64,000 nt of DNA from Flavobacteriales bacterium (GTDB lineage: Bacteria; Bacteroidota; Bacteroidia; Flavobacteriales_F; PHOS-HE28). A program made the translations under genes and the position numbers. This document shows, piece by piece, positions 1 through 64,000 of this stretch; positions within the stretch are counted from its first letter, which is position 1, and the number at the start of each line of letters is the position of its first letter. The notes below the pieces were generated by a model. It was not told where the DNA came from, searched no databases, and saw nothing but the letters and a program-made list of their open reading frames with translations. The stretch spans positions 9,637 to 73,636 of the forward strand of contig JABWBQ010000006.1 in NCBI GenBank assembly GCA_013360395.1. Reading direction: 5' to 3'.

Positions 1-150
1 AGCTACGGTGACGAAGGAGTGAGTCGCTGGGGGATCGGGTACGGCCGCGGCCAGAACGGATCCGCGCGTGAACTTGGATGGCATCTCGGCCAGGCGACCT
101 GGCCCCCGACCTTGTTGTGATGCTGTCGCACCTTGATCGTTCATGGGAAC

Positions 151-1296
151 ATGATCCATCTCGATAGCAAGCTCCCCCGCGTCGGCACCACCATCTTCAC
201 GGTGATGAGCAGGCTGGCACAGGAGTGCGGCGCCATCAACCTGAGCCAGGGCTTTCCGGACTTCCCCATCGACGGCAAGCTCATCGACCTGGTGGACAAG
301 GCCATGCGGGCCGGGCACAACCAGTACGCGCCGATGCCGGGACTTCCCGCCCTGCGCGAGGCCATCGCGGCCAAGGTGCAACGGCTGTACGGCTTCAGCT
401 ACGACCCGGAGAGGGAGGTGACGGTGACCGCGGGTGGTACGCAGGCCATCTTCACGACGATCGGCGCCTTGGTGCATCCCGGCGATGAGGTGATCATCGT
501 GGATCCGGCCTACGACTGCTACGCGCCAACGGTCGAGCTCTTTGGGGGCACACCGGTCCATGTGCGCTTGGGCGCGGACATGCGGTTCGACGCAGAGGGA
601 GTGAAGGACGCGATCACGGCGCGCACGCGGATGCTGATGATCAACACGCCGCACAACCCGGCAGGCACCATCCTGCGCGATGCGGATATGCGGCGGATCG
701 CCGACCTGCTGCGCGGAACGGACATCGTCCTGCTCAGCGATGAAGTGTACGAGCACCTGGTGTACGATGGTGCGCCGCACGCCTCGGCGATACGCCTCCC
801 GGAACTGCGCGAACGCGCCTTCGTGATCTTCAGCTTCGGCAAGGTCTTCCACGCCACGGGCTGGAAGATGGGGTATGCCCTCGCCCCGGCGGAGCTGATG
901 GCCGAGTTCCGCAAGGTGCATCAGTTCAATGTGTTCAGCGCGAACACCCCGGTGCAGGTGGCCCTGGCGGAGTACCTGAAGCAACCGGCGCACTACGAAG
1001 GCGTGTCGTCCTTCTACCAGGCCAAGCGCGACCGCTTCGCGAACGGGATGAAGGGATCCCGGTTCAGCTTGCTGCCCTGCCAGGGCTCCTATTTCCAGAC
1101 CGCGGACTACAGCGCGATCTCCGATGAACCGGACCTGGCCTTCGCGCAGCGTGTGACCCGCGAGTTCGGCGTGGCGAGCATCCCGCTTTCTCCCTTCTAC
1201 AAGGAACCGCCCGCCGGCCAGCGACTGCTGCGCTTCTGTTTCGCCAAACAGGACGCTACCTTGGACGCGGCCATCGCCAAACTATGCGGGATCTGA
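151..1296 (+). CDS. PLP-dependent aminotransferase, class I/II (methionine aminotransferase YbdL-like)
   Basis: Track ORF 133..1296 starts on TTG; first in-frame ATG at 151 gives MIHLDSKLPRVGTTIFTVMS...NLSQGFPDFP, the typical YbdL-type N-terminus, and a full-length class I aminotransferase fold. The 3' end overlaps the next CDS by 13 nt. Confidence 0.85.
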   Translation: MIHLDSKLPRVGTTIFTVMSRLAQECGAINLSQGFPDFPIDGKLIDLVDKAMRAGHNQYAPMPGLPALREAIAAKVQRLYGFSYDPEREVTVTAGGTQAIFTTIGALVHPGDEVIIVDPAYDCYAPTVELFGGTPVHVRLGADMRFDAEGVKDAITARTRMLMINTPHNPAGTILRDADMRRIADLLRGTDIVLLSDEVYEHLVYDGAPHASAIRLPELRERAFVIFSFGKVFHATGWKMGYALAPAELMAEFRKVHQFNVFSANTPVQVALAEYLKQPAHYEGVSSFYQAKRDRFANGMKGSRFSLLPCQGSYFQTADYSAISDEPDLAFAQRVTREFGVASIPLSPFYKEPPAGQRLLRFCFAKQDATLDAAIAKLCGI

Positions 1297-2063
1297 ACGT
1301 CTCCATCGTGCAGTGCATGCTCCATTGGGAGGATGCCGGAGCGAACCGTGCGATGCTCCAGGAGCGGCTCGCCGCCTTGAAGGGCACCACCGACCTGATC
1401 GTGCTCCCCGAGATGTTCACCACCGGCTTCAGCATGCGCAGTGGCGAGCTGGCCGAGGGGATGGAAGGCACGACGGTGGCCTGGATGCGCGACCGGGCGG
1501 CGGACCTGGGCGCGGCCCTCTACGGCAGCGTGATCATCGGCGAAGGCGGGCGGCGGTACAACCGCGGCCTGTTCGTCATGCCGGACGGCCGGATCACCAC
1601 CTACGACAAGCGCCATCTCTTCCGCTTCGCGGGCGAAACGGAACATTACAGTCCCGGCAGGAAGCGCGTGGTGGTGGAGTGGCACGGCTGGCGCATCCTG
1701 CTGCAGGTGTGCTTCGACCTGCGCTTCCCTGTGTTCGCGCGGAACCGGCGCGACTATGACGCGATCCTCTACGTGGCGAACTGGCCCGAACCGCGACGCT
1801 TCCCCTGGAGCCAGCTGTTGATCGCCAGGGCCATCGAGAACCAGTGCTACGTGGTGGGCGTGAACCGCGTGGGGATGGACGGCAAGGGCAACCACTACAG
1901 CGGCGACAGCGTGGTCCTCGACCCGCGCGGGGCCTGCATCGCGTCGGTGGCGTCCGCCAGGGAGGGCCTGGCCACCGCGCACCTGGACCGGGCCGGTCTG
2001 GAGGAGTTCCGGACGAAGTTCCCGGTGGCCTTGGAGGCGGACGACTTCGCGCTGCGGGACTGA
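1284..2063 (+). CDS. carbon-nitrogen hydrolase (omega-amidase YafV-like)
   Basis: 259 aa starting MRDLNVSIVQCMLHWEDAGANRAML...LIVLPEMFTTGF; nitrilase-superfamily motifs (E..K..C with VCFDLRFP). ATG at 1284 overlaps the aminotransferase; aminotransferase plus omega-amidase is a known pairing. Confidence 0.85.
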   Translation: MRDLNVSIVQCMLHWEDAGANRAMLQERLAALKGTTDLIVLPEMFTTGFSMRSGELAEGMEGTTVAWMRDRAADLGAALYGSVIIGEGGRRYNRGLFVMPDGRITTYDKRHLFRFAGETEHYSPGRKRVVVEWHGWRILLQVCFDLRFPVFARNRRDYDAILYVANWPEPRRFPWSQLLIARAIENQCYVVGVNRVGMDGKGNHYSGDSVVLDPRGACIASVASAREGLATAHLDRAGLEEFRTKFPVALEADDFALRD

Positions 2064-2066
2064 AGT

Positions 2067-5000
2067 TCAGCGCAGGATGGTCACGTGCCCCATGCGCTCC
2101 TGTTCCATGCCCACCCCGCCCTGCGCATCGTCCACGAAACGGTAGCGCATGCGCCACACGTAGATCTCGCTGGGCACTTCGGTGCCGTGCGCGGTGCCGT
2201 CCCATTGGTCCGTGGGGCTGTTGGTCTGCCACAGCACACCGCCCCAGCGGTCGAACACGATGAGCTCCAGGCTGGCCACGTTCCTGCCCACCGGCCCCCA
2301 GGTGTCGTTGATGCCGTCGGCGTTGGGGGTGAAGGTGTTGGGCACGTAGATGCTCGCCGGGCAGAACTCGGTGACCTGCACCGAATCGCGCAGACCGCAA
2401 TGGAAGGTGTTGGTGATGTCCACGAAGTACCAGCCGTACGCGCCGGCAAGGATCACCTGGCTGGTCTGGCCGGAGCTCCAGTCGAAGGTGGAGCCGGGGT
2501 TGCCGGCATCGATCACCACATAGTGCGGGTCCTCGTCCAGACAGGTGAAGATCCGGTGCGCAGGCAGCCCGGTGGGGCGGGGGTTGAACCCGGCCGTCAC
2601 CGCGTCGCTCACGCTGCAATGACCGTTGTCCACGGCCACGCTGTACGTACCGTTCTGCACCACATCGATCGTGCGGGTGGTGGCTCCCGTGCTCCAGGTG
2701 TACGTGGCCCCGGGGTTGCCGGCGTCGAGGGTCAGCACATCGCCCTGGCAGAGCGCCGTGTCCGGACCGAGGTCCACTGCGGGCCAGGGCACGAAGGCCA
2801 CCACGGCGTCGAACGTGCCACTGCAACCCAGGGGGCTGGTCACCACCACCGTGTAGGTGCCCGGTGACGCGGGCGCGATGGTCCGTGTCGCCGCACCCGT
2901 GCTCCACGCGTAGGTGCAACCCGGGTTCCCCGCATCGAGCACCACGGGCTCGCCTTCGCATTCGGTGGCATCGTTCAAAGCATCCACGGGCCCGGGAAGC
3001 AGCGTGATCGACACGCTGTCCACCACCTGACAGGCCGCGTTGCTGACGATCACAACGTAGGTGCCGCTCTGCACGGGCGCGATGGTCTGGGTGGTGGACC
3101 CGGTGTTCCACAGGTAGGTGCTTCCCGGCGCGCCTGCATCCAGGACGATGCCCGTGCCGGCGCAGAGGGTGCTGTCCGGGCCCAGGTCCACCACAGGCGG
3201 GTCCACCAGGGTCACCTGCGCGTCGAAGCTGGCGCTGCAGCCTTGCGCATCGGTCACCTCCACCGTGTAAAGGCCGCTGGTGGTGGCCTGGACCACCTGA
3301 TCGGTGGAACCGGTGCTCCAGGCGAAGGAGGCGCCGGGGTTGCCGGCATCCAGCAGCACCGGTGCCGTGGTGCAGGCCGTGACGTCCTGCAGCTGATCCA
3401 CCGGCATGGGTGCGAAGGTCAGCGTGACCGCATCGGTGCTCGTGCAGCCCTGCGGGCTGGTGGCCGTGGCCGTGTAGGTGCCGCTGCCGGTCGCCTGGAA
3501 CTGCGGACCGGTGCTCCCATTGCCCCAGACCACGGTGTTGCCGGGGCTGTTGGCCTGGATGGTGAAGACCGCAGCACCGCAGAGCAGACTGTCAGGCCCC
3601 AGGTCCAGTGCGGGCAAGGCGTGCAGGAGCACGTTGAACGTCTTGGTGGTCTGGCAACCCTGCGCGTCGGTGATCTCCACCACGTAGGTGCCCGTGGCGG
3701 CCACCGATACCGTTTGCGTCACCGGGCCGTGGGACCAGGCATAGGTGCTTCCGGGGAATCCGGCGTCGAGCACCAGGCTCTGCCCGGCACAGCCGCTCAG
3801 GTTCACCGGGTTCACCATGCTGTCGAACGCATCGGTGATGTGGACCGAGTCGCTCACCGAACAGCCGTTCGCATCGGTGACGGTGACCAGGAAGGACATC
3901 GACGTGTCGGCCATGAGCGAGGGCGTGGCGATGTTGCCGGCGTTGAGCAGGTTGGCCGGCGTCCAGGCGATGGCGAACGGCGCGGGGACGTTGTGCTGCA
4001 CGTCCAGCTGGAATCCGAGCGTGTTGCACAACGTGGTGTCGGGTGTGGCTGCGATGCTGTACGCCGTGGTCACCGCGATGGTGATCGGGGCCTGTACGCT
4101 GCACCCGGACTGGGTGTCCGTGAGCGTGGCGGTGTAGGTGGTGGTGGTGGTGGGCGAGGCCACGGGGTCGGGGATCGTGGCGCTGCTGAGCGTGCCGGCG
4201 TTGTCCCAGACGATCTGCAGGGTCCCGGCGCCCTGGATCACGGCGTTCAACTGGCTGCTCTCCCCCTGGCAGAGGGTGAGGTCGCTGGCGGTGACACCGA
4301 GGCTCAACTGGGGGCCCACGGTCACGACCACGGCATCGCTCGCGCTGCACCCGATGTTGTTCGTGGCCGTGGCGGTGTACGTGGTGGTGGCGGTCGGGCT
4401 GGCCAGCGGTGCGGCGACGACCGTGCTGCTCAGGCTGCCGTTGTTCGGCGCCCAGCTCCACTGAATGCCTTGCCCGCCGCTGGCCGTGGCCTGTAGCTGC
4501 ACCTGGCCTCCGCCGCACAGCACCGTATCGGCGCCGGCGTTGATGCTGAACGCGGGAGCCACCTGGACGAGCACGGGGTCGCTGAACGAACAGCCGTTGC
4601 CGCCTGCGACCTCCACGGTGTACCAGGTGTCGGCCGTGGGCGTGGCCATGGGGTTCGCGATGGTCGCGTTGTTCAACGTGCCCGCCGGGGACCACAACAG
4701 GGACAGCCCGCTGTTATCCACCCGGGTCACGGTGACGTTGTCCAGGGCCCATACGTCCTGTGCCGCACCACTGTGCACGGGCTGCCTCCAGCGGAAGTGC
4801 GTAGCCGTGGACCAGGCCGCAGGAGGTACCGTGAGGGTGACGGAGGTGAAAGCCGGATACTGCGCTTCGTTCAGCGTATGGAACACGGTCCAGGTGGAGC
4901 CGTTCAGGCTGTACTCCACCACCACATCCTCACCGGGTTCGGCTCCGTCGCACGGGGCGCTGCCGGTGGCGATCCAAATGCCGAACACCAGGCTGCCGCC

Positions 5001-7070
5001 CTGGGCCACATCCACCGGGACGGTGCGCGCCGCGCGTGTTCCGGCGGCATTGAACAGCAGGGCGTTGCCCGTGGCCGCTCCGCAGGTCCCGCTCACGTTG
5101 CCGCCTTGCAGTTGCGCCCACAGCGCGGTGGTGCCGTTGTCCAACGGGTCGAAACCGATCACCCGCTGGATGCGCGTGCCCAACTGCACCGCGTCGCCCA
5201 GGCAGATGTTGCTGTCCGCCGCGATGGCCTCCACGCTCTGCACCGTGTTGGGGGTCACCTGCACCAGCACGCTGTCCAGCGCGGTGCCGCAACCCAACGG
5301 ACTGGTCACGCTCAGCTTGAACCAGGTGTTGGCCATCGGGAAGGCCACGGGATCGGGGATGGTCGGGTCGCTCACCAGGGCGGCGGGGGTCCAGCTCAGG
5401 GTGTAGGCACTGGTGTCCAGGTTGGGGGTGGCCCCCAGCTGCACGGGCTGGTACTGGCAGACGGTGGCGGTGTTGGCGCCGTTCGCGGTGGCCTCCACCA
5501 CCGGCGGCACCTGAACGCCCACATGGAAGGTGAACGCCAGGGGGCACGTGGACCCGGGCGCAGTGCCCGAGACCGTATAGCTGTCGTTCGTGGTGGGCGT
5601 GAAGCTGTAGCTCAACCCCGTGGCGAGCACGGTCCCCGGGGTGCTGGCCGCCTCCCACTGGGGATTGTCCATGGGCCAGGGTGCGGTCAGGGTCACCGGG
5701 CCGCTCACGCAAAGCACCGAGTCCTGCGGCACCACCGGCACCACGGTGGCGTTGGCGTTGAAGGCGTAGCTCTCACCGGTGCCGAAGCCGGTGGCGTACA
5801 CGTGGATGCCCAGTGGAGCGGTGACGGTGTGGCTCCCGGCGCCGATGATGCGGCTGGCGTGCGACCAGGTGGGGCACGCGGCGAAGGGGGCGAAGATCCC
5901 GGAGGGGACCGGCACACCGTCCACGGCCACTTGACCCACCACGGCGGTGGGCACCACCAGTTCCACGCGGTGGCCGGTAAGCTGCGGCGAGCTCACCGTG
6001 CTGAAAGTGGTGGCCGTGGTGCTGCGGTCGTCCGGCTCGATCACCAGCATGGAGGGATCGCCGGCGTTCGCGCAGTTGTACCCTTCGTAGATCACCACCA
6101 CCGAGACGGGCGCCGAGGCGCTGATGCAGGCGTCGCCGACGAACCCGTTCAGCTCGTGGGCCTGACCGGCGTTGAGGGTGACGGGAGCCCCGCCGTTCAC
6201 GGTGACGTTGGTGCCGTTCTGGCCGGCGAGGATGCGGACGGTCCCGTTCGCCAGGCCCGTGGGCAGGAAGCTGTGGAATTCGGTGCCCCAGCGTTCCAGC
6301 GGGACCATCTGCTCCACCAGGTGGTCGCAGGCCGGGCAACCCACGGGCACGTTCGCGCACATGCTGCCGCTCAACACCACGAAGGGCCTGCAGGGGCCGC
6401 TGGCGGTGGTGGCACGCACCCGGGTGCCGGTGAGGTCCAGCGACGAAAGGGCGGACTGCACCTGGTAGCTCTGGCCCGCATCCAGCGCCACCGTGAAGGG
6501 TACGCCCGCCGGCCTGCCGCCCACGGTGTTCACGCTCGGGGTGATCTCCACCTCCGTGCCGTCGGCGGTGGCCACGATCAGCAGTTCACTCTTGTAGAAT
6601 TCGTTGAAGCCGGGCAGACCGCGATAGGCTTCCGCGAAGTAGTCCGTGCCCAGGGCCGTCACTGGGAGGACTTGCGTACCGTCCTGGGTGTAGCTCTGGT
6701 AGCTCACGGCCGTCACGGCCACCGGGGAGGCGGCCTGGATCAGCACGCCTTTGCCGGACACCGTCTCCGAGCCGACATGTTCCGCGGTGAGCGGCACGTT
6801 GACCTGCACCACGCTGTTGGCACCCACGCTGAAAGGCTGGCTCCAACCCGCCTGGGGGATGCTCACCGTGCCGGAGGTCGCCGTGGGAGCGCTGATGTAC
6901 AGCCTGGCTTCCTGGGCACCGTAGGCGTTCTGCATGAAGCCGGTCCACAATTCGGTGCCCAGGGTGGGCATGGGGTCGTTCACCTGGGCATGGACCCCGT
7001 TGAAGAACAGGGCCGCCAGCACGCAGGCCAGTGACCGTACGACGCGCGGAGGAGTGGGATGCAGGCTCAT
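2067..7070 (-). CDS. giant T9SS-secreted adhesin-like protein with type B C-terminal sorting domain (gliding motility-associated CTD)
   Basis: Track ORF begins on GTG at 7076; ATG at 7070 gives MSLHPTPPRVVRSLACVLAALFFNGVHAQ (signal peptide). About 8 tandem Ig/PKD-like repeats (LDAGNPGSTYxWSTGxTTQTI). C-terminus FTPNADGINDTWGPVG...GHVTILR matches the type B CTD. The N-terminal 480 aa are paralogous to the next gene. Confidence 0.85.
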   Translation of the reverse strand: MSLHPTPPRVVRSLACVLAALFFNGVHAQVNDPMPTLGTELWTGFMQNAYGAQEARLYISAPTATSGTVSIPQAGWSQPFSVGANSVVQVNVPLTAEHVGSETVSGKGVLIQAASPVAVTAVSYQSYTQDGTQVLPVTALGTDYFAEAYRGLPGFNEFYKSELLIVATADGTEVEITPSVNTVGGRPAGVPFTVALDAGQSYQVQSALSSLDLTGTRVRATTASGPCRPFVVLSGSMCANVPVGCPACDHLVEQMVPLERWGTEFHSFLPTGLANGTVRILAGQNGTNVTVNGGAPVTLNAGQAHELNGFVGDACISASAPVSVVVIYEGYNCANAGDPSMLVIEPDDRSTTATTFSTVSSPQLTGHRVELVVPTAVVGQVAVDGVPVPSGIFAPFAACPTWSHASRIIGAGSHTVTAPLGIHVYATGFGTGESYAFNANATVVPVVPQDSVLCVSGPVTLTAPWPMDNPQWEAASTPGTVLATGLSYSFTPTTNDSYTVSGTAPGSTCPLAFTFHVGVQVPPVVEATANGANTATVCQYQPVQLGATPNLDTSAYTLSWTPAALVSDPTIPDPVAFPMANTWFKLSVTSPLGCGTALDSVLVQVTPNTVQSVEAIAADSNICLGDAVQLGTRIQRVIGFDPLDNGTTALWAQLQGGNVSGTCGAATGNALLFNAAGTRAARTVPVDVAQGGSLVFGIWIATGSAPCDGAEPGEDVVVEYSLNGSTWTVFHTLNEAQYPAFTSVTLTVPPAAWSTATHFRWRQPVHSGAAQDVWALDNVTVTRVDNSGLSLLWSPAGTLNNATIANPMATPTADTWYTVEVAGGNGCSFSDPVLVQVAPAFSINAGADTVLCGGGQVQLQATASGGQGIQWSWAPNNGSLSSTVVAAPLASPTATTTYTATATNNIGCSASDAVVVTVGPQLSLGVTASDLTLCQGESSQLNAVIQGAGTLQIVWDNAGTLSSATIPDPVASPTTTTTYTATLTDTQSGCSVQAPITIAVTTAYSIAATPDTTLCNTLGFQLDVQHNVPAPFAIAWTPANLLNAGNIATPSLMADTSMSFLVTVTDANGCSVSDSVHITDAFDSMVNPVNLSGCAGQSLVLDAGFPGSTYAWSHGPVTQTVSVAATGTYVVEITDAQGCQTTKTFNVLLHALPALDLGPDSLLCGAAVFTIQANSPGNTVVWGNGSTGPQFQATGSGTYTATATSPQGCTSTDAVTLTFAPMPVDQLQDVTACTTAPVLLDAGNPGASFAWSTGSTDQVVQATTSGLYTVEVTDAQGCSASFDAQVTLVDPPVVDLGPDSTLCAGTGIVLDAGAPGSTYLWNTGSTTQTIAPVQSGTYVVIVSNAACQVVDSVSITLLPGPVDALNDATECEGEPVVLDAGNPGCTYAWSTGAATRTIAPASPGTYTVVVTSPLGCSGTFDAVVAFVPWPAVDLGPDTALCQGDVLTLDAGNPGATYTWSTGATTRTIDVVQNGTYSVAVDNGHCSVSDAVTAGFNPRPTGLPAHRIFTCLDEDPHYVVIDAGNPGSTFDWSSGQTSQVILAGAYGWYFVDITNTFHCGLRDSVQVTEFCPASIYVPNTFTPNADGINDTWGPVGRNVASLELIVFDRWGGVLWQTNSPTDQWDGTAHGTEVPSEIYVWRMRYRFVDDAQGGVGMEQERMGHVTILR

Positions 7071-7190
7071 GGCCACCGAAGAGCGGGGTGGTTCGCGCCG
7101 TGCATACGCGATCCGGCCTCCAAGGTTCCCGCCCTGAACGGTGAAGGGCCGGGAAGCTCCCGGCCCTTCACCACGATGCCGCTCCTCCGG

Positions 7191-10100
7191 TCAACGCACC
7201 AACGTCACATGCCCCACGCTCTCCCGTTCCGCCCCCAGGGTGCCGTGGACGTCCTCGATGAACCGGTATTTCAGCTTCCACACGTACACGCCGTCCTGCA
7301 CGTCCGTGCCGTTGCGCTTCCCATCCCAGGCCACCTCGGCGTCCTGGCCCACGAAGATCTGCTCACCCCAGCGGTCGAAGACCCGCATCTCCATGGTCGC
7401 GATGTTGTACCCGTTGGGCATGAACAGGTCGTTCACCCCGTCGCCATCGGGCGTGAAGCTGTTCGGCACCCAGCACTGTGGCGGGCAGAACTCCACCACT
7501 TCGATGGAATCGGTGATGGTGCAGTTCAGCGGGGTGGTGATCTCCACGATGTACCAGCCGTAAGCGTTCACCTCGATGGTCTGCGTCTCCTCGTCGGTGT
7601 TCCACAGATAGGTGCAGCCGGGGTTCCCCGCATCCAGCAGCGTCTTCTTCGGCCAGTGGTCCAGGCAGAGCACTTGCTCCTCTTCGGTGATGTAGTTCGG
7701 CAGGGGGTTGAACACCACCGCCACCGAATCGCGTGTGGTGCAGTAGCCGTTGAACACCTCGGCCCAGACGTCCTGCGTGGTGGTGACGAAGGTGGTCTGT
7801 GCGGTGGACCCGGTGCTCCACACATGGGATTGACCAGGGTTCCCGGCGTCCAGGTGCATGGTGTCCGTGTCGCACAAGGCCGTGTCCGGCCCCAGGTCCA
7901 CCACCGGGAAGGGGATGATGTCGATCACGGCATCCGCCGAATCCACGCACCAAGTGGGCGTGGTCACCACCACCGAGTAGGTCCCGCTCACACTGTCCAC
8001 TTGGATCACCTGCGTGGTCTCCCCCGTGCTCCACAGGTGGCTGCTGCCCGGGTTGCCCGCATCGAGCGGGATCGTTTCGCTGATGCACACGGCGGTGTCG
8101 CTGAGGACGATCACGGGCAGCGGGTCGAACACCACGTCGATGCTGTCGCTGTTCACACAGTTGTTCCCGTCGGTCACCTCCACCTGGTAATTGTCGTCCG
8201 TATTCACGGTGATGGTCTGGGTGGTGGCCCCGGTGTTCCACAGGTACTGGCTTCCGGGGTTGCCGGCGTCCATGGTCCAGTTCTGGCCGATGCACAACGA
8301 GGTGTCCGGACCAAGGGTGACCACCGGCAGGGGGTCCACCGTCACGTTCGTGGTGAAGGTGGCCTGGCAGCCGAGCGTGTCCGTGATGGTCACGGTGTAG
8401 GCCCCGGCCGTCGAGACCGTGATGGTCTGGGTGGTGGCGTTGGTGCTCCAGTCGTACGTGCTTCCCGGGTAGCCCGCATCGATCACCATGCTCTCGCCAG
8501 CGCACAACGATGAGTCGGCGATGAAGGTGAGGTCGTCGAAGGATACCGTGATGTTCACGGTGTCGCGGGCCGAACAGCCCAGGGCATCCTGCACCACCAC
8601 GATGTATTGCGCGGTGGAGTCGAAGGTGATCACCGGGTTGGCGGTGTTGGCACCTGTCAACTGGTTGGTCGGTGTCCAGCTGATGACGGCGCCCGGCACG
8701 TTGTGCTGCACGTCGAGCACGAAGCCCACCGGGTCGCAGAGCGCGGTGTCCGCCGTGGCCGTCACCACGTAGGCCGTGCTCACCGTGATCTCGATGTCCT
8801 CGGTGAGCACGCAGCCGCTGATGGTGTCGGTGACGGCCAGCACGTAGGTGGTGGTGGTGAGCGGCGTGGCCGTGGGGTCCTGCAGCGTGGCGTCGTCCAG
8901 GGACCCGGCCGGCGTCCAAGCGTACACCAGGTTGGTGGTGTTGCCGTTGATGGTGGCGTCCAGCAGCGTGCTCTCACCCTGGCACAGGTCGTCGTCCAGG
9001 GTGGTGACGGTGAGCCCCAGCAATTGGTTCACCGTGATCGTCACACTGTCGGTGGCGCTGCAGCCCTGGCCGGTGGTCACCGTCACGAAGTACTCCGTGG
9101 TGGTGGCCGGTGTGGCGATGGGCGATTGTACGAAGGTGGCCGAAAGGGTGCCGTTGTTGGGCGTCCACGTCCAGGTGTGGTTGGTGCCGGAGCTCGGAAC
9201 GGCGTTGAGCTGGATGCCCCCCAGGTCGCAGATGGCCGTGTCCGGCGTCATGGCGATGCTGAAGGGCGCGCCCACCTCGATGTACACCGAATCCTGATAG
9301 CTGCACTGCGTGCCGGTGAGCGTGCTCTGGACATGGTACCAGCCCGTGGTCGTCGGGTAGGCCATCGGGTTCGGGATGTTGGCGGCGCTCAAGGTGGCGG
9401 CGGGCGACCAGTTGATGGTGAGCCCGGTGGTGCCCTGGGCCCCGATGGCCACGTTGTCCAGGCTCCAGTTGTCGTTGCCCGGGCCGCTGCTGTTCAGCTG
9501 GCGCCAACGGAACAGCGTGGCGGCGGTCTGTGCCGCCGGTGGGATCGGATAGGTCAACGTGGTGAAGTTGGGGTACAGGTATTCCCACAGGGTGGCCATC
9601 ACCGTCCAGCTGCCGCCGCCGTTGGTGGAATACTCCAGCACCACGTCCTCGCCCGGGTCCGCATCGTCGCACGGCGGGGCCGCCGCCCCGATCTTGATGG
9701 CGAAGCTCACGCTGCCCCCGCTCGCCACGTTCATGGCGGCCGTGGTGGCCTGCCGCGGGTTCACACCGTCGAAGTACAGCGCATCGCCGAACACCGATCC
9801 GCAGGCATTGCTGATGCTGCCGCCCTGCACCGCGTTCCACATGGAGGTGAGCACCATGTCCAGGGGGTCCTCGGCGATGATCTGGTGCACCTGCAGGTCC
9901 AGTTGCGAGGAATCACCCTGGCACAACGCATCCACGGCCGTGCTGGCCTCATAGAGCAGGATGTCCCCCTGGATCACATCGATGTACACGCTGTCCAGGC
10001 TCACCGCACAACCGTTCAGGGTGCTCACGCTCACGTAGAACCAGCCGCTCTGGGTGGGCGTGGCCACGGGGTTCTGCAACGAGCCGTCGTTCAGCTGGGC

Positions 10101-11795
10101 GTCCGGCCACCAGTTGTACAGGTAGGTGCCCGGTGGGTTCACCAACACGTCCAACTGCACCGTCTCGTACTCGCAGATGGTGATCGTGGCGGGCGAAGGC
10201 ACGCCGTTCGCCGTCGGGGTCAGCTGGGGCGGCGTGTCCACCTCCACACTGAAGAAGTACTGCTCCTCGCACTGGCTCAGGTTCTCGTAACCCGTGACCA
10301 CGTACACGTCGCTGCCCGGCGGGGTGAAGGTGTACGTCATCCCGTAATGCAGAGTGTCGGTGGGGTCCGAAAGCGCCGTCCAGAAGGGGTTGAAGAGCGG
10401 GCTGGGCGGGGCCAGCGTCAGGGTGCCCGTGCTGTCCACACCGCAGAACACCGAGTCGATGTTCAGGGGCGGCAGCGGGGTGTAGGAGCCCACCGAGTAG
10501 GCGTAGCTCTCGGCGCTGCCCATGCCGTACACGTAGGCCGACAACCCGCCCGGACAGCTCAGCGTGTGGCTGCCCTGGGTGAGCGGCACGCTGGCGTAGG
10601 CCGCCGTGGGGCACGCCGGGTAGGCGGTGAAGCTCGCCGGGGGTATCAGGGTGCCGTCCAGGGAGACCTGGTTGATGTTCGCCGTCTCGGTGACGATGTT
10701 CAGGTAGTGGTTGGTGATCACCGTGGACGACACCGTGCTGAAGGTGATGTTGTCGATCTGCTGTTCCTCGGCGTTGAGGATCAGCAAGGCCGGGTCGCCG
10801 TTGCCGCTGCAGGTGATGCCCTCCATGAGCTGCGCCACGCTGAAAGGCACGTTGCCCTCGAAGCAGGCCGCCTGGCCAAAGGCGTTCACCTCGGTGAACT
10901 GCCCCGCGTTCAGGTTGATGGGCGCCCCGCCGTTCACCGTCACCACCGTGCCGTTCTGATCGGCCAGGATGCGGTAGGTGTAGCCCGTGGTGGTGGAGTA
11001 GGGCACCGAGAAATACTTGCGGCCCCACACGTTGCGCGGCAGGTTCTGTTCATACACGTGGTCGCAGGCATAACAGCCCTGCGGGATGTTGGTGCACACC
11101 GAACCGCTGAAGACCGCGAAGGGTCGGCAACTGCCGCTTTGGGCCGTGCCCACCACCGTGGAGCCGGTGAAGTCGTCCGTGATGTTGTTCCCCGCCGCCT
11201 TCACCTGGTAGGTCTGGCCCGAATCGAGCTGCACCGTCCACGGCACCCCCGCCGTGTGGCCACCGGCGGTGTTCACCGTGGTGGTGATCTCCACCTCGGT
11301 GTCGTCCTGCGTGGACACGATGAGGAACTCGGAGGCCAGGCCCGTGACGCCCGAAAGCCCACCGTAGGCATGGATCCGGTATTCGGTGCCCAGGGACTGC
11401 ACCGGGTACACCGTGGTGCCGTCGGCCGTGTACTGCTCGAAGTTGATGGCGAAGACCGCCACGGTGTCCTGCGTCTGCACCAGCACCGACTTGTTGTCGA
11501 TGATGTCCGATTGGAAGTGCATGGCCGTGGCGATCGGGATCGTCACCGTGGTGGTGACGTTGGGGCTCACGGAGAAGGCCTGTGTCCAGCCCACCAGCGG
11601 CATGGTCACCACACCCACGGTGGCCACCGGGGAGCTGATGAAGATGTCCAGGCTCTGGGTGGGGTTGCCCTGGTAGTTCTGCATGAAACCGAGCCAGAAC
11701 TCCTTGCCCATTGTGGGTACCACACCCTGGCCGTGGGCCTGGCCCAGGCTGAGCGCCACCACCACGGGCAGCGCGCGCATGATCGTTCGCATCAT
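7191..11795 (-). CDS. giant T9SS-secreted adhesin-like protein with type B C-terminal sorting domain (paralog of 2067..7070)
   Basis: Track ORF starts on TTG at 11858; ATG at 11795 gives MMRTIMRALPVVVALSLGQAHGQ (signal peptide). N-terminal domain GKEFWLGFMQNYQG... is homologous to the neighbouring gene's GTELWTGFMQNAYG.... Repeated LDAGNPG..W.TG.TTQTI modules. C-terminus FTPDGDGVNDLFMPNG...GHVTLVR. Confidence 0.85.
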   Translation of the reverse strand: MMRTIMRALPVVVALSLGQAHGQGVVPTMGKEFWLGFMQNYQGNPTQSLDIFISSPVATVGVVTMPLVGWTQAFSVSPNVTTTVTIPIATAMHFQSDIIDNKSVLVQTQDTVAVFAINFEQYTADGTTVYPVQSLGTEYRIHAYGGLSGVTGLASEFLIVSTQDDTEVEITTTVNTAGGHTAGVPWTVQLDSGQTYQVKAAGNNITDDFTGSTVVGTAQSGSCRPFAVFSGSVCTNIPQGCYACDHVYEQNLPRNVWGRKYFSVPYSTTTGYTYRILADQNGTVVTVNGGAPINLNAGQFTEVNAFGQAACFEGNVPFSVAQLMEGITCSGNGDPALLILNAEEQQIDNITFSTVSSTVITNHYLNIVTETANINQVSLDGTLIPPASFTAYPACPTAAYASVPLTQGSHTLSCPGGLSAYVYGMGSAESYAYSVGSYTPLPPLNIDSVFCGVDSTGTLTLAPPSPLFNPFWTALSDPTDTLHYGMTYTFTPPGSDVYVVTGYENLSQCEEQYFFSVEVDTPPQLTPTANGVPSPATITICEYETVQLDVLVNPPGTYLYNWWPDAQLNDGSLQNPVATPTQSGWFYVSVSTLNGCAVSLDSVYIDVIQGDILLYEASTAVDALCQGDSSQLDLQVHQIIAEDPLDMVLTSMWNAVQGGSISNACGSVFGDALYFDGVNPRQATTAAMNVASGGSVSFAIKIGAAAPPCDDADPGEDVVLEYSTNGGGSWTVMATLWEYLYPNFTTLTYPIPPAAQTAATLFRWRQLNSSGPGNDNWSLDNVAIGAQGTTGLTINWSPAATLSAANIPNPMAYPTTTGWYHVQSTLTGTQCSYQDSVYIEVGAPFSIAMTPDTAICDLGGIQLNAVPSSGTNHTWTWTPNNGTLSATFVQSPIATPATTTEYFVTVTTGQGCSATDSVTITVNQLLGLTVTTLDDDLCQGESTLLDATINGNTTNLVYAWTPAGSLDDATLQDPTATPLTTTTYVLAVTDTISGCVLTEDIEITVSTAYVVTATADTALCDPVGFVLDVQHNVPGAVISWTPTNQLTGANTANPVITFDSTAQYIVVVQDALGCSARDTVNITVSFDDLTFIADSSLCAGESMVIDAGYPGSTYDWSTNATTQTITVSTAGAYTVTITDTLGCQATFTTNVTVDPLPVVTLGPDTSLCIGQNWTMDAGNPGSQYLWNTGATTQTITVNTDDNYQVEVTDGNNCVNSDSIDVVFDPLPVIVLSDTAVCISETIPLDAGNPGSSHLWSTGETTQVIQVDSVSGTYSVVVTTPTWCVDSADAVIDIIPFPVVDLGPDTALCDTDTMHLDAGNPGQSHVWSTGSTAQTTFVTTTQDVWAEVFNGYCTTRDSVAVVFNPLPNYITEEEQVLCLDHWPKKTLLDAGNPGCTYLWNTDEETQTIEVNAYGWYIVEITTPLNCTITDSIEVVEFCPPQCWVPNSFTPDGDGVNDLFMPNGYNIATMEMRVFDRWGEQIFVGQDAEVAWDGKRNGTDVQDGVYVWKLKYRFIEDVHGTLGAERESVGHVTLVR

Positions 11796-11935
11796 GATCC
11801 GTCGGTTCGTTCGGGCCACAAGGTCGGCCGGTGCTGAAAGGTATTGCAGGTTGCGCAAACCGGTCCAGCGGCCGGTGGCGGACCCACCTCATGACGCAGG
11901 TCGGGGCCGGGACGTTGCCAGCCCATCGCACATCA

Positions 11936-13501
11936 TCAGGGCAGGGTCCAGGTGATCTCCAGGTCCCAGCCAAGGCGCACCTGCACCGGCTCCGGATGTG
12001 TGAGCACCACCTCGGGCAGCAGGCCCTCGCGCCAGCGCCCGGGGTCCCAGCGCCCGTTGGCGTTGGCGTCGCGCACCGCTCGGATGCTGTACGTCCCGGG
12101 GGACAACCCTCCCCACAGCACGGTCCGCGTACCGCCCTGCAGCACCGCCCGTCGCACCGCCCGGCCCTGGCCGTCCTGCAACAGGGCGATCAGGCTTCCG
12201 CCGGGGCCGTCGATGGTGAGCTTCAGGCTGCCCACCGTCCCCGGGTCGAAGGCCCCGAGCGTCACCGTGGTGCTGTCGTTCCAGGCGCCGAACACATCGT
12301 GTACCGCCTTGGGTCTCAGCAGGATGGGGCCTCGGTCCCCACCTTGGTGCCGCACCCACAACAACCGTCGGTCCGTCGTGTCCCGGTCCACCGCGAACCG
12401 CACGCTGTCCGCACCGGGGCCGATGGCCACCACCCGTTCCGCATCCACCCGGTCGATGGGCCGGGAGGACCGCAGGGGCACGCCGACCGGCGTGGGCGCA
12501 CCGGCGCGCAGCACCAGGTGGAAGGGCGGACGCAGCGGACGCCGGTAGGTCACCGTGTCCGCCGCGGCGCTGTCCGCCTGCACGATCACCCGCACGCCGT
12601 GCAGCAGGGTGGTGTCCGTAGGCCAGGCCAGCACCGTATCGCGGTCGGAGCCCCACTCCAACAGCCACGCCGGCCGCGGGCCGTCCGCCGGGGTGCGCAC
12701 CGCGAGGCTGTCCACAGGCTTGCTGAAGACCAGCTGCAGCGCGCCTTCCGGCAGCACCCGGTCGTCCATCACCTGCGGTCGGGGGCCCGGTTCGCGGTAA
12801 AGCTCCAACGTGTGCCGGATCGTGTCGCCGGGGAGTGCCACCTCTGCCGGGTCGAAGGCGATCTCCTCCCCGGGCAGGTCGTAGCGCAGGTTGCCGTTCA
12901 GGTCGCGCAGGGCGCGCAGGTTGTAGCGACCGCCGGCCAGGTAGCGCAGCCTGAAGCGGCCTTCGGCATCGGTGCGTGCGATGTACCGCGGCCGCCCGGC
13001 GGTGAACGCCGCGGTGTCGCCGGCCTCGTACAGCAGCACGGCCACGTCCCGCTCCACCGCGCCGGTGTATGCATGGCGCACCGTGCCCGCCACCTCCAGG
13101 CTGTCCACCGCATCGCCTGTGGCCACCACATGCACCAGGTCTTTCGCGGCGTTGCCTTCGGTGAGGTCCACCACGGCCTGGCCCAGGTTGATCACATAGG
13201 TGGTGCCCGCCAGCAGCGGCCCCGGCAGGTCGATCCGCACTTCACGCGGACCGGTGCGGGTCACTTCCAAGGGCGTCTCCAACGGCGGGGAGACCACCAC
13301 GTTCTCGCGCACCTTGCGCAGGTCGATCCGTTCGTCGAACCGCAGGATGAGGGCCCCGCCGGCAAAGCCCGTGGTGCCGCTCGGCGGTTCGGCGGACACC
13401 AATTGTGGCGGGGTCTCGTCCTTGGGGCCGCCGACCGGTTCGCGCACCTGGGCGCAGGCCGAGAGCGCGAGCAACAGAACGGTCGCCGCGTACCGGCTCA
13501 T
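11936..13501 (-). CDS. Ig-like domain-containing lipoprotein (SbsA/Big-type Ig domain plus carboxypeptidase-regulatory-like domains)
   Basis: Residue 185 of track ORF 11936..14053 is M of MSRYAATVLLLALSACAQ (lipoprotein signal, lipobox LSAC), start 13501. The upstream 184 aa are Arg/Gly-rich junk. Followed by TPPQLVSAEPPSGTTGF..., an Ig-like N-terminal domain. The ATGA overlaps the stop of the upstream GAF gene. Confidence 0.7.
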   Translation of the reverse strand: MSRYAATVLLLALSACAQVREPVGGPKDETPPQLVSAEPPSGTTGFAGGALILRFDERIDLRKVRENVVVSPPLETPLEVTRTGPREVRIDLPGPLLAGTTYVINLGQAVVDLTEGNAAKDLVHVVATGDAVDSLEVAGTVRHAYTGAVERDVAVLLYEAGDTAAFTAGRPRYIARTDAEGRFRLRYLAGGRYNLRALRDLNGNLRYDLPGEEIAFDPAEVALPGDTIRHTLELYREPGPRPQVMDDRVLPEGALQLVFSKPVDSLAVRTPADGPRPAWLLEWGSDRDTVLAWPTDTTLLHGVRVIVQADSAAADTVTYRRPLRPPFHLVLRAGAPTPVGVPLRSSRPIDRVDAERVVAIGPGADSVRFAVDRDTTDRRLLWVRHQGGDRGPILLRPKAVHDVFGAWNDSTTVTLGAFDPGTVGSLKLTIDGPGGSLIALLQDGQGRAVRRAVLQGGTRTVLWGGLSPGTYSIRAVRDANANGRWDPGRWREGLLPEVVLTHPEPVQVRLGWDLEITWTLP

Positions 13502-13986
13502 TCGAAGAGGGGTTCCAGCAGGGCGCCCACCTGTGCCAGGGCGTGGGCGTCCACTTCGCTGAAGTCGTTGTGCACGCTGCTGTCGATGTCGAGCACGGCG
13601 GCCACGCGCCCGCTGCGATCGCGCAAGGGCACCACGATCTCCGACCGGCTCAGGGGGCTGCAGGCGATGTGCCCGGGGAATTGCGCCACATCGGGCACCA
13701 CCAGCGTGCGTTCCTGTTCCCAGGCCGCGCCGCATACACCCTTGCCGAAGCCGATGCGCATGCAGGCCACCGGCCCTTGGAAGGGGCCCAGCACCAGCTC
13801 GGCGCCCAGCACGCGGTAGAAACCGACCCAATGCCAGCCGAAGGCCTGGTGCAGGGCGGCGCTCACGTTGGCCATGGCGGCGATGGGGTCGCGCTCCTCG
13901 GCCAGCAGCGCCCGCAATTGGGGCATCAGCGCGGCGTAGAGCGATACCCGGTCCGTGGTGGCGGGCAGCGTAAGCGTGGTCTCCAT
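13498..13986 (-). CDS. GAF domain protein (free methionine-R-sulfoxide reductase-like, YebR/MsrC family)
   Basis: 162 aa single GAF domain (METTLTLPATTDRVSLYAAL...GKGVCGAAWEQERTLVVPDVAQFPGHIACS...) with the conserved Cys pattern of fRMsr. ATG start; 4-nt overlap with the lipoprotein gene. Confidence 0.75.
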   Translation of the reverse strand: METTLTLPATTDRVSLYAALMPQLRALLAEERDPIAAMANVSAALHQAFGWHWVGFYRVLGAELVLGPFQGPVACMRIGFGKGVCGAAWEQERTLVVPDVAQFPGHIACSPLSRSEIVVPLRDRSGRVAAVLDIDSSVHNDFSEVDAHALAQVGALLEPLFE

Positions 13987-14164
13987 GCAGGGGGGAAGGG
14001 CCGCAAAGGTATCGGAGGTGGCGGGGTGGGGCGGACCGGTCGTTATAGATCAAGGAACGGTGGATAACACGGATTCAACTCATAAACGCAATCGGATAGA
14101 CCGACAAGAAGGCTGATCATTTTTTCAGGAGGAGGAGAGGCTCTCGCCCCTCGCTCCTCTCTGA

Positions 14165-14770
14165 ATGGAGGATACGGCCTACCCTTGTGCTGGGGTCCGA
14201 TCCGTTGCAAGAATGAGCCATATCACCGATGAGCAAAGGTGCATCATACAGCGCATGAAGAAGGCAGGTCGCCAGCAGAAACAGATCGCCGAGGCCATCG
14301 GCAAGTCTGCCTCCGCGGTGAGCCGCGAGCTCAGGCGCAACTGCGATGGGCGCAGCGGGGAGTACAACGCCGACCTGGCCGCGCGCAAGAGTGCCCAACG
14401 CAAGAGGGACAAACCCAAGGCAGTGCGCTTCACCGCTGCCATGCGTGCCGAAGTGGAGCGGCAACTGGCCCAAGAGTTCAGTCCGGAGCAGATCGTGGGC
14501 ATGGCAGAGCGCGAGGGCCGCGACATGGTCTCCCACGAGCGCATCTACCAGCATGTGTGGCAGGACAAGAAGCGAGGCGGGACCTTGCACGAACACCTGC
14601 GCACACGCGGCAAGCGCTACCGCAAGCGCGGAGCGGCCAAGGACAGCAGGGGCATCATCGTGGGCAGGGTGGATATCGAACAGCGGCCGGCCGTGGTGGA
14701 GCAGCGCAAGCGCTTCGGCGACCTGGAGATGGACACGATCATCGGCAAGGGCCACCAGGGTGCCGCACTT
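14165..14770 (+). mobile_element. IS30-family transposase, N-terminal fragment (remnant)
   Basis: MEDTAYPCAGVRSVARMSHITDEQRCIIQRMKKAGRQQKQIAEAIGKSASAVSRELRRN...DLEMDTIIGKGHQGAAL is the HTH plus start of the DDE region of IS30 transposases (alternative ATG at 14213). Beyond about 14770 the frame becomes Arg/Pro junk and homology jumps to another frame. A lower-GC segment at 14060..14130 lies upstream. Confidence 0.7.
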
Positions 14771-15749
14771 TCCGCAGGACACCATGTACCTCACCGGTTA
14801 CCGGGGCACCCTGTGCGGCTACGACAGCAGCTGCGTGTTCGCTTACGTGGGCGATACCATCGTGCCCAGCCCCTACCGGGCGCCGGTGCTGCACCACGGT
14901 CCCACCAGCTACGTGGGCTTCGCCTTCAAGTACCAGGGCGTGCCCTACATCACCGGCCTGTTCTACGACCCCCTGCAAGGGCAGTACTACAGCTTCATGC
15001 GCTGGAACGGAGCGGCCTGGGAGGCTGTGCCGGGGTGGAGCACCCTGGACCCCATCAAGGACGTGCTGATCAAGGATGGCTGGCTGTACGTGTGCGGGTG
15101 GTTCTTCGAGGCGGGCGGCGCGCCGGGCAACATGGTGGCGCGCTTCAACGGAACCCAGTGGCAGACCTTGGGCAGCGGGCTTCTGTACGACCTGCCGGCC
15201 AGCAGCTCGGGTGTGGCGCTGGACCTGCACGCGTGGAACGGCGACCTGTACGTGGCCGGGCAGTTCAACTACGCCGGTGGGGTGCCGGCGGAGAACGCCG
15301 CGCGCTGGGACGGCAGCCGCTGGTGCGGCCTGGGGGGCAGCTATGCCATGCAGACCCCGGGTGGGAAAGCGAACGGGTTCACCGTGTGGCGCGATGAACT
15401 GTACATGTCAGGCGGCTTCGTCACCATCGACGGGGACACCCTGTGGCACGTGGCGCGGTGGCTGGGCCAGGTGGAGAACTGCAGCGCCCCGGTGGCGGTG
15501 ATGGAAACGGCGGAGGAGGACCAAGCCCCGTGGTTGATCCCCCTGGAGCCCGGCCGGTGGCGACTTCGACTGCCGACAGGTGTGGTGGGCCAGTTGGCCG
15601 TGTGGGATGCGCAAGGCCGCTTGGTGCTGATGCAAAGCAATGCCCGTGACGGCCACGTTGTGGACCTGGCCGCAGCTGCACCAGGCGTGTATCTGGCGCG
15701 TTTGGAGGAAGCGAACGGTGCGGTGCGATCGGTTAAGGCCCTGCGATGA
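14771..15749 (+). pseudogene. 5'-truncated T9SS cargo gene (beta-propeller-like repeats plus type A C-terminal sorting domain)
   Basis: Frame-3 ORF 14346..15749 makes sense only from about DTMYLTGYRGTLCGYD onward. It has repeated G.F.....W.G..W (propeller-like) and ends WRLRLPTGVVGQLAVWDAQGRLVLMQSNARDGHVVDLAAAAPGVYLARLEEANGAVRSVKALR (type A CTD). There is no signal peptide or N-terminus; it abuts the IS30 fragment. Confidence 0.6.
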
Positions 15750-15763
15750 TGCGTTGATCGCCC

Positions 15764-16450
15764 TCACGCCGTCGCCGCCGTGCATACGCTCACCCGCAGG
15801 TCGGGCACGCACAGCAACGCACGGATGCAGCCTTCCAGGGTGGCGCCGGTGGTGACCACATCATCAATGAGCAGCACATGCGCGCCGGCGAGGGGCCGGG
15901 TGTCGCCGAGCTCGAAGGCCTCCTTCACGTTGGTCCAGCGTTCCCAGCGGCCTTTGCGGGTCTGGGTGGTGGTGCGCACCACGCGCATCAGCCCCTGGTC
16001 GGGCAGGCACAGGGGCCACAGCTCGCGAAAGCCGTCCACCAGCACCTGGCTCTGGTTGTAGCCGCGCTCGCGCAGCCGCCGCGGATGCAGCGGTACGGCC
16101 AGCACATGGTCCACGGTGGCGAATCGGGGACTGGTGCGCAGCGCCTCGGCCATCCACCGGCCCAGCTCGAGCCCCACGGCCTGGTCGCCTTGGTATTTCA
16201 GCCGGTGCAGCATCCGTTGCACGCGGCCCCTGCGGTTGAACTGCAACAGGGCTGCGGCCGCCTGCACCGCCACTTTGCCGTGGAAGAGCCGTTCCACCCG
16301 GTTGTCCGCCTGCAGGTGCATGCCGGTGCGCGGCAGGTCGTGCAGGCAGGGCAGGCACACGGCCCTCTCGTGCGCCATCAACGGGCGGTCGCAGGCACTG
16401 CAGCAGCGCGGAAGGAAGAGGTCGGCAGCATCCAGCAGCCAGCGCCCCAT
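15764..16450 (-). CDS. comF: ComF family protein (phosphoribosyltransferase-type, ComFC)
   Basis: LLDAADLFLPRCCSACDRPL...CLPCLHDL zinc-finger-like N-terminus and C-terminal PRTase motif VLLIDDVVTTGATL. Start chosen at M18 of the track ORF (16450), which fits the typical ComFC N-terminus; ATGs at 16474 and 16501 are alternatives. Confidence 0.8.
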   Translation of the reverse strand: MGRWLLDAADLFLPRCCSACDRPLMAHERAVCLPCLHDLPRTGMHLQADNRVERLFHGKVAVQAAAALLQFNRRGRVQRMLHRLKYQGDQAVGLELGRWMAEALRTSPRFATVDHVLAVPLHPRRLRERGYNQSQVLVDGFRELWPLCLPDQGLMRVVRTTTQTRKGRWERWTNVKEAFELGDTRPLAGAHVLLIDDVVTTGATLEGCIRALLCVPDLRVSVCTAATA

Positions 16451-16560
16451 CCCCGTCGTCGTATGCCGGACCATCCCGGTCGCTGTGTTGATAATTGTCA
16501 TCGAAAGCCCGGAAGCCCGCGGACCGCGGCGGTAATTTAGCCGCCCGAGCCCGAACCCTC

Positions 16561-17475
16561 ATGGACCAGACAACCAGCAACCCCCAACCCTCCAAGCCCC
16601 GTTCCAACGTCGCCCTGCTGGCTTTGGTGGTGCTCCTGCTCATCAGCAATGTGGTGATGCTCTACCTGTTGATGCAGAGCAAGCGCCAGGAAGAGGCCAC
16701 CCAGAGCGAGGTGGTGAAGGTGTCCAGCGAGAAGGAGAACGTGACGCGCATGCTGGAGGACATGCTGGCCCAGTATGACACACTGGAGACCGAGAACGAG
16801 CAGCTGCGCGTGGAGATGGACGCCCAGAAGCAGCAGATCGAGAACCTGCTGGAACAGGTGAAGAAGGGCAACTACAGCCTGGCCAAGGCCCAAAAGGAGG
16901 CCGCCACCCTGCGCAAGATCATGAAGGGCTATGTGGCCACGATCGACTCGCTCAACCAGGTGAACCTGCAACTCACGGCCGACAAGGCCACCCTGACGCA
17001 GGAACTGGGGACCGTGAAGGGCCAGAAGGACGCGTTGGAACAGCAGAGCGCCGAACAACAGGCCCTGATCGCCAAGGGCTCGGTGCTCACCGCCACCACC
17101 ATCAGCGCCGGCGCGGTGATGCTGCGCAACAACGGCAAGCAGGTGGATACCGACCGGGCCAAGAAGGCCGAGATGGTGAAGTGCTGCTTCACCCTCGGGG
17201 AGAACCGCGTGGCCCGCACCGGCGACAAGACGCTGTACATGCGCATCATCAGCCCGGACGGCCAGGTGCTGCCGGCCAGCGAGGCCAACAACCGCTTCCA
17301 GTTCGATGGCGTGGAGGGCGAGTTCAGCGTGAAACGCGAGGTGAACTACCAGGGCGTGCCGGTGGATGCGTGCATGTTCTGGACCGCCAGCGGCGAGATG
17401 CGCACCGGCCAGTACATCGTGGAGGTGTACGAGAGCGGCGGCAAGGTGGGCCGCGCCACCTTCGATCTGAAGTAG
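16561..17475 (+). CDS. membrane-anchored coiled-coil protein (hypothetical)
   Basis: Track ORF starts on TTG at 16495; first ATG 16561 gives MDQTTSNPQPSKPRSNVALLALVVLLLISNVVMLYLL (N-terminal TM). A long coiled coil follows (EKENVTRMLEDMLAQYDTLETENEQLRVEMDAQKQQIENLLEQ), then a C-terminal beta-rich domain. Divergent from comF. Confidence 0.6.
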   Translation: MDQTTSNPQPSKPRSNVALLALVVLLLISNVVMLYLLMQSKRQEEATQSEVVKVSSEKENVTRMLEDMLAQYDTLETENEQLRVEMDAQKQQIENLLEQVKKGNYSLAKAQKEAATLRKIMKGYVATIDSLNQVNLQLTADKATLTQELGTVKGQKDALEQQSAEQQALIAKGSVLTATTISAGAVMLRNNGKQVDTDRAKKAEMVKCCFTLGENRVARTGDKTLYMRIISPDGQVLPASEANNRFQFDGVEGEFSVKREVNYQGVPVDACMFWTASGEMRTGQYIVEVYESGGKVGRATFDLK

Positions 17476-17482
17476 GCCGCGG

Positions 17483-20400
17483 TCAGAAGAAGGCCCGCAC
17501 CTGCGCACCACCCACGTGCACCGCGGGGGTGTGCTCGCTCTTGCGACCGTTGTAGGTGAGGTCCACCTGCAGGTTGCGGCTCAGTCGGCGCTGGATGTTG
17601 AGGCTCCAGGTCCAGTTGGTGCCCACTTTCAGGCCGCCCAGCATCTCGTTGCCCAGGCTCGTGTTGGGGTCGCCGTCGTACCGGATGTCCACAAGGTCCA
17701 GGTTCAGTTGGATGCTGCCCTTGCCGGCGGTGTTCCAGCGGGCCTCCAGGCCCAGGTTCTGCACGGTGGCGGCCTCACCGCCCAGCTCCTCGCGGTTCAG
17801 CTTGTCGGTGTACCGGTAGCTCAGGGCCGCACGCAGGTCGGTGTTGGGCCTCCAGGTGACCCGTGGCCGTACCCCGTATTGGCGGATGTTGAAGGTGCGG
17901 CCGCTCAACAGGTCCGAGGCGTTGGCCACCCGCCCGGCCTCGCCCTCCAGGTCGGTGGTCCATTGCCGGGTGATGTTCCACCGGATGCGTACCTGGTCCA
18001 GCTCGCGCAGCCGTGATTCGAAACCGTTCAGCAGCAGGGTCTTGGTGCGGTCGCTCTGGAAGGTGTGGTCCACGCTCCACACCGGGCTGGTGCGGTCGTA
18101 GAACAGCGTGTTGCGCAACGCGCTGGTGAAGGCCGTGAGCAGCGTGTCCGCCGGATCGATGCGGAAGGGGTCCAGCGCCTGCCCGAGGTCGGCCGTGCTG
18201 GTCTTGCGATCGCTGCGGAAGGAGGCCAGGTCGGAGAACTTCGCCAGGAAGCGGCGCAGGCCCGTACGCCCCCCCCAGGCCACGGACGGCCGCAGGTCCA
18301 GCGAGGCGCTGAGCTGGTTGCTGAAGGTGCGCGCATAGGTGGTGCCGGGCACGAACACCCGCACATAGTTGGCCTCGTATCCGAAGTTGGCCTGCTCGAA
18401 CTCGTTGAGCTCCTTGATGCCGTTGCCGTTGTAATCGTTCCAGATGTAGAGGCCCTGGCCGGCGGGCACCTCCACATAGAGGAATTCGCGCTGCTGCTCC
18501 AGGCCCGAGCCCAGCTCGTAGAACAGGTCCCACACGGCCACCCCCTTGCCCAGGGTGAGGTCGTGGTCGATGCGCATCAGGTAGGTGTCCTCAGGCCGCT
18601 GGGCCGTGAGGGTGCTGTCCACGATGCGGAGCTGGCGGTAGGTGAAGGTGGTGGCCAGCCGGTGGCGGGCATCGCGGCCCACGCCCAGGGTGGCCGTGCC
18701 GGCGGTGGCCACGGTGCTGCGCGCCAGCCCGCCATCGCGCAGGCCCTGGTCGTAGCGCTGGCCGCCGCCCACGCGGAAAGTGGTGCGGGCCGTGTCGCGG
18801 CTCTGGATGAAGACCTCCCAATCGTGGAAGCGGTAGCTGCCGGCGAGCAGCGCGTCGCTCGTGTCGGCCAGGAAGCGGTTGTGTTCGTGCTCGTCCTGCA
18901 CGCCGATCGTGAACCAGCGCATGCGCCGCGCGAGCCGGGCCTTGTGCCGCAGGAACCCCGTGCGCACCGGGCTCGTGGTGGTGAGCAGGCTGGCGGTGCC
19001 CGTGAGGTCGAACCGGCCCGGGTGCAGGTCGCTCAGCAGTTCGTGCCGCCACCCGGCATAGCGGTCGCGCACCTGGAAGGTGTTCAGCACGTACCGCAGG
19101 CGCCCGGCCTTGCCGGCCCGCAGGCCCACACCCAGTGCGGCCAGCAGCTGGTCGCCGTCCAGCGGCCGGCCCACGGCGTTCCAGTTGCGCTCGAACTCCA
19201 CCGCCCGGTACCGCTCCACGGGTGTGAAGGAGGCCGTGAGCGCCTCGCTCTCCAGGCCCAGTTCCAGGGCCCAGGTGCTGTCGGCGGCGCGCAGCGGGAT
19301 CGCCTGGTCCGCCTTCACACGCGCGGCGAAGGCCTGGTCGTCGGCCGCATCCCGGCCGCTGAAGGTGTTGCGGTCGTACCTCCCGTAGGCCAGCTCGGTG
19401 CTCAGCCGCAGCCCGCCGACGGTCCGGTGGTCCGCCCCCACGGTCACCACCTGTTGCGAGCGCGGCGCCACCAGCACCCGCACGGGGGCATGGTCGCCCC
19501 GGTGCACCACGGCACCGTTCACCGTGTCCGGCGCCACCCAGCGGTACACCCGTCCGTTGGGGGTGAACTCCTGCTGCACATAGTCCCCCTTGCCCGCACC
19601 CACGGCGGAGAAGGTGATGCGGTGCCGCGCGCTGTCCGGCGAGGTGCTGTACACGTACACCGGGCTGTAGCCCAGGGAGTCCACGGCCTTGTACAGCACC
19701 TGGTCGGGGTTGTACGCCACGGTGTCCACGCCGGGCACCACGGCGGCCAGGGGGTCGTCCCCCGCTTCGGCCAGGGCGCGCTGCTCCTGGTCCGTGAGGT
19801 CCTGCTGCAGCGGCTGTCCCTTGTGGTCCTGCTCGCTGAAGACGTTGAGACGGAGGGTCGTGCGGCCCCGCGTCCAGGTGTCGTCCAGCCGCAGCAGCGT
19901 GCGCATGTAGTTGCGGTCCGAGTACTGGAACTCCACGGTGATGCGACGGTCCTTGGTGATCAGGCGGCGCGCGGTGAAGGTGAGCTCGGCCGTGTTGTAG
20001 TCGATCACATAGTCGTTCTCCTGGCCGCGCACCAGTTGCTGGCCGTCGATGAACACGCGCTCGGTGCCCGACAGCACCACGATGAAGGTCTCGCCACCAT
20101 CGCCGCGCAGGCGGTAGGGGCCCTGCACGCCCTCCACACCCTGGATGACGTTGCGCGCGAACTTGCCCTTGGAGATGGCCACGGAGGTGCCCAGCGTGTT
20201 GGTGGCCCGCGCCCCCCGCGCCCGGTGGTTGAACGACAGCCCCTTCGACTTCTTGAGGTAGGTGAGGAAGTGGCTGTTGGGGCGCTGCAGCACGAAGTCA
20301 CCTGCGATCAGCTCCCAGTCGTCCTCGAAGAGCTTGATGAACACCTGGTCGAAATCCTGCAACTCCAACGTGTTGCCCTCGGCCTGGATGGGGATGCTGT

Positions 20401-20926
20401 TGTCCGTGATGGAAGCCTGCACCTGGATGCGGTCGGTGATGCGCCCGCTCAGCTCCAGGTTCAGCGAGGAGTTCACCGACAGGTCCTGGTTGTTGCCGAA
20501 GAGGATGCCCCGCGAGATGCTGCCGCTCTTGTTGAGCCCGGCGTTGCCGAAGAGGTCCTCGCGTTCGGCCGGTGCCACGTACTTGAAGGGGTCCCGCCGG
20601 TCGGGGTCCTCGCTCAACAGCCGCGTGCGGTCCTTGTGGCGCCGCTCGGCGGCGAACAGCAGGGGCCACACGCGGTAGCGGGCCGTGAGCGTGTCGCCGG
20701 CGATGCCGGGGGCCACCCACAAGCGCGCCCGGTAGGGGTCGAGCACGAAGGCACTATCGGGCAGCCGCACGGTGCCGTGCCACAGGGACAGGCTGCCCGG
20801 GGCGATCCCCAGGGTGTCCAGCGCGATGGTGTCGCCGGTGAGCACCACGGTGCGCATGCGGCGGTTGTCGCCGGGGCCCTGCCCGCGGACCGGGAGCGCG
20901 GCCAGCAGCACCAGCCACAGGGGCAT
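17483..20926 (-). CDS. large outer-membrane beta-barrel protein (hypothetical, about 1148 aa)
   Basis: Track ORF starts on GTG at 21118; M65 (20926) gives MPLWLVLLAALPVRGQ (signal peptide). Alternating amphipathic beta-strand pattern throughout. Terminal residues ...VRAFF with C-terminal Phe are typical of OMP barrels. Confidence 0.6.
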   Translation of the reverse strand: MPLWLVLLAALPVRGQGPGDNRRMRTVVLTGDTIALDTLGIAPGSLSLWHGTVRLPDSAFVLDPYRARLWVAPGIAGDTLTARYRVWPLLFAAERRHKDRTRLLSEDPDRRDPFKYVAPAEREDLFGNAGLNKSGSISRGILFGNNQDLSVNSSLNLELSGRITDRIQVQASITDNSIPIQAEGNTLELQDFDQVFIKLFEDDWELIAGDFVLQRPNSHFLTYLKKSKGLSFNHRARGARATNTLGTSVAISKGKFARNVIQGVEGVQGPYRLRGDGGETFIVVLSGTERVFIDGQQLVRGQENDYVIDYNTAELTFTARRLITKDRRITVEFQYSDRNYMRTLLRLDDTWTRGRTTLRLNVFSEQDHKGQPLQQDLTDQEQRALAEAGDDPLAAVVPGVDTVAYNPDQVLYKAVDSLGYSPVYVYSTSPDSARHRITFSAVGAGKGDYVQQEFTPNGRVYRWVAPDTVNGAVVHRGDHAPVRVLVAPRSQQVVTVGADHRTVGGLRLSTELAYGRYDRNTFSGRDAADDQAFAARVKADQAIPLRAADSTWALELGLESEALTASFTPVERYRAVEFERNWNAVGRPLDGDQLLAALGVGLRAGKAGRLRYVLNTFQVRDRYAGWRHELLSDLHPGRFDLTGTASLLTTTSPVRTGFLRHKARLARRMRWFTIGVQDEHEHNRFLADTSDALLAGSYRFHDWEVFIQSRDTARTTFRVGGGQRYDQGLRDGGLARSTVATAGTATLGVGRDARHRLATTFTYRQLRIVDSTLTAQRPEDTYLMRIDHDLTLGKGVAVWDLFYELGSGLEQQREFLYVEVPAGQGLYIWNDYNGNGIKELNEFEQANFGYEANYVRVFVPGTTYARTFSNQLSASLDLRPSVAWGGRTGLRRFLAKFSDLASFRSDRKTSTADLGQALDPFRIDPADTLLTAFTSALRNTLFYDRTSPVWSVDHTFQSDRTKTLLLNGFESRLRELDQVRIRWNITRQWTTDLEGEAGRVANASDLLSGRTFNIRQYGVRPRVTWRPNTDLRAALSYRYTDKLNREELGGEAATVQNLGLEARWNTAGKGSIQLNLDLVDIRYDGDPNTSLGNEMLGGLKVGTNWTWSLNIQRRLSRNLQVDLTYNGRKSEHTPAVHVGGAQVRAFF

Positions 20927-21099
20927 GCGCACGATGGCCCGGAAGCGGGCCGGGCACGTGGCGGCGATGGACGGGTGGGGCCCCAAGGGCGGGAAAATTA
21001 CCCAGCCCGTCCGCGTCCCCGCCCCCATCAAGATCCGATCGTTGATGAGCGGTACGGCGCCCCTCGGGCGGCTGCGGCACGCCCGGGTACATTTGGCCG

Positions 21100-22833
21100 G
21101 TGAGCTTGAAGAACGCACGGATCCCGCGGCTGTTGTTCTTCATCGCCCTGGTGCTGCTGTACGCCTGCGGCGGTGGCGGCGGCGACGAGGTGCGGCGGGT
21201 GCGCGGTGGCAAACACTACGGCGGGGTCTTCAACATCAACGAAGTGGGCGGGGTGCGCAGCATCTTCCCCCTCCACCTCTCGCAGGCCACCGAGCACCGC
21301 ATCGCCTCCATGATCTACCAGGGGCTGGTGCGCTTCGACCCCGGCGACCTGAAGGTGCTGCCCTGCCTGGCCGAGCGCTGGGAGGTGAACGACGACGCCA
21401 CCACCTTCACCCTGCACCTGCGCAAGGATGTGCTCTTCCATCCGGACCCCGCGTTCAGTTCCCAGGAGGACCGGCGCTTCGATGCCGAGGATGTGCTGTA
21501 CTGCTTCCGTGCATTGTGCACCGCCGATCCCGCCAACCGCGTGTTCTGGCTGTTCCAGGACAAGGTGTTGGGCGCCAACGAGCACCACGCGAGCACGGCC
21601 GCCGGCGGCGATCGCGACGCACCCATCCCCGGCCTCGAAGTGGTCGATCCGTACACCTTCCGCATCACCCTCACCCACCCCAATGCGGGCTTCCTGCAGG
21701 TGCTGGCGCATCAGGGCTGCTGGATCCATCCCCGCCAGCTGGCCGAAGCCTACGGCGATGACCTGAGCGCGCACGCCATCGGCACGGGCCCGTTCAAGCT
21801 CAAGACCTACGCGCCCGGCGAGGCTTACGTGCTGGAGCGCGATCCCGACCACTGGGACCGCGACGAGCACGGCAACGCGCTGCCCTTCCTGGACGCCGTG
21901 CGCATCACCCTGGACCCCGACAAGAACAAGGAGATGGAGGCCTTCCTGGCCGGAAGGCTCTCGTGCATCACGGATGTGCCGGTGGAACGGACCGGCCTGT
22001 TCAAGGACACGATGGACGCCACCGGGAGGAAACGCTTCACGGTGCAGTCGGTGCCGGGCTCGGCCGTGCAGTTCTACGGCTTCAACATCAACGCCCGGCC
22101 CTTCAACGACCTCCGCGTGCGGCGGGCCTTCAGCATGGCCATCGACCGGCGATTCCTGGTGGACAGCGTGCTCGAGGGCCTGGCGGTGCCCGCCGAGCAC
22201 GGCCTGGTGGCGCCGGGGCTCCCCGGTTATCCGTATGAGGCGGTGGCCGGGCACAGCTTCGACCCCGCCGCCGCCAGGGCCCTGCTGGCCGAGGCGGGAT
22301 ACCCGGGCGGAACGGACTTCCCGCAGGTGGTGCTGAACGTGAGCCCGGGCTTCGGGTACATCCAGGTGGCCGAGGCCGTACAGGTGATGTTGCAACGCCA
22401 CCTCGGGGTGCCGCTCATCCTGTCGGTGCTGCCCATGGACCAGCACTACACCTCCATCGAACGCGGCCGGGCCCGCTTCTGGCGCGAGGGTTGGGTGGCC
22501 GACCTGCCCGATGCCGAGAACTTCCTGTCCCTGCTCTACGGCAAGAACGCCCAGGCCGACACCGCCCTGCCCACCTTCCTGAACACCACACGCTATCGCG
22601 ACGCGCGCTTCGATTCGCTGTTCGCCGAGGCGCAACGCAACGTGGACGGCGCGCGCCGTTCCGGGCTCTTCGCCGAGGCGGAGAACAAGGCCATGGCCGA
22701 TGCGCCGCTGACCCCGCTCTACCACGAGCGCATCATCCGCCTGCTGCGCCCCGATGTGCGCGACATGCCGCTGAACGCGATGGACCTGCGCGACATGGCG
22801 CGCGTGTGGTCCGATCCCTCGTTCACACGCTGA
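21100..22833 (+). CDS. ABC transporter substrate-binding protein, family 5 (peptide/nickel OppA/DppA-like) lipoprotein
   Basis: GTG start at 21100 (first start after an in-frame stop); MSLKNARIPRLLFFIALVLLYACGG lipoprotein signal. SBP_bac_5 architecture with conserved W/Y-rich segments. Confidence 0.8.
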   Translation: MSLKNARIPRLLFFIALVLLYACGGGGGDEVRRVRGGKHYGGVFNINEVGGVRSIFPLHLSQATEHRIASMIYQGLVRFDPGDLKVLPCLAERWEVNDDATTFTLHLRKDVLFHPDPAFSSQEDRRFDAEDVLYCFRALCTADPANRVFWLFQDKVLGANEHHASTAAGGDRDAPIPGLEVVDPYTFRITLTHPNAGFLQVLAHQGCWIHPRQLAEAYGDDLSAHAIGTGPFKLKTYAPGEAYVLERDPDHWDRDEHGNALPFLDAVRITLDPDKNKEMEAFLAGRLSCITDVPVERTGLFKDTMDATGRKRFTVQSVPGSAVQFYGFNINARPFNDLRVRRAFSMAIDRRFLVDSVLEGLAVPAEHGLVAPGLPGYPYEAVAGHSFDPAAARALLAEAGYPGGTDFPQVVLNVSPGFGYIQVAEAVQVMLQRHLGVPLILSVLPMDQHYTSIERGRARFWREGWVADLPDAENFLSLLYGKNAQADTALPTFLNTTRYRDARFDSLFAEAQRNVDGARRSGLFAEAENKAMADAPLTPLYHERIIRLLRPDVRDMPLNAMDLRDMARVWSDPSFTR

Positions 22834-23566
22834 TCCGCTCGGCGGGCCGTTCGGCCATGAGGTAGCGGTGCACCAACTGCTTGGCCAGCGGCATGAAGGT
22901 CTCGATGTGCGGCACCTCCCAGGCGCACTCGAACCCGAAGGTGGCCGGCACCGGCAGTTGCGGCCGGGTGGCGATGAGCTCGGCGCGGATCGCCTCGTAG
23001 GTGCGGTGCAGGCCCACCGCACGGCTGCCCACGTACTGCGTCACCACGCTGCGCCAGTGCAACCGCTCCTCCGCGTCGCGCAGCAGCGTCACCGCATAGC
23101 TGTAAATGCGGGCCTCGCGACCCTGGCGCAGCAACAGGTAGCCGGCGCGCGGGTCCAGCGGCAGCACGCCCACCGGACCGAACTGGATGTGGTCGCAGAT
23201 CCGCTCGCGCAGTTCGTTGCCCTGCGCCAGCCGTTCGCGCAGCTCGGGCAGTGCGTCGTCGATCACCTCGTCGATCACGCCCAGGGCCCCTTCGGGCTGC
23301 GGCAGCGCGGCGTAGGTCACCGTGCCCGTCCGCGGGTCCAGCCCCGTGATGTCGCGCGGCATGGTGGACCGCAGTTGGTCCGTGCATTGCTGCAACCGCT
23401 CCAAGCCGTCCAGGTGCCCCGCCACGTCCAGCAGGTAGGGGTACAGCTTGCGCTCGGTGAAACGCCGCCCCACTTCCTGCAGGTAGGCCAGCAGGGTGTA
23501 GCGCTTCAGCTCCCGGTCGATGGCCGGGACCAGGATCCAATCCTTGGCGAGCAGGGCTTGGGCCAT
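22823..23566 (-). CDS. conserved hypothetical protein
   Basis: 247-aa ORF with ATG start and normal amino-acid composition (MAQALLAKDWILVPAIDRELKRYTLLAYLQEVGRRF...); 11-nt convergent overlap with the SBP gene; no recognisable domain. Confidence 0.55.
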   Translation of the reverse strand: MAQALLAKDWILVPAIDRELKRYTLLAYLQEVGRRFTERKLYPYLLDVAGHLDGLERLQQCTDQLRSTMPRDITGLDPRTGTVTYAALPQPEGALGVIDEVIDDALPELRERLAQGNELRERICDHIQFGPVGVLPLDPRAGYLLLRQGREARIYSYAVTLLRDAEERLHWRSVVTQYVGSRAVGLHRTYEAIRAELIATRPQLPVPATFGFECAWEVPHIETFMPLAKQLVHRYLMAERPAERISV

Positions 23567-23661
23567 GGCGCTCGATGAACGGTGTGTTCACAAAAAAGGT
23601 TGCGCCCCGGCGGTCCGAAAGCCCCGGGACGGGACCTTTGCACGACCCGAAAGGTACTGCC

Positions 23662-24612
23662 ATGAAGTCGCGTTCCATCGTTCCGGCCGCATTTGTTGCG
23701 GCCCTGCTGTTCACCGCCTGCGTGCCGCACCGCAAATACGAGGAGCTCCGGGCTTCCATGGAGACCATGCGTGCCGAGAGCGAAGCCGCCTCGGCCAAGG
23801 CCCGGGACGCGCAGGCCGCGCTGGATTCCCAGAACACGGCCCTGAGCGACCTGCAGCGCCGCGTGAAGCTCCTGGAACAGGACACCACCACCCTGGGCAC
23901 CTCCCTGCGCAAGATGCAGCAGCAGTATGACAAGATCAACGCCCTCAACGACGAGCTGCTGGACAAATACAACAAGCTGCTGGCCGGCGACCGCAGCGAG
24001 AACCGCAAGCTGCTCACCGACCTGGAGGCGCTGCGCCTGGACCTGCAGAACAAGGAGGACTCCATCGCGCGCAGCAGCAAGCGCCTGGCCGAGCGTGAGG
24101 CCCGCCTGGCCGAACTGCAGGCCGAGCTGGACCGCAAGGATGCCGCCATGCGCGACCTGAAGGACCGCGTGAGCCGTGCGCTCACCGGCTTCGAGGGCAA
24201 GGGCCTCACCGTGGAACAGCGCGAGGGGCGCATCCATGTAAGCCTGGAGAACAAGCTGCTCTTCCCCAGCGGCAGCGCCACGGTGGACAAGCAGGGGCGG
24301 GAGGCCCTGGTGCAGCTGGCCAAGGCCATCGAGGCCGACCGCGACATCAGCATCCTGGTGGAGGGCCATACGGACACCGACAAGATCCTGCCGGGAAGCA
24401 GCTTCAAGGACAACTGGGAGCTGAGCGTCGAACGTGCCAGCAGCGTGGTGCGCATCCTCCAGGAGAGCAGCGCCATCGAACCGCGGCGCATCACCGCCGC
24501 CGGGCGCAGCGAGTACGTGCCGGTGGACCCGACGGACAAGGCCAAGAACCGCCGCATCGAGGTGATCCTCACCCCGGACCTCACCGCGCTGTACAACCTG
24601 GTGAACGACTGA
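23662..24612 (+). CDS. OmpA family lipoprotein with coiled-coil region
   Basis: M30 of the track ORF: MKSRSIVPAAFVAALLFTACVP (lipobox). A long coiled coil, then an OmpA-like C-terminal domain (ILVEGHTDTDKIL...NWELSVERASSVVRIL...NRRIEVIL). Confidence 0.8.
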   Translation: MKSRSIVPAAFVAALLFTACVPHRKYEELRASMETMRAESEAASAKARDAQAALDSQNTALSDLQRRVKLLEQDTTTLGTSLRKMQQQYDKINALNDELLDKYNKLLAGDRSENRKLLTDLEALRLDLQNKEDSIARSSKRLAEREARLAELQAELDRKDAAMRDLKDRVSRALTGFEGKGLTVEQREGRIHVSLENKLLFPSGSATVDKQGREALVQLAKAIEADRDISILVEGHTDTDKILPGSSFKDNWELSVERASSVVRILQESSAIEPRRITAAGRSEYVPVDPTDKAKNRRIEVILTPDLTALYNLVND

Positions 24613-24667
24613 GCGCCCCGCGGTCACCAGCGCAGCGGGCCTGCGGTGCGCCCGCTACTTTTGCCGC

Positions 24668-25804
24668 ATGAGCCGCCCGTGGCCGCAGCTGGACCTGCTT
24701 CCCCTGGAGCGGTGGGGTCCGGGGATCGAACGGCCCCTGCTGATCGCCGGTCCGTGCAGCGCCGAGAGTGAGGAACAGCTGATGGCGGCCGCGCTCGGCA
24801 TCCGCAGCCATGCGCCCACCGTGCGGGTGCTGCGCGCCGGGATCTGGAAACCGCGCACCCGCCCCGGGGCCTTCGAGGGGGCCGGCGAACCGGGCCTGCG
24901 CTGGCTGCGCGATGCCGGTAACGCCACCGGCCTGCTCACCGCCACCGAAGTGGCCACGCCCCAGCACGTGGAGGCCGCCCTCAAGGCCGGTGTGGACCTG
25001 CTGTGGATCGGCGCCCGCACCACGCCGAACCCCTTCAGCGTCCAGGCCCTCGCCGACGCGCTGGCCGGGGTGGATGTGCCCGTGCTGGTGAAGAACCCCG
25101 TGAACCCGGACCTCCACCTCTGGGTGGGCGCCCTGGAACGGTTGAACCATGCCGGCATCCGGCGCCTTGCCGCCGTGCACCGCGGCTTCAGCTGGTCGGG
25201 CCGCACCACCTTCCGCAACGCGCCCATGTGGGAGTTCCCCATCCGGCTGATGGCGGCTTGCCCCGGCCTGCCCATGCTGTGCGACCCCAGCCACATCGCC
25301 GGCCGCACCGACCGCCTGGCCGAGGTGGCCCAGCAGGCGCTCGACCTGAACTTCAGCGGGCTGATGGTCGAGGCCCACCCCGACCCCGGCAACGCCCTGA
25401 GCGACGGTGAACAGCAGGTGACGCCCACCGCCCTGGGTGCCCTGCTCCAAAGCCTGGCCCACCGCGCCGCACGCCCCGACCCCGTGCTGCGCGACCTGCT
25501 GGACGAGCTGCGCGACCAGATCGATCAGCTCGATGCCGACATCGCCCAAAAGCTCGCCGAACGCCTGGATATCGCCGAGCGCATCGGCCTGTACAAGCAG
25601 GAGCACAACGTGGCCATCCTGCAGCCCGAACGGTGGGAGCGCATTATGGCCGCACAGCACGAGATCGGCCGCCGCTCCGGCCTCAGCCCGGCTTTCATCG
25701 AGGCCTTCATGAACGCCGTGCACCAGGAGAGCATCCGCCGCCAGACCGAGGCCTGGGAGCGTGCCCAGGTGCCCACCCAGGCGCCTCCGGCACAGGCCGA
25801 ATAA
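24668..25804 (+). CDS. bifunctional 3-deoxy-7-phosphoheptulonate synthase (type I-beta, KDO8PS-like) / chorismate mutase
   Basis: N-terminal DAHPS_I-beta motifs (LLIAGPCSAESEEQ, GIWKPRTRPGAFEG, LMVEAHPDP). C-terminal chorismate mutase helix (LRDQIDQLDADIAQKLAERLDIAERIGLYK). Confidence 0.85.
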   Translation: MSRPWPQLDLLPLERWGPGIERPLLIAGPCSAESEEQLMAAALGIRSHAPTVRVLRAGIWKPRTRPGAFEGAGEPGLRWLRDAGNATGLLTATEVATPQHVEAALKAGVDLLWIGARTTPNPFSVQALADALAGVDVPVLVKNPVNPDLHLWVGALERLNHAGIRRLAAVHRGFSWSGRTTFRNAPMWEFPIRLMAACPGLPMLCDPSHIAGRTDRLAEVAQQALDLNFSGLMVEAHPDPGNALSDGEQQVTPTALGALLQSLAHRAARPDPVLRDLLDELRDQIDQLDADIAQKLAERLDIAERIGLYKQEHNVAILQPERWERIMAAQHEIGRRSGLSPAFIEAFMNAVHQESIRRQTEAWERAQVPTQAPPAQAE

Positions 25805-25870
25805 CAGGCCGGCGTCCGCCGGTGAACGGGCCGCCAGGGGAGGAGGTCCGCCCAAGGGAGAGCCTTGCAC

Positions 25871-25896
25871 GACCGGAAGGGACCGCTTTCCGGTCC
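25871..25896 (+). terminator. hairpin downstream of DAHPS gene (possible terminator)
   Basis: gaccggaa-gggaccgctt-ttccggtc is a perfect 8-bp inverted repeat 67 nt after the stop; no U-tract, so weak. Confidence 0.3.
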
Positions 25897-26007
25897 CGGG
25901 GGACGGGATGGGTGGTTCGACGAAGCGCTATGACGAATGTCATCAACCCCCTATTTTTGATCCTACCTGCGAGGAAAAGGAAACGAACCAAAACCCGAAC
26001 CGGAACC

Positions 26008-28821
26008 ATGGTCCATCGTTACGCTTCGGCGGCAGCGCTGCTGCTGTCCGCCGCCGGGCTCGTTGCCCAGCCTGTGTTCACCAACCAGTCGGCCATCCTG
26101 CCCCATAACGCCAACAGCGGCGGCTGCATGGCCGTGGTGGACATGGACTTCGACGGGCTGGACGACATCGTGCAGCTCCACATGAGCAAGCACGTGTACA
26201 TCCTCTACCAGAACCCCGACCACTCCTTCACCACCTACGATTACGGGACGGTGGACGGCAGCAACCAGTGGGGCTGGGCCATCGCCGACATGGACCGCAG
26301 CGGGCACAAGGACATCATGAGCGGGGTGTCCGTGACGCGCTACCTGCGCATCACCTCGCGTGGCGTAGCGCAGTTGGTGAACCTCAACGGGCCCACCATC
26401 TTCCACCAGAACGTGAGCATCGCCGACATGAACGGCGATGGCTGGGCCGACCTGTACGCGTGCAATGACGTGGGTCCGAGCAACATCTGGATCAACGACG
26501 GCAGCGGCAACCTGCTCTACGACGGCAACTTCATCGATTGGTCCACGAACCCCGGCTCGGACATGAGCGGCAACTACGGCAGCGTGTTCACCGACTTCGA
26601 CGACGACGGGGACATCGACCTGCACATCAGCCATTGCCGCCAGGGTGTGAACAACCCCAACGACCCGCGTCGTTGGGACCGCCTGTTCGTGAACGACGGC
26701 AACAACAACTACACCGACATGGCCCAGGCGTACGGCCTGCAGAACCGTGAGCAGGTGTGGACCACCGATTTCGGCGACTACGACAACGACGGCGACCTCG
26801 ATGTGTTCAGCACCACGCACAGTACCTCGCTGATGCTGTTCGAGAACGACGGCAACAACAACTATGTGGACGTCACGGCCGGCAGCGGTCTGGAGAATTA
26901 CACCGGCTTCTTCCTGCAGGGCCTGTTCCGCGACCTGGACAACGACGGCTTCCTGGACATCATGACGGGTTCGGCCGACCACTACTTCAAGGGCAATGGC
27001 GACGGCACCTTCGCGGAGGTCACCGGTCTGTTCCCCGCCGGCAAGAACATGCTGAGCTTCGCTTACGGCGACCTCAACGAGGACGGCTTCACCGACCTGT
27101 ACGCCAGCTACGGGAACGCCTATGTGGACGGGGATCCCAGCTTCCCGGACCGGCTGTACCTCAACACGCCCAACGGCAACCACTGGCTGGACGTGGACCT
27201 CAAAGGCGTGACGAGCAACAAGGAGGCCATCGGTGCCAAGGTCAAGATCTGGGGGCCCTGGGGCATCCAGGTGCGCGAGGTGCGCAGCGGCGAGAGCTAC
27301 GGCGTGGTGAACAGCACCACCCTGCACTTCGGCCTGGGGGCCCACACCACAGTGGACAGCCTGGTGGTGCAGTGGCCCAGCGGTGAGGTGGACAGCTACA
27401 CGAACATCGATGCCGATCAGGGCATCACCCTGCTGGAAGGCACCTGCATCGCCCCCGTGGCGGAGATCACCGCCGGCGGCGCCCTGGTGGTGTGCACCGG
27501 CGGGGCTCCGCTCACCCTCACGGCCAACCCGGGCTTCCAATACACTTGGAACACCGCCGCCACCACCCAGAGCATCGACGTCACCGCCGCCGGCAGCTAC
27601 ACGGTGACCATCGACGACGGCACCGGCTGCTGGAGCCAGGCCACCGTGACCGTGATCGCCGATCCCGACGAGACCCCCACGGTGTCCGTGGTCGGGGAGA
27701 CCACCTTCTGCGAAGGCGGGTCCGTGGAGCTCACCAGCTCGTCGGCCAACGGCTACCTGTGGAGCAACGGGGCCACCACGCAGACCGTGCAAGCCACGGC
27801 GGATGGGCCCATCACCGTCACCATCCCCGGCCTGTGCGGCAACTTCACCTCCGCGCCCGTGGAGCTCGAAGTGATCGACACCCCCGATGCGCCGGTCACC
27901 ACCGGTGCCACCCTCATGGGCCCGGGCACGGCCGACATCCAGGCCACCGGTGCCAACATCACCTGGTACGACCTGCCCGCGGGCGGCACCGCCCTGGGCA
28001 CGGGCAACACCTGGACCACGCCCTTCGTGAACAGCACCACCAGCTTCTGGGCCGAGGACCTCAACAGCTTCGGCGGCGGGGTGGTGAGCGGCGGGCGCGT
28101 GGACAACACCGCCACCGGCCAGTACCACCAGAACGATGCCTTCTACCTGTTGTTCGATGCCTATGAGCGCTTCACGATCAACTCCGTGAAGGTGTACGCC
28201 AACGGGGCCGGCACGCGCACCATCGCCCTGGTGGACATGAGCGACAACAGCACCGTGGCCAGCGTCTCGCCGAACATCGCCTCCGGCACGCAGGTGGTGA
28301 CCCTGGGCCTGGAGGTGCCCGGCCCCGGCAACTACGCCCTGCGCTGCGTGGGCACGCCCAACCTGTGGCGCGATGGCCAGGGCAGCAACCCGCAATACCC
28401 CTACGCGCTCGGCTCCCTGGGCAGCATCACCGGCACCAACATCGGTGGGCAGAACGCGCTGGCGTACTACTACTTCTTCTACGACTGGCAGGTGGAGGCC
28501 TTCGGTGTGGATTGCCCGGGCCCGCGCACCGAGACCGTGGTGACCGTGACCTCCGTGGGCCTGCCCGAGCAGGGCACCAACGGCTTCCTGCACCTGATGC
28601 CCAACCCGGCCGATGAAGCGGTGACCGTGACCTTCCCCACCACGGGCGGCACCGTTGCCGTGGAGGTGACCGACCTGAGCGGACGGGTGGTGCGTCGCAT
28701 CACCGGAGCCGGTGCCACCGGTAAGGTCCAGCTGGAGATCGGCGACCTGGCGCGCGGACAATATCTCGTGCGCCTGAACAGCGCCGAAGCCCAGCACGTG
28801 GCGCGCCTCACCGTGCGCTGA
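26008..28821 (+). CDS. FG-GAP/ASPIC-UnbV repeat protein with Ig-like repeats and T9SS type A C-terminal sorting domain
   Basis: M126 of track ORF 25633..28821 gives MVHRYASAAALLLSAAGLVAQ (signal peptide). Multiple FG-GAP/VCBS-like Ca-binding repeats (DxDxDGxxD), an UnbV-like segment (HWLDVDLKG...GAKVKIW), SprB/PKD-like repeats, and C-terminus HLMPNPADEAVTVTFP...GQYLVRLNSAEAQHVARLTVR (type A CTD). Confidence 0.8.
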   Translation: MVHRYASAAALLLSAAGLVAQPVFTNQSAILPHNANSGGCMAVVDMDFDGLDDIVQLHMSKHVYILYQNPDHSFTTYDYGTVDGSNQWGWAIADMDRSGHKDIMSGVSVTRYLRITSRGVAQLVNLNGPTIFHQNVSIADMNGDGWADLYACNDVGPSNIWINDGSGNLLYDGNFIDWSTNPGSDMSGNYGSVFTDFDDDGDIDLHISHCRQGVNNPNDPRRWDRLFVNDGNNNYTDMAQAYGLQNREQVWTTDFGDYDNDGDLDVFSTTHSTSLMLFENDGNNNYVDVTAGSGLENYTGFFLQGLFRDLDNDGFLDIMTGSADHYFKGNGDGTFAEVTGLFPAGKNMLSFAYGDLNEDGFTDLYASYGNAYVDGDPSFPDRLYLNTPNGNHWLDVDLKGVTSNKEAIGAKVKIWGPWGIQVREVRSGESYGVVNSTTLHFGLGAHTTVDSLVVQWPSGEVDSYTNIDADQGITLLEGTCIAPVAEITAGGALVVCTGGAPLTLTANPGFQYTWNTAATTQSIDVTAAGSYTVTIDDGTGCWSQATVTVIADPDETPTVSVVGETTFCEGGSVELTSSSANGYLWSNGATTQTVQATADGPITVTIPGLCGNFTSAPVELEVIDTPDAPVTTGATLMGPGTADIQATGANITWYDLPAGGTALGTGNTWTTPFVNSTTSFWAEDLNSFGGGVVSGGRVDNTATGQYHQNDAFYLLFDAYERFTINSVKVYANGAGTRTIALVDMSDNSTVASVSPNIASGTQVVTLGLEVPGPGNYALRCVGTPNLWRDGQGSNPQYPYALGSLGSITGTNIGGQNALAYYYFFYDWQVEAFGVDCPGPRTETVVTVTSVGLPEQGTNGFLHLMPNPADEAVTVTFPTTGGTVAVEVTDLSGRVVRRITGAGATGKVQLEIGDLARGQYLVRLNSAEAQHVARLTVR

Positions 28822-28846
28822 CCGCGGATACGACCATCCGAGCCTC

Positions 28847-28881
28847 GGAGCCCCCGGCATCGCCGGGGGCTCCCGCTTTTC
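28847..28881 (+). terminator. intrinsic terminator after T9SS FG-GAP gene
   Basis: ggagcccccgg-catcg-ccgggggctcc is a perfect 11-bp stem followed by cgcttttcc (U-tract), 26 nt after the stop. Confidence 0.6.
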
Positions 28882-28976
28882 CGGGCCCGGCCATACGGCA
28901 TACCTTGGACGCATGGGGTGACGGTCGTACTTGCACCGCCGGACCGCCCGCCCGACCTTGTGTGCCGAACACCACC

Positions 28977-29705
28977 ATGAGCACGATCGGACTCGGGCTT
29001 CTCTTCGCCGCCATCGCGCTGATGTACGCCTCGGTGGGCCATGGCGGGGCCAGCGGCTACCTGGCGGTGATGGCCCTGCTGGGTTATTCGCAGGACGTCA
29101 TGCGACCATCCGCCCTGCTGATGAACCTCTTCGTCAGCGGGATCTCCTTCCTGCAGTTCGCGCGGGCGCGCCATTTCCGCTGGAACCTCTTCTGGCCTTT
29201 CGCGGTGGCCTCGGTACCCATGGCCTGGATCGGTGCGCGCATCACCATCGATCCCCTGCTCTACAAACGCATCCTGGCCGTCTGCCTGCTGATCGCCGCG
29301 GCCCGGCTGTTCGGCCTGTTCGGCAAGGCCGACGACCGGCGTGCGACGCTGGCCATCCTCCCGGCCATGGGCATCGGTGCGGTCCTGGGCCTGGCATCGG
29401 GGATCATCGGCATCGGTGGTGGCATCCTGCTGAGCCCCCTGCTGCTGCTCTTCCGCTGGGCCGATGCCCGTGAGACCGCCGCCGTGAGCGCACTGTTCAT
29501 CTTCGTGAACAGCCTGGCCGGCCTGGTGAGCGCCATGGGCAACGGGGAGCGCGTGACGCCCGACGTGCTCGCCTGGGTGGCGGCGGCCGTGGCGGGAGGT
29601 CTGCTCGGCGGCTATCTCGGTGCGCGACGCATTCCCGAGCTCCGGCTGCGACAGGCGCTCGCCGTGGTGCTCGCCCTGGCCTCCGTGAAGCTCATGCTCC
29701 CATGA
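28977..29705 (+). CDS. TauE/SafE family sulfite exporter-like permease
   Basis: M25 of the track ORF: MSTIGLGLLFAAIALMYASVGHGGASGYLAVMALL... is the typical TauE N-terminus; 8 predicted TM segments. 4-nt overlap with moeA. Confidence 0.8.
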   Translation: MSTIGLGLLFAAIALMYASVGHGGASGYLAVMALLGYSQDVMRPSALLMNLFVSGISFLQFARARHFRWNLFWPFAVASVPMAWIGARITIDPLLYKRILAVCLLIAAARLFGLFGKADDRRATLAILPAMGIGAVLGLASGIIGIGGGILLSPLLLLFRWADARETAAVSALFIFVNSLAGLVSAMGNGERVTPDVLAWVAAAVAGGLLGGYLGARRIPELRLRQALAVVLALASVKLMLP

Positions 29706-30877
29706 TCCGCGTACAGGACGCGCGTACCGCGCTGTTGGAACGGGTGCTGCCCCTGCCGCCCGAGCAGGTGCCGCTCGCCGTGGCCGTGGGACGCTTCCTT
29801 GCGGCCGATGCCGTGGCCGAGGACGCCTTCCCCCGCTTCGACATGAGCGCGGTGGACGGATACGCCGTGGGCGATGGCCCGGGTCCGTGGCGCCGCATCG
29901 GCGCGGTGGCCGCCGGCGAGGTGCTTCATGCCCCGCTCGGCGCTGCGGAATGCGCACGGATCTTCACCGGTGCGCAGGTGCCCGCCGGGACCGCCGCGGT
30001 GCTGATGCAGGAATATTGCACCGATGAGGGAGGGCTGGTGCATGGCCCGGCGACCGCGCCTCGTCCGGGTGCCAACATCCGCCGCCGCGCCGAAGGATAC
30101 AGCCCCGGCGATGTGCTGCTGCGGAAGGGTGAGCGCCTGGACCCCGCCGCCATCGGCCTGCTGGCCTCGGCGGGTATCCGCATGGCCACGGTGGCCCGCC
30201 GTCCGCGTGTGGCCCTGGTGCGCACCGGCGGCGAATTCATCACCGGGGGCCTGCCCACCGAAGGACGCATCCACGGCAGCAACGAGGTGATGCTGCAGGC
30301 CGCCGTGCAGGCCGCCGGCGCCGATGTCACCGGCCCGCCCATCACCATCCACGATCAGGAAGGCCCCATGGGCGATGCGCTTGCCCGCGCCTGCGCCGAT
30401 GCCGATCTGGTGCTCACCACGGGCGGTGTGTCCGTGGGCGACCACGACCTGGTCAGGCCCGTGCTGGAGCGGCTCGGGGCCACCGTCCACTTCCACGGGG
30501 TGCGGCAGAAACCCGGCAAGCCCATGCTCTTCGCCACGCTCGGCACGCTGCCGGTGATCGGCCTGCCCGGCAATCCGCGTGCGGTGCTGGTGCTGTTCGA
30601 CGTGTACGTGCGCAGCGTGATCCGCGCCCTGCAGGGTGCGAACGATCCCGGTCCCTGGGAGGAAATGCTGCCCCTGGCCGCCCCCCTGCGCCGCAAGGGC
30701 GAGCGCGACGAATTCCGCGGGGCCCACGTGCGCCAGGGACGGGTGGAGCTGCTGCGCGACGAAGGATCGCACCTGCTGGGAGGCCTGGTGGGCAGCGGTG
30801 CGCTCTGCCACCTGGAGGCCGAACGCACCGTGTTGGAGGCCGGCGATCCCGTGCGCGTGATCCGCCCGCTGCCATGA
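29702..30877 (+). CDS. moeA: molybdopterin molybdotransferase MoeA
   Basis: MoeA N-terminal and MoCF_biosynth domains (DMSAVDGYAV, GAQVPAGTAAVLMQE, LVLTTGGVSVGDHD, GLPGNP). ATGA overlaps at both ends. Confidence 0.9.
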   Translation: MIRVQDARTALLERVLPLPPEQVPLAVAVGRFLAADAVAEDAFPRFDMSAVDGYAVGDGPGPWRRIGAVAAGEVLHAPLGAAECARIFTGAQVPAGTAAVLMQEYCTDEGGLVHGPATAPRPGANIRRRAEGYSPGDVLLRKGERLDPAAIGLLASAGIRMATVARRPRVALVRTGGEFITGGLPTEGRIHGSNEVMLQAAVQAAGADVTGPPITIHDQEGPMGDALARACADADLVLTTGGVSVGDHDLVRPVLERLGATVHFHGVRQKPGKPMLFATLGTLPVIGLPGNPRAVLVLFDVYVRSVIRALQGANDPGPWEEMLPLAAPLRRKGERDEFRGAHVRQGRVELLRDEGSHLLGGLVGSGALCHLEAERTVLEAGDPVRVIRPLP

Positions 30878-31440
30878 GCGACCGCGCGTGGACCGGTGTG
30901 GTGCTCACCGGCGGACGAAGCAGCCGCATGGGCACCGACAAGGCGCTGGTGCCCATCGACGGCGTCCCCATGCTGGCGCGTGCCATCGCCCTGTTGCGGC
31001 CCCACGTGCGCGAGCTGCTCATCATCGGCGACACCCAGCACCACCGCCATCCGCACGCCACCACCGTGGCGGACGACCTGCCCGGCCTCGGGCCCATCGG
31101 CGGGCTGATCACCGCGCTGGACCGCAGCCGGTACGGCCGCATCCTCGCCCTGGCCTGTGACATGCCCGGGGTGAACGACCGCCTGTTGCTGCGCCTCAAG
31201 GAACGCTTCGACGGTACGGTGGACGCGGTGGTGCCCGTGCACGAAGGCCGCGCCGAACCGCTCGCGGCCGCCTACCACCGGCGCTGCGCGGATCCCTTCC
31301 GGAAGGCGGTGGAGGAGGGCCTGCTGAAGCTCACCGCCGCGCTGGACCGCCTGCACTGGGCCCCCGTGGACGTGCGCCCGGGCCATGAAGGCTGGCCGGC
31401 CGACCTGTTCCGCAACGTCAACCGGCCGGGCGATCTCTGA
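30874..31440 (+). CDS. mobA: molybdenum cofactor guanylyltransferase MobA
   Basis: VVLTGGRSSRMGTDKAL...LACDMP are MobA nucleotidyltransferase motifs; 188 aa; ATGA overlap with moeA. Confidence 0.85.
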   Translation: MSDRAWTGVVLTGGRSSRMGTDKALVPIDGVPMLARAIALLRPHVRELLIIGDTQHHRHPHATTVADDLPGLGPIGGLITALDRSRYGRILALACDMPGVNDRLLLRLKERFDGTVDAVVPVHEGRAEPLAAAYHRRCADPFRKAVEEGLLKLTAALDRLHWAPVDVRPGHEGWPADLFRNVNRPGDL

Positions 31441-31491
31441 AGCGCCGGTACCTTCGCCGTCCCGCCGCCATCAGGCGGTGGCGCACAACGC

Positions 31492-32514
31492 ATGATCAAC
31501 GCCAGGGAGGCGATGGTGGAGGAACTGGTGCTCCACCGGGTGGGCACCGACGGCTCGCCCACCGTGCTCACCGACGTGAGCGCCGTGCTGCAGGGGCCCG
31601 AGGAACAGGAGTTCCTGCGGCGCCTCTTCCTGCGGCCCTTCGCCACGGCGACGGCCACGCACACTTTCCGCAGCGGCGAGGGCCGCGACGGGAACGCCCT
31701 GCAGGCCCTGTGCACCAAGGCGATGAAAAGCCGCGACCTGGTGGGCGTGTCGCGCGCCATCGCCAAGCTGTTGGTCGACACCGCCGCCGAGCACGAGGTG
31801 CGTGCCGGGGACCTCTTCATCGTCCGCTTCCATGCCGTGGAGCTGGCCGGTGCCGTGCACGACGCGGTGGGCATCCTCAAGTTCGACGACAAGGAGGTGT
31901 TCCTGGAGAGCAAGCTCAGCGGCAGCAACATCGGCATGCGCCTGCGGCGCGGGCTCGGAGGACGGCGCCCCGACCAGGCCCTGCTGGTGCTCTTCACCCC
32001 GGAGGAGCCCACCGTGCTGACGATCGACGACGACCCGCGGAGCGGCTTCTGGCAGCAGGCCTTCGCCGGGCTGCGTGCCAGGCAGGACCACGTGAACAGC
32101 ACCAACAACCTGCTGGAGATGACGCGCTCCTTCATCACCGAGCAGCTGCCCCAGGACTACGAGATCCCCAAGGCCGACCAGATCGACCTGCTGAACCGCT
32201 CGGTGCAGTACTTCAAGGAGAACACCGAGTTCGACCGCGGCAGCTTCGCACGCGAGGTCTTCCAGAACGACGAGGTGATCGGCTCTTTCGAACGCTTCGG
32301 CGACCGGTTCAAGGAGGAACGCGCCGTGGAACTGGAGGACCGTTTCGCCATCAGCCCCGATGCCGTGAAGAAGCAGGCCCGGGTGTTCAAGAGCGTGCTG
32401 AAGCTGGACAAGAACTTCCACATCTACATCCACGGCGACCGCAACAAGATCGAGCGTGGGGTGGACGAGCAGGGCCGGAAGTTCTACAAGATCTACTACG
32501 AGCAGGAGCTGTAG
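31492..32514 (+). CDS. yejK: nucleoid-associated protein YejK/NdpA family
   Basis: 340 aa with ...LHRVG..., conserved acidic regions and C-terminal FHIYIHGDRNKIERGVDEQGRKFYKIY, characteristic of the 37-kDa nucleoid-associated protein family. Confidence 0.8.
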   Translation: MINAREAMVEELVLHRVGTDGSPTVLTDVSAVLQGPEEQEFLRRLFLRPFATATATHTFRSGEGRDGNALQALCTKAMKSRDLVGVSRAIAKLLVDTAAEHEVRAGDLFIVRFHAVELAGAVHDAVGILKFDDKEVFLESKLSGSNIGMRLRRGLGGRRPDQALLVLFTPEEPTVLTIDDDPRSGFWQQAFAGLRARQDHVNSTNNLLEMTRSFITEQLPQDYEIPKADQIDLLNRSVQYFKENTEFDRGSFAREVFQNDEVIGSFERFGDRFKEERAVELEDRFAISPDAVKKQARVFKSVLKLDKNFHIYIHGDRNKIERGVDEQGRKFYKIYYEQEL

Positions 32515-32674
32515 AGGCTATCTCAAGAAACCCTTTGGGCTGCGCGAGGAACTTTTGCGCCCATGCTTCGTTGTGAAAAATCTTTCAGAGCTACCGGCCA
32601 TTCTCGGTTCTCACGCCTCGCCTGGACGCGAAATACTTGTCGCTCGCTTCCAAGATCATTTTTGAGACAGCCTC
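32514..32674 (+). repeat. dispersed ~160-bp element with 13-bp terminal inverted repeats (copy A); MITE-like or structured RNA
   Basis: Begins gaggctatctcaa and ends ttgagacagcctc; about 80% identical over its length to 46225..46387 in the same orientation. Contains the conserved core cacgcctcgcctggacgcgaa. Starts at the last base of the yejK stop codon. Confidence 0.7.
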
Positions 32675-32783
32675 TGGCCGGCCCGTACCGCCCGCCGCCG
32701 TGCGCGATCCCGTGACACCCGTCCGGTCGCGCGCTCTTGCCCTTTGCCCGGCCTGTGCGCATCTTGGTCCCAGCACCCCGCCC

Positions 32784-35700
32784 ATGCGCCTGTTCCCGCT
32801 GATCGCCGGAGCGCTCCTCGCACCCGAACTGGGGGCACAGCTGCTCTTTGACCGCATCACGGCGGCCGATGGCCTTCCGAACGAGGAGGTCCATGCGCTG
32901 TTCGAGGACCGCGACGGCTTCATCTGGGCCGGCACGGCCGATGGCCTGGCACGTCTGGAGGGCACCAGGGTCCGCGTCTTCCACCACGACCACAACGATA
33001 CCGCCAGCCTGGCCCACGACCAGGTGCGGGGCATCGCGCAGGACGCCGCAGGCACCCTCTGGTTCGCCACCATGGATGGGCTGTCGCGCTTCGATGCGCA
33101 GCGCGCCACCTTCACCAACCTGCGCATCACCGCCGCCGGAACGGATGCGCGGCAGGCCAATCGCATGCTGCAGGTGCTGCCCCTGGGCGACACGCTGCTC
33201 TGGGTGGTCACCGAAGCCGGCCTCTACCGCCACGACATCCGCAGCGCCCGCTTCCGCAGCGTGCAAGGCCGCCCGGCCGGAGAGGGCCCCGCGGGCATGG
33301 TGAACGCCGCCGGTGCCGTATTCTGGGATGCGCCGCACCGAACCCTGTGGGTCGGCACGCACAAGGGTCTCGCCTCCTGGGATGCGAACACCGGGCGCTG
33401 GACCGACCATCGGAACAGCACGGAAGAGCCCTGGGCGGGGACCTCCTCCACCAACGTGCCCGTGGTCCATGGCGATTCGCTCTGGTTCCTGCGCAACGCC
33501 CCCTACACGCTCTGTGCGTATGACCTGCGGCGCAGGCGGATGCACGTACAGCCCGACCTCGAGCAGGAGCCGAACCGTTTCACCCTGCGCGCCCAGGGCA
33601 TCGGCCCGGACGGTACGCACTGGCTCTGTACGTGGACCCACCGTGTCTTCCGCCGCCGGCCACACGGCAACTGGCACGAAGTGCGATCCATGGTGGACCG
33701 CCCCGGCGCCATGCCGTCCACCCGGGTCAGTGCCTTGTTGTTCGTGCGTAAGGGCGAGACCTGGTTCGCCACTGCCCAAGGCATCGCCGCCCTGCGCCCG
33801 ACGGCCGACAAGATCGTTCCCCTGTACGAGGACCCCGACGGCCGCATGGTCTCGGCCCTGGGACGGCTGGGTAAGGACACCCTGTTGGTGGGCAGCGCCG
33901 GTGGGGGGGTAAGCCTGGTGGACCTGCGAACGGGAGAACGCACCGCCCCCCTGCGTCGCGTGTCCGCCGCCTTGCCGGAGGAGCTGGAGCTGGCCAACTT
34001 CGTGCGTGCCTTCGGCACCGCATATCGGGGCATGCCGCTGGTGTGCACCTCCCGGGGCCTCGCCCTGCTCGATGTGCGTGGCGGTGCGCTCAGGCCCATG
34101 CAGGCGCTCGATGCGGCGTTCCCGCAGGCGGGGGAAAGCACCTTCACTTTCGCCGAACGCGCGGATGGGGCCTTCTGGTTCGGCACCTGGTCGCGGGGTC
34201 TTTGGCGGCTGGATGAAGGCAGCGGCGACGGTGTGTGCATTGACACCGTGGCCGGACCGTACGGTGCGCTGCCCGGCCGCATGATGCTGAGCTGGCTCAC
34301 CGACCGTTCCGGCGGAGCTTGGGTGGGCATGAACGACGGCGGTGGGCTGGCGCACGAGGTGAACGGTCGGTTCCAGGTGCTGCGCGAGCCAGGGGGGGGC
34401 CATGTGGGCGGTGTGGTGCGTTCCATCGCCGAAGGCCCCGACGGAAGGATCTGGCTCGGCACCCACGAACGGGGGATCCTGGTGTACGACCGCGCGACCG
34501 GCGGCACCCGCTACTACACCCGCCGCGACGGCCTGCCCGCCACGCGCATCCACGCGCTCCTGTTCACCCGCGACGGCACCTTGTGGGCGGCCACCGCCGG
34601 CGGCTTCGCCTTCATGGAGCCCGGCACGGCGACCTTCCGAACACCCGACCTCCCCGCCGGGCTGCAGGAGGGGGGGGCCTACACGTTGCAGGAACTGGCC
34701 GACGGCCGCCTCGCGCTCACCATCGGCGACCGGGTGTTGTTGTATGACCCGGCCATCGGGCCTGCTTCCGTGCCTCCGCATCCGGTGTTCACCGGCCACC
34801 GCATCAACGACCTGCTGGTGCGCGGCGCCCCCGGGCCCCTGGAACTGACGTACGATCGCAAGGCCCTGAGCCTGGAGCTCGGGACGGTGGGCCATCACTT
34901 CGGGCCACCGCCACAGTTCCGCTATCGCCTGGCGGACAAGGATACCGGCTGGTACGAGCTGGGCCGCGTTGCACGCATCGACCTGTTCGATCTGGCACCG
35001 GACCGCTACCATATCCAGGTGCAGGCCAGTGCGGACGGTGTGCACTGGAGCACCGACGTGGCGGCGGTGGAGGTCGCCGTGCGGCCGCCCTTCCACGCCA
35101 CCTGGTGGTTCAGGTCCCTGATGGCGCTGCTGGCCGTCCTGGCGGCGGTGGCCGGCTCCCGGGTCCATCTGGCCATCCGGCTGCGCCGCCAGCGCGAGGC
35201 GTTCGAGCGGGAGCAGGCCGTGCTGGCCGAACGCATGCGGATCGCCAGCGACATGCACGACGACCTCGGGGCCGGTCTCAGCGCCCTGAAACTGCGCAGC
35301 GAAATGGCCCTGCGCATGGAGAGGGACCCGTCGAAACGCGACCAGCTCGGCGCGCTGGCCCGGACCGCGGGGGAGCTCATCGGCAGCATGCGCCAGATCA
35401 TCTGGACCATGAACGCCGACCAGGGGAGCGTGGCCGACCTGTTCGCCTACACCGGCAGCTATGCCCGCAAGTACTGCGACGAAAATCGGGTGGCGCTGAC
35501 GGTGGTGGCGGACACGGACCCGCCCGCCGTGTCGCTCAGCGCCGAGCAGCGCCGCAACGTCTTCCTGGTGGTGAAGGAAGCCCTGCACAACATCGTGAAG
35601 CATGCCGCCGCCCACCGGGCCGAGCTCCGGATGCGCTGGGACAGCGGCGCGATGGATGTGCTCATCTGCGACGATGGGCCCGGATGGCCCGCGAACCCCG

Positions 35701-35891
35701 AGGCCACCGAAGGCAACGGGCTGCGCAACATGCGGCGGCGCATCGCCGCGCTTGGCGGCACCATCGACCCGGTCCGTGACGGGAGCCCGCTTCCCGGGGC
35801 CTGCCTGCACTTCCGGGTGCCGGTGGCCATGCCCCCTAACCTTCGTTCCATTGACCGGTCCGTGGCGGCCGATGACCTTCGTGGCGCATGA
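32784..35891 (+). CDS. sensor histidine kinase with periplasmic two-component-regulator beta-propeller (Reg_prop/Y_Y_Y), TM segment, HisKA_3 and HATPase_c
   Basis: M50 of the track ORF gives MRLFPLIAGALLAPELGAQ (signal peptide). Repeated F.D..G.LW.GT..GL motifs (Reg_prop), a TM at WWFRSLMALLAVLAAVAG, an H-box (MRIASDMHDDLGAGLSAL) and an N/G-box (GNGLRNMRRRIAALGG). 4-nt overlap with the response regulator. Confidence 0.85.
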   Translation: MRLFPLIAGALLAPELGAQLLFDRITAADGLPNEEVHALFEDRDGFIWAGTADGLARLEGTRVRVFHHDHNDTASLAHDQVRGIAQDAAGTLWFATMDGLSRFDAQRATFTNLRITAAGTDARQANRMLQVLPLGDTLLWVVTEAGLYRHDIRSARFRSVQGRPAGEGPAGMVNAAGAVFWDAPHRTLWVGTHKGLASWDANTGRWTDHRNSTEEPWAGTSSTNVPVVHGDSLWFLRNAPYTLCAYDLRRRRMHVQPDLEQEPNRFTLRAQGIGPDGTHWLCTWTHRVFRRRPHGNWHEVRSMVDRPGAMPSTRVSALLFVRKGETWFATAQGIAALRPTADKIVPLYEDPDGRMVSALGRLGKDTLLVGSAGGGVSLVDLRTGERTAPLRRVSAALPEELELANFVRAFGTAYRGMPLVCTSRGLALLDVRGGALRPMQALDAAFPQAGESTFTFAERADGAFWFGTWSRGLWRLDEGSGDGVCIDTVAGPYGALPGRMMLSWLTDRSGGAWVGMNDGGGLAHEVNGRFQVLREPGGGHVGGVVRSIAEGPDGRIWLGTHERGILVYDRATGGTRYYTRRDGLPATRIHALLFTRDGTLWAATAGGFAFMEPGTATFRTPDLPAGLQEGGAYTLQELADGRLALTIGDRVLLYDPAIGPASVPPHPVFTGHRINDLLVRGAPGPLELTYDRKALSLELGTVGHHFGPPPQFRYRLADKDTGWYELGRVARIDLFDLAPDRYHIQVQASADGVHWSTDVAAVEVAVRPPFHATWWFRSLMALLAVLAAVAGSRVHLAIRLRRQREAFEREQAVLAERMRIASDMHDDLGAGLSALKLRSEMALRMERDPSKRDQLGALARTAGELIGSMRQIIWTMNADQGSVADLFAYTGSYARKYCDENRVALTVVADTDPPAVSLSAEQRRNVFLVVKEALHNIVKHAAAHRAELRMRWDSGAMDVLICDDGPGWPANPEATEGNGLRNMRRRIAALGGTIDPVRDGSPLPGACLHFRVPVAMPPNLRSIDRSVAADDLRGA

Positions 35892-36523
35892 CCCCCAAGG
35901 TGATCCGCACCAGCATCGTCGAGGACGACCCCACCATCCGGGAGACCCTTCGCGCCCTCTTCACCTTCGAGGGAGGCTTCGAGCTCTTCACCGTGCACAG
36001 CACCGCCGAGGATGCGCTGCTGCGGTTGCACGACAGGTGCCCGGACGTGGTGATCATGGACATCAATCTGCCGGGAGCGAGCGGGATCGACCTGGTGCGG
36101 CAGCTCAGCAGGCGGTGCTGTGCCACGCAGTTCCTGATGTACACCGTGCACGACGACGACCACCGCGTGTTCGAGGCCCTGAAGGCCGGTGCCAACGGCT
36201 ACATCCTGAAGGGCAGCACCCCGGACGAGATCCTGGAGGCCGTGCGGGAGCTGCACCTCGGGGGAAGCCCCATGAGCGCCCCGGTGGCGCGGCGCGTGGT
36301 GGCCCACCTGCGTCCGCAACAGGGTGGCGGGGTGGCCGATGCCGGGCTCACCGAACGCGAGCAGCAGATCCTCGCCCTCCTGGCGCAGGGCCTGCTCTAC
36401 AAGGAGATCGGCGACCGCCTGGGCATCACCGTGGGCACCATCAAGCAGCACATCCACAGGATGTACGAGAAGCTCCACGTGCAGAACCGCACCGAGGCGG
36501 TGAACCGCTTCTTCGGCCGCTGA
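35888..36523 (+). CDS. response regulator, NarL/FixJ (LuxR) family
   Basis: REC domain (IVEDDPTIRE...VVIMDINLPG) plus C-terminal LuxR HTH (LTEREQQILALLAQGLLYKEIGDRLGITVGTIKQHIHRMYEKL). Confidence 0.9.
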   Translation: MTPKVIRTSIVEDDPTIRETLRALFTFEGGFELFTVHSTAEDALLRLHDRCPDVVIMDINLPGASGIDLVRQLSRRCCATQFLMYTVHDDDHRVFEALKAGANGYILKGSTPDEILEAVRELHLGGSPMSAPVARRVVAHLRPQQGGGVADAGLTEREQQILALLAQGLLYKEIGDRLGITVGTIKQHIHRMYEKLHVQNRTEAVNRFFGR

Positions 36524-36581
36524 GCACCGGAACGAACGGTCCGTGGCCTCCGGCACCCCGCTTTCCCGGTTATTTCGTGCC

Positions 36582-37172
36582 ATGGCGAAGCAGGACCTGG
36601 TGCGCTGCCCCTGGCCGGGCACCGATGCGCGCATGATCGCGTACCACGACACCGTGTGGGGTGTTCCCGAGCACGACGACCGCAAGCTCTACGCGAAGCT
36701 GGTGCTCGACGGCGCGCAGGCCGGCCTGAGCTGGAGGACCATCCTGCACCGCAGCGAGGGCTACCGCAAGGCCTTCCACGACTGGAACGTGGAGCGCATC
36801 GCCCGCTATGGCCGCAAGGACGTGGAACGCCTGCTCGCCGATGAGGGGATCATCCGCAACCGCGCCAAGGTGGAGAGCGCCATCAACAACGCCCGGGCCT
36901 GGCTGGCGGTCATGGAGGGCGGCCCAGGGTCGTTCAACGACCTGCTCTGGAAGCACGTGGACCACCGCACCATCGTGAACCCCTGGCGCGAGAACGCCCA
37001 GGTGCCGGCCAGCACGCCCGTCTCGGACGCGTTGAGCAAGGAGCTGAAACGCGCGGGATTCACCTTCGTGGGCAGCACCATCGTCTACGCCTTCATGCAG
37101 GCCGTGGGCATGGTGGACGACCACCTGGTGGGCTGCTGGCGAAAGCCCGGGGCCGGGGCCCGCTATCTTTGA
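36582..37172 (+). CDS. tag: DNA-3-methyladenine glycosylase I
   Basis: CPWPGTDARMIAYHDTVWGVPEHDDRKLYAKLVLDGAQAGLSWRTIL... is the Tag signature. Start at M14 of the track ORF (the 36543 start is an alternative). Confidence 0.85.
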   Translation: MAKQDLVRCPWPGTDARMIAYHDTVWGVPEHDDRKLYAKLVLDGAQAGLSWRTILHRSEGYRKAFHDWNVERIARYGRKDVERLLADEGIIRNRAKVESAINNARAWLAVMEGGPGSFNDLLWKHVDHRTIVNPWRENAQVPASTPVSDALSKELKRAGFTFVGSTIVYAFMQAVGMVDDHLVGCWRKPGAGARYL

Positions 37173-37264
37173 TCGGGCATGGCCGCCGGAGCGTACCTCG
37201 CTGCGCCGATGGACCGGGAAGCGGAGCACCTTCCGCGCCGGAGCGCGGCCCATCGTACCCATCC

Positions 37265-38098
37265 ATGAGCACGGGAAGGTCATCGGTCTCGCCCATCCGG
37301 ATGCGTCGTGTGGTGCCGGAGGGCTGCACCGAGGCCGACGACCTGCTGGTCACCGAGGAGCCGCTGGAGATCCGCCTGGGGCACGGGCCCGTGGAGGACC
37401 GCAGGGAGATCCGCCTCAGCGTCACCATGCGCACACCGGGCCACGACGGGGAGCTTGCCCTGGGTTTCCTGTTCACCGAGGGACTGATCGCGTCGGCCGA
37501 CGAGGTGGTGCGCGTCACCGTCTGTGCGAACGTGAAGGAGGAGGAGCGGGGCAACGTGGTGCGTGCGGAACTGCGGCCCGACGTGGCCGTGGACCCCTCG
37601 CGCTGGCAGCGCAACTTCTACGTCACCAGCAGCTGCGGCGTATGCGGCAAGAGCAGCATCGAGGCCGTCCAGGTGTTGCGCCAGCACCCGCTGCGGCCTT
37701 GGGGCGCCATCGAGCCCGCCCTGATCCGCACGCTGACGGACCGCATCGGCGAGGCCCAGACCGTGTTCCGCCGCACCGGTGGCATCCACGCTGCGGCGAT
37801 CTTCAACCGCGCCGGCGAACTGTTGCTGCTGCGCGAGGACGTGGGCCGCCACAACGCCGTGGACAAGGTCATCGGTGCGGCCCTGCATACCGGGATGGAC
37901 CGCACCGACCACATCCTGCTGGTGAGCGGCCGCGCCGGGTTCGAGCTGGTGCAGAAATGCGTGGTGGCCGGCATCCCGTTGATGGCCGCCGTGGGGGCGC
38001 CCTCCTCCCTGGCCGTGCGCCTGGCCCGGGAAAGCGGCCTCACCCTGGTGGGCTTCCTGCGCGAGGGACGCTTCAACCTGTACGCGGGGGAGCTCTGA
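37265..38098 (+). CDS. fdhD: formate dehydrogenase accessory sulfurtransferase FdhD
   Basis: EEPLEIRL, SSCGVCGKSSIE and GGIHAAAIF...HNAVDKVIGAAL are FdhD motifs. Track ORF starts on TTG at 37169 (overlapping the tag stop); the first ATG at 37265 gives 277 aa. Confidence 0.8.
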   Translation: MSTGRSSVSPIRMRRVVPEGCTEADDLLVTEEPLEIRLGHGPVEDRREIRLSVTMRTPGHDGELALGFLFTEGLIASADEVVRVTVCANVKEEERGNVVRAELRPDVAVDPSRWQRNFYVTSSCGVCGKSSIEAVQVLRQHPLRPWGAIEPALIRTLTDRIGEAQTVFRRTGGIHAAAIFNRAGELLLLREDVGRHNAVDKVIGAALHTGMDRTDHILLVSGRAGFELVQKCVVAGIPLMAAVGAPSSLAVRLARESGLTLVGFLREGRFNLYAGEL

Positions 38099-38130
38099 AC
38101 CACGCCCCGCGCCGCGAGGCTCCTGACCGG

Positions 38131-38397
38131 TTACCGCCAGTAGTTGTTGGCCGCGGCCACCGTCTGGAAGTTCAGCGCCACCACCTGCGAGGCCATCGTG
38201 AGGCTGTCCGCGTTCTCCGCGTAGGCCGGACGCAACCGGTCGCGCACCTCGGCCGAGGGCTGCGTGTACTTCACCCCCATGCGCGCGAGCTTGATGGCCA
38301 GTTCAAAGCCTTCCTGCGGGGTCTTGGTGATCAAGGTGGTGAGCCAGGTTTCCATGATGGTCGATGCATTGATGGGACGATGGACAAGGTACTTCAT
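38131..38397 (-). CDS. small hypothetical protein
   Basis: 88-aa ORF (MKYLVHRPINASTIMETWLTTLITKTPQEGFELAIKLARMGVKY...) with protein-like composition; no recognised domain. Start uncertain (M at 38418, 38397 or 38352). Confidence 0.35.
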   Translation of the reverse strand: MKYLVHRPINASTIMETWLTTLITKTPQEGFELAIKLARMGVKYTQPSAEVRDRLRPAYAENADSLTMASQVVALNFQTVAAANNYWR

Positions 38398-38445
38398 CCG
38401 GCACGGGCCGGCGTGCACTTCCGCCGCCGGTGGCGGCGACCAGGT

Positions 38446-38838
38446 TCAGTACAGCCCCCGCAGCTTCGCCATCCACCACGGCGCCAGCGCGGTCACCACC
38501 GGCACCAGCACCCAGATGCGTCCCCGGGTGAGGTCGTAGTCGAGCAACAGTTCGCTCCACGGTTTCTTGAACAGGAAGTGCCCCGCACCGAACTCGAACC
38601 CTAGCGTGAGCCCGAGCCAGCACAGCCCGATGGCCCAGGCCTGCGGTGCTGTGGCGGGCCCCAGCCAGCGGATGCCGAGCCACGTGGCCAGCAGGATCAG
38701 CCCGCACAGCATCAGGGTGCTGATCGCGAGACCCGCCGTGAGGCCCGTGTACGGGATGATGAACTTCACCCGCACCGTGCCGTTCGCGATCGCGAGCACC
38801 ATCAGCAGGAACCAGAAGAGCAGGGTCTTCCACCACAT
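38446..38838 (-). CDS. hypothetical membrane protein (4 TM)
   Basis: MWWKTLLFWFLLMVLAIANG... has four hydrophobic helices and W-rich composition typical of small membrane proteins. Confidence 0.5.
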   Translation of the reverse strand: MWWKTLLFWFLLMVLAIANGTVRVKFIIPYTGLTAGLAISTLMLCGLILLATWLGIRWLGPATAPQAWAIGLCWLGLTLGFEFGAGHFLFKKPWSELLLDYDLTRGRIWVLVPVVTALAPWWMAKLRGLY

Positions 38839-39011
38839 GACGGTCGTTTTCCGAAAGATGGCGATGCCCCACCGCGCGGGGAATGTCGAAGGTCAGGCCG
38901 CGGACCGGCGGTATTCATCGCCGGCGTTCACGGGAACACGACCTTACGGCAGTCCGGCAGGTGGCGACGGTGCGGCGGGTGTTGCGGGTGCTTGTGTGAG
39001 CGGGATGATCG

Positions 39012-39125
39012 GCGGGCTCTTAACGCTACCATGTCGCCCTCGGCGATGCCGTAGTCGGCGGTCGCCCTAAGGCTTGATCGTGAGCACATGCTCGGTGGGG
39101 ATCACCCCTTCGCTTGTGCGGTATC
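39012..39125 (-). pseudogene. relic fragment of an FdsA-like (formate dehydrogenase alpha) C-terminal region
   Basis: Minus-strand translation reads ...RTSEGVIPTEHVLTIKP*/ATADYGIAEGDM in two frames with a stop. It matches fdsA ...RTANSTILTEDVLMIHPEDAAKHGIAEGDMV; nucleotides 39029..39052 (ccatgtcgccctcggcgatgccgt) are identical to 40270..40293 inside fdsA. Confidence 0.45.
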
Positions 39126-39172
39126 ATGGGGTACAGCGCCAATGGCGCGGCCTTCGTCTATCTTTGAGCATC

Positions 39173-39406
39173 ATGCTCGACTGGCATCAGCATATCGCGG
39201 CCGATCCCCAGGTGATGTACGGCAAGCCGTGCATCAAAGGCACGCGCATTCCGGTGGACCTGATCCTCGACAAGCTGGCCGCCGGGCAGAGCGTGGATGA
39301 TCTGCTGGAGGGTTACCCGCAGCTTACCCGGGAGCATGTGCAGGCCTGCCTGCAGTATGGTGCGGACTCCGTTCGGAACGACATCGACCTACCCTTCGCT
39401 TCCTGA
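39173..39406 (+). CDS. DUF433 domain protein (putative antitoxin-like partner)
   Basis: M34 of the track ORF: MLDWHQHIAADPQVMYGKPCIKGTRIPVDLILDKLAAGQSVDDLLEGYPQLTREHVQACLQYG is the canonical DUF433 fold; it is followed after 6 nt by the DUF5615 gene. Confidence 0.7.
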   Translation: MLDWHQHIAADPQVMYGKPCIKGTRIPVDLILDKLAAGQSVDDLLEGYPQLTREHVQACLQYGADSVRNDIDLPFAS

Positions 39407-39412
39407 TCGGCC

Positions 39413-39763
39413 ATGCGTTTCGTGGCCGATGAATGCCTCGATGCGCGCATCATCAAGCGCCTCGTTGTCGATGGACATGACCTCGTGGTCGTACGCACCG
39501 AGCTGACCGGCCGCAAGGATGAGGATGTGTTGCGCATCACACGGGACCGCGACGCCATGCTCATCACGGAGGACAAGGACTTCGGTGAACTGGTCTTCCG
39601 GCTCAAGGCCGTTCACGCGGGCGTGGTGCTCGTGCGCATGCACGGGCTTACGGGAGCCGAACAGGCCCAGCGCGTTTCACAAGCTGTGAAGGACCACGGT
39701 GCTGAATTGCTGAACGCATTCACCGTGATCACCGGGAAGCGGCTGAGGATCCGCCGGGGTTAG
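39413..39763 (+). CDS. DUF5615 family PIN-like protein (putative toxin-like partner of DUF433)
   Basis: MRFVADECLDARIIKRLVVDGHDLVVV...ITEDKDFGELV is the DUF5615/PIN-like pattern, usually paired with DUF433. Confidence 0.7.
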   Translation: MRFVADECLDARIIKRLVVDGHDLVVVRTELTGRKDEDVLRITRDRDAMLITEDKDFGELVFRLKAVHAGVVLVRMHGLTGAEQAQRVSQAVKDHGAELLNAFTVITGKRLRIRRG

Positions 39764-40039
39764 TTCCTCAGCGGTACATCACCAGCCTTCCGCAAGCCGG
39801 CCTACGGCAGGAAAATGCACCAGATCAGGCTTTCACCGTCACCTCACCGGCCTTTATAATTGATAGGGCGGATCAATGCTTTGATCGACACGCCGCTGGC
39901 TGGGCACGATTCGTATAGAACGAGCAACGCTGATCGAAAACTTTGACCCACCGACTCAATAGGTGCGCCTTTCCCGCTTCACAGGACTTCGCTCGTTCCT
40001 CGCTCAGCCCCGCATGGCGGGATCTCGCTTTGCTCAACT

Positions 40040-42973
40040 TCATTTCAAAAGGACTTCACCCGCGTTCCGCGTGTGGGCTTTCCGCGCCTTCCTGATCCTG
40101 CAGCTCACCACCTTGTATTCAGGACACTTGGCCTCACTGTCGTGCACGTCGCTGGTGATCACGTTGAGCATGATCTCCGGGAAGTGGAAGGTGCTGCTGA
40201 GGATGCCGGGCCTCACCTCATCGGTGATGCGCGCCTTGATGTCCACCTTGCCGCGCGGGCTCTCCACGCACACCATGTCGCCCTCGGCGATGCCGTGCTT
40301 GGCGGCGTCCTCGGGGTGGATCATCAGCACGTCCTCGGTGAGGATGGTGCTGTTGGCCGTGCGCCGCGTCATGGTGCCGCTGTTGTAATGCTCCAGCTCG
40401 CGGTTGGTGGTGATGATGTAGGGGTAGTCCTTGCCGTGGTCCAGCACCTCGCGGCTCTCCTGCCAGTGCGGCGCGATGAACCGGCCTTTGCCGCGCTTGA
40501 AGGTCTCGGTGTGCAGGATCTTGGTGTCGGTGCCGTCCGCCGCCACGGGCCACTGCTTGCCGTTGTCGCCGAGGTTCTCCCAGCGGATGCCCTTGAAGAA
40601 GGGCACGATGGCGCTGATCTCCTTCAGGGCCCAGGCGGGGTGGTAGCTGGTGCGCGTGACGGTGCGCCCGCCCTCCTGCACTTGTTGCTGGTACTTGGCG
40701 ATGCTCGGTGCCGCCCCGCGGCCGTTGCTGAAGGGGTTGGGCAGGCCCAGGCGTTCGGCCAGGCGCTCGGTGATGTCCACGATGATCTGCCCGTCGGACC
40801 GCGTGCCGGGCAGCGGGTCCACCGCGGCCTGCACACGCTGCACGCGGCGCTCGCCGTTGGTGAAGGTGCCGCTCTTCTCCAAGAAGGTGGCGCCGGGCAG
40901 GATCACATCGGCGTAGCGGGCGGTCTCGGTCATGAAGATCTCCTGCATCACCAGCAGGTCCAGCCCCTCCATGGCGCGGATCACCTTGTTGGTGTTGGGA
41001 TCGGTCTGCACCACGTCCTCGCCGATGAGCCAGAGCGCCTTGAGGCGGCCCTCGATGGCGGCGTCGAACATCTCGGGGATCTTCCAGCCGTTGCGGTCCG
41101 GCACGGGCACGCCGTAGTGCTCGCGGTAGATCCGGTTCACGTCGGCCTGCTCCACCTCCAGGTAGCCCGCGCCCTGGTGCGGCTGCGCGCCCATGTCGGC
41201 CGCTCCCTGAACGTTGTTCTGGCCCCGCAGCGGGTTCACGCCCACACCGCGCCGGCCGATGTTGCCGGTCATCATGGCCAGGTCGGCGATCTGCATCACC
41301 GTGAAGGTGCCCTGGGAGTGCTCGGTGACGCCCAGGCCGTGGAAGCTCATGGCGGCCGGTGACTTGGCGTAGGCGATGGCCGCACGGCGCACCTGCTCAC
41401 GGTCCACGCCGGTGACCTGCTCCATGCGGTCCACGTCCAGCGCCAGCAGCTCCTTGCGGAAGGCCTCCCAGCCCTCGGTGCGCCGGGCGATGAACTCCTT
41501 GTCCACCAGATCCTCCTTGATGATGTAGTGCATCATCATGTTGAGCAGGGCCACGTTGGTGCCGGGCCGCAACTGCAGGTGATGCGTGGCGTAGCGCGCC
41601 AGGTGGATGCGACGCGGGTCGATCACGATCAGCGTCTTCCCCTTCATCACCTGCTGCTTGATGCGTGCGCCCGTCACCGGGTGCGCATCGGTGGGGTTGG
41701 CGCCGATCAGCAGGATGGTGTCGGTGTCGCTCAGGTCGTCGATGCTGTTGGTGGCGGCGCCGGTGCCGTAGGTCTGCTGCATGCCCAGCGCGGTGGGGCT
41801 GTGGCACACGCGCGCGCAGCAGTCGATGTTGTTGGTGCCCACCACCGCGCGCATGAACTTCTGCATCAGGTAGTTCTCCTCGTTGGGGCAGCGCGCGCTG
41901 CTGATGCCGGCGATGGCGTCGGGGCCGTGCTCCTCCCGGATCCGAGCCAGACGGTCCACGATGAAGGCGTAGGCCTCGTCCCAAGTGGCGGGCTCGAACG
42001 TGCCGTTGCGTTTGATCAGCGGGGTGCGCAGGCGGTCGGGGTGGTCGTAGAAGCTGAAGGCATAGCGGCCCTTCAGGCAGGTGTGGCCCTGGTTGGCCTC
42101 GGCGCTGTACGGCGCGCGGATGCTCACCACCTTCTCGTCCTTCACGTTCACCTCCAGGTTGCAGCCCACGCCGCAATAGGTGCACACGGTGCGCACCACC
42201 TTGTCCGGGATGTTCTCCTTGCTGCGGAACACATCGGTGATGGCGCTGGTGGGGCAGGCCTGCGCACAGGCGCCGCAGCTCACGCAGTCGCTGTCGAAGA
42301 AGCTCTCGTCGGTGCCCTTCACGATGTGGTTGTCGAAACCGCGCCCGGCCATGGTGAGCACCATTTCCCCCTGCACCTCATCGCAGGCGCGCACACAACG
42401 GAAGCAGCCGATGCACGCGCTGAGGTCTGATACCATATAAGGATGGCTCGTGTCCATCGGCGTGTCCAAATGGTTCCTGCCTTTCGGGTAGCGCACGCTG
42501 TCGATGTCGAAGCCCACCTGTTGCACCACGTTGTACAGTTCGTTGCGGCCGTGGTCCTCGGTCTTCAGGCGCTCGGTATCATAATCGGTGAGCACCAGTT
42601 CCACGATGTTCCGGCGCAGCCGCTCCATGCGGGGGCTGTTGGTGGTGATGTACATGCCCTTGCCCACGGGGGTGTGGCAGCTGGCCATCACTTTGGAAGG
42701 GCCATCCTCCTGCAGGGCCACTTCCACCGAGCACACACGGCAGCTCCCGAAGGGTTCCAGGTTGGGCGCATCGCAGAGCGTGGGCACGGGGTTGGGCCCG
42801 ATGTGCCGCCGCATGAACGCGAGCATGGTCTCCCCCTTGCGGATGGGGTACGCCTGGCCATCGATGAAGGCGACGTCCACATCGGCGGCCACCTGGTTGG
42901 ACGTGGTGGGCGCGCCTTGCGTGCGTGCGACGGGAGCAGCGGCGGTTCCGTGCTTGGCTTGGGGCGTGTTCAT
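40040..42973 (-). CDS. fdsA: NAD-dependent formate dehydrogenase alpha subunit (FdsA/FdhF type: 2Fe-2S, 4Fe-4S and molybdopterin-bis-PGD domains)
   Basis: The track translation shows four regions: (1) N-terminal ferredoxin-like segment IDGQAYPIRKGETMLAFM...CRVCSVE; (2) 4Fe-4S clusters (CIGCFRCVRAC, CVSCGACAQACP); (3) CTYCGVGCN molybdopterin-oxidoreductase Fe-S domain with a Cys (not Sec) active site SARCPNEEN; (4) C-terminal molydop_binding. Start at M13 (MNTPQAKH...). Confidence 0.9.
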   Translation of the reverse strand: MNTPQAKHGTAAAPVARTQGAPTTSNQVAADVDVAFIDGQAYPIRKGETMLAFMRRHIGPNPVPTLCDAPNLEPFGSCRVCSVEVALQEDGPSKVMASCHTPVGKGMYITTNSPRMERLRRNIVELVLTDYDTERLKTEDHGRNELYNVVQQVGFDIDSVRYPKGRNHLDTPMDTSHPYMVSDLSACIGCFRCVRACDEVQGEMVLTMAGRGFDNHIVKGTDESFFDSDCVSCGACAQACPTSAITDVFRSKENIPDKVVRTVCTYCGVGCNLEVNVKDEKVVSIRAPYSAEANQGHTCLKGRYAFSFYDHPDRLRTPLIKRNGTFEPATWDEAYAFIVDRLARIREEHGPDAIAGISSARCPNEENYLMQKFMRAVVGTNNIDCCARVCHSPTALGMQQTYGTGAATNSIDDLSDTDTILLIGANPTDAHPVTGARIKQQVMKGKTLIVIDPRRIHLARYATHHLQLRPGTNVALLNMMMHYIIKEDLVDKEFIARRTEGWEAFRKELLALDVDRMEQVTGVDREQVRRAAIAYAKSPAAMSFHGLGVTEHSQGTFTVMQIADLAMMTGNIGRRGVGVNPLRGQNNVQGAADMGAQPHQGAGYLEVEQADVNRIYREHYGVPVPDRNGWKIPEMFDAAIEGRLKALWLIGEDVVQTDPNTNKVIRAMEGLDLLVMQEIFMTETARYADVILPGATFLEKSGTFTNGERRVQRVQAAVDPLPGTRSDGQIIVDITERLAERLGLPNPFSNGRGAAPSIAKYQQQVQEGGRTVTRTSYHPAWALKEISAIVPFFKGIRWENLGDNGKQWPVAADGTDTKILHTETFKRGKGRFIAPHWQESREVLDHGKDYPYIITTNRELEHYNSGTMTRRTANSTILTEDVLMIHPEDAAKHGIAEGDMVCVESPRGKVDIKARITDEVRPGILSSTFHFPEIMLNVITSDVHDSEAKCPEYKVVSCRIRKARKAHTRNAGEVLLK

Positions 42974-43113
42974 GGGCTGCTGGGCTTCAAGGACGAAGAT
43001 AGGAAGCACGTCAAGGTAGGCGTTGGGACAGCTCGACAGGAGCCTTGGGTGATCGCGGGGGGGGGAGAGGGATCTGCGATGGAATGCTCATCTTCGTGGG
43101 AAACCGCATCCGC

Positions 43114-43662
43114 ATGAAACGCGTGATCGACCTGCACGCCATCGGCGAGCGCATCCAGTTCAACGACGCGCGCGAGCGCACCAACGGCCAACGCAGCGAG
43201 GCCACCTTGAGCCTGGGACCGGGCAACAAAGGCCCGGGAGCGCACATCCACATCGGGCAGGATGAGGGCTTCAAGGTGAACAGCGGGAAGCTCATCGTGA
43301 CCATCGGGAAGAAGGAAGTGACGCTCGGCCCGGGGGAAAGCGCGGTGATCCGCTCCGGGGAAGCGCACAACTTCCGCAACGCGAGCGATACCGAACGTGT
43401 GGAGGCCGATTTCTGGTACGAGCCCGCCTTGCACATCGAGTGGATGCTGCAATCCATGGGCGACACGGCCATGGAACGCGGTGGCGATTGGCACAAGGTG
43501 CCGCCCCTGGCCGCCATGCACCTGCTGTGGAAGATGCGGATGGAATACCGGCTGGCGGGCATGCCGTTCTGGTTGCAGGATGCGCTATTCGGCTTCGCCT
43601 CGCTGCTCGCACGGCTCACCGGGGCGCACAAGCTATGGCCGCTGCCTCCGGATCTCCGTTAG
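43114..43662 (+). CDS. cupin domain protein
   Basis: Two cupin motifs (GPGAHIHIGQDEGFKV and GPGESAVIRSGEAHNFRN); start at M24 of the track ORF (alternative M14 at 43084). Confidence 0.7.
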   Translation: MKRVIDLHAIGERIQFNDARERTNGQRSEATLSLGPGNKGPGAHIHIGQDEGFKVNSGKLIVTIGKKEVTLGPGESAVIRSGEAHNFRNASDTERVEADFWYEPALHIEWMLQSMGDTAMERGGDWHKVPPLAAMHLLWKMRMEYRLAGMPFWLQDALFGFASLLARLTGAHKLWPLPPDLR

Positions 43663-43790
43663 GTTCCGGGCTGTAGTGGCCCGGTTGGATCCGGGTTGCG
43701 CTGGAGGATGGGAAGCAGGTACTCCCCCTTCTTGATGGGATACACCTTGCCATTGATGCGGGTGCCGTCCACCTCAGCAGCACTTGGTCG
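43662..43790 (-). pseudogene. relic fragment of an FdsA/NuoG-like N-terminal 2Fe-2S segment
   Basis: C-terminus of minus ORF 43659..44069 reads VDGTRINGKVYPIKKGEYLLPIL, matching fdsA IDGQAYPIRKGETMLAFM. Nucleotide identity is about 78% over about 50 nt (against about 30% expected by chance). The rest of that ORF is junk and it abuts the cupin stop. Confidence 0.4.
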
Positions 43791-44266
43791 GCGGGGGCGG
43801 CGGAGCGACGGGCATGCGCACGGCCGGTGCAGCAGGGCACTTGGATGTGTCGAGGCCGACGACAGGCGAAGTGATCCGGCGGTGTTCCACCGCGCATTGC
43901 ACGATCGATCCGTGGTGCGCCACAGCGCGCTGGAAGAGCTCCTTACATGTCGCATCGATGCACAAGGTGTGTCACATGCGGTCGCATCATCGCGCGTTGG
44001 ATCGCCAGTCGAAGTGATGTGATGATCGTGTCGGAACACGGATGCGCGAGCGATGAGGATGAAAGGCACGATGTGCGGAATGCCGCTTGCACCAAGGGTT
44101 GCGTGAGGTCGATGCGCAGCGCATCATGCACATCGCATCGTGTGCATGCGCGTGGTCGGGGATCGGTCCGCATCGTTATCAACAATATTTGGTTGGAACA
44201 TCTTTGCAACCTTTTGATGCGCACAAGCGTTCGAGGTGATACGTTTGTCTCAAACCCTTAACCGTC

Positions 44267-44383
44267 ATGGCAAAGAAGGCAGCTAAGAAGGCCACGAAGA
44301 AGGCCGCGAAGAAGGCGACCAAGAAGGCCGCCCCGAAGAAGGCCGCGAAGAAGGCCACGAAGAAGGCCGCGAAGAAGAAGTGA
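44267..44383 (+). CDS. histone H1-like lysine/alanine-rich microprotein (38 aa)
   Basis: ATG GCA AAG AAG ... TGA encodes MAKKAAKKATKKAAKKATKKAAPKKAAKKATKKAAKKK. It is preceded by a lower-GC stretch (44161..44266) and followed by two perfect hairpins. Seen only as the antisense FFAAFF run in track ORF 44179..44682. Bacteroidota carry similar KKAAKK histone-H1-like genes. Confidence 0.55.
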   Translation: MAKKAAKKATKKAAKKATKKAAPKKAAKKATKKAAKKK

Positions 44384-44404
44384 GGAGCTGTGCTCCGAAC
44401 GTTC

Positions 44405-44462
44405 GAAGGGCCCGGTCTCCGGGCCCTTCGCCATTTCCGACGCACCGCACCGCGGTGCGTCG
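44405..44462 (+). terminator. tandem perfect hairpins between convergent microprotein and fdsB genes (bidirectional terminator candidate)
   Basis: gaagggcccgg-tct-ccgggcccttc (11-bp stem) and cgacgcaccgc-ac-cgcggtgcgtcg (11-bp stem) followed by tgctttcaaa. Confidence 0.55.
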
Positions 44463-44524
44463 TGCTTTCAAATGGATCGTTCCTCACGGGCCGCGCCGGG
44501 CATTGCCGGCGGGTCGTGCGCTGC

Positions 44525-46210
44525 TCAGGCGAAGGCGGTGCGCAGTTCGTCCGCGAAGTAGCGCAGGGCGTTCCGCACGCCGAGGGGCAGGCCGCCGCCC
44601 AGGGCGCACAGCGAACCGATCTCCATGGTCTCGATGAGGTCCTCGAAGAGCGCGCGGTCCATCGGGCGGCCTGCACGCACACCCTGGATGAGCTCCCGGC
44701 CCCGCACCGAACCGATGCGGCAGGGGAAGCACTTGCCGCAGCTCTCGGCTTCGGTGAACGCGAAGAGGTGCTCCAGGTATTCGATCATGGGAAAGCCTGC
44801 CGGGATGCTCAGCACGCTCGCATGCCCGAGCAGGAAGCCTTCCTTCTGGAAGCTCTCGAAATCGATCGAGAGGGCGTTGACCTTCTCCAGCGGCACGATG
44901 CCGCCGAGCGGACCGCCGATGTGCAGCGCCTTGGTGGGGCGGGCAAAGCCCTGACCGAGCTCGTCGATCACACGGGCGAGCGGCGTGCCGCACTCCACCT
45001 CGTACAGGCCGGGGCGGTTGAAGCCGCTGTCCAGGCACACGAGCTTGCTGCCGTTGCTCTTCTCACTGCCGAGGCGTGCGAAGGCCGCCCCGCCATGTTC
45101 CACCACCCACGGTACGCACGCCAGCGTCTCCACGTTGTTCACCACCGTGGGCCGGTTGAACAGGCCCTGCTGGGCGGGGTAGGGGGGGCGTGTGCGCACC
45201 TCGCCACGCTTGCCCTCGATGCTGTTGAGCAGCGCGGTCTCCTCGCCGCACACATAGGCACCCGCCGCCTTGATCACCTTGAAGCGCCAGTTGACCCCGC
45301 TGCCCTTGATGTCCGTGCCGATCCAGCCGTTCGCCTCCAGTTCGTGCACCGCGTGGCGCACCGCGGCGATGGCCTCGGGGTACTCCGCCCGGATGTACAG
45401 CACGCCGGTGTCCGCCCCCACGCAACGACCGGCGATCATCATGCCCAGGAGCACGCGGTGCGGACGCTGTTCGAGCAGGTACCGGTCGCTGAAGGCCGCC
45501 GGATCGCCTTCGTCGGCGTTGCACACGATGTACTTGCGCGGGGTGCCGTTGCCGGTGACATCCTCCGCGTTGCGGCACGCCTCGAGCTTGAGGCCCATGG
45601 GGAAGCCCGCACCGCCGCGCCCGCGGATGGTGGCCACCTTGATCTCCTGGAGCACGTCGGCAGGATCGCTCTTCAGCACCCGCTCCCACAGTGCATAGAA
45701 CGCGGGCAGGGGCGGCATGGGCGCCGTGAGGATGGGGTGCTCCATGGTGGTCCCCACATGGTGCGCGCCACCGACGGGCACGGAGGCGGCGCCCGGAGCC
45801 TGCACCAGCTCGTCCAGCCGGTCGATGGCGTCCCCGCTGTAGTTGCGGCCACCCACGTGGAAGGCCCTGTTCTCATGGCAGCGGCCCAGGCAGCACATGT
45901 GCCCGATCTCCTCCTCCTTGAAGTGGCGGCGCAGTTCGTGATGCACCTGTTCCTGCGTGCCCGCCACCAAGCAGGCGCTGCCGTTGCACACGTAGGCCTT
46001 GAGGTCCTTGTTGCCCGGCTTCAGGAAGTCGTAGAAAGTGCTGGTACCGTAAGTGACCGCCTCGCCCACGAGGTAGTCGTCGGCGATGGCCGTGAGCGCC
46101 TCGGTGGACGGTGTGCCCGTCCCCTCCGCCGCCTGCTGCAACCGCTCCCACAGGGCGTCGTCCAGCTCCTTGCCATCCCGGCCGGAGAGGGAGGTGATGT
46201 TCTTGGACAT
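44525..46210 (-). CDS. fdsB: NAD-dependent formate dehydrogenase beta subunit, fused NuoE-like/NuoF-like (FdsGB type)
   Basis: N-terminal thioredoxin-like 2Fe-2S (CNGSACLVAG...CCLGRCHENRAF), then NuoF-like FMN/NAD binding (GRGGAGFPMGLK, CNADEGDPAAFSDR) and a 4Fe-4S site (ESCGKCFPCRIGS). Confidence 0.9.
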   Translation of the reverse strand: MSKNITSLSGRDGKELDDALWERLQQAAEGTGTPSTEALTAIADDYLVGEAVTYGTSTFYDFLKPGNKDLKAYVCNGSACLVAGTQEQVHHELRRHFKEEEIGHMCCLGRCHENRAFHVGGRNYSGDAIDRLDELVQAPGAASVPVGGAHHVGTTMEHPILTAPMPPLPAFYALWERVLKSDPADVLQEIKVATIRGRGGAGFPMGLKLEACRNAEDVTGNGTPRKYIVCNADEGDPAAFSDRYLLEQRPHRVLLGMMIAGRCVGADTGVLYIRAEYPEAIAAVRHAVHELEANGWIGTDIKGSGVNWRFKVIKAAGAYVCGEETALLNSIEGKRGEVRTRPPYPAQQGLFNRPTVVNNVETLACVPWVVEHGGAAFARLGSEKSNGSKLVCLDSGFNRPGLYEVECGTPLARVIDELGQGFARPTKALHIGGPLGGIVPLEKVNALSIDFESFQKEGFLLGHASVLSIPAGFPMIEYLEHLFAFTEAESCGKCFPCRIGSVRGRELIQGVRAGRPMDRALFEDLIETMEIGSLCALGGGLPLGVRNALRYFADELRTAFA

Positions 46211-46224
46211 GCGCTCCGAAGGTA

Positions 46225-46387
46225 GAGGCTATCTCAATAAGAACCTTTGAGCTGCGCGAGGGTCTTTGGCGCCCATACTTGGTTGTGAAAAGCCTTACAG
46301 CGCTACCGACCATGCTCGGCCCTCACGCCTCGCCTGGACGCGAAGTACCGCTCGCTCGTTTGAAAAAAGCATTGTGGAGATAGCCTC
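46225..46387 (+). repeat. dispersed ~160-bp element with 13-bp terminal inverted repeats (copy B)
   Basis: Begins gaggctatctcaa and ends ttgagatagcctc; homologous to 32514..32674; it is responsible for the similar 69-aa artefact ORFs 32456..32665 and 46303..46512. Confidence 0.7.
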
Positions 46388-46483
46388 AAGCGGACCTGGC
46401 GGCTCAGTGGACATGTAGACCCCCGGCCCCTTGCCCGGCATCCGGCCATTCGCCAACTTCGATGTATCAAACCCCGAACGATC

Positions 46484-47461
46484 ATGAAACTCCTGCTCAA
46501 GATCCTCGGCATCCTCCTCGTGCTGGTCGTGCTGGCCGGCCTGGGCGGCTATCTCTACCTGACCCGGGCCCTTCCCGATGTGGACGCCCCTGCCGACCTG
46601 AAGGTGGAGCTGACACCGGACCGCATCGAACGCGGACGTTACCTGGCCAACAGCGTGTGCGTGTGCATGGACTGCCATGCGCAACGGGACTGGAGCCTCT
46701 TCGCCGGCCCTCCCAAACCCGGCACCCTCGGTGCGGGCGGCGACAAGTTCGACCGCACCATGCAGTTCCCCGGCGAGTTCCATGCGCGCAACATCACCCC
46801 CTTCGGGCTGAAGGACTGGACCGATGGCGAGCTGTACCGCGCCATCACCAGCGGTGTGAGCCGGGACGGTCATCCCTTCTTCCCGGTTATGCCCTATCCG
46901 AACTACAACCGCATGGCCACCGAGGACGTGTACGCCATCATCGCCTACCTGCGCTCCCTGGACCCCATCACCACCGCGCCTTTTCCGGAGAGCGTCATCG
47001 ATTTCCCGGTGAACCTCATCATGCGCACGGTACCGGAACCCGCCCGGCCGATGGAACGCCCCGCCCCGGGCGATGCGCAGTACGGCGCGTATGTGATCAA
47101 TGCCGCGGCGTGCATCGAATGCCACACGAACACCGTGCAGGGCGAGCGCATCGGGGAGCCCTATGCGGGCGGCTTCGCGTTCAACTTCCCCGACGGTTCG
47201 GTGCTCCGTTCGGCCAACATCACCCCGCACTCCACGGACGGCATCGGGTCCTGGGACAAGGCGACCTTCATCCGGAAGTTCAAGCAATACACGGACAGCA
47301 CCTACGTGCCGGAGCGGGTGGCACCGGGTGCGTTCCAGACCGTGATGCCCTGGTCGATGTACGCCACCATGACCGAACAGGACCTGGGCGCGATCTACGA
47401 CTACCTCGCCGCGCTCAAGCCGGTGGCCGGCAAGGTGGAGAAGTGGACCCCGGCGCCATAG
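46484..47461 (+). CDS. diheme c-type cytochrome (membrane-anchored)
   Basis: MKLLLKILGILLVLVVLAGLGGYLYL N-terminal TM/signal; two CXXCH motifs (CMDCH and CIECH). Confidence 0.8.
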   Translation: MKLLLKILGILLVLVVLAGLGGYLYLTRALPDVDAPADLKVELTPDRIERGRYLANSVCVCMDCHAQRDWSLFAGPPKPGTLGAGGDKFDRTMQFPGEFHARNITPFGLKDWTDGELYRAITSGVSRDGHPFFPVMPYPNYNRMATEDVYAIIAYLRSLDPITTAPFPESVIDFPVNLIMRTVPEPARPMERPAPGDAQYGAYVINAAACIECHTNTVQGERIGEPYAGGFAFNFPDGSVLRSANITPHSTDGIGSWDKATFIRKFKQYTDSTYVPERVAPGAFQTVMPWSMYATMTEQDLGAIYDYLAALKPVAGKVEKWTPAP

Positions 47462-47628
47462 GCCGTTCATGCCCTTTGGACATCCGGTCCCACCGATCCG
47501 CCTGCTCTACTTCCTCAGGCCTCCACCGGGAGACCTGTCCTGTAGGCCCCGCTACACATCAGGTCTTCCGTTCCGCTTGTGAGCGAACAGCCACGCATCT
47601 TCGGCCGCTCTTGAATGTCCACCTGATG

Positions 47629-47802
47629 TCATTCGGTGCTGCGGCCGCGGTGCTTGGGCCTGCGCGCGTATGTCTTGCGGCTTCGCACCACGCGCGGGCG
47701 GAAACGTCCGTCGAAGGCGCCGGCCTCCTTCTGGGCCGCGCGTTTGGCCGAGCGGTCCAGCGAGGCGGGTGTACGGCGCTTGGGCCTGCGCTTCGCGGTC
47801 AT
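47629..47802 (-). CDS. small Arg/Lys-rich protein (57 aa), possibly spurious
   Basis: MTAKRRPKRRTPASLDRSAKRAAQKEAGAFDGRFRPRVVRSRKTYARRPKHRGRSTE; its ATG overlaps the GNAT stop in an ATGA arrangement, but Arg-rich ORFs are common artefacts in 70%-GC DNA. Confidence 0.3.
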   Translation of the reverse strand: MTAKRRPKRRTPASLDRSAKRAAQKEAGAFDGRFRPRVVRSRKTYARRPKHRGRSTE

Positions 47803-48326
47803 GGGCGCAGGATGCCGTAGTAGAGCAGGTCCGTGAACTCGCCCGAGGCGGTGCGGAACTCGCCCCGCAGCACGCCCTCGCGGAGGAAGCCGCACTGCTC
47901 CACCACCCGGATGCTCGCCGCGTTGTCCGGTGCGATGCGCGCCACCGCCTTGCGCATGCCCAGCCTGCCGAAGGCATGGTCCACGGCCCACATCACGCCC
48001 AGGGTGGCGTAGCCCTGCCCGCCGTGCGCTTCGCTGATGAAGTAGGCCACCTCGCACTTGCCCAGGGCGTGGTCGAACTGTTTGAGGATGAGCGCCCCGA
48101 TGGGGTCGGATCCCTCGTAGTCGCGCAGCATGAAGCAGTGGAAGCTGCCCGCCTTGGCCGAGGCCACCAGTTCCTTGAGGTACCTGCGCGTGGCCCCCAC
48201 GTCCGTGCATCGGCTCACGGTCACCGGGAAGTAGGGACGGAGGCGGGCCTGCTCGCGGCTCACCAGGCGGTGGAAGCCCGCATCGTCGGTCTTGCACGCC
48301 GGCTCGATGATGACCGAATCGCTCAT
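47799..48326 (-). CDS. GNAT family N-acetyltransferase (RimJ/RimL-like)
   Basis: M at residue 157 of track ORF 47799..48794: MSDSVIIEPACK..., with the acetyl-CoA motif FISEAHGGQGYATLGVMWAVDHAF. ATGA overlap with yhhQ upstream. Confidence 0.8.
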   Translation of the reverse strand: MSDSVIIEPACKTDDAGFHRLVSREQARLRPYFPVTVSRCTDVGATRRYLKELVASAKAGSFHCFMLRDYEGSDPIGALILKQFDHALGKCEVAYFISEAHGGQGYATLGVMWAVDHAFGRLGMRKAVARIAPDNAASIRVVEQCGFLREGVLRGEFRTASGEFTDLLYYGILRP

Positions 48327-49108
48327 GGCGCGTCCCTTTGCCGCACCGCCGCCGCACGCAGGGCCGCAGCGCGCTCCGTGCCAAGATAGCGTTCCACGGC
48401 GGCGTGCACGAGATAGACCAGCGGTGTGCTCAGCACGGCCACGACCAGCTTGTAGGCATAGGCCGTGAGCACCAGCGCGGTGCACAAGGCGAAGCTCCAG
48501 CCCTTGAACACCCAGAAGGCCACATAGGTCACCACCACGCTGTCGATCAGCTGGCTCACCAGGGTGCTGCCCGTGGCGCGCAGCCAGATCCGCCGGTCGC
48601 CCGTCATGCGCTTGATCGCCCGGAAGCTGAAGGCGTCCACCAGCTGGCCGACGATGAAGGCCGTGAGCGAACCGACGATGATGTTCATGCCCTGGCCGAA
48701 GATGCCCACGAACGCCGCCTGCATGTCCGGCACCCCCTGCTCCACGCTGCTGGTGGTCCAGAAGTCCGCCGGTGGCATGTGGATGGCGCACCACAATACG
48801 AAGAACGCGAAGGCGATCAGGGAGGCCGTGAGCATGGTCAGGAAGCGCACCCCGCGCACCCCGTAGTAATCGTTGATCACATCGGTCATGATGAAGACGA
48901 TGGGCCAGGGCAGCACCCCCACGCTCAGCACGAAGCTCAGGTGCGGCTGGCCCAGCAGCGTGAAGTCCGCCCGTTCCATCCCCAGCGCATCCTCCAGCTG
49001 GAAGAGCTTCACACCGATCATCTCCGCGACCAGCGCGTTGGCCACGAAGAGCCCGCCCAGGACGAGGTAGAGGCGTGTGGCCTTGTCGGCCAGGATCGTG
49101 CGGTTCAT
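48323..49108 (-). CDS. yhhQ: queuosine precursor (preQ0/preQ1) transporter YhhQ family (DUF165/VUT)
   Basis: MNRTILADKATRLYLVLGGLFVANALVAEMIGVKLFQ..., six TM, DUF165-like conserved segments; 4-nt overlaps with the MOSC and GNAT genes. Confidence 0.8.
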   Translation of the reverse strand: MNRTILADKATRLYLVLGGLFVANALVAEMIGVKLFQLEDALGMERADFTLLGQPHLSFVLSVGVLPWPIVFIMTDVINDYYGVRGVRFLTMLTASLIAFAFFVLWCAIHMPPADFWTTSSVEQGVPDMQAAFVGIFGQGMNIIVGSLTAFIVGQLVDAFSFRAIKRMTGDRRIWLRATGSTLVSQLIDSVVVTYVAFWVFKGWSFALCTALVLTAYAYKLVVAVLSTPLVYLVHAAVERYLGTERAAALRAAAVRQRDAP

Positions 49109-49902
49109 GGTGAGGCGGGGATCGTGACCGGATCGCCCGCCCGGACCAGGCCCTGGGGATCGGCCACGGCGTTCATGCCGAAACGCACCTTGCCGTCCAC
49201 GGCGCGGTAGGTGGCCAGCGTGCGCAGCGGCTCCTTGCCGCGTTCGCCCGTGCGCTGGTCGGTGGTGGGGATGACGCACCGTGCGCAGGGCTTCACCAGG
49301 CGGAACGACGCGTCGCCGATGCGGATGCCGCCCCAGCCGTCCTCCTGGTACGCCGCACCACCCGCGATCACCAGGTTGGGCCGGAAGCGGTCCATGGGCA
49401 CCGGCATGGTGAGGCGCGCATTGAGGTCGTCCAACGACGCCTGCGAGATGATCAAGTACGGGAACGCGTCGTTGAAGGCGACCAGTGCGGTGGCGTAGTG
49501 GGGATCCACTTCGCGCCGGGTCTCTTCCGGCAGGTGGACCGCACGCAGTGGCCGGCCCGACCGCGCGCTGAACCATGCGGCGAGGTCCTTGCCGCCCTCG
49601 CGCGCGCGCACGCGCGTTCCCCATATCTCCACGAGGCGGTCGGTGCCGTGTTCGAGCGTCCACGGCAGCCACAGTACGCTCCCATCCCGCCGGTCGGTCA
49701 CGGTGAAACCGTCGCCTTCCGGTGCGGTGGCCAGGCAGGCCAGTGCCGGCAGCTCGCGCTGGGTGACGAAGCGCCCATCCTCATCCACCAGCATCCAGCG
49801 ACGGTCGTGCTCCAGGCCACGGTCCGTCAAACGCGCCTGCGTCACCGGGAAGCCGCCGAGCGACTTCACCGGGTGGATGTGGATGGAGGCCAGGGTGTGC
49901 AT
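49105..49902 (-). CDS. MOSC domain protein (YcbX-like molybdenum-cofactor sulfurase C-terminal domain)
   Basis: MHTLASIHIHPVKSLGG... matches the YcbX N-terminus (M7 of the track ORF); MOSC beta-barrel with the conserved Cys in LVKPCARCVIPTTDQRTGERG. Confidence 0.8.
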   Translation of the reverse strand: MHTLASIHIHPVKSLGGFPVTQARLTDRGLEHDRRWMLVDEDGRFVTQRELPALACLATAPEGDGFTVTDRRDGSVLWLPWTLEHGTDRLVEIWGTRVRAREGGKDLAAWFSARSGRPLRAVHLPEETRREVDPHYATALVAFNDAFPYLIISQASLDDLNARLTMPVPMDRFRPNLVIAGGAAYQEDGWGGIRIGDASFRLVKPCARCVIPTTDQRTGERGKEPLRTLATYRAVDGKVRFGMNAVADPQGLVRAGDPVTIPASP

Positions 49903-50029
49903 GGTGCCCTGTGCGGACATCGGTCAGGAGGCGCAAGGTAGCCGCGTCGATCCTTGCCGTATGCGGATCGTGGCGCTGCCGTCGTTGTATCCCTCGCCGG
50001 GTGCCGATGCTTGCCGATACTTTTGACCC

Positions 50030-51667
50030 ATGCACCTGCTCTTCCATCGCTGCCTCCTGCTTCTGCTCCTGGCACCGGGGGCATCACTGGCCCAATCGGT
50101 CCAACCGTTCGTGGACCACTGGGACAGCACCCGCACGGTGAAGCGCAGCGAGGGTCTCTTCGTCAACGGGCGCGAATGGGGGCTGTGGCGCTTCTGGGAC
50201 CCGCAGGGCCGGCTGTACGAGGAGGCCGAGTTCAAGGGCGGTGAGCGCGACGGCCATGTGCGGCTCTTCTACGACAACGGCCAGGTACGCCACGACGGAT
50301 GGTTCGCCCGGGGGGCGCAGGACAGCCTGATGCAGAGCTTCTACCGCAGCGGCACACCCATGGAGCGCGGGCACTATGCCCAGGGCCGGAAGCGCGGGCT
50401 GTGGGAGTACTGGTACGCTGACGGAAGGCCCTACATGCGGGAGCAGTGCGCCGACACCCTCTGTCTGCTGCTCGACGCCTGGGACACGGTCGGCACGCAG
50501 ACCGTGAAGAACGGCACGGGCACCCTGCGCACCTGGTTCGCCAGCGGCGCCCTGCGGTCCGAGACCGCCTACGTGGCCGGTGTGCCCAGCGGCCCCTGCC
50601 GTGAACTCTACCCCGCCGGCAATCCGCAGGCCACGGGCGCCTACCTCGGCGGTGTGAAGCATGGCGCCTGGTCCTACTTCTACAGCGATGGTCGGCCCGA
50701 GAAAGAGGAGCGGTATTTCCGTGGGCGGCTGCACGGACCCTTCCAACTGTTCTTCCGCAGCGGCCAGGCCAACATCACGGGGCGCTATCGCGACGGGCTC
50801 AAGGACAGTCTCTGGACCTGGTACACCAGCACCGGCCAGCCCGACATGCAGGGCGGGTTCGCGGCGGACAAGCGGCAGGGGCTGTGGAAGTACTGGTACC
50901 CCGGCGGACAGTTGAGCAGCACAGGCACCTATGCCGACGACCGCGAAGAGGGCGAATGGGTGTACTTCTACGAGGGCGGCCAATTCTGGAAGAAGGGCCG
51001 CTATGCCGCAGGGGCGAAGCAGGGCGTGTGGACCACCTGGTACGAGAGCGGGCAGAAGCTGCAGGAAGGCCCCTACGTGAACGACCTCAGCGAGGGCCAG
51101 TGGACCAGCTGGTTCGAGAACGGGAACATGAAGGACCAGGGCGGCTTCACCGCAGGGCGCATCGCGGGACTTTGGAAGGGCTGGTACCCCGATGGGCAGC
51201 AGGAGTACGAGGGCAGCTGGAAGGACGACCTGAAGGACGGCGCCTGGAAGTTCTGGTACGAGAACGGCCGGTTGAAGGAGGAGGGCTACTACGCGGCGGG
51301 CAAGCGTGCCGGACGCTGGGTGGCGTTCAACACCGCGGGCCTGCCGATCAGCGAAGGCACCTACGAGAACGGCACTCCCACCGGCCGCTGGACCTATTTC
51401 GACGATGCCGGTGTGAAGCTGCGCGAGCAGGAACTGCTGAACGGCGACCCGCATGGACGCTGCGAGGTGTACGACCATCGCGGGCGGGTGGTGCAGCGCA
51501 TGAGCTATGTGCATGGCCGCCTGCATGGCACCATGGAGTTCCTCGATGCCGACGGCCGTGTCACCCGGTCCATCACGTACAAGGACGGATCGCAGGTGAA
51601 GGAGCCCGCGCCGGTGAAGCAGGAACGTGCGCCTGCCGCGGTACCCGGCATGGACCGCCGACGCTGA
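50030..51667 (+). CDS. secreted MORN-repeat protein (YwqK-antitoxin-like repeat family)
   Basis: Signal peptide MHLLFHRCLLLLLLAPGASLAQ, then about 14 tandem G.W..WY.NGQ....G.Y..G...G.W MORN-variant repeats. Confidence 0.75.
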   Translation: MHLLFHRCLLLLLLAPGASLAQSVQPFVDHWDSTRTVKRSEGLFVNGREWGLWRFWDPQGRLYEEAEFKGGERDGHVRLFYDNGQVRHDGWFARGAQDSLMQSFYRSGTPMERGHYAQGRKRGLWEYWYADGRPYMREQCADTLCLLLDAWDTVGTQTVKNGTGTLRTWFASGALRSETAYVAGVPSGPCRELYPAGNPQATGAYLGGVKHGAWSYFYSDGRPEKEERYFRGRLHGPFQLFFRSGQANITGRYRDGLKDSLWTWYTSTGQPDMQGGFAADKRQGLWKYWYPGGQLSSTGTYADDREEGEWVYFYEGGQFWKKGRYAAGAKQGVWTTWYESGQKLQEGPYVNDLSEGQWTSWFENGNMKDQGGFTAGRIAGLWKGWYPDGQQEYEGSWKDDLKDGAWKFWYENGRLKEEGYYAAGKRAGRWVAFNTAGLPISEGTYENGTPTGRWTYFDDAGVKLREQELLNGDPHGRCEVYDHRGRVVQRMSYVHGRLHGTMEFLDADGRVTRSITYKDGSQVKEPAPVKQERAPAAVPGMDRRR

Positions 51668-51719
51668 GGACGGGCCGGTGCGGGGGATCCGGTAACTTTT
51701 CCGGACCTATCTGTCGGCC

Positions 51720-54700
51720 ATGAACCCCCGATCGCTCCTGCTCCCGGCCGTGATGGTGGCGGCCCTGCAATCCCATCCCGGCGTCCTGCCCGCCCAGGTG
51801 AACAGGATCTACCTGGCCCCCGACGACCATACCGACTACCTCTGGAGCGGAACGGTGGCCGATTACGAGCAGTGGATCCCGCAGATGATCGACCACTACC
51901 TCGACCTGAACGACTCCACCGCCGGGTACCCGGCGCCCTACCGCAACAAGTGGAACTGCGACGGCTGGTACTGGGTGGAGATCTACAAGCGCAACCGGCC
52001 GGCCGCGCAGTTCGACCGGCTGATCGCACAGTTGCAGAGCGGCCGCATCACCGTGCCGCTCAACGGGCTGGTGTGCACGCACGGCGGCAACACCACCGAG
52101 GGCGTGATCCGCTCGGGCTACTACGCCGGCCGGCTGCAACGGCAGTACGGCATCGACATCCCTGTGGCGATCAGCATGGAGAACCAGACCCAGCCCCTTG
52201 GCCTGGCCTCGCTGTGGAACGGCATGGGGGCGCGGTACAGCTGGAAGGGCGTGTGCGGATGCGCCACGCAGGTCCCCGGGCTCGGCCAGCGGGAGCACGA
52301 GATCCACCGTTACACGGGCCTCGATGGTTCCGGGGTCCTGATGAAGTGGTACAGCCTCACCTACAACCAGGGCCTGGGCGGCTATGCCGAGGCCTTCGAC
52401 CCCAACACCGCAGTGGACCAGTGCCTGGACAAGCTCAACAGCGTGGCCTTTCCGCACAACTACCCGTACACGGTGGCCGGTGCCTTCGGCCATGGATGGG
52501 ACAACACCTTCACGCTGGACAGCAGCTTCCCCGCCGTGGCCATGGCCCGCAGCAACGACAGCGTCCAGTGCCACGTGAGCAACATGAAGGACTTCTTCGA
52601 GGACTTCGAGGCCACGTACGGCGGAACGCTGCCCGGCCAGTCGTTGAGCTTCGGCAATGAATGGGACTTGGACTGCGCGAGCATCGCCGAGGTCACCGGG
52701 CGCATGCGGCGCGGCATTGAGCGCCTGCGCAGCGCCGAAGCCGTGGCCGCCCTCGCCGCGCGGTACGACCCCGCCGTGTGGACGGACCTGGCGGTGCCGC
52801 GCGAGCAGGCCCACACGGCCATCGCCCTCTACTGGGAGCACAACATGGGCGGGGGCGGCGTGGTGCCTGCCAACGACAGGGCCCTGTGGCAGCGCGGCCT
52901 GGAGGCGCAGGTGACCGGTTATTCGACGCAGCTGCTCAACGACGCCATGGCCTCGCTGGGTGCGCGGATCGACGCGGGCGGCGAGCTGCGCTTCGTGGTG
53001 GTGAACCCGCTGGGCCACCAGCGCACCGACGTGGCCGACCTGCCGTACGCGGGCCCGCAACCCGTGCAGGTGGTGGACCGCACCACCGCCACCGTGATCC
53101 CCTCTCAGGTGATCCAGAAGGATGGCGCCACCTACATCCGCATCCTGGCCACCGCCGTGCCGGCGGCGGGCTACAAGGTCTTCACCGTGCAACCGGGCGA
53201 CCCGCCGGTGCTGCCCAACACGGCCACCCTGGAGACGCACCTGTTCGAGAGCGACCGCTTCCGCATCAGCATGAGCGGTGAAGGGGTGATCACCAGCCTG
53301 CGCGACAAGCTTGCCAACCGCAGCTACGCCGGCACGGTGAACGGCCGCATCATGAACGACCTGGGCGCCTTCACCGCCCCGGGCGGCATCAAGTACCTGG
53401 TGAACAACGGCCCCATCAGCGCCACGGTGCAGACCGAGGGCGTGATCCCCCTGGGACACGATGTGCGCGTGACCCTGTACAAGGACCTGCACCGCGTGGA
53501 CGTGGAGGACCGCATCACCGACAACTTCAGCGACACGCTGGACTGGGCCTTCGGCGTGCAGATCGTGAACGCCACGGTGCACCACGAGGAGCTGGGCGCC
53601 ATCCTCACGGCCAGGCTGAGCAACGCCGGCGGCCACTACGCCACGCAGAACGCCCGCTACGACCAGCTCACCCTGGGCCACTTCGCCGACATCAGCAACG
53701 CGCAGTACGGTCTTTCGGTGAGCACCTCCGGGCCCGCCTTCCTGCGGCTGGGGAACAGCACCGTGGGTTCCTTCGACAGCGGCAGCAGCCAGCTGCGTTT
53801 CACGGCCGGCGGCAACTTCCAGGGCAGTGGCCCGGGCATCCCCGCGCAGCATGGCGACACCCTCTTCCACTATGCCTTCAGCCTGCGCCCGCATGAGGGC
53901 CCCTACGATCCGGTGGCGGCCATGCGCGGCGCGTTGGAGCACCAGAACCCCTTGGTGGTGGGCCTCTGCACCGGCACAGGCGGACCCTATCCCGACACCT
54001 CGTTCGGGGCCTTCACCTTCAGCGATCCCCATGTGATGCTATGGGCCCTGAAACCGGCCGAGGAGGGCATCGGCAATGGCCTCATCGCACGGCTATGGAA
54101 CGTGAGCGATGCGACGCACAGCACCACGCTGGCTTCGCCCTGGGGTCTGGAAGCAGCGCAGACCGCCACGCACATCGAGACCAACACCGGAGCCGCCCCG
54201 CTCTCGAACGGCACCCTCACCGCCTCCTTCGGTCCGCAACAGATGCGCACCTTCCGGCTCACCCCGGGCGGTCCGTCCGTGCAACTGGCGCTGCGCACCG
54301 CGCTCGAGGGGCCCTGGTCCACCATCGATCAACTGATGCGCGATGACCTCCGTGCCGCGGCGCTGCTGCCGCTCACCGAGCCGTACACCGCGCTGGGCTA
54401 CACGCACGTGGGCGGGGGCGGGGAGACCACCGTGCCCGCCGTGCTGCAGGTGAGCGGTGCCGATGCCGTCGTGGACTGGGTGGTGGTGGAATTGCGCGAT
54501 GCGGCGACGCCGTCCACGGTGGTGGCCACACGATGCGGGCTGCTTCAACGCGACGGGGACGTGGTGGGGACCGACGGCCTTTCGCCGCTTTCCTTCAACG
54601 CGCCCGCCGGCAGCTACCGCATCGCCGTGCGCCACCGCAACCACCTCGGTGCCATGACGGCCGCGGCCTTTGCGCTCGCAGGAGCGCCCCTGGCCGTGGA

Positions 54701-55013
54701 CCTCACCGCGCCCGCCACGGCCACCCACGGCACCGATGCGCGCAAGAACCTCAGCGGCACCATGGCGTTGTGGGCCGGCGACGTCACCTTCAACGGCGTG
54801 GTGAAATACGCCGGCGAGGCCAACGACCGCGACCCCATCCTGTCCGTGGTGGGCGGTGCCGTGCCGACGGCCACGCAGGGTGGTTATCTGCGCGAGGATG
54901 TGAACATGGACGGGGTGGCACGGTACGCCGGTGGTGGCAACGACCGCGACCCCATCCTGGTGAACATCGGAGGTGCGGTGCCCACGGCCGTGCGCCCGGC
55001 ACAGCTGCCTTGA
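51720..55013 (+). CDS. large secreted protein, putative glycoside-hydrolase-like N-terminal domain, with duplicated C-terminal Ca-binding-like motif
   Basis: Signal peptide MNPRSLLLPAVMVAALQSHPGVLPAQ. N-terminal IYLAPDDHTDYLW resembles metal-dependent glycosidase (GH38/GH57-like) entry motifs. C-terminus has two copies of YAG(E/G)(A/G)NDRDPIL..(V/I)GGAVPTA. Confidence 0.6.
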   Translation: MNPRSLLLPAVMVAALQSHPGVLPAQVNRIYLAPDDHTDYLWSGTVADYEQWIPQMIDHYLDLNDSTAGYPAPYRNKWNCDGWYWVEIYKRNRPAAQFDRLIAQLQSGRITVPLNGLVCTHGGNTTEGVIRSGYYAGRLQRQYGIDIPVAISMENQTQPLGLASLWNGMGARYSWKGVCGCATQVPGLGQREHEIHRYTGLDGSGVLMKWYSLTYNQGLGGYAEAFDPNTAVDQCLDKLNSVAFPHNYPYTVAGAFGHGWDNTFTLDSSFPAVAMARSNDSVQCHVSNMKDFFEDFEATYGGTLPGQSLSFGNEWDLDCASIAEVTGRMRRGIERLRSAEAVAALAARYDPAVWTDLAVPREQAHTAIALYWEHNMGGGGVVPANDRALWQRGLEAQVTGYSTQLLNDAMASLGARIDAGGELRFVVVNPLGHQRTDVADLPYAGPQPVQVVDRTTATVIPSQVIQKDGATYIRILATAVPAAGYKVFTVQPGDPPVLPNTATLETHLFESDRFRISMSGEGVITSLRDKLANRSYAGTVNGRIMNDLGAFTAPGGIKYLVNNGPISATVQTEGVIPLGHDVRVTLYKDLHRVDVEDRITDNFSDTLDWAFGVQIVNATVHHEELGAILTARLSNAGGHYATQNARYDQLTLGHFADISNAQYGLSVSTSGPAFLRLGNSTVGSFDSGSSQLRFTAGGNFQGSGPGIPAQHGDTLFHYAFSLRPHEGPYDPVAAMRGALEHQNPLVVGLCTGTGGPYPDTSFGAFTFSDPHVMLWALKPAEEGIGNGLIARLWNVSDATHSTTLASPWGLEAAQTATHIETNTGAAPLSNGTLTASFGPQQMRTFRLTPGGPSVQLALRTALEGPWSTIDQLMRDDLRAAALLPLTEPYTALGYTHVGGGGETTVPAVLQVSGADAVVDWVVVELRDAATPSTVVATRCGLLQRDGDVVGTDGLSPLSFNAPAGSYRIAVRHRNHLGAMTAAAFALAGAPLAVDLTAPATATHGTDARKNLSGTMALWAGDVTFNGVVKYAGEANDRDPILSVVGGAVPTATQGGYLREDVNMDGVARYAGGGNDRDPILVNIGGAVPTAVRPAQLP

Positions 55014-57317
55014 TCAGGGATCCTCCTCGCGCCGGCCGAAGATGCGGCGGAGCAGGCCGGGGCGTGCGGTGCTGTCGGTGGGGTCCTTGGGACGGCCCTC
55101 GAACAGCCGTTCCAGCCATCCCGGATCATGCCGCGGTGGGCAGTCCAGGGCGTACCGTGCCGAGTCGGGCGCGGTGAACGGCCGCATGTAACGTTTGCGT
55201 GGTCCGGCCCCGGCCTCGATGCCGTGGAACACCTGGCCCGCGATGGGCAGTGCCAGCTGGGAACCCGTACCCAGGGCCCCGCGGAAATGCACCGCCGGGT
55301 CGCGCGCACCCACCCACGTGCCCACCACCAGGCCGGGGGTGTATCCGAAGAACCACGCATCGCGCTGGTCCTGGGAGGTGCCGGTCTTGCCGGCCACGGC
55401 CCCGGCCACGCCGTACCGTGTGCGCAGCGCCGTTCCCGTGCCCTGGTCCACCGCGCGCCGCAGCAGGGCGTTCATGGCGTCGGCCGTACCGGGCGTGAGC
55501 GCCCGGTGGCCGCGTGGGCGGGGAGCCTCGTACAGCACCTTGCCTTCCGCATCGGTGATGCGGGTGATCAGGCGCGGGCGCGGCCGCTGGCCTCGCGCGG
55601 CGAAGGCCGCGTACACCGGCACCATGTCCAGCAGGCTCAGGTCCGACGACCCCAGGCACACCGAGGGATGCTGCACCTGCACGCCGGGGATGCCCAGGGC
55701 ACGCACCATGTCGCGCAGCGAATCCTTGTCCAGTTGGAAGTAGAGGTCCACGGTGGGCAGGTTCATGCTTTGGGCCAGGGCCGCCCACAGGGCCACCTCG
55801 CCACCGGTGGTGTCGCCGTTGAAGTTGCGCGGCGACCAGTCGTCGTATGCGCTGTAGATGCGCGGAGCGTTGCTCAGGTACATGCACGGTGAGCGGCCGG
55901 CCTCGAGGGCGGCGGCATAGATCACCGGCTTGATCGCACTGGCGATGGAGCGACGCGCCTCCACCAGGTCATAGGGCAGATAACGATGGTGGCCGCCACC
56001 CACCCACGCCCGCACGTTGCCCGTGGCCGGCTCCATCATCAGCACGGCGGCGTTCAGCAGCCGGTGGTAATGCCAGAGGCTGTCGCCGACGCTGATGGTG
56101 TCCACCCGCACGCCATCGTGGTCGTACAGTTCGCGCGGCGCACGCACATCGGCCTTCCGGGTCCGGTCGCCTTTCCCGGCCTTCGACCGTTCCCAGGCCG
56201 CGCGGGCCTTGGACGCCTTCAGTTCGGCATCGAGCCGGGGCTGCATGCGCGCCAGGTGCGTGCGCGCGGCGGCCACGGCCAGGTGTTGCAGCGCGGGGTC
56301 GAGCGTGGTGTGGATCCGCAGGCCGTCCTTGCGCAGGTCGGGGATGGGCGGGTCGGGGCCCACGGCCTTCCCGCGCGCACCCTTGCGTGCACCCTTGGCG
56401 GCCGCGGTCCGCGCCGCTTCGCGCAGGAGCGTTCCGGCCTCCCTTTCCACCCGGGCCACGAAGTACCCGTAGGCGTCGTAGGCATCCAGGCCGGTGTAGC
56501 GCAGTTTGAGCGGGAGCGCCTGCAGGCTGTCCGCCTCACGCGCGCTCAGGTGACCATGCTTCTCCATCAGGCCCAGCACGGTGTTGCGGCGCTCGCGGGC
56601 GCGGTCGGGATGCAGGCGGGGGTTGTACGCCGTGTTCGCCTTCAGCATGCCCACGAGCACGGCGGCCTCCTCCACGCCCAACCGTGTCGTGGAGCGCCCG
56701 AAGAAGCGCCGCGCGGCCGATTCGATGCCGTACAGGTTCTCCCCGAAGGGCACGCTGTTGAGGTACAGCACCAGCACGCCGCGCTTGTCGTACACGCGCT
56801 CCAGCCGCTGCGCCACCAGGGCCTCCTTGATCTTGTTCACCGGCACGGTGAGCGGGCCGTGCCGCTCGCGACCATAGAGGTTCTTGATGATCTGCTGGCT
56901 GATGGTGCTGCCCCCGCCGCCGCTGCGATCGCCCCCCAGGATGGTGCGAAGGAGGACGCGCACATAGCTGGTGCCGTCCACCCCCTGATGCTCGAAGAAG
57001 CGGGCATCCTCGGTGCTCACCAGGGCATCGATGAGGTGCTGCGGCAGGTCCTCATAGCGGATGTTCGTCCGGTCCTCGGCGAAGAGCTTGCCGATCAGGG
57101 TGCCGTCCTCGGCGAACACCAGCGTGGCTTCCTCATTTTCAATGGCCGCCAGCTCGGCTTCCGAGGGCAGCGGGCCGAACACGTTGAGCGACACCAGGGC
57201 CACCAGCAGGAACAGCAGGGCGAGGCCGGTCGCCGTGGCGAACAGCAATGCCCGCAGCAGGAGGGCGCCGCCCCCCGGCGGTGGTGATCCCTTCTTCCTT
57301 TTCTTCTTCTTCGCCAT
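55014..57317 (-). CDS. mrcA: class A penicillin-binding protein (PBP1A; transglycosylase plus transpeptidase)
   Basis: MAKKKKRKKGS... basic N-terminus and TM, GT51 motifs (EDARFFEHQGVD, GGSTISQQ) and transpeptidase motifs (SIASAIKP, SMN, KTGTS). Start at M19 of the track ORF. Confidence 0.9.
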   Translation of the reverse strand: MAKKKKRKKGSPPPGGGALLLRALLFATATGLALLFLLVALVSLNVFGPLPSEAELAAIENEEATLVFAEDGTLIGKLFAEDRTNIRYEDLPQHLIDALVSTEDARFFEHQGVDGTSYVRVLLRTILGGDRSGGGGSTISQQIIKNLYGRERHGPLTVPVNKIKEALVAQRLERVYDKRGVLVLYLNSVPFGENLYGIESAARRFFGRSTTRLGVEEAAVLVGMLKANTAYNPRLHPDRARERRNTVLGLMEKHGHLSAREADSLQALPLKLRYTGLDAYDAYGYFVARVEREAGTLLREAARTAAAKGARKGARGKAVGPDPPIPDLRKDGLRIHTTLDPALQHLAVAAARTHLARMQPRLDAELKASKARAAWERSKAGKGDRTRKADVRAPRELYDHDGVRVDTISVGDSLWHYHRLLNAAVLMMEPATGNVRAWVGGGHHRYLPYDLVEARRSIASAIKPVIYAAALEAGRSPCMYLSNAPRIYSAYDDWSPRNFNGDTTGGEVALWAALAQSMNLPTVDLYFQLDKDSLRDMVRALGIPGVQVQHPSVCLGSSDLSLLDMVPVYAAFAARGQRPRPRLITRITDAEGKVLYEAPRPRGHRALTPGTADAMNALLRRAVDQGTGTALRTRYGVAGAVAGKTGTSQDQRDAWFFGYTPGLVVGTWVGARDPAVHFRGALGTGSQLALPIAGQVFHGIEAGAGPRKRYMRPFTAPDSARYALDCPPRHDPGWLERLFEGRPKDPTDSTARPGLLRRIFGRREEDP

Positions 57318-57560
57318 GAATGACCGGGGCCGACAGGCGGCTGCGCGGGGCCGCCCATGGCGGACGATCAATGGTGCATCGATCCGCGGACGTGGGCCCT
57401 TTCAGGGGGCTGCGAAGTTACCGGCAACGGCCGGAATGGCAGGGGCGAACCCCGTGCGGTCGCCGCCCGTTGCGGTGTGACGTGCGGCCGACCTGGACCG
57501 GGCCGCAACCTGATGCGGCGCGGACGGAAGGTCCGACCGGACCGGTGCTGCGGCGAAGCG

Positions 57561-57680
57561 TTCACTCCGCACCCAACATCCGGTCCTGGAAGAGCAGGTC
57601 CTTCTCATAGGGATAGCGCGCGAGGTGGATGGCCTTCACACGTTCGTACAGCGGCTTGCGTAGCAGGTCGATGTTCCTTG
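57561..57680 (+). repeat. direct repeat: diverged duplicate of the hflX 3' end (copy 1, displaced)
   Basis: ttcactccgcacccaacatccggtcctggaagagcaggtccttctcatagggatagcgcg...ggtcgatgtt matches 58311..58432 (the actual hflX 3' end) at about 95% over about 116 nt; it would encode the last 37 aa of HflX. Confidence 0.8.
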
Positions 57681-57702
57681 CAGCGATGAACGTGGCCACA
57701 CC

Positions 57703-57966
57703 CTATTGGCTCCTGGCCGACCGGTTGTCATACACGGTGACCACTTCGATGGTATTCCGGCTTACACGGTAAACCACCGAAATGTTCGGGTGAATGACGG
57801 CCCTGCGACAGCCGGGGTAAAGCGATGAAGCCTGATAACCCTTGGGGAATCGGGCCACCGATCGTTCAAACTCGTGCAACAGGTCCAGGATGACTTCTTC
57901 CTCGCGTTCGCTCCAGTGGCTGCGCACGTATTCTTTGATCACGTCCACTTGGTCCTTGGCCTCCAT
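57703..57966 (-). CDS. type II toxin-antitoxin system RelE/ParE family toxin
   Basis: 87 aa: MEAKDQVDVIKEYVRSHWSEREEEVILDLLHEFERSVARFPKGYQ...HPNISVVYRV...IEVVTVYDNR is the RelE/ParE fold pattern; low-GC gene. Confidence 0.7.
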   Translation of the reverse strand: MEAKDQVDVIKEYVRSHWSEREEEVILDLLHEFERSVARFPKGYQASSLYPGCRRAVIHPNISVVYRVSRNTIEVVTVYDNRSARSQ

Positions 57967-57985
57967 GGACCAGAGAACGGATCAC

Positions 57986-58210
57986 CTAACGGCCATGACC
58001 GGCCCAGAAATCCGCGCTGCTGATGCAGCGTCCCTTTCGGAGATCCTCCAGACCCCTTTCGATGGAGCGGCGTTCATCCGCCGAGAGGTCCTCCGACCGA
58101 TCTTTCTGCTGCATCGCTTTCTTGATGCCCAATAGCGTACTCAGCAGCCCGGGGTCATCCAGGGACTTGATCCATTCGATCAGCTCATTCCGGGCTGCAA
58201 GCGTGCTCAT
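57986..58210 (-). CDS. putative addiction-module antitoxin component (TIGR02574-like)
   Basis: MSTLAARNELIEWIKSLDDPGLLSTLLGIKKAMQQ... (M13 of the track ORF), 74 aa, immediately upstream of the RelE-like gene (19-nt spacer). Confidence 0.6.
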   Translation of the reverse strand: MSTLAARNELIEWIKSLDDPGLLSTLLGIKKAMQQKDRSEDLSADERRSIERGLEDLRKGRCISSADFWAGHGR

Positions 58211-58311
58211 GGGGTCCGGGTTGGAACAAAGATAGCCCGCCTGCAAGGCGCTTCATGATTCAAAGTCGAGGTCGGCCCGCATCCGCCAGCCCGGCAGGCC
58301 CGGCGGGTGGT

Positions 58312-59535
58312 TCACTCCGCACCCAACATCCAGTCCTGGAAGAGCAGGTCCTTCTCGTAGGGATAGCGCGTGAGGTGGATGGCCTTCACACGTTCGTACA
58401 GCAGCTTGCGCAGCTGGTCGATGTTGTCCTTGCGTGCGGCGGAGATGAAGATGGCCTCCTCGTCGCCGGCGATGCGGGCCATCCATGTGCGTTCCAGTTC
58501 CTCCAGGGTGTACTGGTCGCGGCGCTTGGGGGCCAGGTCGTCCGGGTCGTGCGGGGCCGGGCGGTAGGCATCGATCTTGTTGAAGACCACGAGAACGGGT
58601 TTGTCGCCCGCGCCGATCTCGGCCAGCGTCTGCTTCACGGTGGCATACTGCTGCTCGAAATCGTGGTGGCTCACGTCCACCACGTGCAGCAGCAGGTCGG
58701 CTTCGCGAGTTTCGTCCAGGGTGCTCTTGAAGCTCTCGATCAGTTGGTGGGGCAGCTTGCGGATGAAGCCGACCGTGTCGCTGAGGAGGAACGGCAGGTT
58801 GCCCAGCACCACCTTGCGCACGGTGGTGTCCAGCGTGGCGAAGAGCTTGTTCTCGGCGAACACATCGCTCTTGCTGAGCAGGTTCATCAGCGTGCTCTTG
58901 CCCACGTTGGTGTAGCCCACCAGGGCCACACGCACCAGCTTGCCCCGGTTGCCGCGCTGGGTGGCCATCTGCTTGTCGATGTCGCGCAGCTGGGCCTTCA
59001 GCAGGGCGATGCGGTCGTGCACGATCCGGCGGTCGGTCTCGATCTCCTTCTCGCCCGCACCGCCGCGTGTGCCGGTGCCCCCGCGCTGCCGCTCCAGGTG
59101 GGTCCACAGCTTGGTGAGGCGCGGCAGCATGTACTCGTACCGGGCCAGTTCCACCTGCGTGCGGGCGTGGGCGGTGCGTGCCCGGCGGGCGAAGATGTCC
59201 AGGATCAGGCGCGGACGGTCCAGCACGGGGCGTCCCAGTTCCTTCTCCAGGTTGCGCTGCTGGGCCGGGCTCAGCTCATCGTCGAAGATCACGCTGTCCG
59301 TCCCGTTGGCGTCCACCCAGGCCTTCACCTCGGCGAGCTTGCCGCTGCCCACGTACGTGCGCCCGTCAGGCCGGTGCAGCCTCTGCACGAAGCGCTTCAC
59401 CGTGCGGATCTCCGCCGTGGTGGCCAGGAACTCGAGCTCGTCGAGGTGCTCCTTCACCTGGTCGGTGTCCTGCCCGTCGGTGATCAGCCCGACGAGCACC
59501 GCGGTCTCGGCCTTCACCTGTACGTTCTCGATCAT
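58312..59535 (-). CDS. hflX: GTPase HflX
   Basis: MIENVQVKAETAVLVGLITDGQD... N-terminal HflX domain; G1 GYTNVGKST, G3 DTVGFI, G4 NKID. Start at M72 of the track ORF; ATGA overlap with the upstream cytochrome c gene. Confidence 0.9.
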   Translation of the reverse strand: MIENVQVKAETAVLVGLITDGQDTDQVKEHLDELEFLATTAEIRTVKRFVQRLHRPDGRTYVGSGKLAEVKAWVDANGTDSVIFDDELSPAQQRNLEKELGRPVLDRPRLILDIFARRARTAHARTQVELARYEYMLPRLTKLWTHLERQRGGTGTRGGAGEKEIETDRRIVHDRIALLKAQLRDIDKQMATQRGNRGKLVRVALVGYTNVGKSTLMNLLSKSDVFAENKLFATLDTTVRKVVLGNLPFLLSDTVGFIRKLPHQLIESFKSTLDETREADLLLHVVDVSHHDFEQQYATVKQTLAEIGAGDKPVLVVFNKIDAYRPAPHDPDDLAPKRRDQYTLEELERTWMARIAGDEEAIFISAARKDNIDQLRKLLYERVKAIHLTRYPYEKDLLFQDWMLGAE

Positions 59536-59870
59536 GGCCGTGCTCCAGGTGCGCCCGTGCGCATCGCCATCACATGGTCCACCACGGCCTCCAGTTCCGC
59601 GGCGGTGAGGCTGTTGCGGTAGCCCGCCATCCGGCCCCGGCCCCCGGCCACCACCACCGCCACCTCTTCGCGGGTGAGCTGCGACAGTGTGAGGTCCCTG
59701 GCCCCGCTGAGGCCGAGCCTGCCGTCCTTGCCGTGGCACAGCACGCAATGCGTTCCGAACAGCACCGCACCGTCGGGGGCCGTACCACCCGGGGCCGCAC
59801 CGTCCGTGGCGCCACCGGCCATGCAGCCCGCCAGGGCCACGACCGCAGCGAGGGCGATCCGCTTCCTCAT
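59532..59870 (-). CDS. c-type cytochrome lipoprotein (class I monoheme)
   Basis: M95 of track ORF 59532..60152: MRKRIALAAVVALAGCMAGG (lipobox LAGC), single CVLCH heme site, 112 aa. Confidence 0.75.
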   Translation of the reverse strand: MRKRIALAAVVALAGCMAGGATDGAAPGGTAPDGAVLFGTHCVLCHGKDGRLGLSGARDLTLSQLTREEVAVVVAGGRGRMAGYRNSLTAAELEAVVDHVMAMRTGAPGARP

Positions 59871-60307
59871 AGCCATCCCAGCCCTTCGCCGATGGCGGTG
59901 AACGGCCATGGCGTCGCCCAGAGCATCAGGGCCAGGGCGATCAGGAAGAAGATGGCGACGAGACGCTGCTTCCGCGCCTCGTCCTTGGCGCGCTTGCTCA
60001 AGGCCCGGCCCACGGTCACCAGCGTGATGGCGACCAGCATGGTGCCGATGTGCTCCATCTTCCAGAAACGCTGATGAGCCCCCTGCATCTGCCCGAAGGC
60101 CTTGAAGCGCATGAGGTAGAGCGTGAGACCCAGCGCCAGCTGCACGTGGCACAGCACCACCGTCACCACCGCCAGCATGCGCTCATACACCAGGATGGGG
60201 CGCCCGCGCAGCAGGCCGAGCAGCGCGGTGATGCCGGCGCCTGCGGTGAAGGCCAGCACCGCGTAGCGCATCAGGCTGTGGAAGAAGGTGATGAGGCTGG
60301 TGTCCAT
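59867..60307 (-). CDS. hypothetical integral membrane protein (4 TM)
   Basis: MDTSLITFFHSLMRYAVLAFTAGAGITALLGLL... hydrophobic helices; 4-nt overlap with the cytochrome c gene. Confidence 0.5.
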   Translation of the reverse strand: MDTSLITFFHSLMRYAVLAFTAGAGITALLGLLRGRPILVYERMLAVVTVVLCHVQLALGLTLYLMRFKAFGQMQGAHQRFWKMEHIGTMLVAITLVTVGRALSKRAKDEARKQRLVAIFFLIALALMLWATPWPFTAIGEGLGWL

Positions 60308-60382
60308 GGGCGCCGCCGCGGTGAGGTCGGCAAAGGTAGCGCCCCGACGGCCGGGCCGTCGGGACGGCTACTTTCGCAACCC

Positions 60383-63300
60383 ATGCGGACCCCGCTCGCG
60401 TTCACCGCCGCCCTGTTGGCCCTCGTGGCCCAGGCCCAGCGCAACGCCCCCGTGAACGGGCCGCACCAGCGGGCCGAGGTGCCCGTGGCGTTCACCCACG
60501 CCGTCGTGCATGTCTCGCCCACGGTGACCCTCCAGGATGCCACCGTGCTGGTCCGGGGCGATCGCATCCTGGAGGTGGGCAAGCGCGTGCGCGTTCCCGA
60601 CGGCGCCGAAGTGCGCGACCTCGCGGGCAGGCACCTCTGGCCGGGGTTGATCGAACCGTTCAGCGACCTGGGCATCCCGGCACGGTCCAGGCAGGACAAG
60701 CAGCCGGTCGCCGGCGCGCACTACTGGAACCGTGCCATCGCCGCGGCCACCCACGCCGCCGAGCTCTACGCACCCGATGAAAAGCGGGCCGCGGAAATGC
60801 GGGCGCAGGGCTTCACCACCGCCGTGGTGCACCGCATGGACGGCATCGCGCGCGGTACGGGCTGCGCGGTCTCCCTCGCGGGGCGCACGCCGGCGCAGGA
60901 CGTCATCCTGCCCCGCGCCTCGGCCCATTTCTCCTTCCGCAAGGGCAACGCACCGGATGAGCATCCTTCCTCGCTCATGGGCAGCATCGCCCTGTTGCGC
61001 CAGGCGCTGTACGATGCGCGCTGGTATGCGGCCGGGGGGCACAAGGAACAGAGCGATGAGGACCTGCAGGCCCTCCTCGACCAAACGGGACTGCCGCTGG
61101 TCTTTGAAGCGCGCGATCATCAGGACATGCTGCGCGCCGCGCGGGTAGGGCAGGAGTTCGGGCTGCAGTTCATCCTGAAAGGCGACGGCGATGCCTACCA
61201 ACGCCTGGCGGACATCCTGGCCACCGGTTCCCCGCTGATCATCCCGCTGGCGCTGCCGGAAGCCTACGATGTGGAGGACCCCTTCGACGCCCTGGAGGTG
61301 AAGCTCGGGGAGTTGAAACATTGGGAGCTGGCACCATCCAACGCTGCGCGGATCGTGGCCGGTGGCGGGACCTTCGCCTTCACCGCCCAAGGCCTGAAGG
61401 AGACCGCGGAGCTCTGGACCAACCTGCGCCGCATGGTGCGCTGCGGCCTCGATACCGCCTCGGCCATCGCGGCGCTCACCACCGTGCCCGCATCGCTCTT
61501 CCATTTGGAGCACGAAACGGGCCGCATCGCACAAGGCATGCGCGCGGACCTTGTCATCACCACCAGGCACCTGCTCGATGCCGACAACGAAGTGCTCGAG
61601 ACCTGGGCCTCGGGCAGGCGCTTCATCGTGAAACCCGAGGTGCGGGAGGACCCGCGCGGCACCTTCGACCTCAACCTGAAGGCCGCCGTGCTGAAGTTGA
61701 ACGTGGACGGCAAACCCGGGGCGTTCCAGGCCAAGGTGCGCCAACCCGGCGCCGATACCGCGTGGGTGAAGGCCGTGATCGCCATCGAGGGGCCCGTGGT
61801 GTCCATCTGGTTCGAGGGGAAAAAGTTCGGCTTCGACGGGCCCGTGCGGCTGAACGGCGTGATCCATGACCGCGGCGCCATCTGGGACGGTCAGGGGCAG
61901 CGGCCCGATGGGACCTGGTTCGCCTGGAGCGCCATCCGCCAGAAGGAAGGCCCGCGCCCCAGGGAGCGGGAGCGCACCGCGGCCCTGGACAGCATCTGGT
62001 CGCTGCCCACCGGGGAAGTGTGGTACCCGATGAACGCCTTCGGCACGACCCTCTTCCCGGACACCGAGACCGTGGTGTTCCGCAACGCCACGGTGTGGAC
62101 CAACGGCCCGCAAGGCATCCTGTCCAACGCCGATGTGTGCATCGACAAGGGGCGCATCCTGGCCGTGGGCCCCAGGCTGGACGTGGCCGCACTGTTCCCG
62201 CGCGGCAGGGTGCAGGTGCCGGAGATCGACGCCACGGGCATGCACCTCACCAGCGGCATCATCGACGAGCATTCGCACATCGGCATCGCCCGCGGCGTGA
62301 ACGAGGGATCGCAGGCCGTGACGGCGGAGGTGCGCATCGGCGACGTGGTGAACCCGGACGACATCAACATCCACAACGCCCTGGCCGGCGGGGTGACGGC
62401 GGTGCAGCAGCTGCACGGCTCGGCCAACCCCATCGGCGGGCAGAGCTCGCTGATCAAGCTGCGGTGGGGCCGCAATGCCGACGGGCTGCGCATCCACGAC
62501 GCGCCGGGCTTCATCAAGTTCGCCCTCGGCGAGAACGTGAAGCGCAGCAATTGGGGAAGCAGCGACCGCTACCCGCGGACGCGCATGGGTGTGGAGCAGG
62601 TCTTCCGCGACGCCTTCCTCCGCGCCCGGGACCACGCCGCCGAGCAGGCCCGCTATGCTGCCCTGAAGCCCAAGGAGCAGGCCGCCACCACGCCGCCCCG
62701 CCGCGACCTGGAGCTCGAGGCGCTGGCCGAGATCCTCGCCGGCACGCGCCACATCACCTGCCACAGCTACGTGCAGAGCGAGATCCTGATGCTCCTTCGG
62801 GTGGCGGACAGCCTGGGCTTCCGCGTGAACACCTTCACCCACATCCTGGAGGGGTACAAGGTGGCGCGGGAGCTGAAGGCCCACGAGGCCAACGCCAGCA
62901 CCTTCAGCGACTGGTGGGCCTACAAGTACGAGGTGATGGACGCCATCCCCTACAATGCCGCCATGATGCATGGGCAGGGCCTGAACGTGTGCCTCAACAG
63001 CGACGATGCCGAGATGGGCCGCCGCCTCAACCAGGAGGCCGCCAAGGCGGTGAAATACGGTGGCGTGCCGCCTGCGGAGGCCTGGAAGATGGTGACGCTG
63101 AACCCGGCCAGGGCGCTGCATCTGGACGCGCGCATGGGCAGCGTGGAGCCCGGCAAGGACGCGGACCTGGTGCTCTGGGACGACAACCCGCTCGGCATCC
63201 GCGCCAAGGCCATGATGACCTTCATCGACGGCACGCGGTACTACGACCGCCGCCGTGAGCTGGACCGGGAGGCGGTGGCCACGGCCGAACGCGCACGCCT

Positions 63301-63406
63301 CATCGGCAGGATGCTCGCCGCCAAGCAGGCCGGGGCCAAGGTGCGCAAAGTGGAACGGCAGGAGCCCCGGCAGTGGCACTGCGAGACCATCGGGGAAAGG
63401 CCATGA
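60383..63406 (+). CDS. secreted tandem-amidohydrolase family protein
   Basis: M112 of the track ORF gives MRTPLAFTAALLALVAQAQ (signal peptide). Two amidohydrolase-fold halves with metal-binding His motifs (GLIEPFSDLGI; IDEHSHIGIARG...HGSANPIGG; HSYVQSEI). Confidence 0.8.
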   Translation: MRTPLAFTAALLALVAQAQRNAPVNGPHQRAEVPVAFTHAVVHVSPTVTLQDATVLVRGDRILEVGKRVRVPDGAEVRDLAGRHLWPGLIEPFSDLGIPARSRQDKQPVAGAHYWNRAIAAATHAAELYAPDEKRAAEMRAQGFTTAVVHRMDGIARGTGCAVSLAGRTPAQDVILPRASAHFSFRKGNAPDEHPSSLMGSIALLRQALYDARWYAAGGHKEQSDEDLQALLDQTGLPLVFEARDHQDMLRAARVGQEFGLQFILKGDGDAYQRLADILATGSPLIIPLALPEAYDVEDPFDALEVKLGELKHWELAPSNAARIVAGGGTFAFTAQGLKETAELWTNLRRMVRCGLDTASAIAALTTVPASLFHLEHETGRIAQGMRADLVITTRHLLDADNEVLETWASGRRFIVKPEVREDPRGTFDLNLKAAVLKLNVDGKPGAFQAKVRQPGADTAWVKAVIAIEGPVVSIWFEGKKFGFDGPVRLNGVIHDRGAIWDGQGQRPDGTWFAWSAIRQKEGPRPRERERTAALDSIWSLPTGEVWYPMNAFGTTLFPDTETVVFRNATVWTNGPQGILSNADVCIDKGRILAVGPRLDVAALFPRGRVQVPEIDATGMHLTSGIIDEHSHIGIARGVNEGSQAVTAEVRIGDVVNPDDINIHNALAGGVTAVQQLHGSANPIGGQSSLIKLRWGRNADGLRIHDAPGFIKFALGENVKRSNWGSSDRYPRTRMGVEQVFRDAFLRARDHAAEQARYAALKPKEQAATTPPRRDLELEALAEILAGTRHITCHSYVQSEILMLLRVADSLGFRVNTFTHILEGYKVARELKAHEANASTFSDWWAYKYEVMDAIPYNAAMMHGQGLNVCLNSDDAEMGRRLNQEAAKAVKYGGVPPAEAWKMVTLNPARALHLDARMGSVEPGKDADLVLWDDNPLGIRAKAMMTFIDGTRYYDRRRELDREAVATAERARLIGRMLAAKQAGAKVRKVERQEPRQWHCETIGERP

Positions 63407-64000
63407 GGAACAACCTGCTGCCGATCGCCCTGCTCTTGTCCGCGACCGTGGCCGCACAACGGCCTTCGCCCGCTCCGGCACAGTCGGGATCCATCCTGGT
63501 GAAGGGCGGCACCGTGCACGTGGGCGACGGCCGGACGTTCGACGACGGCGCCGTGGGCTTCCGCAACGGCACGATCGACTTCGTGGGTTACGAATACGCG
63601 GTGAAGGCCTCGTACGACACCGTGATCGACGCGAAGGGCATGCAGGTCTATCCGGGCCTCATCCTGCCGGACGCCACGCTGGGCCTGGTGGAGATCGACC
63701 TCGTGAGCGCCACCAACGACGAGGCCGAGACCGGCGTGATGGAACCGGAGGTGCGGGCATGCACCGCGTACAACACGGATTCCAAGATCATCCCCACGGT
63801 GCGCAGCAACGGCGTGCTGCTGGCGCAGATCACCCCGCGCGGCAACCGCATCAGCGGCACCAGTTGCATCGTGCAGCTCGATGCCTGGAGCCACGACGAC
63901 GCCGTGGTGAAGGTCGACGAAGGCGTTCATGTCAACTGGCCCCGGGCCTTCGTCCACACCGGTTGGTGGGCCGAGCAGGGCGGCACGGACAAGGTGGCGG
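63403..64000 (+). CDS. amidohydrolase family protein (5' part; continues beyond window)
   Basis: MRNNLLPIALLLSATVAAQ signal peptide; GGTVHVGDG...GLILPDATLGLVEIDL amidohydrolase N-terminal pattern; ATGA overlap with the previous gene. Confidence 0.75.
   Translation, partial: MRNNLLPIALLLSATVAAQRPSPAPAQSGSILVKGGTVHVGDGRTFDDGAVGFRNGTIDFVGYEYAVKASYDTVIDAKGMQVYPGLILPDATLGLVEIDLVSATNDEAETGVMEPEVRACTAYNTDSKIIPTVRSNGVLLAQITPRGNRISGTSCIVQLDAWSHDDAVVKVDEGVHVNWPRAFVHTGWWAEQGGTDKVA

Follow-up and report, generated by a model that had tools for sequence, protein, structure and literature searches.

A lysine/alanine-repeat microprotein of high-GC Flavobacteriales as a candidate DNA-binding polycation resembling the histone H1 tail

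Introduction

The C-terminal tail of histone H1 is disordered when free and helical on DNA, and acts through non-specific charge neutralisation. In the Bacteroidota, the H1-like proteins that are usually annotated are of the Hc1 type (PF07432). More generally, most known Lys/Ala-rich H1-like sequences of bacteria are either long proteins or tails attached to folded domains. The tails of AlgP and PhaF resemble that of H1, and peptides made of the KPAA repeats of AlgP bind DNA (PMC9239181). Hc2 (HctB) varies in size according to the number of its Lys-rich repeats (PMC2848022), and in Coxiella, the small basic proteins that bind DNA include ScvA and Hq1 (PMC4766238). Tails of the PAKKA/AKKA type on HU (of the mycobacterial HupB type), Ku and TopA raise DNA affinity (PMC3553676, PMC7398561). 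Finally, bS22 (Fjoh_1533), a basic single helix of 30 aa wedged between h44 and h45 of the 16S rRNA of Bacteroidota, for a long time carried the annotation "hypothetical protein" (PMC7797042, PMC12123416).

Here, we describe a microgene located in a 64-kb stretch of Flavobacteriales DNA (the window), whose product shares its composition with these tails, and we evaluate what it may bind.

The peptide and its putative target

The open reading frame (ORF) runs on the + strand from an ATG at 44267 to a TGA at 44381-44383, the start, stop and 38-aa product being those that an earlier note on the window had given (Table 1). The peptide consists of 19 Lys, 14 Ala, 3 Thr, 1 Pro and 1 Met, follows a (KKxx)n pattern broken by a single APKK, and is devoid of Arg, acidic and aromatic residues, with a computed MW of 3980, a pI of 11.3, a charge of +18.5 and a GRAVY of -1.33. 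The description of this product as H1-like is borne out by its composition (50% Lys, 37% Ala, one APKK, no acidic residues), in the sense of a compositional resemblance and not of homology. In terms of DNA, the ORF contains 8.5 copies of a 12-nt unit (Tandem Repeats Finder), uses AAG for all 19 Lys and has a GC1/GC2/GC3 of 0.39/0.47/0.92. From the single sequence, the AlphaFold2 prediction is one helix spanning residues 2-37 (pLDDT 87.8), Lys/Ala peptides being generically helix-prone, and the lysines would point all round this helix (resultant vector 0.25) rather than making it amphipathic.

Table 1. Position of the microgene and of the features surrounding it in the window
Feature	Position	Strand	Remarks
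fdsA N-terminus relic	43683..43829	-	tblastn with window FdsA residues 20-77, 40% identity, E 1e-4
Non-coding tract rich in ATCGAT(C/G), CATCG and GATGA words	43850..44170	.	upstream of every family member
Conserved upstream element cGtTATCAACAatatttGGTTGGAACAT	44174..44203	+	~62-70 nt upstream of -7 box
Bacteroidota sigma-A -7 box TACGTTTG	44240..44247	+	consensus TAnnTTTG
Predicted 5' leader ..CAAACCcttaaccgtc	44252..44266	+	~15 nt, without Shine-Dalgarno sequence
Microprotein ORF	44267..44383	+	38 aa + TGA, 117 nt, MAKKAAKKATKKAAKKATKKAAPKKAAKKATKKAAKKK
Small hairpin GGAGC-tgt-GCTCC	44384..44396	+	directly after stop codon
Main GC-rich hairpin and weak T tail CCATTTCC	44404..44438	+	11-12 bp, predicted intrinsic terminator of the family
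Second hairpin and TGCTTTC tail	44439..44470	+	11 bp, extra terminator, window lineage only
fdsB-like gene (NuoE/NuoF-type)	44525..46210	-	convergent with microgene

The microprotein matches no defined family, and homology to any characterised protein cannot be shown. Sequence searches of Pfam, NCBIfam, PHROGs and the PDB with the peptide returned nothing, or matches with an E of about 1 only, and a Pfam scan at E<=10 assigned no family to the 38 aa. When a large protein search was run with the peptide and a 2-residue extension, 0 of 8000 candidates were scored, because the HMMER bias correction removes such a composition. Neither the window peptide nor any of 10 family peptides was present in the collection queried by exact-sequence cluster look-up, and no description of Lys/Ala-repeat peptides in Bacteroidota was found in the literature, where searches for KKAA-type words are swamped by unrelated text. 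The family is invisible to profile searches as a result of low-complexity filters; annotation length cut-offs can also hide such peptides, and tryptic proteomics likely undercounts them. In this context, the "unannotated" status given to the microgene in the earlier note holds under the 60-aa cut-off used there but not in general, since gene callers do call the ORF on public contigs: contigs in 228 blocks of a public collection carry a called gene for the identical 38-aa peptide.

Scanning metagenomes revealed about 20 further stand-alone K/A/T/P peptides of 24-44 aa, a range corresponding to whole repeat units, most of them carrying one to three Pro. Nearly all of the ~20 scanned loci have the same layout of promoter, leader and terminator, in chromosomal contexts that differ (fds genes, ftsZ). 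The length of the members would change through gain or loss of the 12-nt units, and the family is presumed to be vertically inherited within a clade of high-GC Flavobacteriales. The same scan also gave 135-aa HU-like proteins beginning with MAKKAAKKKAPAKKK.

Composition alone fails to separate DNA from RNA, the ribosome or polyphosphate (polyP) as the target of such a peptide. By analogy with the systems presented above, nucleoid/DNA binding is a reasonable leading hypothesis, and the peptide most likely coats DNA or another polyanion as the histone H1 tail does. The free peptide would be disordered and would become helical once its charge is neutralised on the polyanion. DNA would be bound non-specifically, along the backbone or in the grooves, as by the H1 C-terminal tail or the K/A/P domains of AlgP, PhaF, Hc2 and mycobacterial HupB, and the resulting charge screening could lead to nucleoid compaction or bridging. 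The reading in its entirety, namely a monocistronic cassette of a vertically inherited family encoding an H1-tail-like polycation whose most likely target is DNA, has in our judgement about an even chance of being right.

The physiological partner could instead be polyP or storage granules, which the peptide would organise or tether as the AlgP tail does in Pseudomonas. Indeed, no protein in the screen concerned was more positively charged than AlgP, which is enriched on polyP granules and whose KPAA-repeat tail is needed for their spacing (PMC9239181), and the microprotein has the same kind of dense Lys spacing. However, no ppk, ppx or other polyP genes were seen beside any family member, and the N-terminal domain of AlgP and PhaF is missing from the microprotein, so that we regard a granule partner as unlikely, if still worth considering.

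In the same line, the microprotein might be bound to the ribosome or to rRNA, comparably to bS22, eL41 or bTHX. Its size is similar to theirs, it is extremely basic and it is predicted to form one helix; precedents for such proteins exist (PMC7797042, PMC12123416), and an abundant product would be well served by a gene transcribed alone from a consensus promoter and closed by a strong terminator. Nevertheless, bS22 is described as 30 aa long, Arg/Lys-rich, with a pI of 12.7, and highly conserved in sequence phylum-wide, while the microprotein family has no Arg, a pI of 11.3 for the window peptide, a length set by repeat number and Pro in most members; in addition, no PDB chain, ribosomal ones included, matched at E<=10. 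A ribosomal role therefore appears quite improbable. The more specific bL38 (DUF4295) was rejected, as the peptide has no Pfam match and its gene is monocistronic between fds genes, while that of bL38 lies downstream of rpmB-rpmG in their operon (PMC11851116).

The cassette and its coding nature

The -7 box of the microgene fits the Bacteroidota sigma-A consensus, which spans -12 to -5 in Flavobacterium (PMC9723704), and its position places the predicted transcription start at about 44252. TAnnTTTG occurs at 10 sites in the window against 2.6 expected (~4-fold), a number reached in 0 of 100 shuffles; nine of these precede, by 4-48 nt, an ATG or GTG that starts a same-strand ORF, and the remaining one, at 37164, is 93 nt from an ORF start. 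Among the cassette-type family loci, 17 out of 19 have the box 16-26 nt before the ATG. The microgene thereby combines a TAnnTTTG box at the right distance with an intrinsic terminator, as expected of a Bacteroidota sigma-A transcription unit. The leader is conserved family-wide as CAAACC...TtC.cC-ATG. The -33 TTTG of the promoter stands at a spacing of 23 nt, which is non-canonical, and other family members do not conserve it. Given a promoter of the Bacteroidota type and a weak T tail, a scanner for sigma-70 promoters and T-run terminators reported nothing relevant at the microgene.

Downstream, the two perfect 11-bp-stem hairpins announced by the earlier note were recovered, spanning +22 to +80 after the stop. 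The first, cGAAGGGCCCGG-tct-CCGGGCCCTTCg (44404-44430), has 11 perfect pairs and a closing C-G, and its equivalents in other members are followed by GCTTTT, GTTTTCC or a similar run. The second, CGACGCACCGC-acc-GCGGTGCGTCG (44439-44463), also has 11 perfect pairs, and haplotypes show changes in it that keep the pairing, one pair going from A-T to G-C and another from C-G to G-T. The T runs of the terminators are found on the + strand only. A third, smaller hairpin, missed by that note, occupies 44384-44396; among haplotypes its stem is kept and its loop varies (TGT, CCG, TAA), and minimum-energy folds place a 4-7-bp hairpin of unrelated sequence at the same post-stop position in about 13 of 17 family members.

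Upstream of the promoter, the conserved element has the consensus aCG.TaTCAACAa....tGGT..g..acaTt over 17 aligned family loci; it occurs once in the window and is invariant among three close haplotypes. It contains, in the window, TTATCAACA, with one mismatch to the DnaA-box consensus TTATCCACA. The word-rich tract that precedes it is the top 250-nt region of the window (score 28, against a mean of 4.6 and an sd of 3.1). Over 14 family loci, its words are densest between positions -350 and -100 relative to the ATG, with 8-9 per 50 nt for a background of ~1.5, and ATCGA is counted 86 times where 11 are expected. The low GC noticed earlier upstream of the ORF is real: it amounts to 0.49 at 44150-44299, the window as a whole having 0.676. 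The idea that the tract hides an ORF, such as one for an acidic partner peptide, was discarded, none being consistent in strand, position or sequence across loci. An oriC at the microgene, suggested by the DnaA-box-like element, was also rejected, as there is no GC-skew switch and the gene context varies among family members.

As regards the ORF itself, its four differences among the close haplotypes of the window lineage (n=3) are all synonymous and at third positions, and the stop codon changes from TGA to TAA but is kept. The six loci of a sister group all encode one and the same 31-aa peptide; up to 11 of their 96 nt differ, always at third positions, although the flanks are only 54-65% identical. 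No amino-acid change in the K/A frame was thus found over the 30 pairwise nt differences of the window lineage and the sister group. Besides, ORF lengths differ across the family by whole codons only, and the repeat number is stable within a lineage despite diverging flanks. The antisense FFAAFF run, dismissed as implausible in the earlier note, does correspond to an ORF (44179-44682, - strand), whose frame undergoes 6 amino-acid changes over the same 30 differences, versus 0 for the sense frame. The antisense frame, which has wobble positions in common with the sense one, also changes little, so that the strand assignment rests mainly on the promoter, the terminator and the start and stop codons. 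The candidate gene proposed in that note is accordingly upheld as a genuine + strand microgene by its start and stop, the orientation of its promoter and terminator, and its synonymous-only divergence; moreover, it lies within a longer gene in 0 of the ~25 related loci examined, a situation that would have spoken against it.

These data bear on whether there would be a functional protein at all, or rather a tandem DNA repeat or a structured small RNA in which the ORF is incidental or on the other strand. The repeat is open in all six frames, the 222-nt transcript region is strongly structured (-94.4 kcal/mol, z = -3.76, 0 of 200 shuffles as stable), and Rfam gives a weak, sub-threshold sX6 match only (15 bits for a gathering score of 40). 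However, nearly all of this structure is located 3' of the stop, where a terminator is expected, and the extent of the antisense ORFs is not conserved across related loci. In addition, about 20 loci retain the ATG and the stop and differ in length by whole codons, and neither the silent divergence nor the stable repeat number described above fits a non-coding repeat. We therefore hold the non-protein explanation to be very improbable. The comparison of sequences indicates that the microgene is a real, self-contained gene under purifying selection, chromosomal and not mobile, the latter point being developed below.

Chromosomal setting

The position of the microgene between fdsB and an fdsA relic, as first noticed, is corroborated by tblastn (Table 1). 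The earlier note deduced from this locus that the microgene came in with inserted DNA, and it could indeed be viewed as cargo brought by a recent insertion of mobile or phage DNA: at its locus the fdsB-fdsA pair is broken up and an fdsA relic is present, and in the closest reference MAG (L009) fdsB and fdsA are contiguous, with no microgene within 6 kb of fdsB. Yet this claim is not supported by the comparison of relatives, in which the cassette is the conserved anchor and the adjacent DNA varies. Among the three haplotypes of the window lineage, conservation begins ~95 nt before the ATG and reaches to the end of the first large hairpin, and the DNA further upstream differs, with a cupin gene and the fdsA relic in the window, a cupin gene and other ORFs in L002, and a WG-repeat gene in L001. 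The convergent adjacency with fdsB is also present in a MAG (L010) whose FdsB is only 78% identical, and other members reside beside ftsZ (recognised by its GGGTGTGAAPVIA motif), a two-component system and other chromosomal genes. No integrase or transposase is found among the genes called in the flanks, and searches with the cassette gave no match in a plasmid collection and low-complexity matches only in a phage collection, while cassette-type patterns had no related match in 2.9 million viral contigs. A mobile origin is consequently hard to believe.

Equally hard to believe is a secreted or membrane-active cationic peptide, antimicrobial or toxic: the product is small and very cationic, but it lacks a signal or leader peptide, hydrophobic and aromatic residues (GRAVY -1.33) and an amphipathic or hydrophobic face, its lysines not being gathered on one side of the helix, and the export, immunity, transporter or modification genes typical of antimicrobials and bacteriocins are not conserved nearby.

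A possible role for the whole cassette

In its boldest form, the DNA-binding reading would make the family a minimal free-standing linker-histone tail, acting as the main charge-neutralising polycation of the high-GC Flavobacteriales clade. It would condense the nucleoid or bridge DNA and polyP, the repeat number would tune its strength, and expression would be set by the module formed by the ~250-nt ATCGAT/CATCG array and the DnaA-box-like TATCAACA at 44177-44184. We consider this combination improbable. If true, the upstream module might couple the dosage of the peptide to the cell cycle or growth phase, or permit autoregulation.

Comparison with described systems

Like the H1 tail, the microprotein is rich in Lys, Ala, Pro and Thr, has no acidic or aromatic residues, and displays (A/T)PKK and AKKA-type motifs. 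On the other hand, the globular winged-helix domain of ~75 aa that defines linker histones H1/H5 (PF00538) is absent, given the lack of a Pfam match and the 38-aa size. Common ancestry with H1 cannot be shown for what is a free-standing 4-kDa peptide encoded behind a bacterial promoter.

Regarding the ribosomal protein bS22, the likeness consists of a length of about 30 aa and a very basic character, the single helix of the microprotein being an AlphaFold2 prediction from a single sequence. The fixed length of bS22 and its Arg and Lys richness set it apart by its description (PMC7797042), compared to a repeat-built peptide without Arg.

Hc1, Hc2, ScvA and Hq1 are, as the microprotein, small or of low complexity, and basic. 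Still, Hc2 has 165-237 aa as opposed to 38, the chlamydial and Coxiella proteins serve the developmental cycles of obligate intracellular bacteria, and the Hc1 profile (PF07432) is not matched, there being no Pfam or NCBIfam match at E<=10 in a comparison whose sensitivity is limited by the HMMER bias filter. The tails of HupB, Ku and TopA are appendages of folded DNA-binding domains, whereas the microprotein has no folded domain.

With AlgP and PhaF, the microprotein shares tandem 4-residue Lys repeats (KPAA in those two proteins, KKAA/KKAT in the microprotein), a high charge and a variable repeat number. A short tandem Lys repeat of variable number, as in Hc2 and AlgP/PhaF, is thus a property of the microprotein family too. 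The repeats of AlgP and PhaF, which belong to Pseudomonadota, nevertheless form tails of 150-200 aa on a structured N-terminal domain, and the repeat region of >150 aa and/or attached structured domain characteristic of Hc2 and AlgP/PhaF are not found in a peptide whose 38 aa are all repeat. The repeat makes up the entire microprotein, with two Lys per unit and a single Pro. As compared to all these long or appended sequences, the family is nothing but tail, 24-44 residues long, under clear purifying selection and within a conserved regulatory cassette, and would thereby offer a very simple natural system for studying the role of a polycation, whether it compacts the nucleoid, binds polyP or RNA, or forms condensates.

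A Lys/Ala Microprotein Gene, Very Probably Translated, Beside fdsB

The 38-codon ORF that an earlier note had read between fdsB and an fdsA relic is confirmed in the sequence, and comparison of related loci leaves little doubt that this microgene is a real, translated gene. Its product (19 Lys, 14 Ala, 3 Thr, 1 Pro, and 1 Met) has a computed MW of 3980, pI of 11.3, and charge of +18.5. All 19 Lys are encoded by AAG, GC3 amounts to 0.92, and the DNA is a tandem repeat of 8.5 copies of a 12-nt unit.

In a public collection, gene calls for an identical peptide are found on contigs from 228 blocks; among the matches listed, fdsB adjoins the microgene in 8 of 8 places, which fall into three haplotypes. 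Between these, the ORF differs at four nucleotides, all synonymous third positions, and the stop varies from TGA to TAA, thereby being kept as a stop; the flanks are divergent, with indels. The host belongs to a high-GC Flavobacteriales lineage, the best FdsB identity to species-representative genomes being 82%. In L010, a MAG whose FdsB is 78% identical, a 31-aa peptide, MAKKAAKKKAAPKKAAKKAAPKKKAAAKKKK, is encoded next to fdsB, convergently as in the window. This exact peptide is encoded at six loci, where at most 11 of 96 ORF positions differ, third positions throughout, with flanks of only 54-65% identity. Over 30 pairwise nucleotide differences, amino-acid changes number zero in the Lys/Ala frame and six in the antisense FFAAFF frame, which also changes little because the wobble positions are common to both frames. 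The coding strand is fixed by the conserved ATG and stop, by length changes of whole codons, and by promoter and terminator orientation; the extent of the antisense ORF varies among loci and is not conserved.

Features of the microgene and its surroundings (window positions)
Feature	Position	Strand	Description
fdsA, intact	40040-43009	-	
Cupin gene	43045-43662		
fdsA N-terminal relic	43683-43829	-	
Word-rich non-coding tract	~43850-44170		~250 nt, 5' of promoter; rich in ATCGAT(C/G), CATCG, and GATGA words
Conserved upstream element	44174-44203	+	Family consensus, 62-70 nt 5' of -7 box
Bacteroidota sigma-A -7 box	44240-44247	+	TACGTTTG, fits TAnnTTTG
Microprotein ORF, 38 codons	44267-44383	+	ATG 44267 to TGA 44381-44383; product MAKKAAKKATKKAAKKATKKAAPKKAAKKATKKAAKKK
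5-bp hairpin	44384-44396		Immediately 3' of microgene stop
11-12-bp hairpin	44404-44430		3' of microgene
11-bp hairpin	44439-44463		3' of microgene
fdsB	44525-46210	-	Convergent with microgene

Promoter, Upstream Region, and Terminator

In Flavobacterium, the TAnnTTTG box occupies positions -12 to -5 (PMC9723704). The motif is found 10 times in the window versus 2.6 expected (0 of 100 shuffles reach 10); nine boxes lie 4-48 nt before an ATG or GTG opening a same-strand ORF, and one, at 37164, is 93 nt from a start codon. This placement argues for a working promoter element in the host genome. For the microgene, transcription is predicted to start at ~44252, giving a 15-nt leader devoid of Shine-Dalgarno sequence. 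Three other boxes (24656-24663, 50018-50025, and 21088-21095) end 4 nt before the starts of 378-, 545-, and 577-aa ORFs, respectively, so that the start codon is there the predicted transcription start, making these ORFs candidates, on sequence grounds, for leaderless mRNAs.

Across a 17-locus alignment of the family, i.e., stand-alone peptides sharing the microgene layout, the conserved blocks are the -7 box, the leader CAAACC...TtC.cC-ATG, and an upstream element, aCG.TATCAACA....tGGT...ACATT, also written cGtTATCAACA....GGT...AACAT, which lies at this 62-70-nt distance from the box in every family member and occurs once in the window. Within it, TTATCAACA has one mismatch to the DnaA-box consensus; a replication origin at this site was rejected since no GC-skew switch was found there.

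The word-rich tract 5' of the promoter is common to all family members, lying between -350 and -100 relative to the ATG in L001 (a close haplotype of the window lineage), L010, and the metagenomic loci L110, L111, L141, L145, L149, L150, L159, L164, L170, L178, and L181. ATCGA is observed 86 times in the family tracts versus 11 expected, word density between -200 and -100 reaches 8-9 per 50 nt (background ~1.5), and the window tract has the top word score of the 64 kb (28 versus a mean of 4.6, sd 3.1). The word bias is retained across the family while the sequence diverges fast, and no consistent ORF was found within the tracts; at a guess, they could be arrays of regulator binding sites. A further element, GCACCAAGGcTTTC, is seen near -180 in several family loci. 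The lower GC content that the earlier note had described upstream of the microgene is also borne out (0.49 just 5' of it versus 0.676 window-wide).

Downstream, both hairpins of that note are present, but their count has to be raised to three by the 5-bp hairpin. The transcript region folds much more stably than shuffles (z = -3.76). In most family members, a small 4-7-bp hairpin, conserved in structure but unrelated in sequence, directly follows the stop, where the terminating ribosome would cover it, and precedes the main terminator hairpin. The latter, a 10-13-bp GC hairpin, is found in all members, followed in most by a + strand T run; in the window lineage, the T run is weakened and an extra hairpin added, which displays pair-preserving changes among haplotypes.

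A Family of Stand-Alone Peptides

HMM-based searches with the peptide (Pfam, NCBIfam, PHROGs, PDB sequences) returned no family. As such searches are blind to Lys/Ala composition, metagenome contigs were scanned for TTTG, 10-30 nt, and ATGGCB-AAR-AAR-GCN-GCN-AAR-AAR, a pattern excluding the window's own GCA codon. Stand-alone K/A/T/P ORFs with an upstream TAnnTTTG-like box account for 21 of the 80 returned loci, on contigs of 55-65% GC. The cassette layout (26-44 aa, box 16-26 nt 5' of the ATG, same leader and terminator) is present in 19 of them, with the box variant TAGGTTTG in L170 and L182; the leaders of L119 (24 aa) and L179 (79 aa) are Shine-Dalgarno-like, and these two loci, which lack the upstream element, are probably from other taxa. 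Members of the family differ in length by repeat units, and one to three APKK motifs are present in most. The other hits are N-terminal K/A tails on HU-like or SWIB-like proteins, unrelated genes, and K/A/V repeat proteins that are longer and preceded by a Shine-Dalgarno leader. In the metagenomic loci L107, L118, L126, L177, and L183, the HU-like proteins are 135 aa long with an N-terminal MAKKAAKKKAPAKKKS.. Lys/Ala tail; SWIB-like proteins have similar tails in L144, L151, L158, and L172, and long stand-alone proteins of K/A/V repeats, 79-109 aa, are encoded in L179, L174, L171, and L130.

Genomic Context

Family members are located beside fdsB, beside fdsA, ~2 kb away from fdsB and fdsA where these two are contiguous, or in quite different surroundings, in one case between a two-component system and ftsZ. 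In L009, the closest reference MAG, fdsB and fdsA are contiguous, and no microgene-type ORF was found within 6 kb of them. Conservation in the window lineage begins ~95 nt 5' of the ATG; from there to fdsA, haplotypes carry the cupin gene and fdsA relic, the cupin gene and other ORFs, or a WG-repeat gene, fdsB and fdsA being split in the window, L001, and L002, another close haplotype, by + strand genes of differing kind, cupin or WG-repeat. It is therefore the cassette that is stable, with a rearrangement hotspot on its upstream side, which is at odds with the proposal that the microgene came in with inserted DNA, and the fds locus looks like a recurrent rearrangement hotspot. Further evidence of a variable neighbourhood comes from just past fdsA, where L002 (1-959, an NCBI MAG haplotype) encodes a BglII-type endonuclease and a DNA methylase, and L001-type haplotypes carry Kelch-repeat and other genes. 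Extra fdsA C-terminal (Molydop_binding) fragments exist in relatives, and fdsA fragments lie at L001 785-1063 and L009 11263-11472.

The cassette had no match among plasmid sequences and only low-complexity similarity among phage sequences; a cassette pattern hit none of 2.9 million viral contigs. A looser pattern retrieved from viral contigs, mostly Microviridae-sized, only unrelated small basic proteins. Those of L089-L104 (viral contigs of 4-12 kb) end in ..GKAMAKKAAKKAGKKMVMKKMGKKK, are unrelated to the window cassette, and are probably DNA-packaging proteins.

Likely Function and Comparison with Known Systems

The peptide has no residues able to form a hydrophobic core or an active site, and its function is proposed from composition alone. 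AlphaFold2 predicts a single continuous helix (pLDDT 87.8), which would form only upon neutralisation of the ~+18 charge. In the best-supported model, which we infer, the peptide would bind a polyanion non-specifically. The chances that DNA or the nucleoid is the main target seem about even, DNA leading by analogy with the H1 tail, the DNA-binding AlgP/PhaF repeat peptides (PMC9239181), and Hc2, also DNA-binding and variable in its number of lysine-rich repeats (PMC2848022). Since AlgP is enriched on polyP granules, polyP or granules are retained as a target, albeit an improbable one. The ribosome or rRNA is a still fainter prospect, suggested by Bacteroidota bS22, a basic single helix of 30 aa long annotated as hypothetical (PMC7797042, PMC12123416); however, bS22, compared here by its description only, is Arg-rich, of fixed length, and highly conserved, whereas the family is devoid of Arg and spans 24-44 aa. 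Finally, Lys residues are spread all round the modelled helix (resultant 0.25), which is therefore not amphipathic, making membrane action unlikely.

As a putative polyanion binder, the peptide may be likened to an H1-type tail in its working, yet it belongs to no defined family: the Pfam scan detected neither the globular domain of H1 nor the Hc1 domain, identity with bL38 was rejected, and bS22 is set apart by description only. In one text library, no paper on free-standing 24-44-aa K/A peptides in Bacteroidota was found, an absence of evidence. As a microprotein family, these peptides are clean, conserved, and easy to test; they have lysine-containing tandem repeats and repeat-number variation in common with Hc2 and AlgP but, unlike those proteins, consist of the repeat and nothing else.

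Follow-up and report, generated by a model that had tools for sequence, protein, structure and literature searches.

A ParE-type toxin-antitoxin cassette carrying a copy of the hflX 3' end behind hflX in a Flavobacteriales genome

Introduction

CIMEs, tandemly accreted ICEs and IMEs, and tRNA islands share an anatomy in which direct repeats include the 3' end of a gene and rebuild that gene, with arrays arising by reuse of the site. In Neisseria, minimal mobile elements are hotspots of cassettes between conserved genes, exchanged by homologous recombination, and orphan CdiA-CT/MafB modules are similar to the rhs case. Displacement of rhs C-termini has been put down to homologous recombination in which circular intermediates take part (PMC2935791). 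Insertion with long target duplication was described for RM gene complexes (Nobusato et al. 2000; Furuta, Abe and Kobayashi 2010, PMC2853133), and a review by the same group describes it for RM systems only (PMC3874152).

Here we describe a locus that resembles these systems in several respects. In the window (the whole 64-kb stretch of DNA that was analysed, from a high-GC Flavobacteriales genome), a 0.75-kb unit composed of a ParE-type toxin-antitoxin (TA) operon and a copy of the hflX end lies directly behind the hflX stop codon. Like the RM insertions, it is a small unit with addictive cargo and with neither transposase nor integrase, it is bounded by direct repeats of tens to hundreds of base pairs, of which the empty site in a relative has one copy, and its GC content differs from that of the host; some of the RM repeats also overlap a gene 3' end. 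It is likewise comparable to rhs displacement, where the incoming DNA consists of a conserved-gene fragment plus new downstream genes, a single crossover in the conserved part gives the intact gene an incoming end and moves the resident one downstream, and repeated events produce gene-fragment arrays of variable length, all with no dedicated recombinase.

Results

The hflX 3' end is present in two copies

The features of the locus are collected in Table 1. An earlier note on this DNA had reported that about 116 nt of the hflX terminus recur downstream at roughly 95% identity, and the duplication is borne out: 58311-58426 and 57561-57676 are identical at 109 of 116 positions (94.0%), the mismatches falling at 57582, 57607, 57621, 57653, 57661, 57665 and 57676. 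A repeat search returned a single 125-nt direct repeat (57551-57675 and 58301-58425; 92% identity, spacing 750 nt). Its downstream edge is sharp, lying 2 nt beyond the TGA stop (58312-58314 and 57562-57564); at the upstream edge, similarity extends with one 2-nt and one 1-nt gap to ~57700 and 58461. The cassette thus holds a copy of the last ~125-150 nt of hflX. Only one 31-nt run (57622-57652) is shared by the two copies. The distal copy has four non-synonymous and two synonymous changes in its core and one deleted codon, and it holds a 45-aa ORF (57562-57699).

Table 1. Features of the hflX-PBP1A region, with positions in the window.
Feature	Position	Strand	Remarks
PBP1A-type penicillin-binding protein	55014..57317	-	Transgly and Transpeptidase domains; conserved downstream neighbour of hflX in the clade
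Native intergenic spacer, distal copy to PBP1A	57318..57559	-	L087 similarity stops exactly at the distal stop codon
Distal, displaced hflX 3'-end copy	57560..57700	-	Decaying fragment
ParE-type toxin, family-length ORF	57703..57996	-	Start ATG 57994-57996; in-frame TGA 57982-57984 (codon 5)
Predicted antitoxin gene, 74 aa, intact	57986..58210	-	Conserved 74-aa partner upstream of the toxin in homologous loci
Cassette left non-coding end	58211..58309	-	Candidate promoter motif and small hairpin
Proximal repeat copy, functional hflX 3' end	58310..58461	-	Well-conserved part 58310-58438; last ~40 codons and stop
Recombination breakpoint interval in hflX	58468..58506	-	Switch from L003-like to L087-like at informative sites
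hflX, GTPase HflX, 407 aa, ribosome-rescue gene	58312..59535	-	TIGR03156 E 6e-126; Pfam GTP-bdg_N/M, MMR_HSR1

Despite the cassette, hflX is still a full-length ORF, and an exact-protein look-up of its product found no identical protein on record. Nucleotides 1-1030 of the gene are of the L003/L083 type and are 89.5% identical to L003, otherwise the closest relative, whereas nucleotides 1031-1224 are 88.7% identical to L087 and only 69.4% to L003; sliding identity and informative sites assign nucleotides ~1068-1224 to the L087/L006/L007 type. The informative sites number 39 A-type and 5 B-type up to nucleotide 1030, as against 0 A-type and 11 B-type between nucleotides 1068 and 1109 (Fisher p = 4e-8). 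Judged from these comparisons, the functional hflX of the window is a mosaic with a foreign-type 3' end, the foreign-type tract beginning at or just upstream of the outer limit of the repeat. On the other side, PBP1A is L003-like from its first alignable codons in a comparison of 5' ends, and a second mosaic boundary sought in this gene was not found. Since, moreover, the spacer is similar to no relative, the right-hand crossover is not locatable.

Both copies in the window end L087-like (..LLFQD[W/R]MLGAE), with no L003-like tail present, and the part of the distal copy adjoining the toxin gene (~57677-57700) holds derived changes common to the window and L087. The two copies within the genome are 94% alike, compared with ~87% for the proximal copies of the window and L087 (a hand count on the alignment), and gene conversion or gap repair has probably acted on them. 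The mismatches can therefore not simply date the insertion or measure the divergence of the donor, a caveat to the earlier suggestion that they signal an integration that is not recent or a diverged source.

A ParE-type toxin with a conserved small partner

The antitoxin and toxin genes are the sole gene content of the cassette. Both lie on the hflX strand (minus), and the GC content of 57701-58309 is 0.593, against 0.66 in hflX, 0.70 in PBP1A and 0.676 in the window, in agreement with what had been claimed of a low-GC TA pair between the copies. The toxin matches PF05016 (E 2.1e-5, 25.4 bits, cutoff 23), and its best PDB sequence match is ParE2 5cw7 (E 2e-5); against TIGR02385 RelE_StbE it scores 23.3 bits, under the cutoff of 27.9. 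A fold model was made for the intact homologue P0003 (80% identical) rather than for the window's own ORF. This model (pLDDT 85) has a beta-alpha-alpha-beta-beta-beta order (E6-9, H11-27, H30-49, E64-69, E72-78, E82-90), and in Foldseek it aligns with ParE2 5cw7/5czf at TM 0.80-0.87 and rmsd 1.4 Å, with other ParE toxins at TM 0.71-0.82, and with YafQ, YoeB and RelE at TM 0.44-0.69. Model and sequence matches together place the toxin in the ParE branch and not with RelE, so that of the RelE/ParE-like label first given to it only the ParE half is retained.

Intact toxin ORFs of this family are 96-101 aa long and begin with the pattern MA..R.V.WS.EA..; codon 5, a stop in the window, is CGA in L087. 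The ORF at 57703-57966(-), which had been given as the toxin (87 aa, ATG 57964-57966), is what survives of such an ORF: it has lost strand beta1 and the near-invariant V7, W9 and S10, and carries F36I and L46S at near-invariant columns. The nonsense codon suggests that the cassette of the window is probably decaying, a relic that is no longer addictive, with its toxin probably disabled.

The 74-aa product of the upstream gene has no Pfam, NCBIfam or PDB sequence match and fits no described family; it is a predicted antitoxin from its position and from its pairing with the toxin, which is conserved in at least eight genomic contexts. A 74-aa partner overlapping the toxin gene by 11 nt occurs in each of the homologous loci, L164, L168, L170, L173, L175 and L179 (4787-5011 / 5001-53xx). 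The pair thus resembles ParDE and PaaA2-ParE2 in its PF05016 toxin, its ParE2-like model and its small upstream antitoxin gene (with the 11-nt overlap in intact homologues), but differs from them in the antitoxin, as well as in the early stop and the two near-invariant substitutions of the window's toxin.

Sixteen nucleotides before the antitoxin ATG, the non-coding left end contains a Bacteroidetes-type -7 motif, TAnnTTTG (TATCTTTG, 58234-58227, minus strand), which is kept in L087 and L164 and, from the published Bacteroidetes consensus, may act as a promoter; a small hairpin lies at 58250-58238. No sigma-70 promoters were found, as expected for Bacteroidota. Rfam returned nothing at gathering thresholds in the whole window and, in 57000-59000, only a chance match below threshold within PBP1A coding sequence (E 0.44). 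Units in L168 are delimited by a hairpin, which the window lacks.

Empty sites, related cassettes and arrays at hflX

In seven related Flavobacteriales loci (L003, L004, L005, L016, L084, L085 and L088), hflX is followed directly by PBP1A, and these are the empty sites that the earlier note had asked for. The other comparison it proposed was also productive, as the same TA cassette with a distal hflX end is present in L087, L163 and L164-L167, followed by different downstream DNA. The L087 cassette is 87.8% identical to that of the window over 614 nt and has the same junctions, with VapBC rather than PBP1A behind it. Other cargo occupies the same layout of hflX, insert and hflX end: a HicAB cassette in L006 and, in Kordia (L066), an ORF for a small peptide, the repeat of which begins at homologous codons (K-D/E-N-I/L-D) and ends at the stop. 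Cassettes may also be stacked, the tandem order in L164 being hflX, ParE cassette, hflX end, HicAB, hflX end, with three hflX-end copies (the array is found in L164/L165).

The 3' boundary of the repeat coincides with the stop codon in every cassette compared, as expected if donor and recipient share coding sequence only. The 5' boundary varies, lying at ~-150 for ParE, ~-105 to -125 for HicAB and ~-114 for Kordia. A TAG stop variant is common to the proximal copy of L006 and the middle copy (O2) of L164, the hflX ends just upstream of HicAB. All repeat-flanked insertions are tiny: apart from the two cassettes of the L164 array, their cargo measures ~630, 630, 530 and 360 bp. Across genomes the hflX-PBP1A gap holds varied inserts (ParE TA, HicAB, VapBC, a lipoprotein gene and a glycosyltransferase cluster). 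Not all inserts come with the repeat, which is missing for VapBC (L007 and L087), for the lipoprotein of L008 and for a 3.3-kb insert of L083. Degenerate hflX-end copies were sought beside the VapBC of L007 and L087, in L008 and L083, downstream of the distal copy of L006 and at the empty sites, and none rose above shuffles. On these alignments, we recognise very small cassettes that recur as a class, are each terminated by a copy of the hflX 3' end and can be stacked in the hflX-PBP1A gap. The empty sites, the recurring layout and the mosaic hflX all uphold the proposal that a cassette was inserted at the end of hflX and brought a replacement gene end.

The cassette is present in six of six long contigs of the species. 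A further contig, L183, has hflX joined via a hybrid repeat directly to PBP1A, the product expected from loop-out; this is possibly an empty allele of the same species, or perhaps a chimera from a de Bruijn graph with k = 31, its crossover falling in the shared 31-nt run. A functional link between HflX, a ribosome-rescue protein, and translation-targeting toxins was considered, as ParE, HicA and VapC cassettes all occur here, and was set aside because the toxin falls in the ParE branch, HicAB lies on the opposite strand and non-TA cargo is also found at the site.

The same TA family is found at other positions. In L175-L178 its flanks bear a duplication of the 5' end of an abhydrolase gene (91 nt; 22/31 aa, E 6e-14), and in L188 a ~47-nt repeat; L170, L173, L179 and L190 have no flanking repeat. 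Two 169-aa genes flanking the TA pair of L179 were examined as a possible duplication and proved unrelated on comparison.

Searches for a recombinase or vehicle

The integrase scan was a crude regular expression for the tyrosine-recombinase HxLRH[ST] box in ORFs of at least 150-200 aa, and so covered recombinases of the tyrosine type only. It found no such motif in the cassette or the 64-kb window and none linked to the hflX 3' end among ~160 hflX loci with 6-kb flanks. The only motif-bearing ORFs near hflX (L035/L105/L110, L104 and L135) are 2-4 kb off and have no link with an hflX-end repeat. The ~160 loci showed no larger version with an integrase at hflX, and no integrase-bearing ICE or IME using the hflX site was seen in these loci, on viral contigs or in the searched literature. 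Cassette DNA had no match in plasmids or phages, and IMG/VR viral contigs contained no hflX or toxin relatives. Neither an attC-like hairpin nor an integrase motif, as an integron cassette would suggest, was detected, and the cassette ends in an hflX fragment. In the searched literature, neither the use of hflX as an attachment site nor the presence of TA pairs behind it is reported. The integrase that the earlier note had recommended looking for is thus missing from the cassette, the window and the DNA adjoining hflX in ~160 loci, by a scan for tyrosine-type motifs. Its comparison with tRNA islands stands for the structure (3'-end repeats, a rebuilt gene, an empty site) and falls for the element-encoded recombinase.

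Discussion

We consider it somewhat more probable than otherwise that the cassette was inserted by homologous, Campbell-type recombination through the gene-end copy that it carries. The cassette-borne hflX end would recombine with the chromosomal one, in a single-crossover Campbell-type event or as a block import by homologous recombination, after which the intact hflX would have an incoming 3' end and a gene-end copy would remain behind the cargo. The host homologous recombination machinery, and not a dedicated integrase, would most likely be responsible. The lack of an integrase motif and of viral, plasmid or phage matches argues for this, as do the variable 5' boundary of the repeat, the foreign hflX tract at the repeat edge, the homogenised copies, the duplications of other genes beside the same TA family (L175-L178 and L188) and the loop-out-like contig L183. 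On the other side stand the inserts at this hotspot and the loci of the TA family that have no repeat, as well as the chance that L183 is a chimera; natural competence, moreover, is to our knowledge not an established trait of these bacteria. From a simple Campbell event one would expect a native hflX tail in the distal copy, but both copies are L087-like; as neither has an L003-like tail, this reading has to invoke additional gene conversion or the import of a block by double crossover. At a new site, the initial duplication would probably arise by the poorly understood process of insertion with long target duplication known for RM genes. Since insertions flanked by direct repeats are easily lost by loop-out, addictive TA cargo would be preferentially retained.

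A non-autonomous site-specific element, resembling a CIME or an integron cassette, with hflX ends as att sites, an integrase supplied in trans from another part of the genome or from a helper element and a crossover near the 5' edge of the repeat, is an unlikely alternative. Elements that lie between att sites and restore a gene end have exactly this layout, site-specific integration typically gives tandem accretion of the kind found in L164, the repeat spans the same homologous codons in the high-GC lineage and in AT-rich Kordia, and the TAG variant is shared upstream of HicAB in L006 and L164. Yet the scan for tyrosine-type motifs revealed no integrase in the window or the cassettes, nor next to hflX in ~160 loci, the searched literature does not report hflX as attB, and the 5' boundaries differ among cassettes. 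Conservative recombination would also leave the homogenisation of copies within a genome unexplained, and the gene ends flanking L175 and L188 would demand a new recombinase specificity for each site.

It is rather improbable that each insertion made a de novo duplicate of the recipient's target, whether through ends-in recombination plus gap repair or through template switching, both hflX-end copies then being of host origin and the cassette bringing little or no gene end. Such a process would account for the genome-specific substitutions and tails that the copies share in the window and in L087, and for duplications of unrelated targets beside the same TA family (91 nt in L175, ~47 nt in L188); RM systems provide documented cases, in which the repeats measure 46-420 bp and mobility genes are lacking (PMC2853133). 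Over the ~25-40 nt nearest the toxin, however, the distal copy shares derived changes and an indel with L087, which implies that this part travels with the cassette. In addition, the functional hflX end of the window is L087-like, unlike that of its closest relatives, so the proximal copy appears to be donor-type, and a left junction at the stop plus 2 nt every time is unexpected from independent events.

That the cassette is the eroded remnant of a large integrase-bearing island or prophage at the hflX 3' end, with the TA pair left between att repeats, we regard as very doubtful. TA modules often lie near island ends and resist deletion, and the toxin is already decaying, but every repeat-flanked insertion is tiny, the ~160 loci contain no larger integrase-bearing form at hflX, no hflX relatives occur on viral contigs, and erosion to a minimal size would need to have happened independently in three unrelated cargos. 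Finally, an assembly artefact, which the earlier note had named as a possible source of the copy, or chance similarity can be dismissed almost entirely: the repeat does lead short-read assemblers to breaks or false joins (the shared 31-mer is the exact start of L184-L186, and L183 is possibly chimeric), but the copies differ at seven positions plus indels, the best 116-nt match in 50 shuffles of a 6-kb region had no more than 54 identities, the junction of toxin, distal copy and PBP1A is reproduced in the independent assemblies L001, L002 and L182, both cassette junctions are seen in L087 from another metagenome, and junctions recur across independent samples and in a different species (L001, L002, L182, L087, L163 and L164-L167).

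Returning to the described systems, insertions with long target duplication are under 20 kb, have repeats over 30 bp and a single-copy empty site, and lack linked mobility genes; here, 116-140 nt surround 0.63 kb at such a site, likewise with no mobility genes. The cargo, however, is a type II TA pair of the ParE type (elsewhere HicAB or a peptide gene) and not an RM system, the stop codon bounds the repeat, the same gene end is reused in distant lineages, and arrays are stacked. Part of the repeat also appears to travel with the cassette: genome-specific changes are shared by both copies, as expected of recipient origin, yet the toxin-proximal part is L087-like and the proximal copy foreign-type. 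In the rhs case, the displaced tips are functionally different toxins and the process diversifies the gene's own C-terminus, whereas at hflX the peptides encoded by the incoming and the displaced end are nearly identical and an unrelated cassette between the two ends forms the payload. CIMEs have no integrase of their own, direct repeats of a gene 3' end and tandem arrays, as does the hflX cassette, but they are derived from, and rely on, a known integrase-bearing ICE or IME at the same site, none of which was seen for hflX in ~160 loci with 6-kb flanks, on viral contigs or in the searched literature; the hflX repeats are longer and diverged, with variable 5' ends, and the same TA family sits at other gene ends. 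The hflX-PBP1A gap is, like the Neisseria minimal mobile elements, a hotspot for different small cassettes, and the mosaic hflX of the window points to recombination in the flank; the Neisseria elements differ in having no flanking gene-end duplication.

Little is understood as yet of how chromosomal TA loci move when no plasmid, phage or transposon carries them, and the hflX locus offers a concrete and testable anatomy: a tiny cassette in several lineages, different cassettes at one gene end, a two-cassette array, empty sites and a replaced hflX 3' end. It extends long target duplication from RM systems to classical TA pairs and links it to the circular-intermediate model for rhs. In practical terms, duplicated gene ends break short-read assemblies and leave pseudo-ORFs, such as the 45-aa ORF of the distal copy, to be annotated as hypothetical proteins. 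In the genome of the window the biological impact is probably small, with hflX intact and the toxin probably already disabled. As a tentative idea, gene-end-anchored mini-cassettes might be a general, recombinase-free route by which type II TA and other small genes spread, with a short copy of a conserved gene's terminus as the "address", host homologous recombination as the means, a rebuilt gene with its displaced copy and integron-like arrays as outcomes and addictive cargo protecting the insertion. If this is true, hflX of the Flavobacteriia would be the first clear array-forming example of such cassettes.

The 3′ end of hflX is repeated around a toxin-antitoxin pair

The terminal ~125 nt of hflX are present again 750 nt further in the direction of the gene, and the two copies enclose a toxin and an antitoxin ORF (see table). 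The direct repeat was scored at 92% identity by the repeat search. Over the 116 nt singled out in the earlier note, 109 positions are identical (mismatches at 57582, 57607, 57621, 57653, 57661, 57665 and 57676), while the best match in 50 shuffles of the 6-kb region reached at most 54 of 116; the proposed recurrence of the hflX end around toxin-antitoxin (TA) genes is thus borne out. In both copies the similarity ends sharply 2 nt beyond the TGA stop, and on the opposite side it extends to about 57700 and 58461, with 2-nt and 1-nt gaps. As had also been claimed, both TA genes lie on the hflX strand and the insert has a lower GC content (0.593) than hflX (0.66) and the downstream penicillin-binding protein gene, PBP1A (0.70); the value for the window is 0.676.

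The distal copy forms an ORF of 45 aa that begins 4 nt past the toxin stop. It differs from the functional end by four non-synonymous and two synonymous changes and one lost codon, in keeping with a fragment that is not under selection. Gene callers have annotated this displaced fragment as a protein in three of the comparison loci (L001, L002 and L182), yet it is probably a pseudo-ORF.

Coordinates of the features discussed, in the window or, where a handle precedes them, in comparison loci from relatives and metagenomes
Feature	Position	Strand	Remarks
hflX	58312-59535	minus	TIGR03156, E 6e-126
Antitoxin ORF, 74 aa	57986-58210	minus	without family match
ParE_toxin ORF	57703-57966	minus	PF05016, 25.4 bits (cutoff 23)
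Toxin family start ATG	57994-57996
TGA at toxin codon 5	57982-57984
Bacteroidetes -7 motif	58234-58227
Direct repeat, distal and proximal copies	57551-57675; 58301-58425
Distal-copy ORF	57562-57699
PBP1A	55014-57317	minus
118-nt direct repeat	32532-32649; 46244-46361
Hybrid sensor kinase ORF	32637-35891	plus	Reg_prop/HisKA_3
ORF after second 118-nt copy	46462-47820		without Pfam match
88-112-nt repeat families	2400-9400
ORF, 1097 aa	51720-55013		weak GH38 C-terminal domain match
63-nt tandem pair	54780-54959		75% identical
VapB-like/VapC (PIN) pairs	L007:7290-7947; L087:5670-6228; L168:5385-5949
Small-peptide ORFs (Kordia)	L066:7276-8395
Hairpin array	L168:4461-6176		also in L169
Abhydrolase 5′-end duplication	L175:4656-4790 and 5344-5441
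Direct repeat, 33-nt core	L188:3684-3716 and 4399-4431
hflX-PBP1A junction	L183:1-560

State of the toxin and antitoxin

The 30 toxin homologues are nearly all from Flavobacteriales metagenome-assembled genomes, measure mostly 96-101 aa and start with MA..R.V.WS.EA. The window toxin retains the family start ATG, but its codon 5 is TGA (CGA in L087, a related locus), and the 87-aa ORF restarts at codon 14. In the AlphaFold model of P0003, an intact homologue (pLDDT 85), the segment lost from the window toxin is strand β1 and the first turn of helix 1. Furthermore, the window toxin carries F36I and L46S in near-invariant columns. The family model is nearest to ParE2 of PaaA2-ParE2 (TM 0.80-0.87, rmsd 1.4 Å), with other ParE toxins also close, while RelE, YoeB and YafQ are more distant (TM 0.44-0.69).

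The antitoxin is intact and remains paired with the toxin across at least eight genomic contexts; in intact loci the two genes overlap by 11 nt. The Bacteroidetes -7 motif TATCTTTG, a putative promoter element, lies 16 nt ahead of the antitoxin ATG and is kept in L087 and L164. In view of the stop codon and substitutions in the toxin and the intact antitoxin, the module looks like a decaying TA pair in which the toxin is disabled and the antitoxin retained.

Recurrent insertion downstream of hflX

The genome belongs to a high-GC uncultured Flavobacteriales lineage, and the empty site for which the earlier note had proposed a search in related genomes is found there: hflX and PBP1A directly adjoin in seven related loci (L003, L004, L005, L016, L084, L085 and L088). 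When the final 150 nt of each hflX were blasted against their own locus (162 loci), second hflX-end copies were located in four kinds of place. L087, with an HflX 84% identical to that of the window, carries the same TA cassette at 87.8% identity across 614 nt. Its left junction is that of the window (stop plus 2 nt), and the odd, decayed junction between toxin stop and distal copy is also common to both; VapBC, not PBP1A, follows the distal copy, and the similarity to the window stops exactly at the distal stop codon. In L006, 121-nt hflX-end repeats enclose a HicA/HicB pair on the opposite strand. In L066, from an AT-rich Kordia whose HflX is only 63% identical, an 85-aa small-peptide ORF lies between hflX and a ~90-nt copy that runs from the homologous codons (K-E-N-L-D) to the stop; hence, non-TA cargo can use the same layout. 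L164/L165, located via a toxin 72% identical to that of the window, present hflX, a ParE-type TA pair, an hflX end, HicAB and a further hflX end, giving three copies. L163, L167 and one JGI contig also carry the ParE cassette followed by a distal hflX end, so that the same TA pair with hflX-end repeats, which the note had proposed to look for elsewhere, does occur in other loci.

Insertions without a repeat were also observed in the hflX-PBP1A gap, namely VapBC (L007), a lipoprotein (L008) and a 3.3-kb glycosyltransferase/methyltransferase block (L083). These varied insertions, with and without the repeat, indicate that the gap is a hotspot and that hflX ends bound a subset of its cassettes.

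Several further features of these loci were recorded. VapBC, a third TA type at the hotspot, lies directly upstream of PBP1A without an hflX-end repeat in L007, L087 and L168. In L168, and also in L169, a 35-nt near-perfect hairpin, GCAGTTATCACTCGCGACACGCGAGCGATAACTGC, occurs in four copies upstream of PBP1A, where it sets apart two pairs, a ParE-type TA and a VapBC, and a second TA copy that is frameshifted; hflX is not adjacent to this array in L168. The window lacks this hairpin, which might represent a REP-like element, a terminator or an attC-like site. The Kordia cargo ORF, itself without family match, and two further small downstream ORFs begin with an MKK..L.LNKK.ISNL...KGG leader, and one of the latter has a weak class I lanthipeptide-leader match (NF038153, E 7e-4, below cutoff). 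After the conserved YPYE.DLL, HflX tails are highly variable in length (5 to >20 residues) and sequence (L003, L004, L005, L016, L083-L085 and L088); in L086, the hflX frame runs on into an unrelated Cys-rich tail.

The hflX gene is a mosaic

Over gene nt 1-1030, the window's hflX is closest to L003 (89.5%), followed by L083 (87.4%), with L087 at only 82.2%. Over nt 1031-1224 this is reversed (L087 88.7%, L003 69.4%). Informative sites were taken as those at which L003 and L083 agree and differ from L087, L006 and L007. Up to nt 1030, 39 of these are L003/L083-like and five L087/L006/L007-like; within nt 1068-1109 the counts are 0 and 11 (Fisher's test, p = 4e-8). The C-terminal peptide ..ARIAGDEEAIFISA..YPYEKDLLFQDWML.. 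is common to the window, L087, L006 and L007, but not to L003, L083, L004 and L016. The switch maps to the interval 58468-58506, which places it at the repeat's outer limit (about 58461) or just upstream of it; in PBP1A, resemblance to L003 begins with the first codons that can be aligned. The replacement gene end postulated earlier is therefore upheld. The mosaic hflX and L003-like PBP1A indicate that an L003-like genome acquired, from an L087-like lineage, a block comprising the 3′ end of hflX, both TA genes and the distal copy.

Route of insertion

An integrative cassette modelled on tRNA-targeting islands had been proposed; the essentials, a cassette integrated at a gene 3′ end, stand, while the island-like chemistry is less likely. 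No recombinase turned up within the cassette, elsewhere in the window or next to hflX in about 160 loci scanned for a tyrosine-recombinase motif. Plasmid, phage and viral-contig searches returned no phage or plasmid carrying the cassette or an hflX fragment, and hflX is unreported as an attachment site in the literature searched. On balance, we lean towards homologous recombination rather than an integrase. The 5′ limit of the repeat varies by cassette (about -150 for ParE, -105 to -125 for HicAB, -114 in Kordia) while the 3′ limit is the stop codon in every case, as expected if a donor gene end with its cassette recombines with an ortholog and the downstream DNA is unrelated. Identity between the two copies inside the window is 94%, against only about 87% between the proximal copies of the window and L087 (hand count on the alignment), and the two copies in one genome have genome-specific substitutions and tails in common, implying gene conversion or gap repair. 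By contrast, in the distal copy the ~25-40 nt nearest the toxin carry derived changes common to the window and L087, so this part travels with the cassette. These features, together with the flanking duplications at other sites and the L183 contig described below, are more readily explained by homologous recombination than by a conservative site-specific enzyme.

Flanking duplication is not tied to hflX, as illustrated by members of the same TA family at other sites (toxins 65-70% identical). In L175-L178 the pair (toxin 65% identical) lies between carB and an abhydrolase gene and is flanked by a duplicated abhydrolase 5′ end (first ~33 codons; 91 nt at 77%, 22/31 residues, E 6e-14). A ~47-nt direct repeat, with a 33-nt core 94% identical, flanks the pair in L188, the upstream copy lying within a 53-aa ORF.

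In L183, a Logan contig (SRR24928192), hflX is joined directly to PBP1A via a hybrid of the two repeat copies, the product expected from loop-out. Its PBP1A product is the same as that of the window, and the flanking DNA is identical across the aligned stretch. The crossover lies within 57622-57652, the sole 31-nt run common to both copies; the contig may represent either a genuine allele of this species that lacks the cassette or a chimera assembled at k = 31 via the shared 31-mer. The cassette is present in all six long contigs of the species.

After a single (Campbell) crossover between the cassette-borne and chromosomal hflX ends, the distal copy should retain the native tail. This tail is missing and both copies have the L087-like tail, so either post-insertion gene conversion or double-crossover import of the whole block would have to be assumed. 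The downstream spacer is without match to anything searched, and the right-hand crossover is therefore not placeable.

Other repeats in the window

A 118-nt direct repeat is present in two copies, separated by 13.7 kb and sharing 84% identity. The first extends over the start of the hybrid sensor kinase ORF, and the second is found upstream of another ORF, at a distance of about 100 nt; the repeat, which has no Rfam match and a fold z-score of -0.67, may be a shared regulatory region. The 88-112-nt repeat families, with periods of about 210, 243 and 414 nt and a 4.7-kb offset, suggest two paralogous very large ORFs of tandem domains. At the C-terminus of the 1097-aa ORF, the 63-nt tandem pair translates into a repeated ..YAG..NDRDPIL motif.

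Relation to known systems

The closest phenomenon, known from restriction-modification (RM) genes, is insertion with long target duplication: the repeats measure 46-420 bp, mobility genes are lacking and relatives show the site empty (PMC2853133); a review by the same group credits it to RM systems only (PMC3874152). The closest mechanism is rhs C-terminal displacement by homologous recombination via circular intermediates, a process that likewise produces arrays of displaced, variably long gene fragments (PMC2935791). The hflX cassettes resemble CIMEs, tRNA islands and integron cassettes in architecture, but a recombinase of the kind these depend on was not seen at hflX in the about 160 loci scanned. 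New features are the TA cargo, the reuse in distant Flavobacteriia of a gene-end repeat bounded by the stop codon, the tandem arrays, and a host gene whose end has visibly been replaced.
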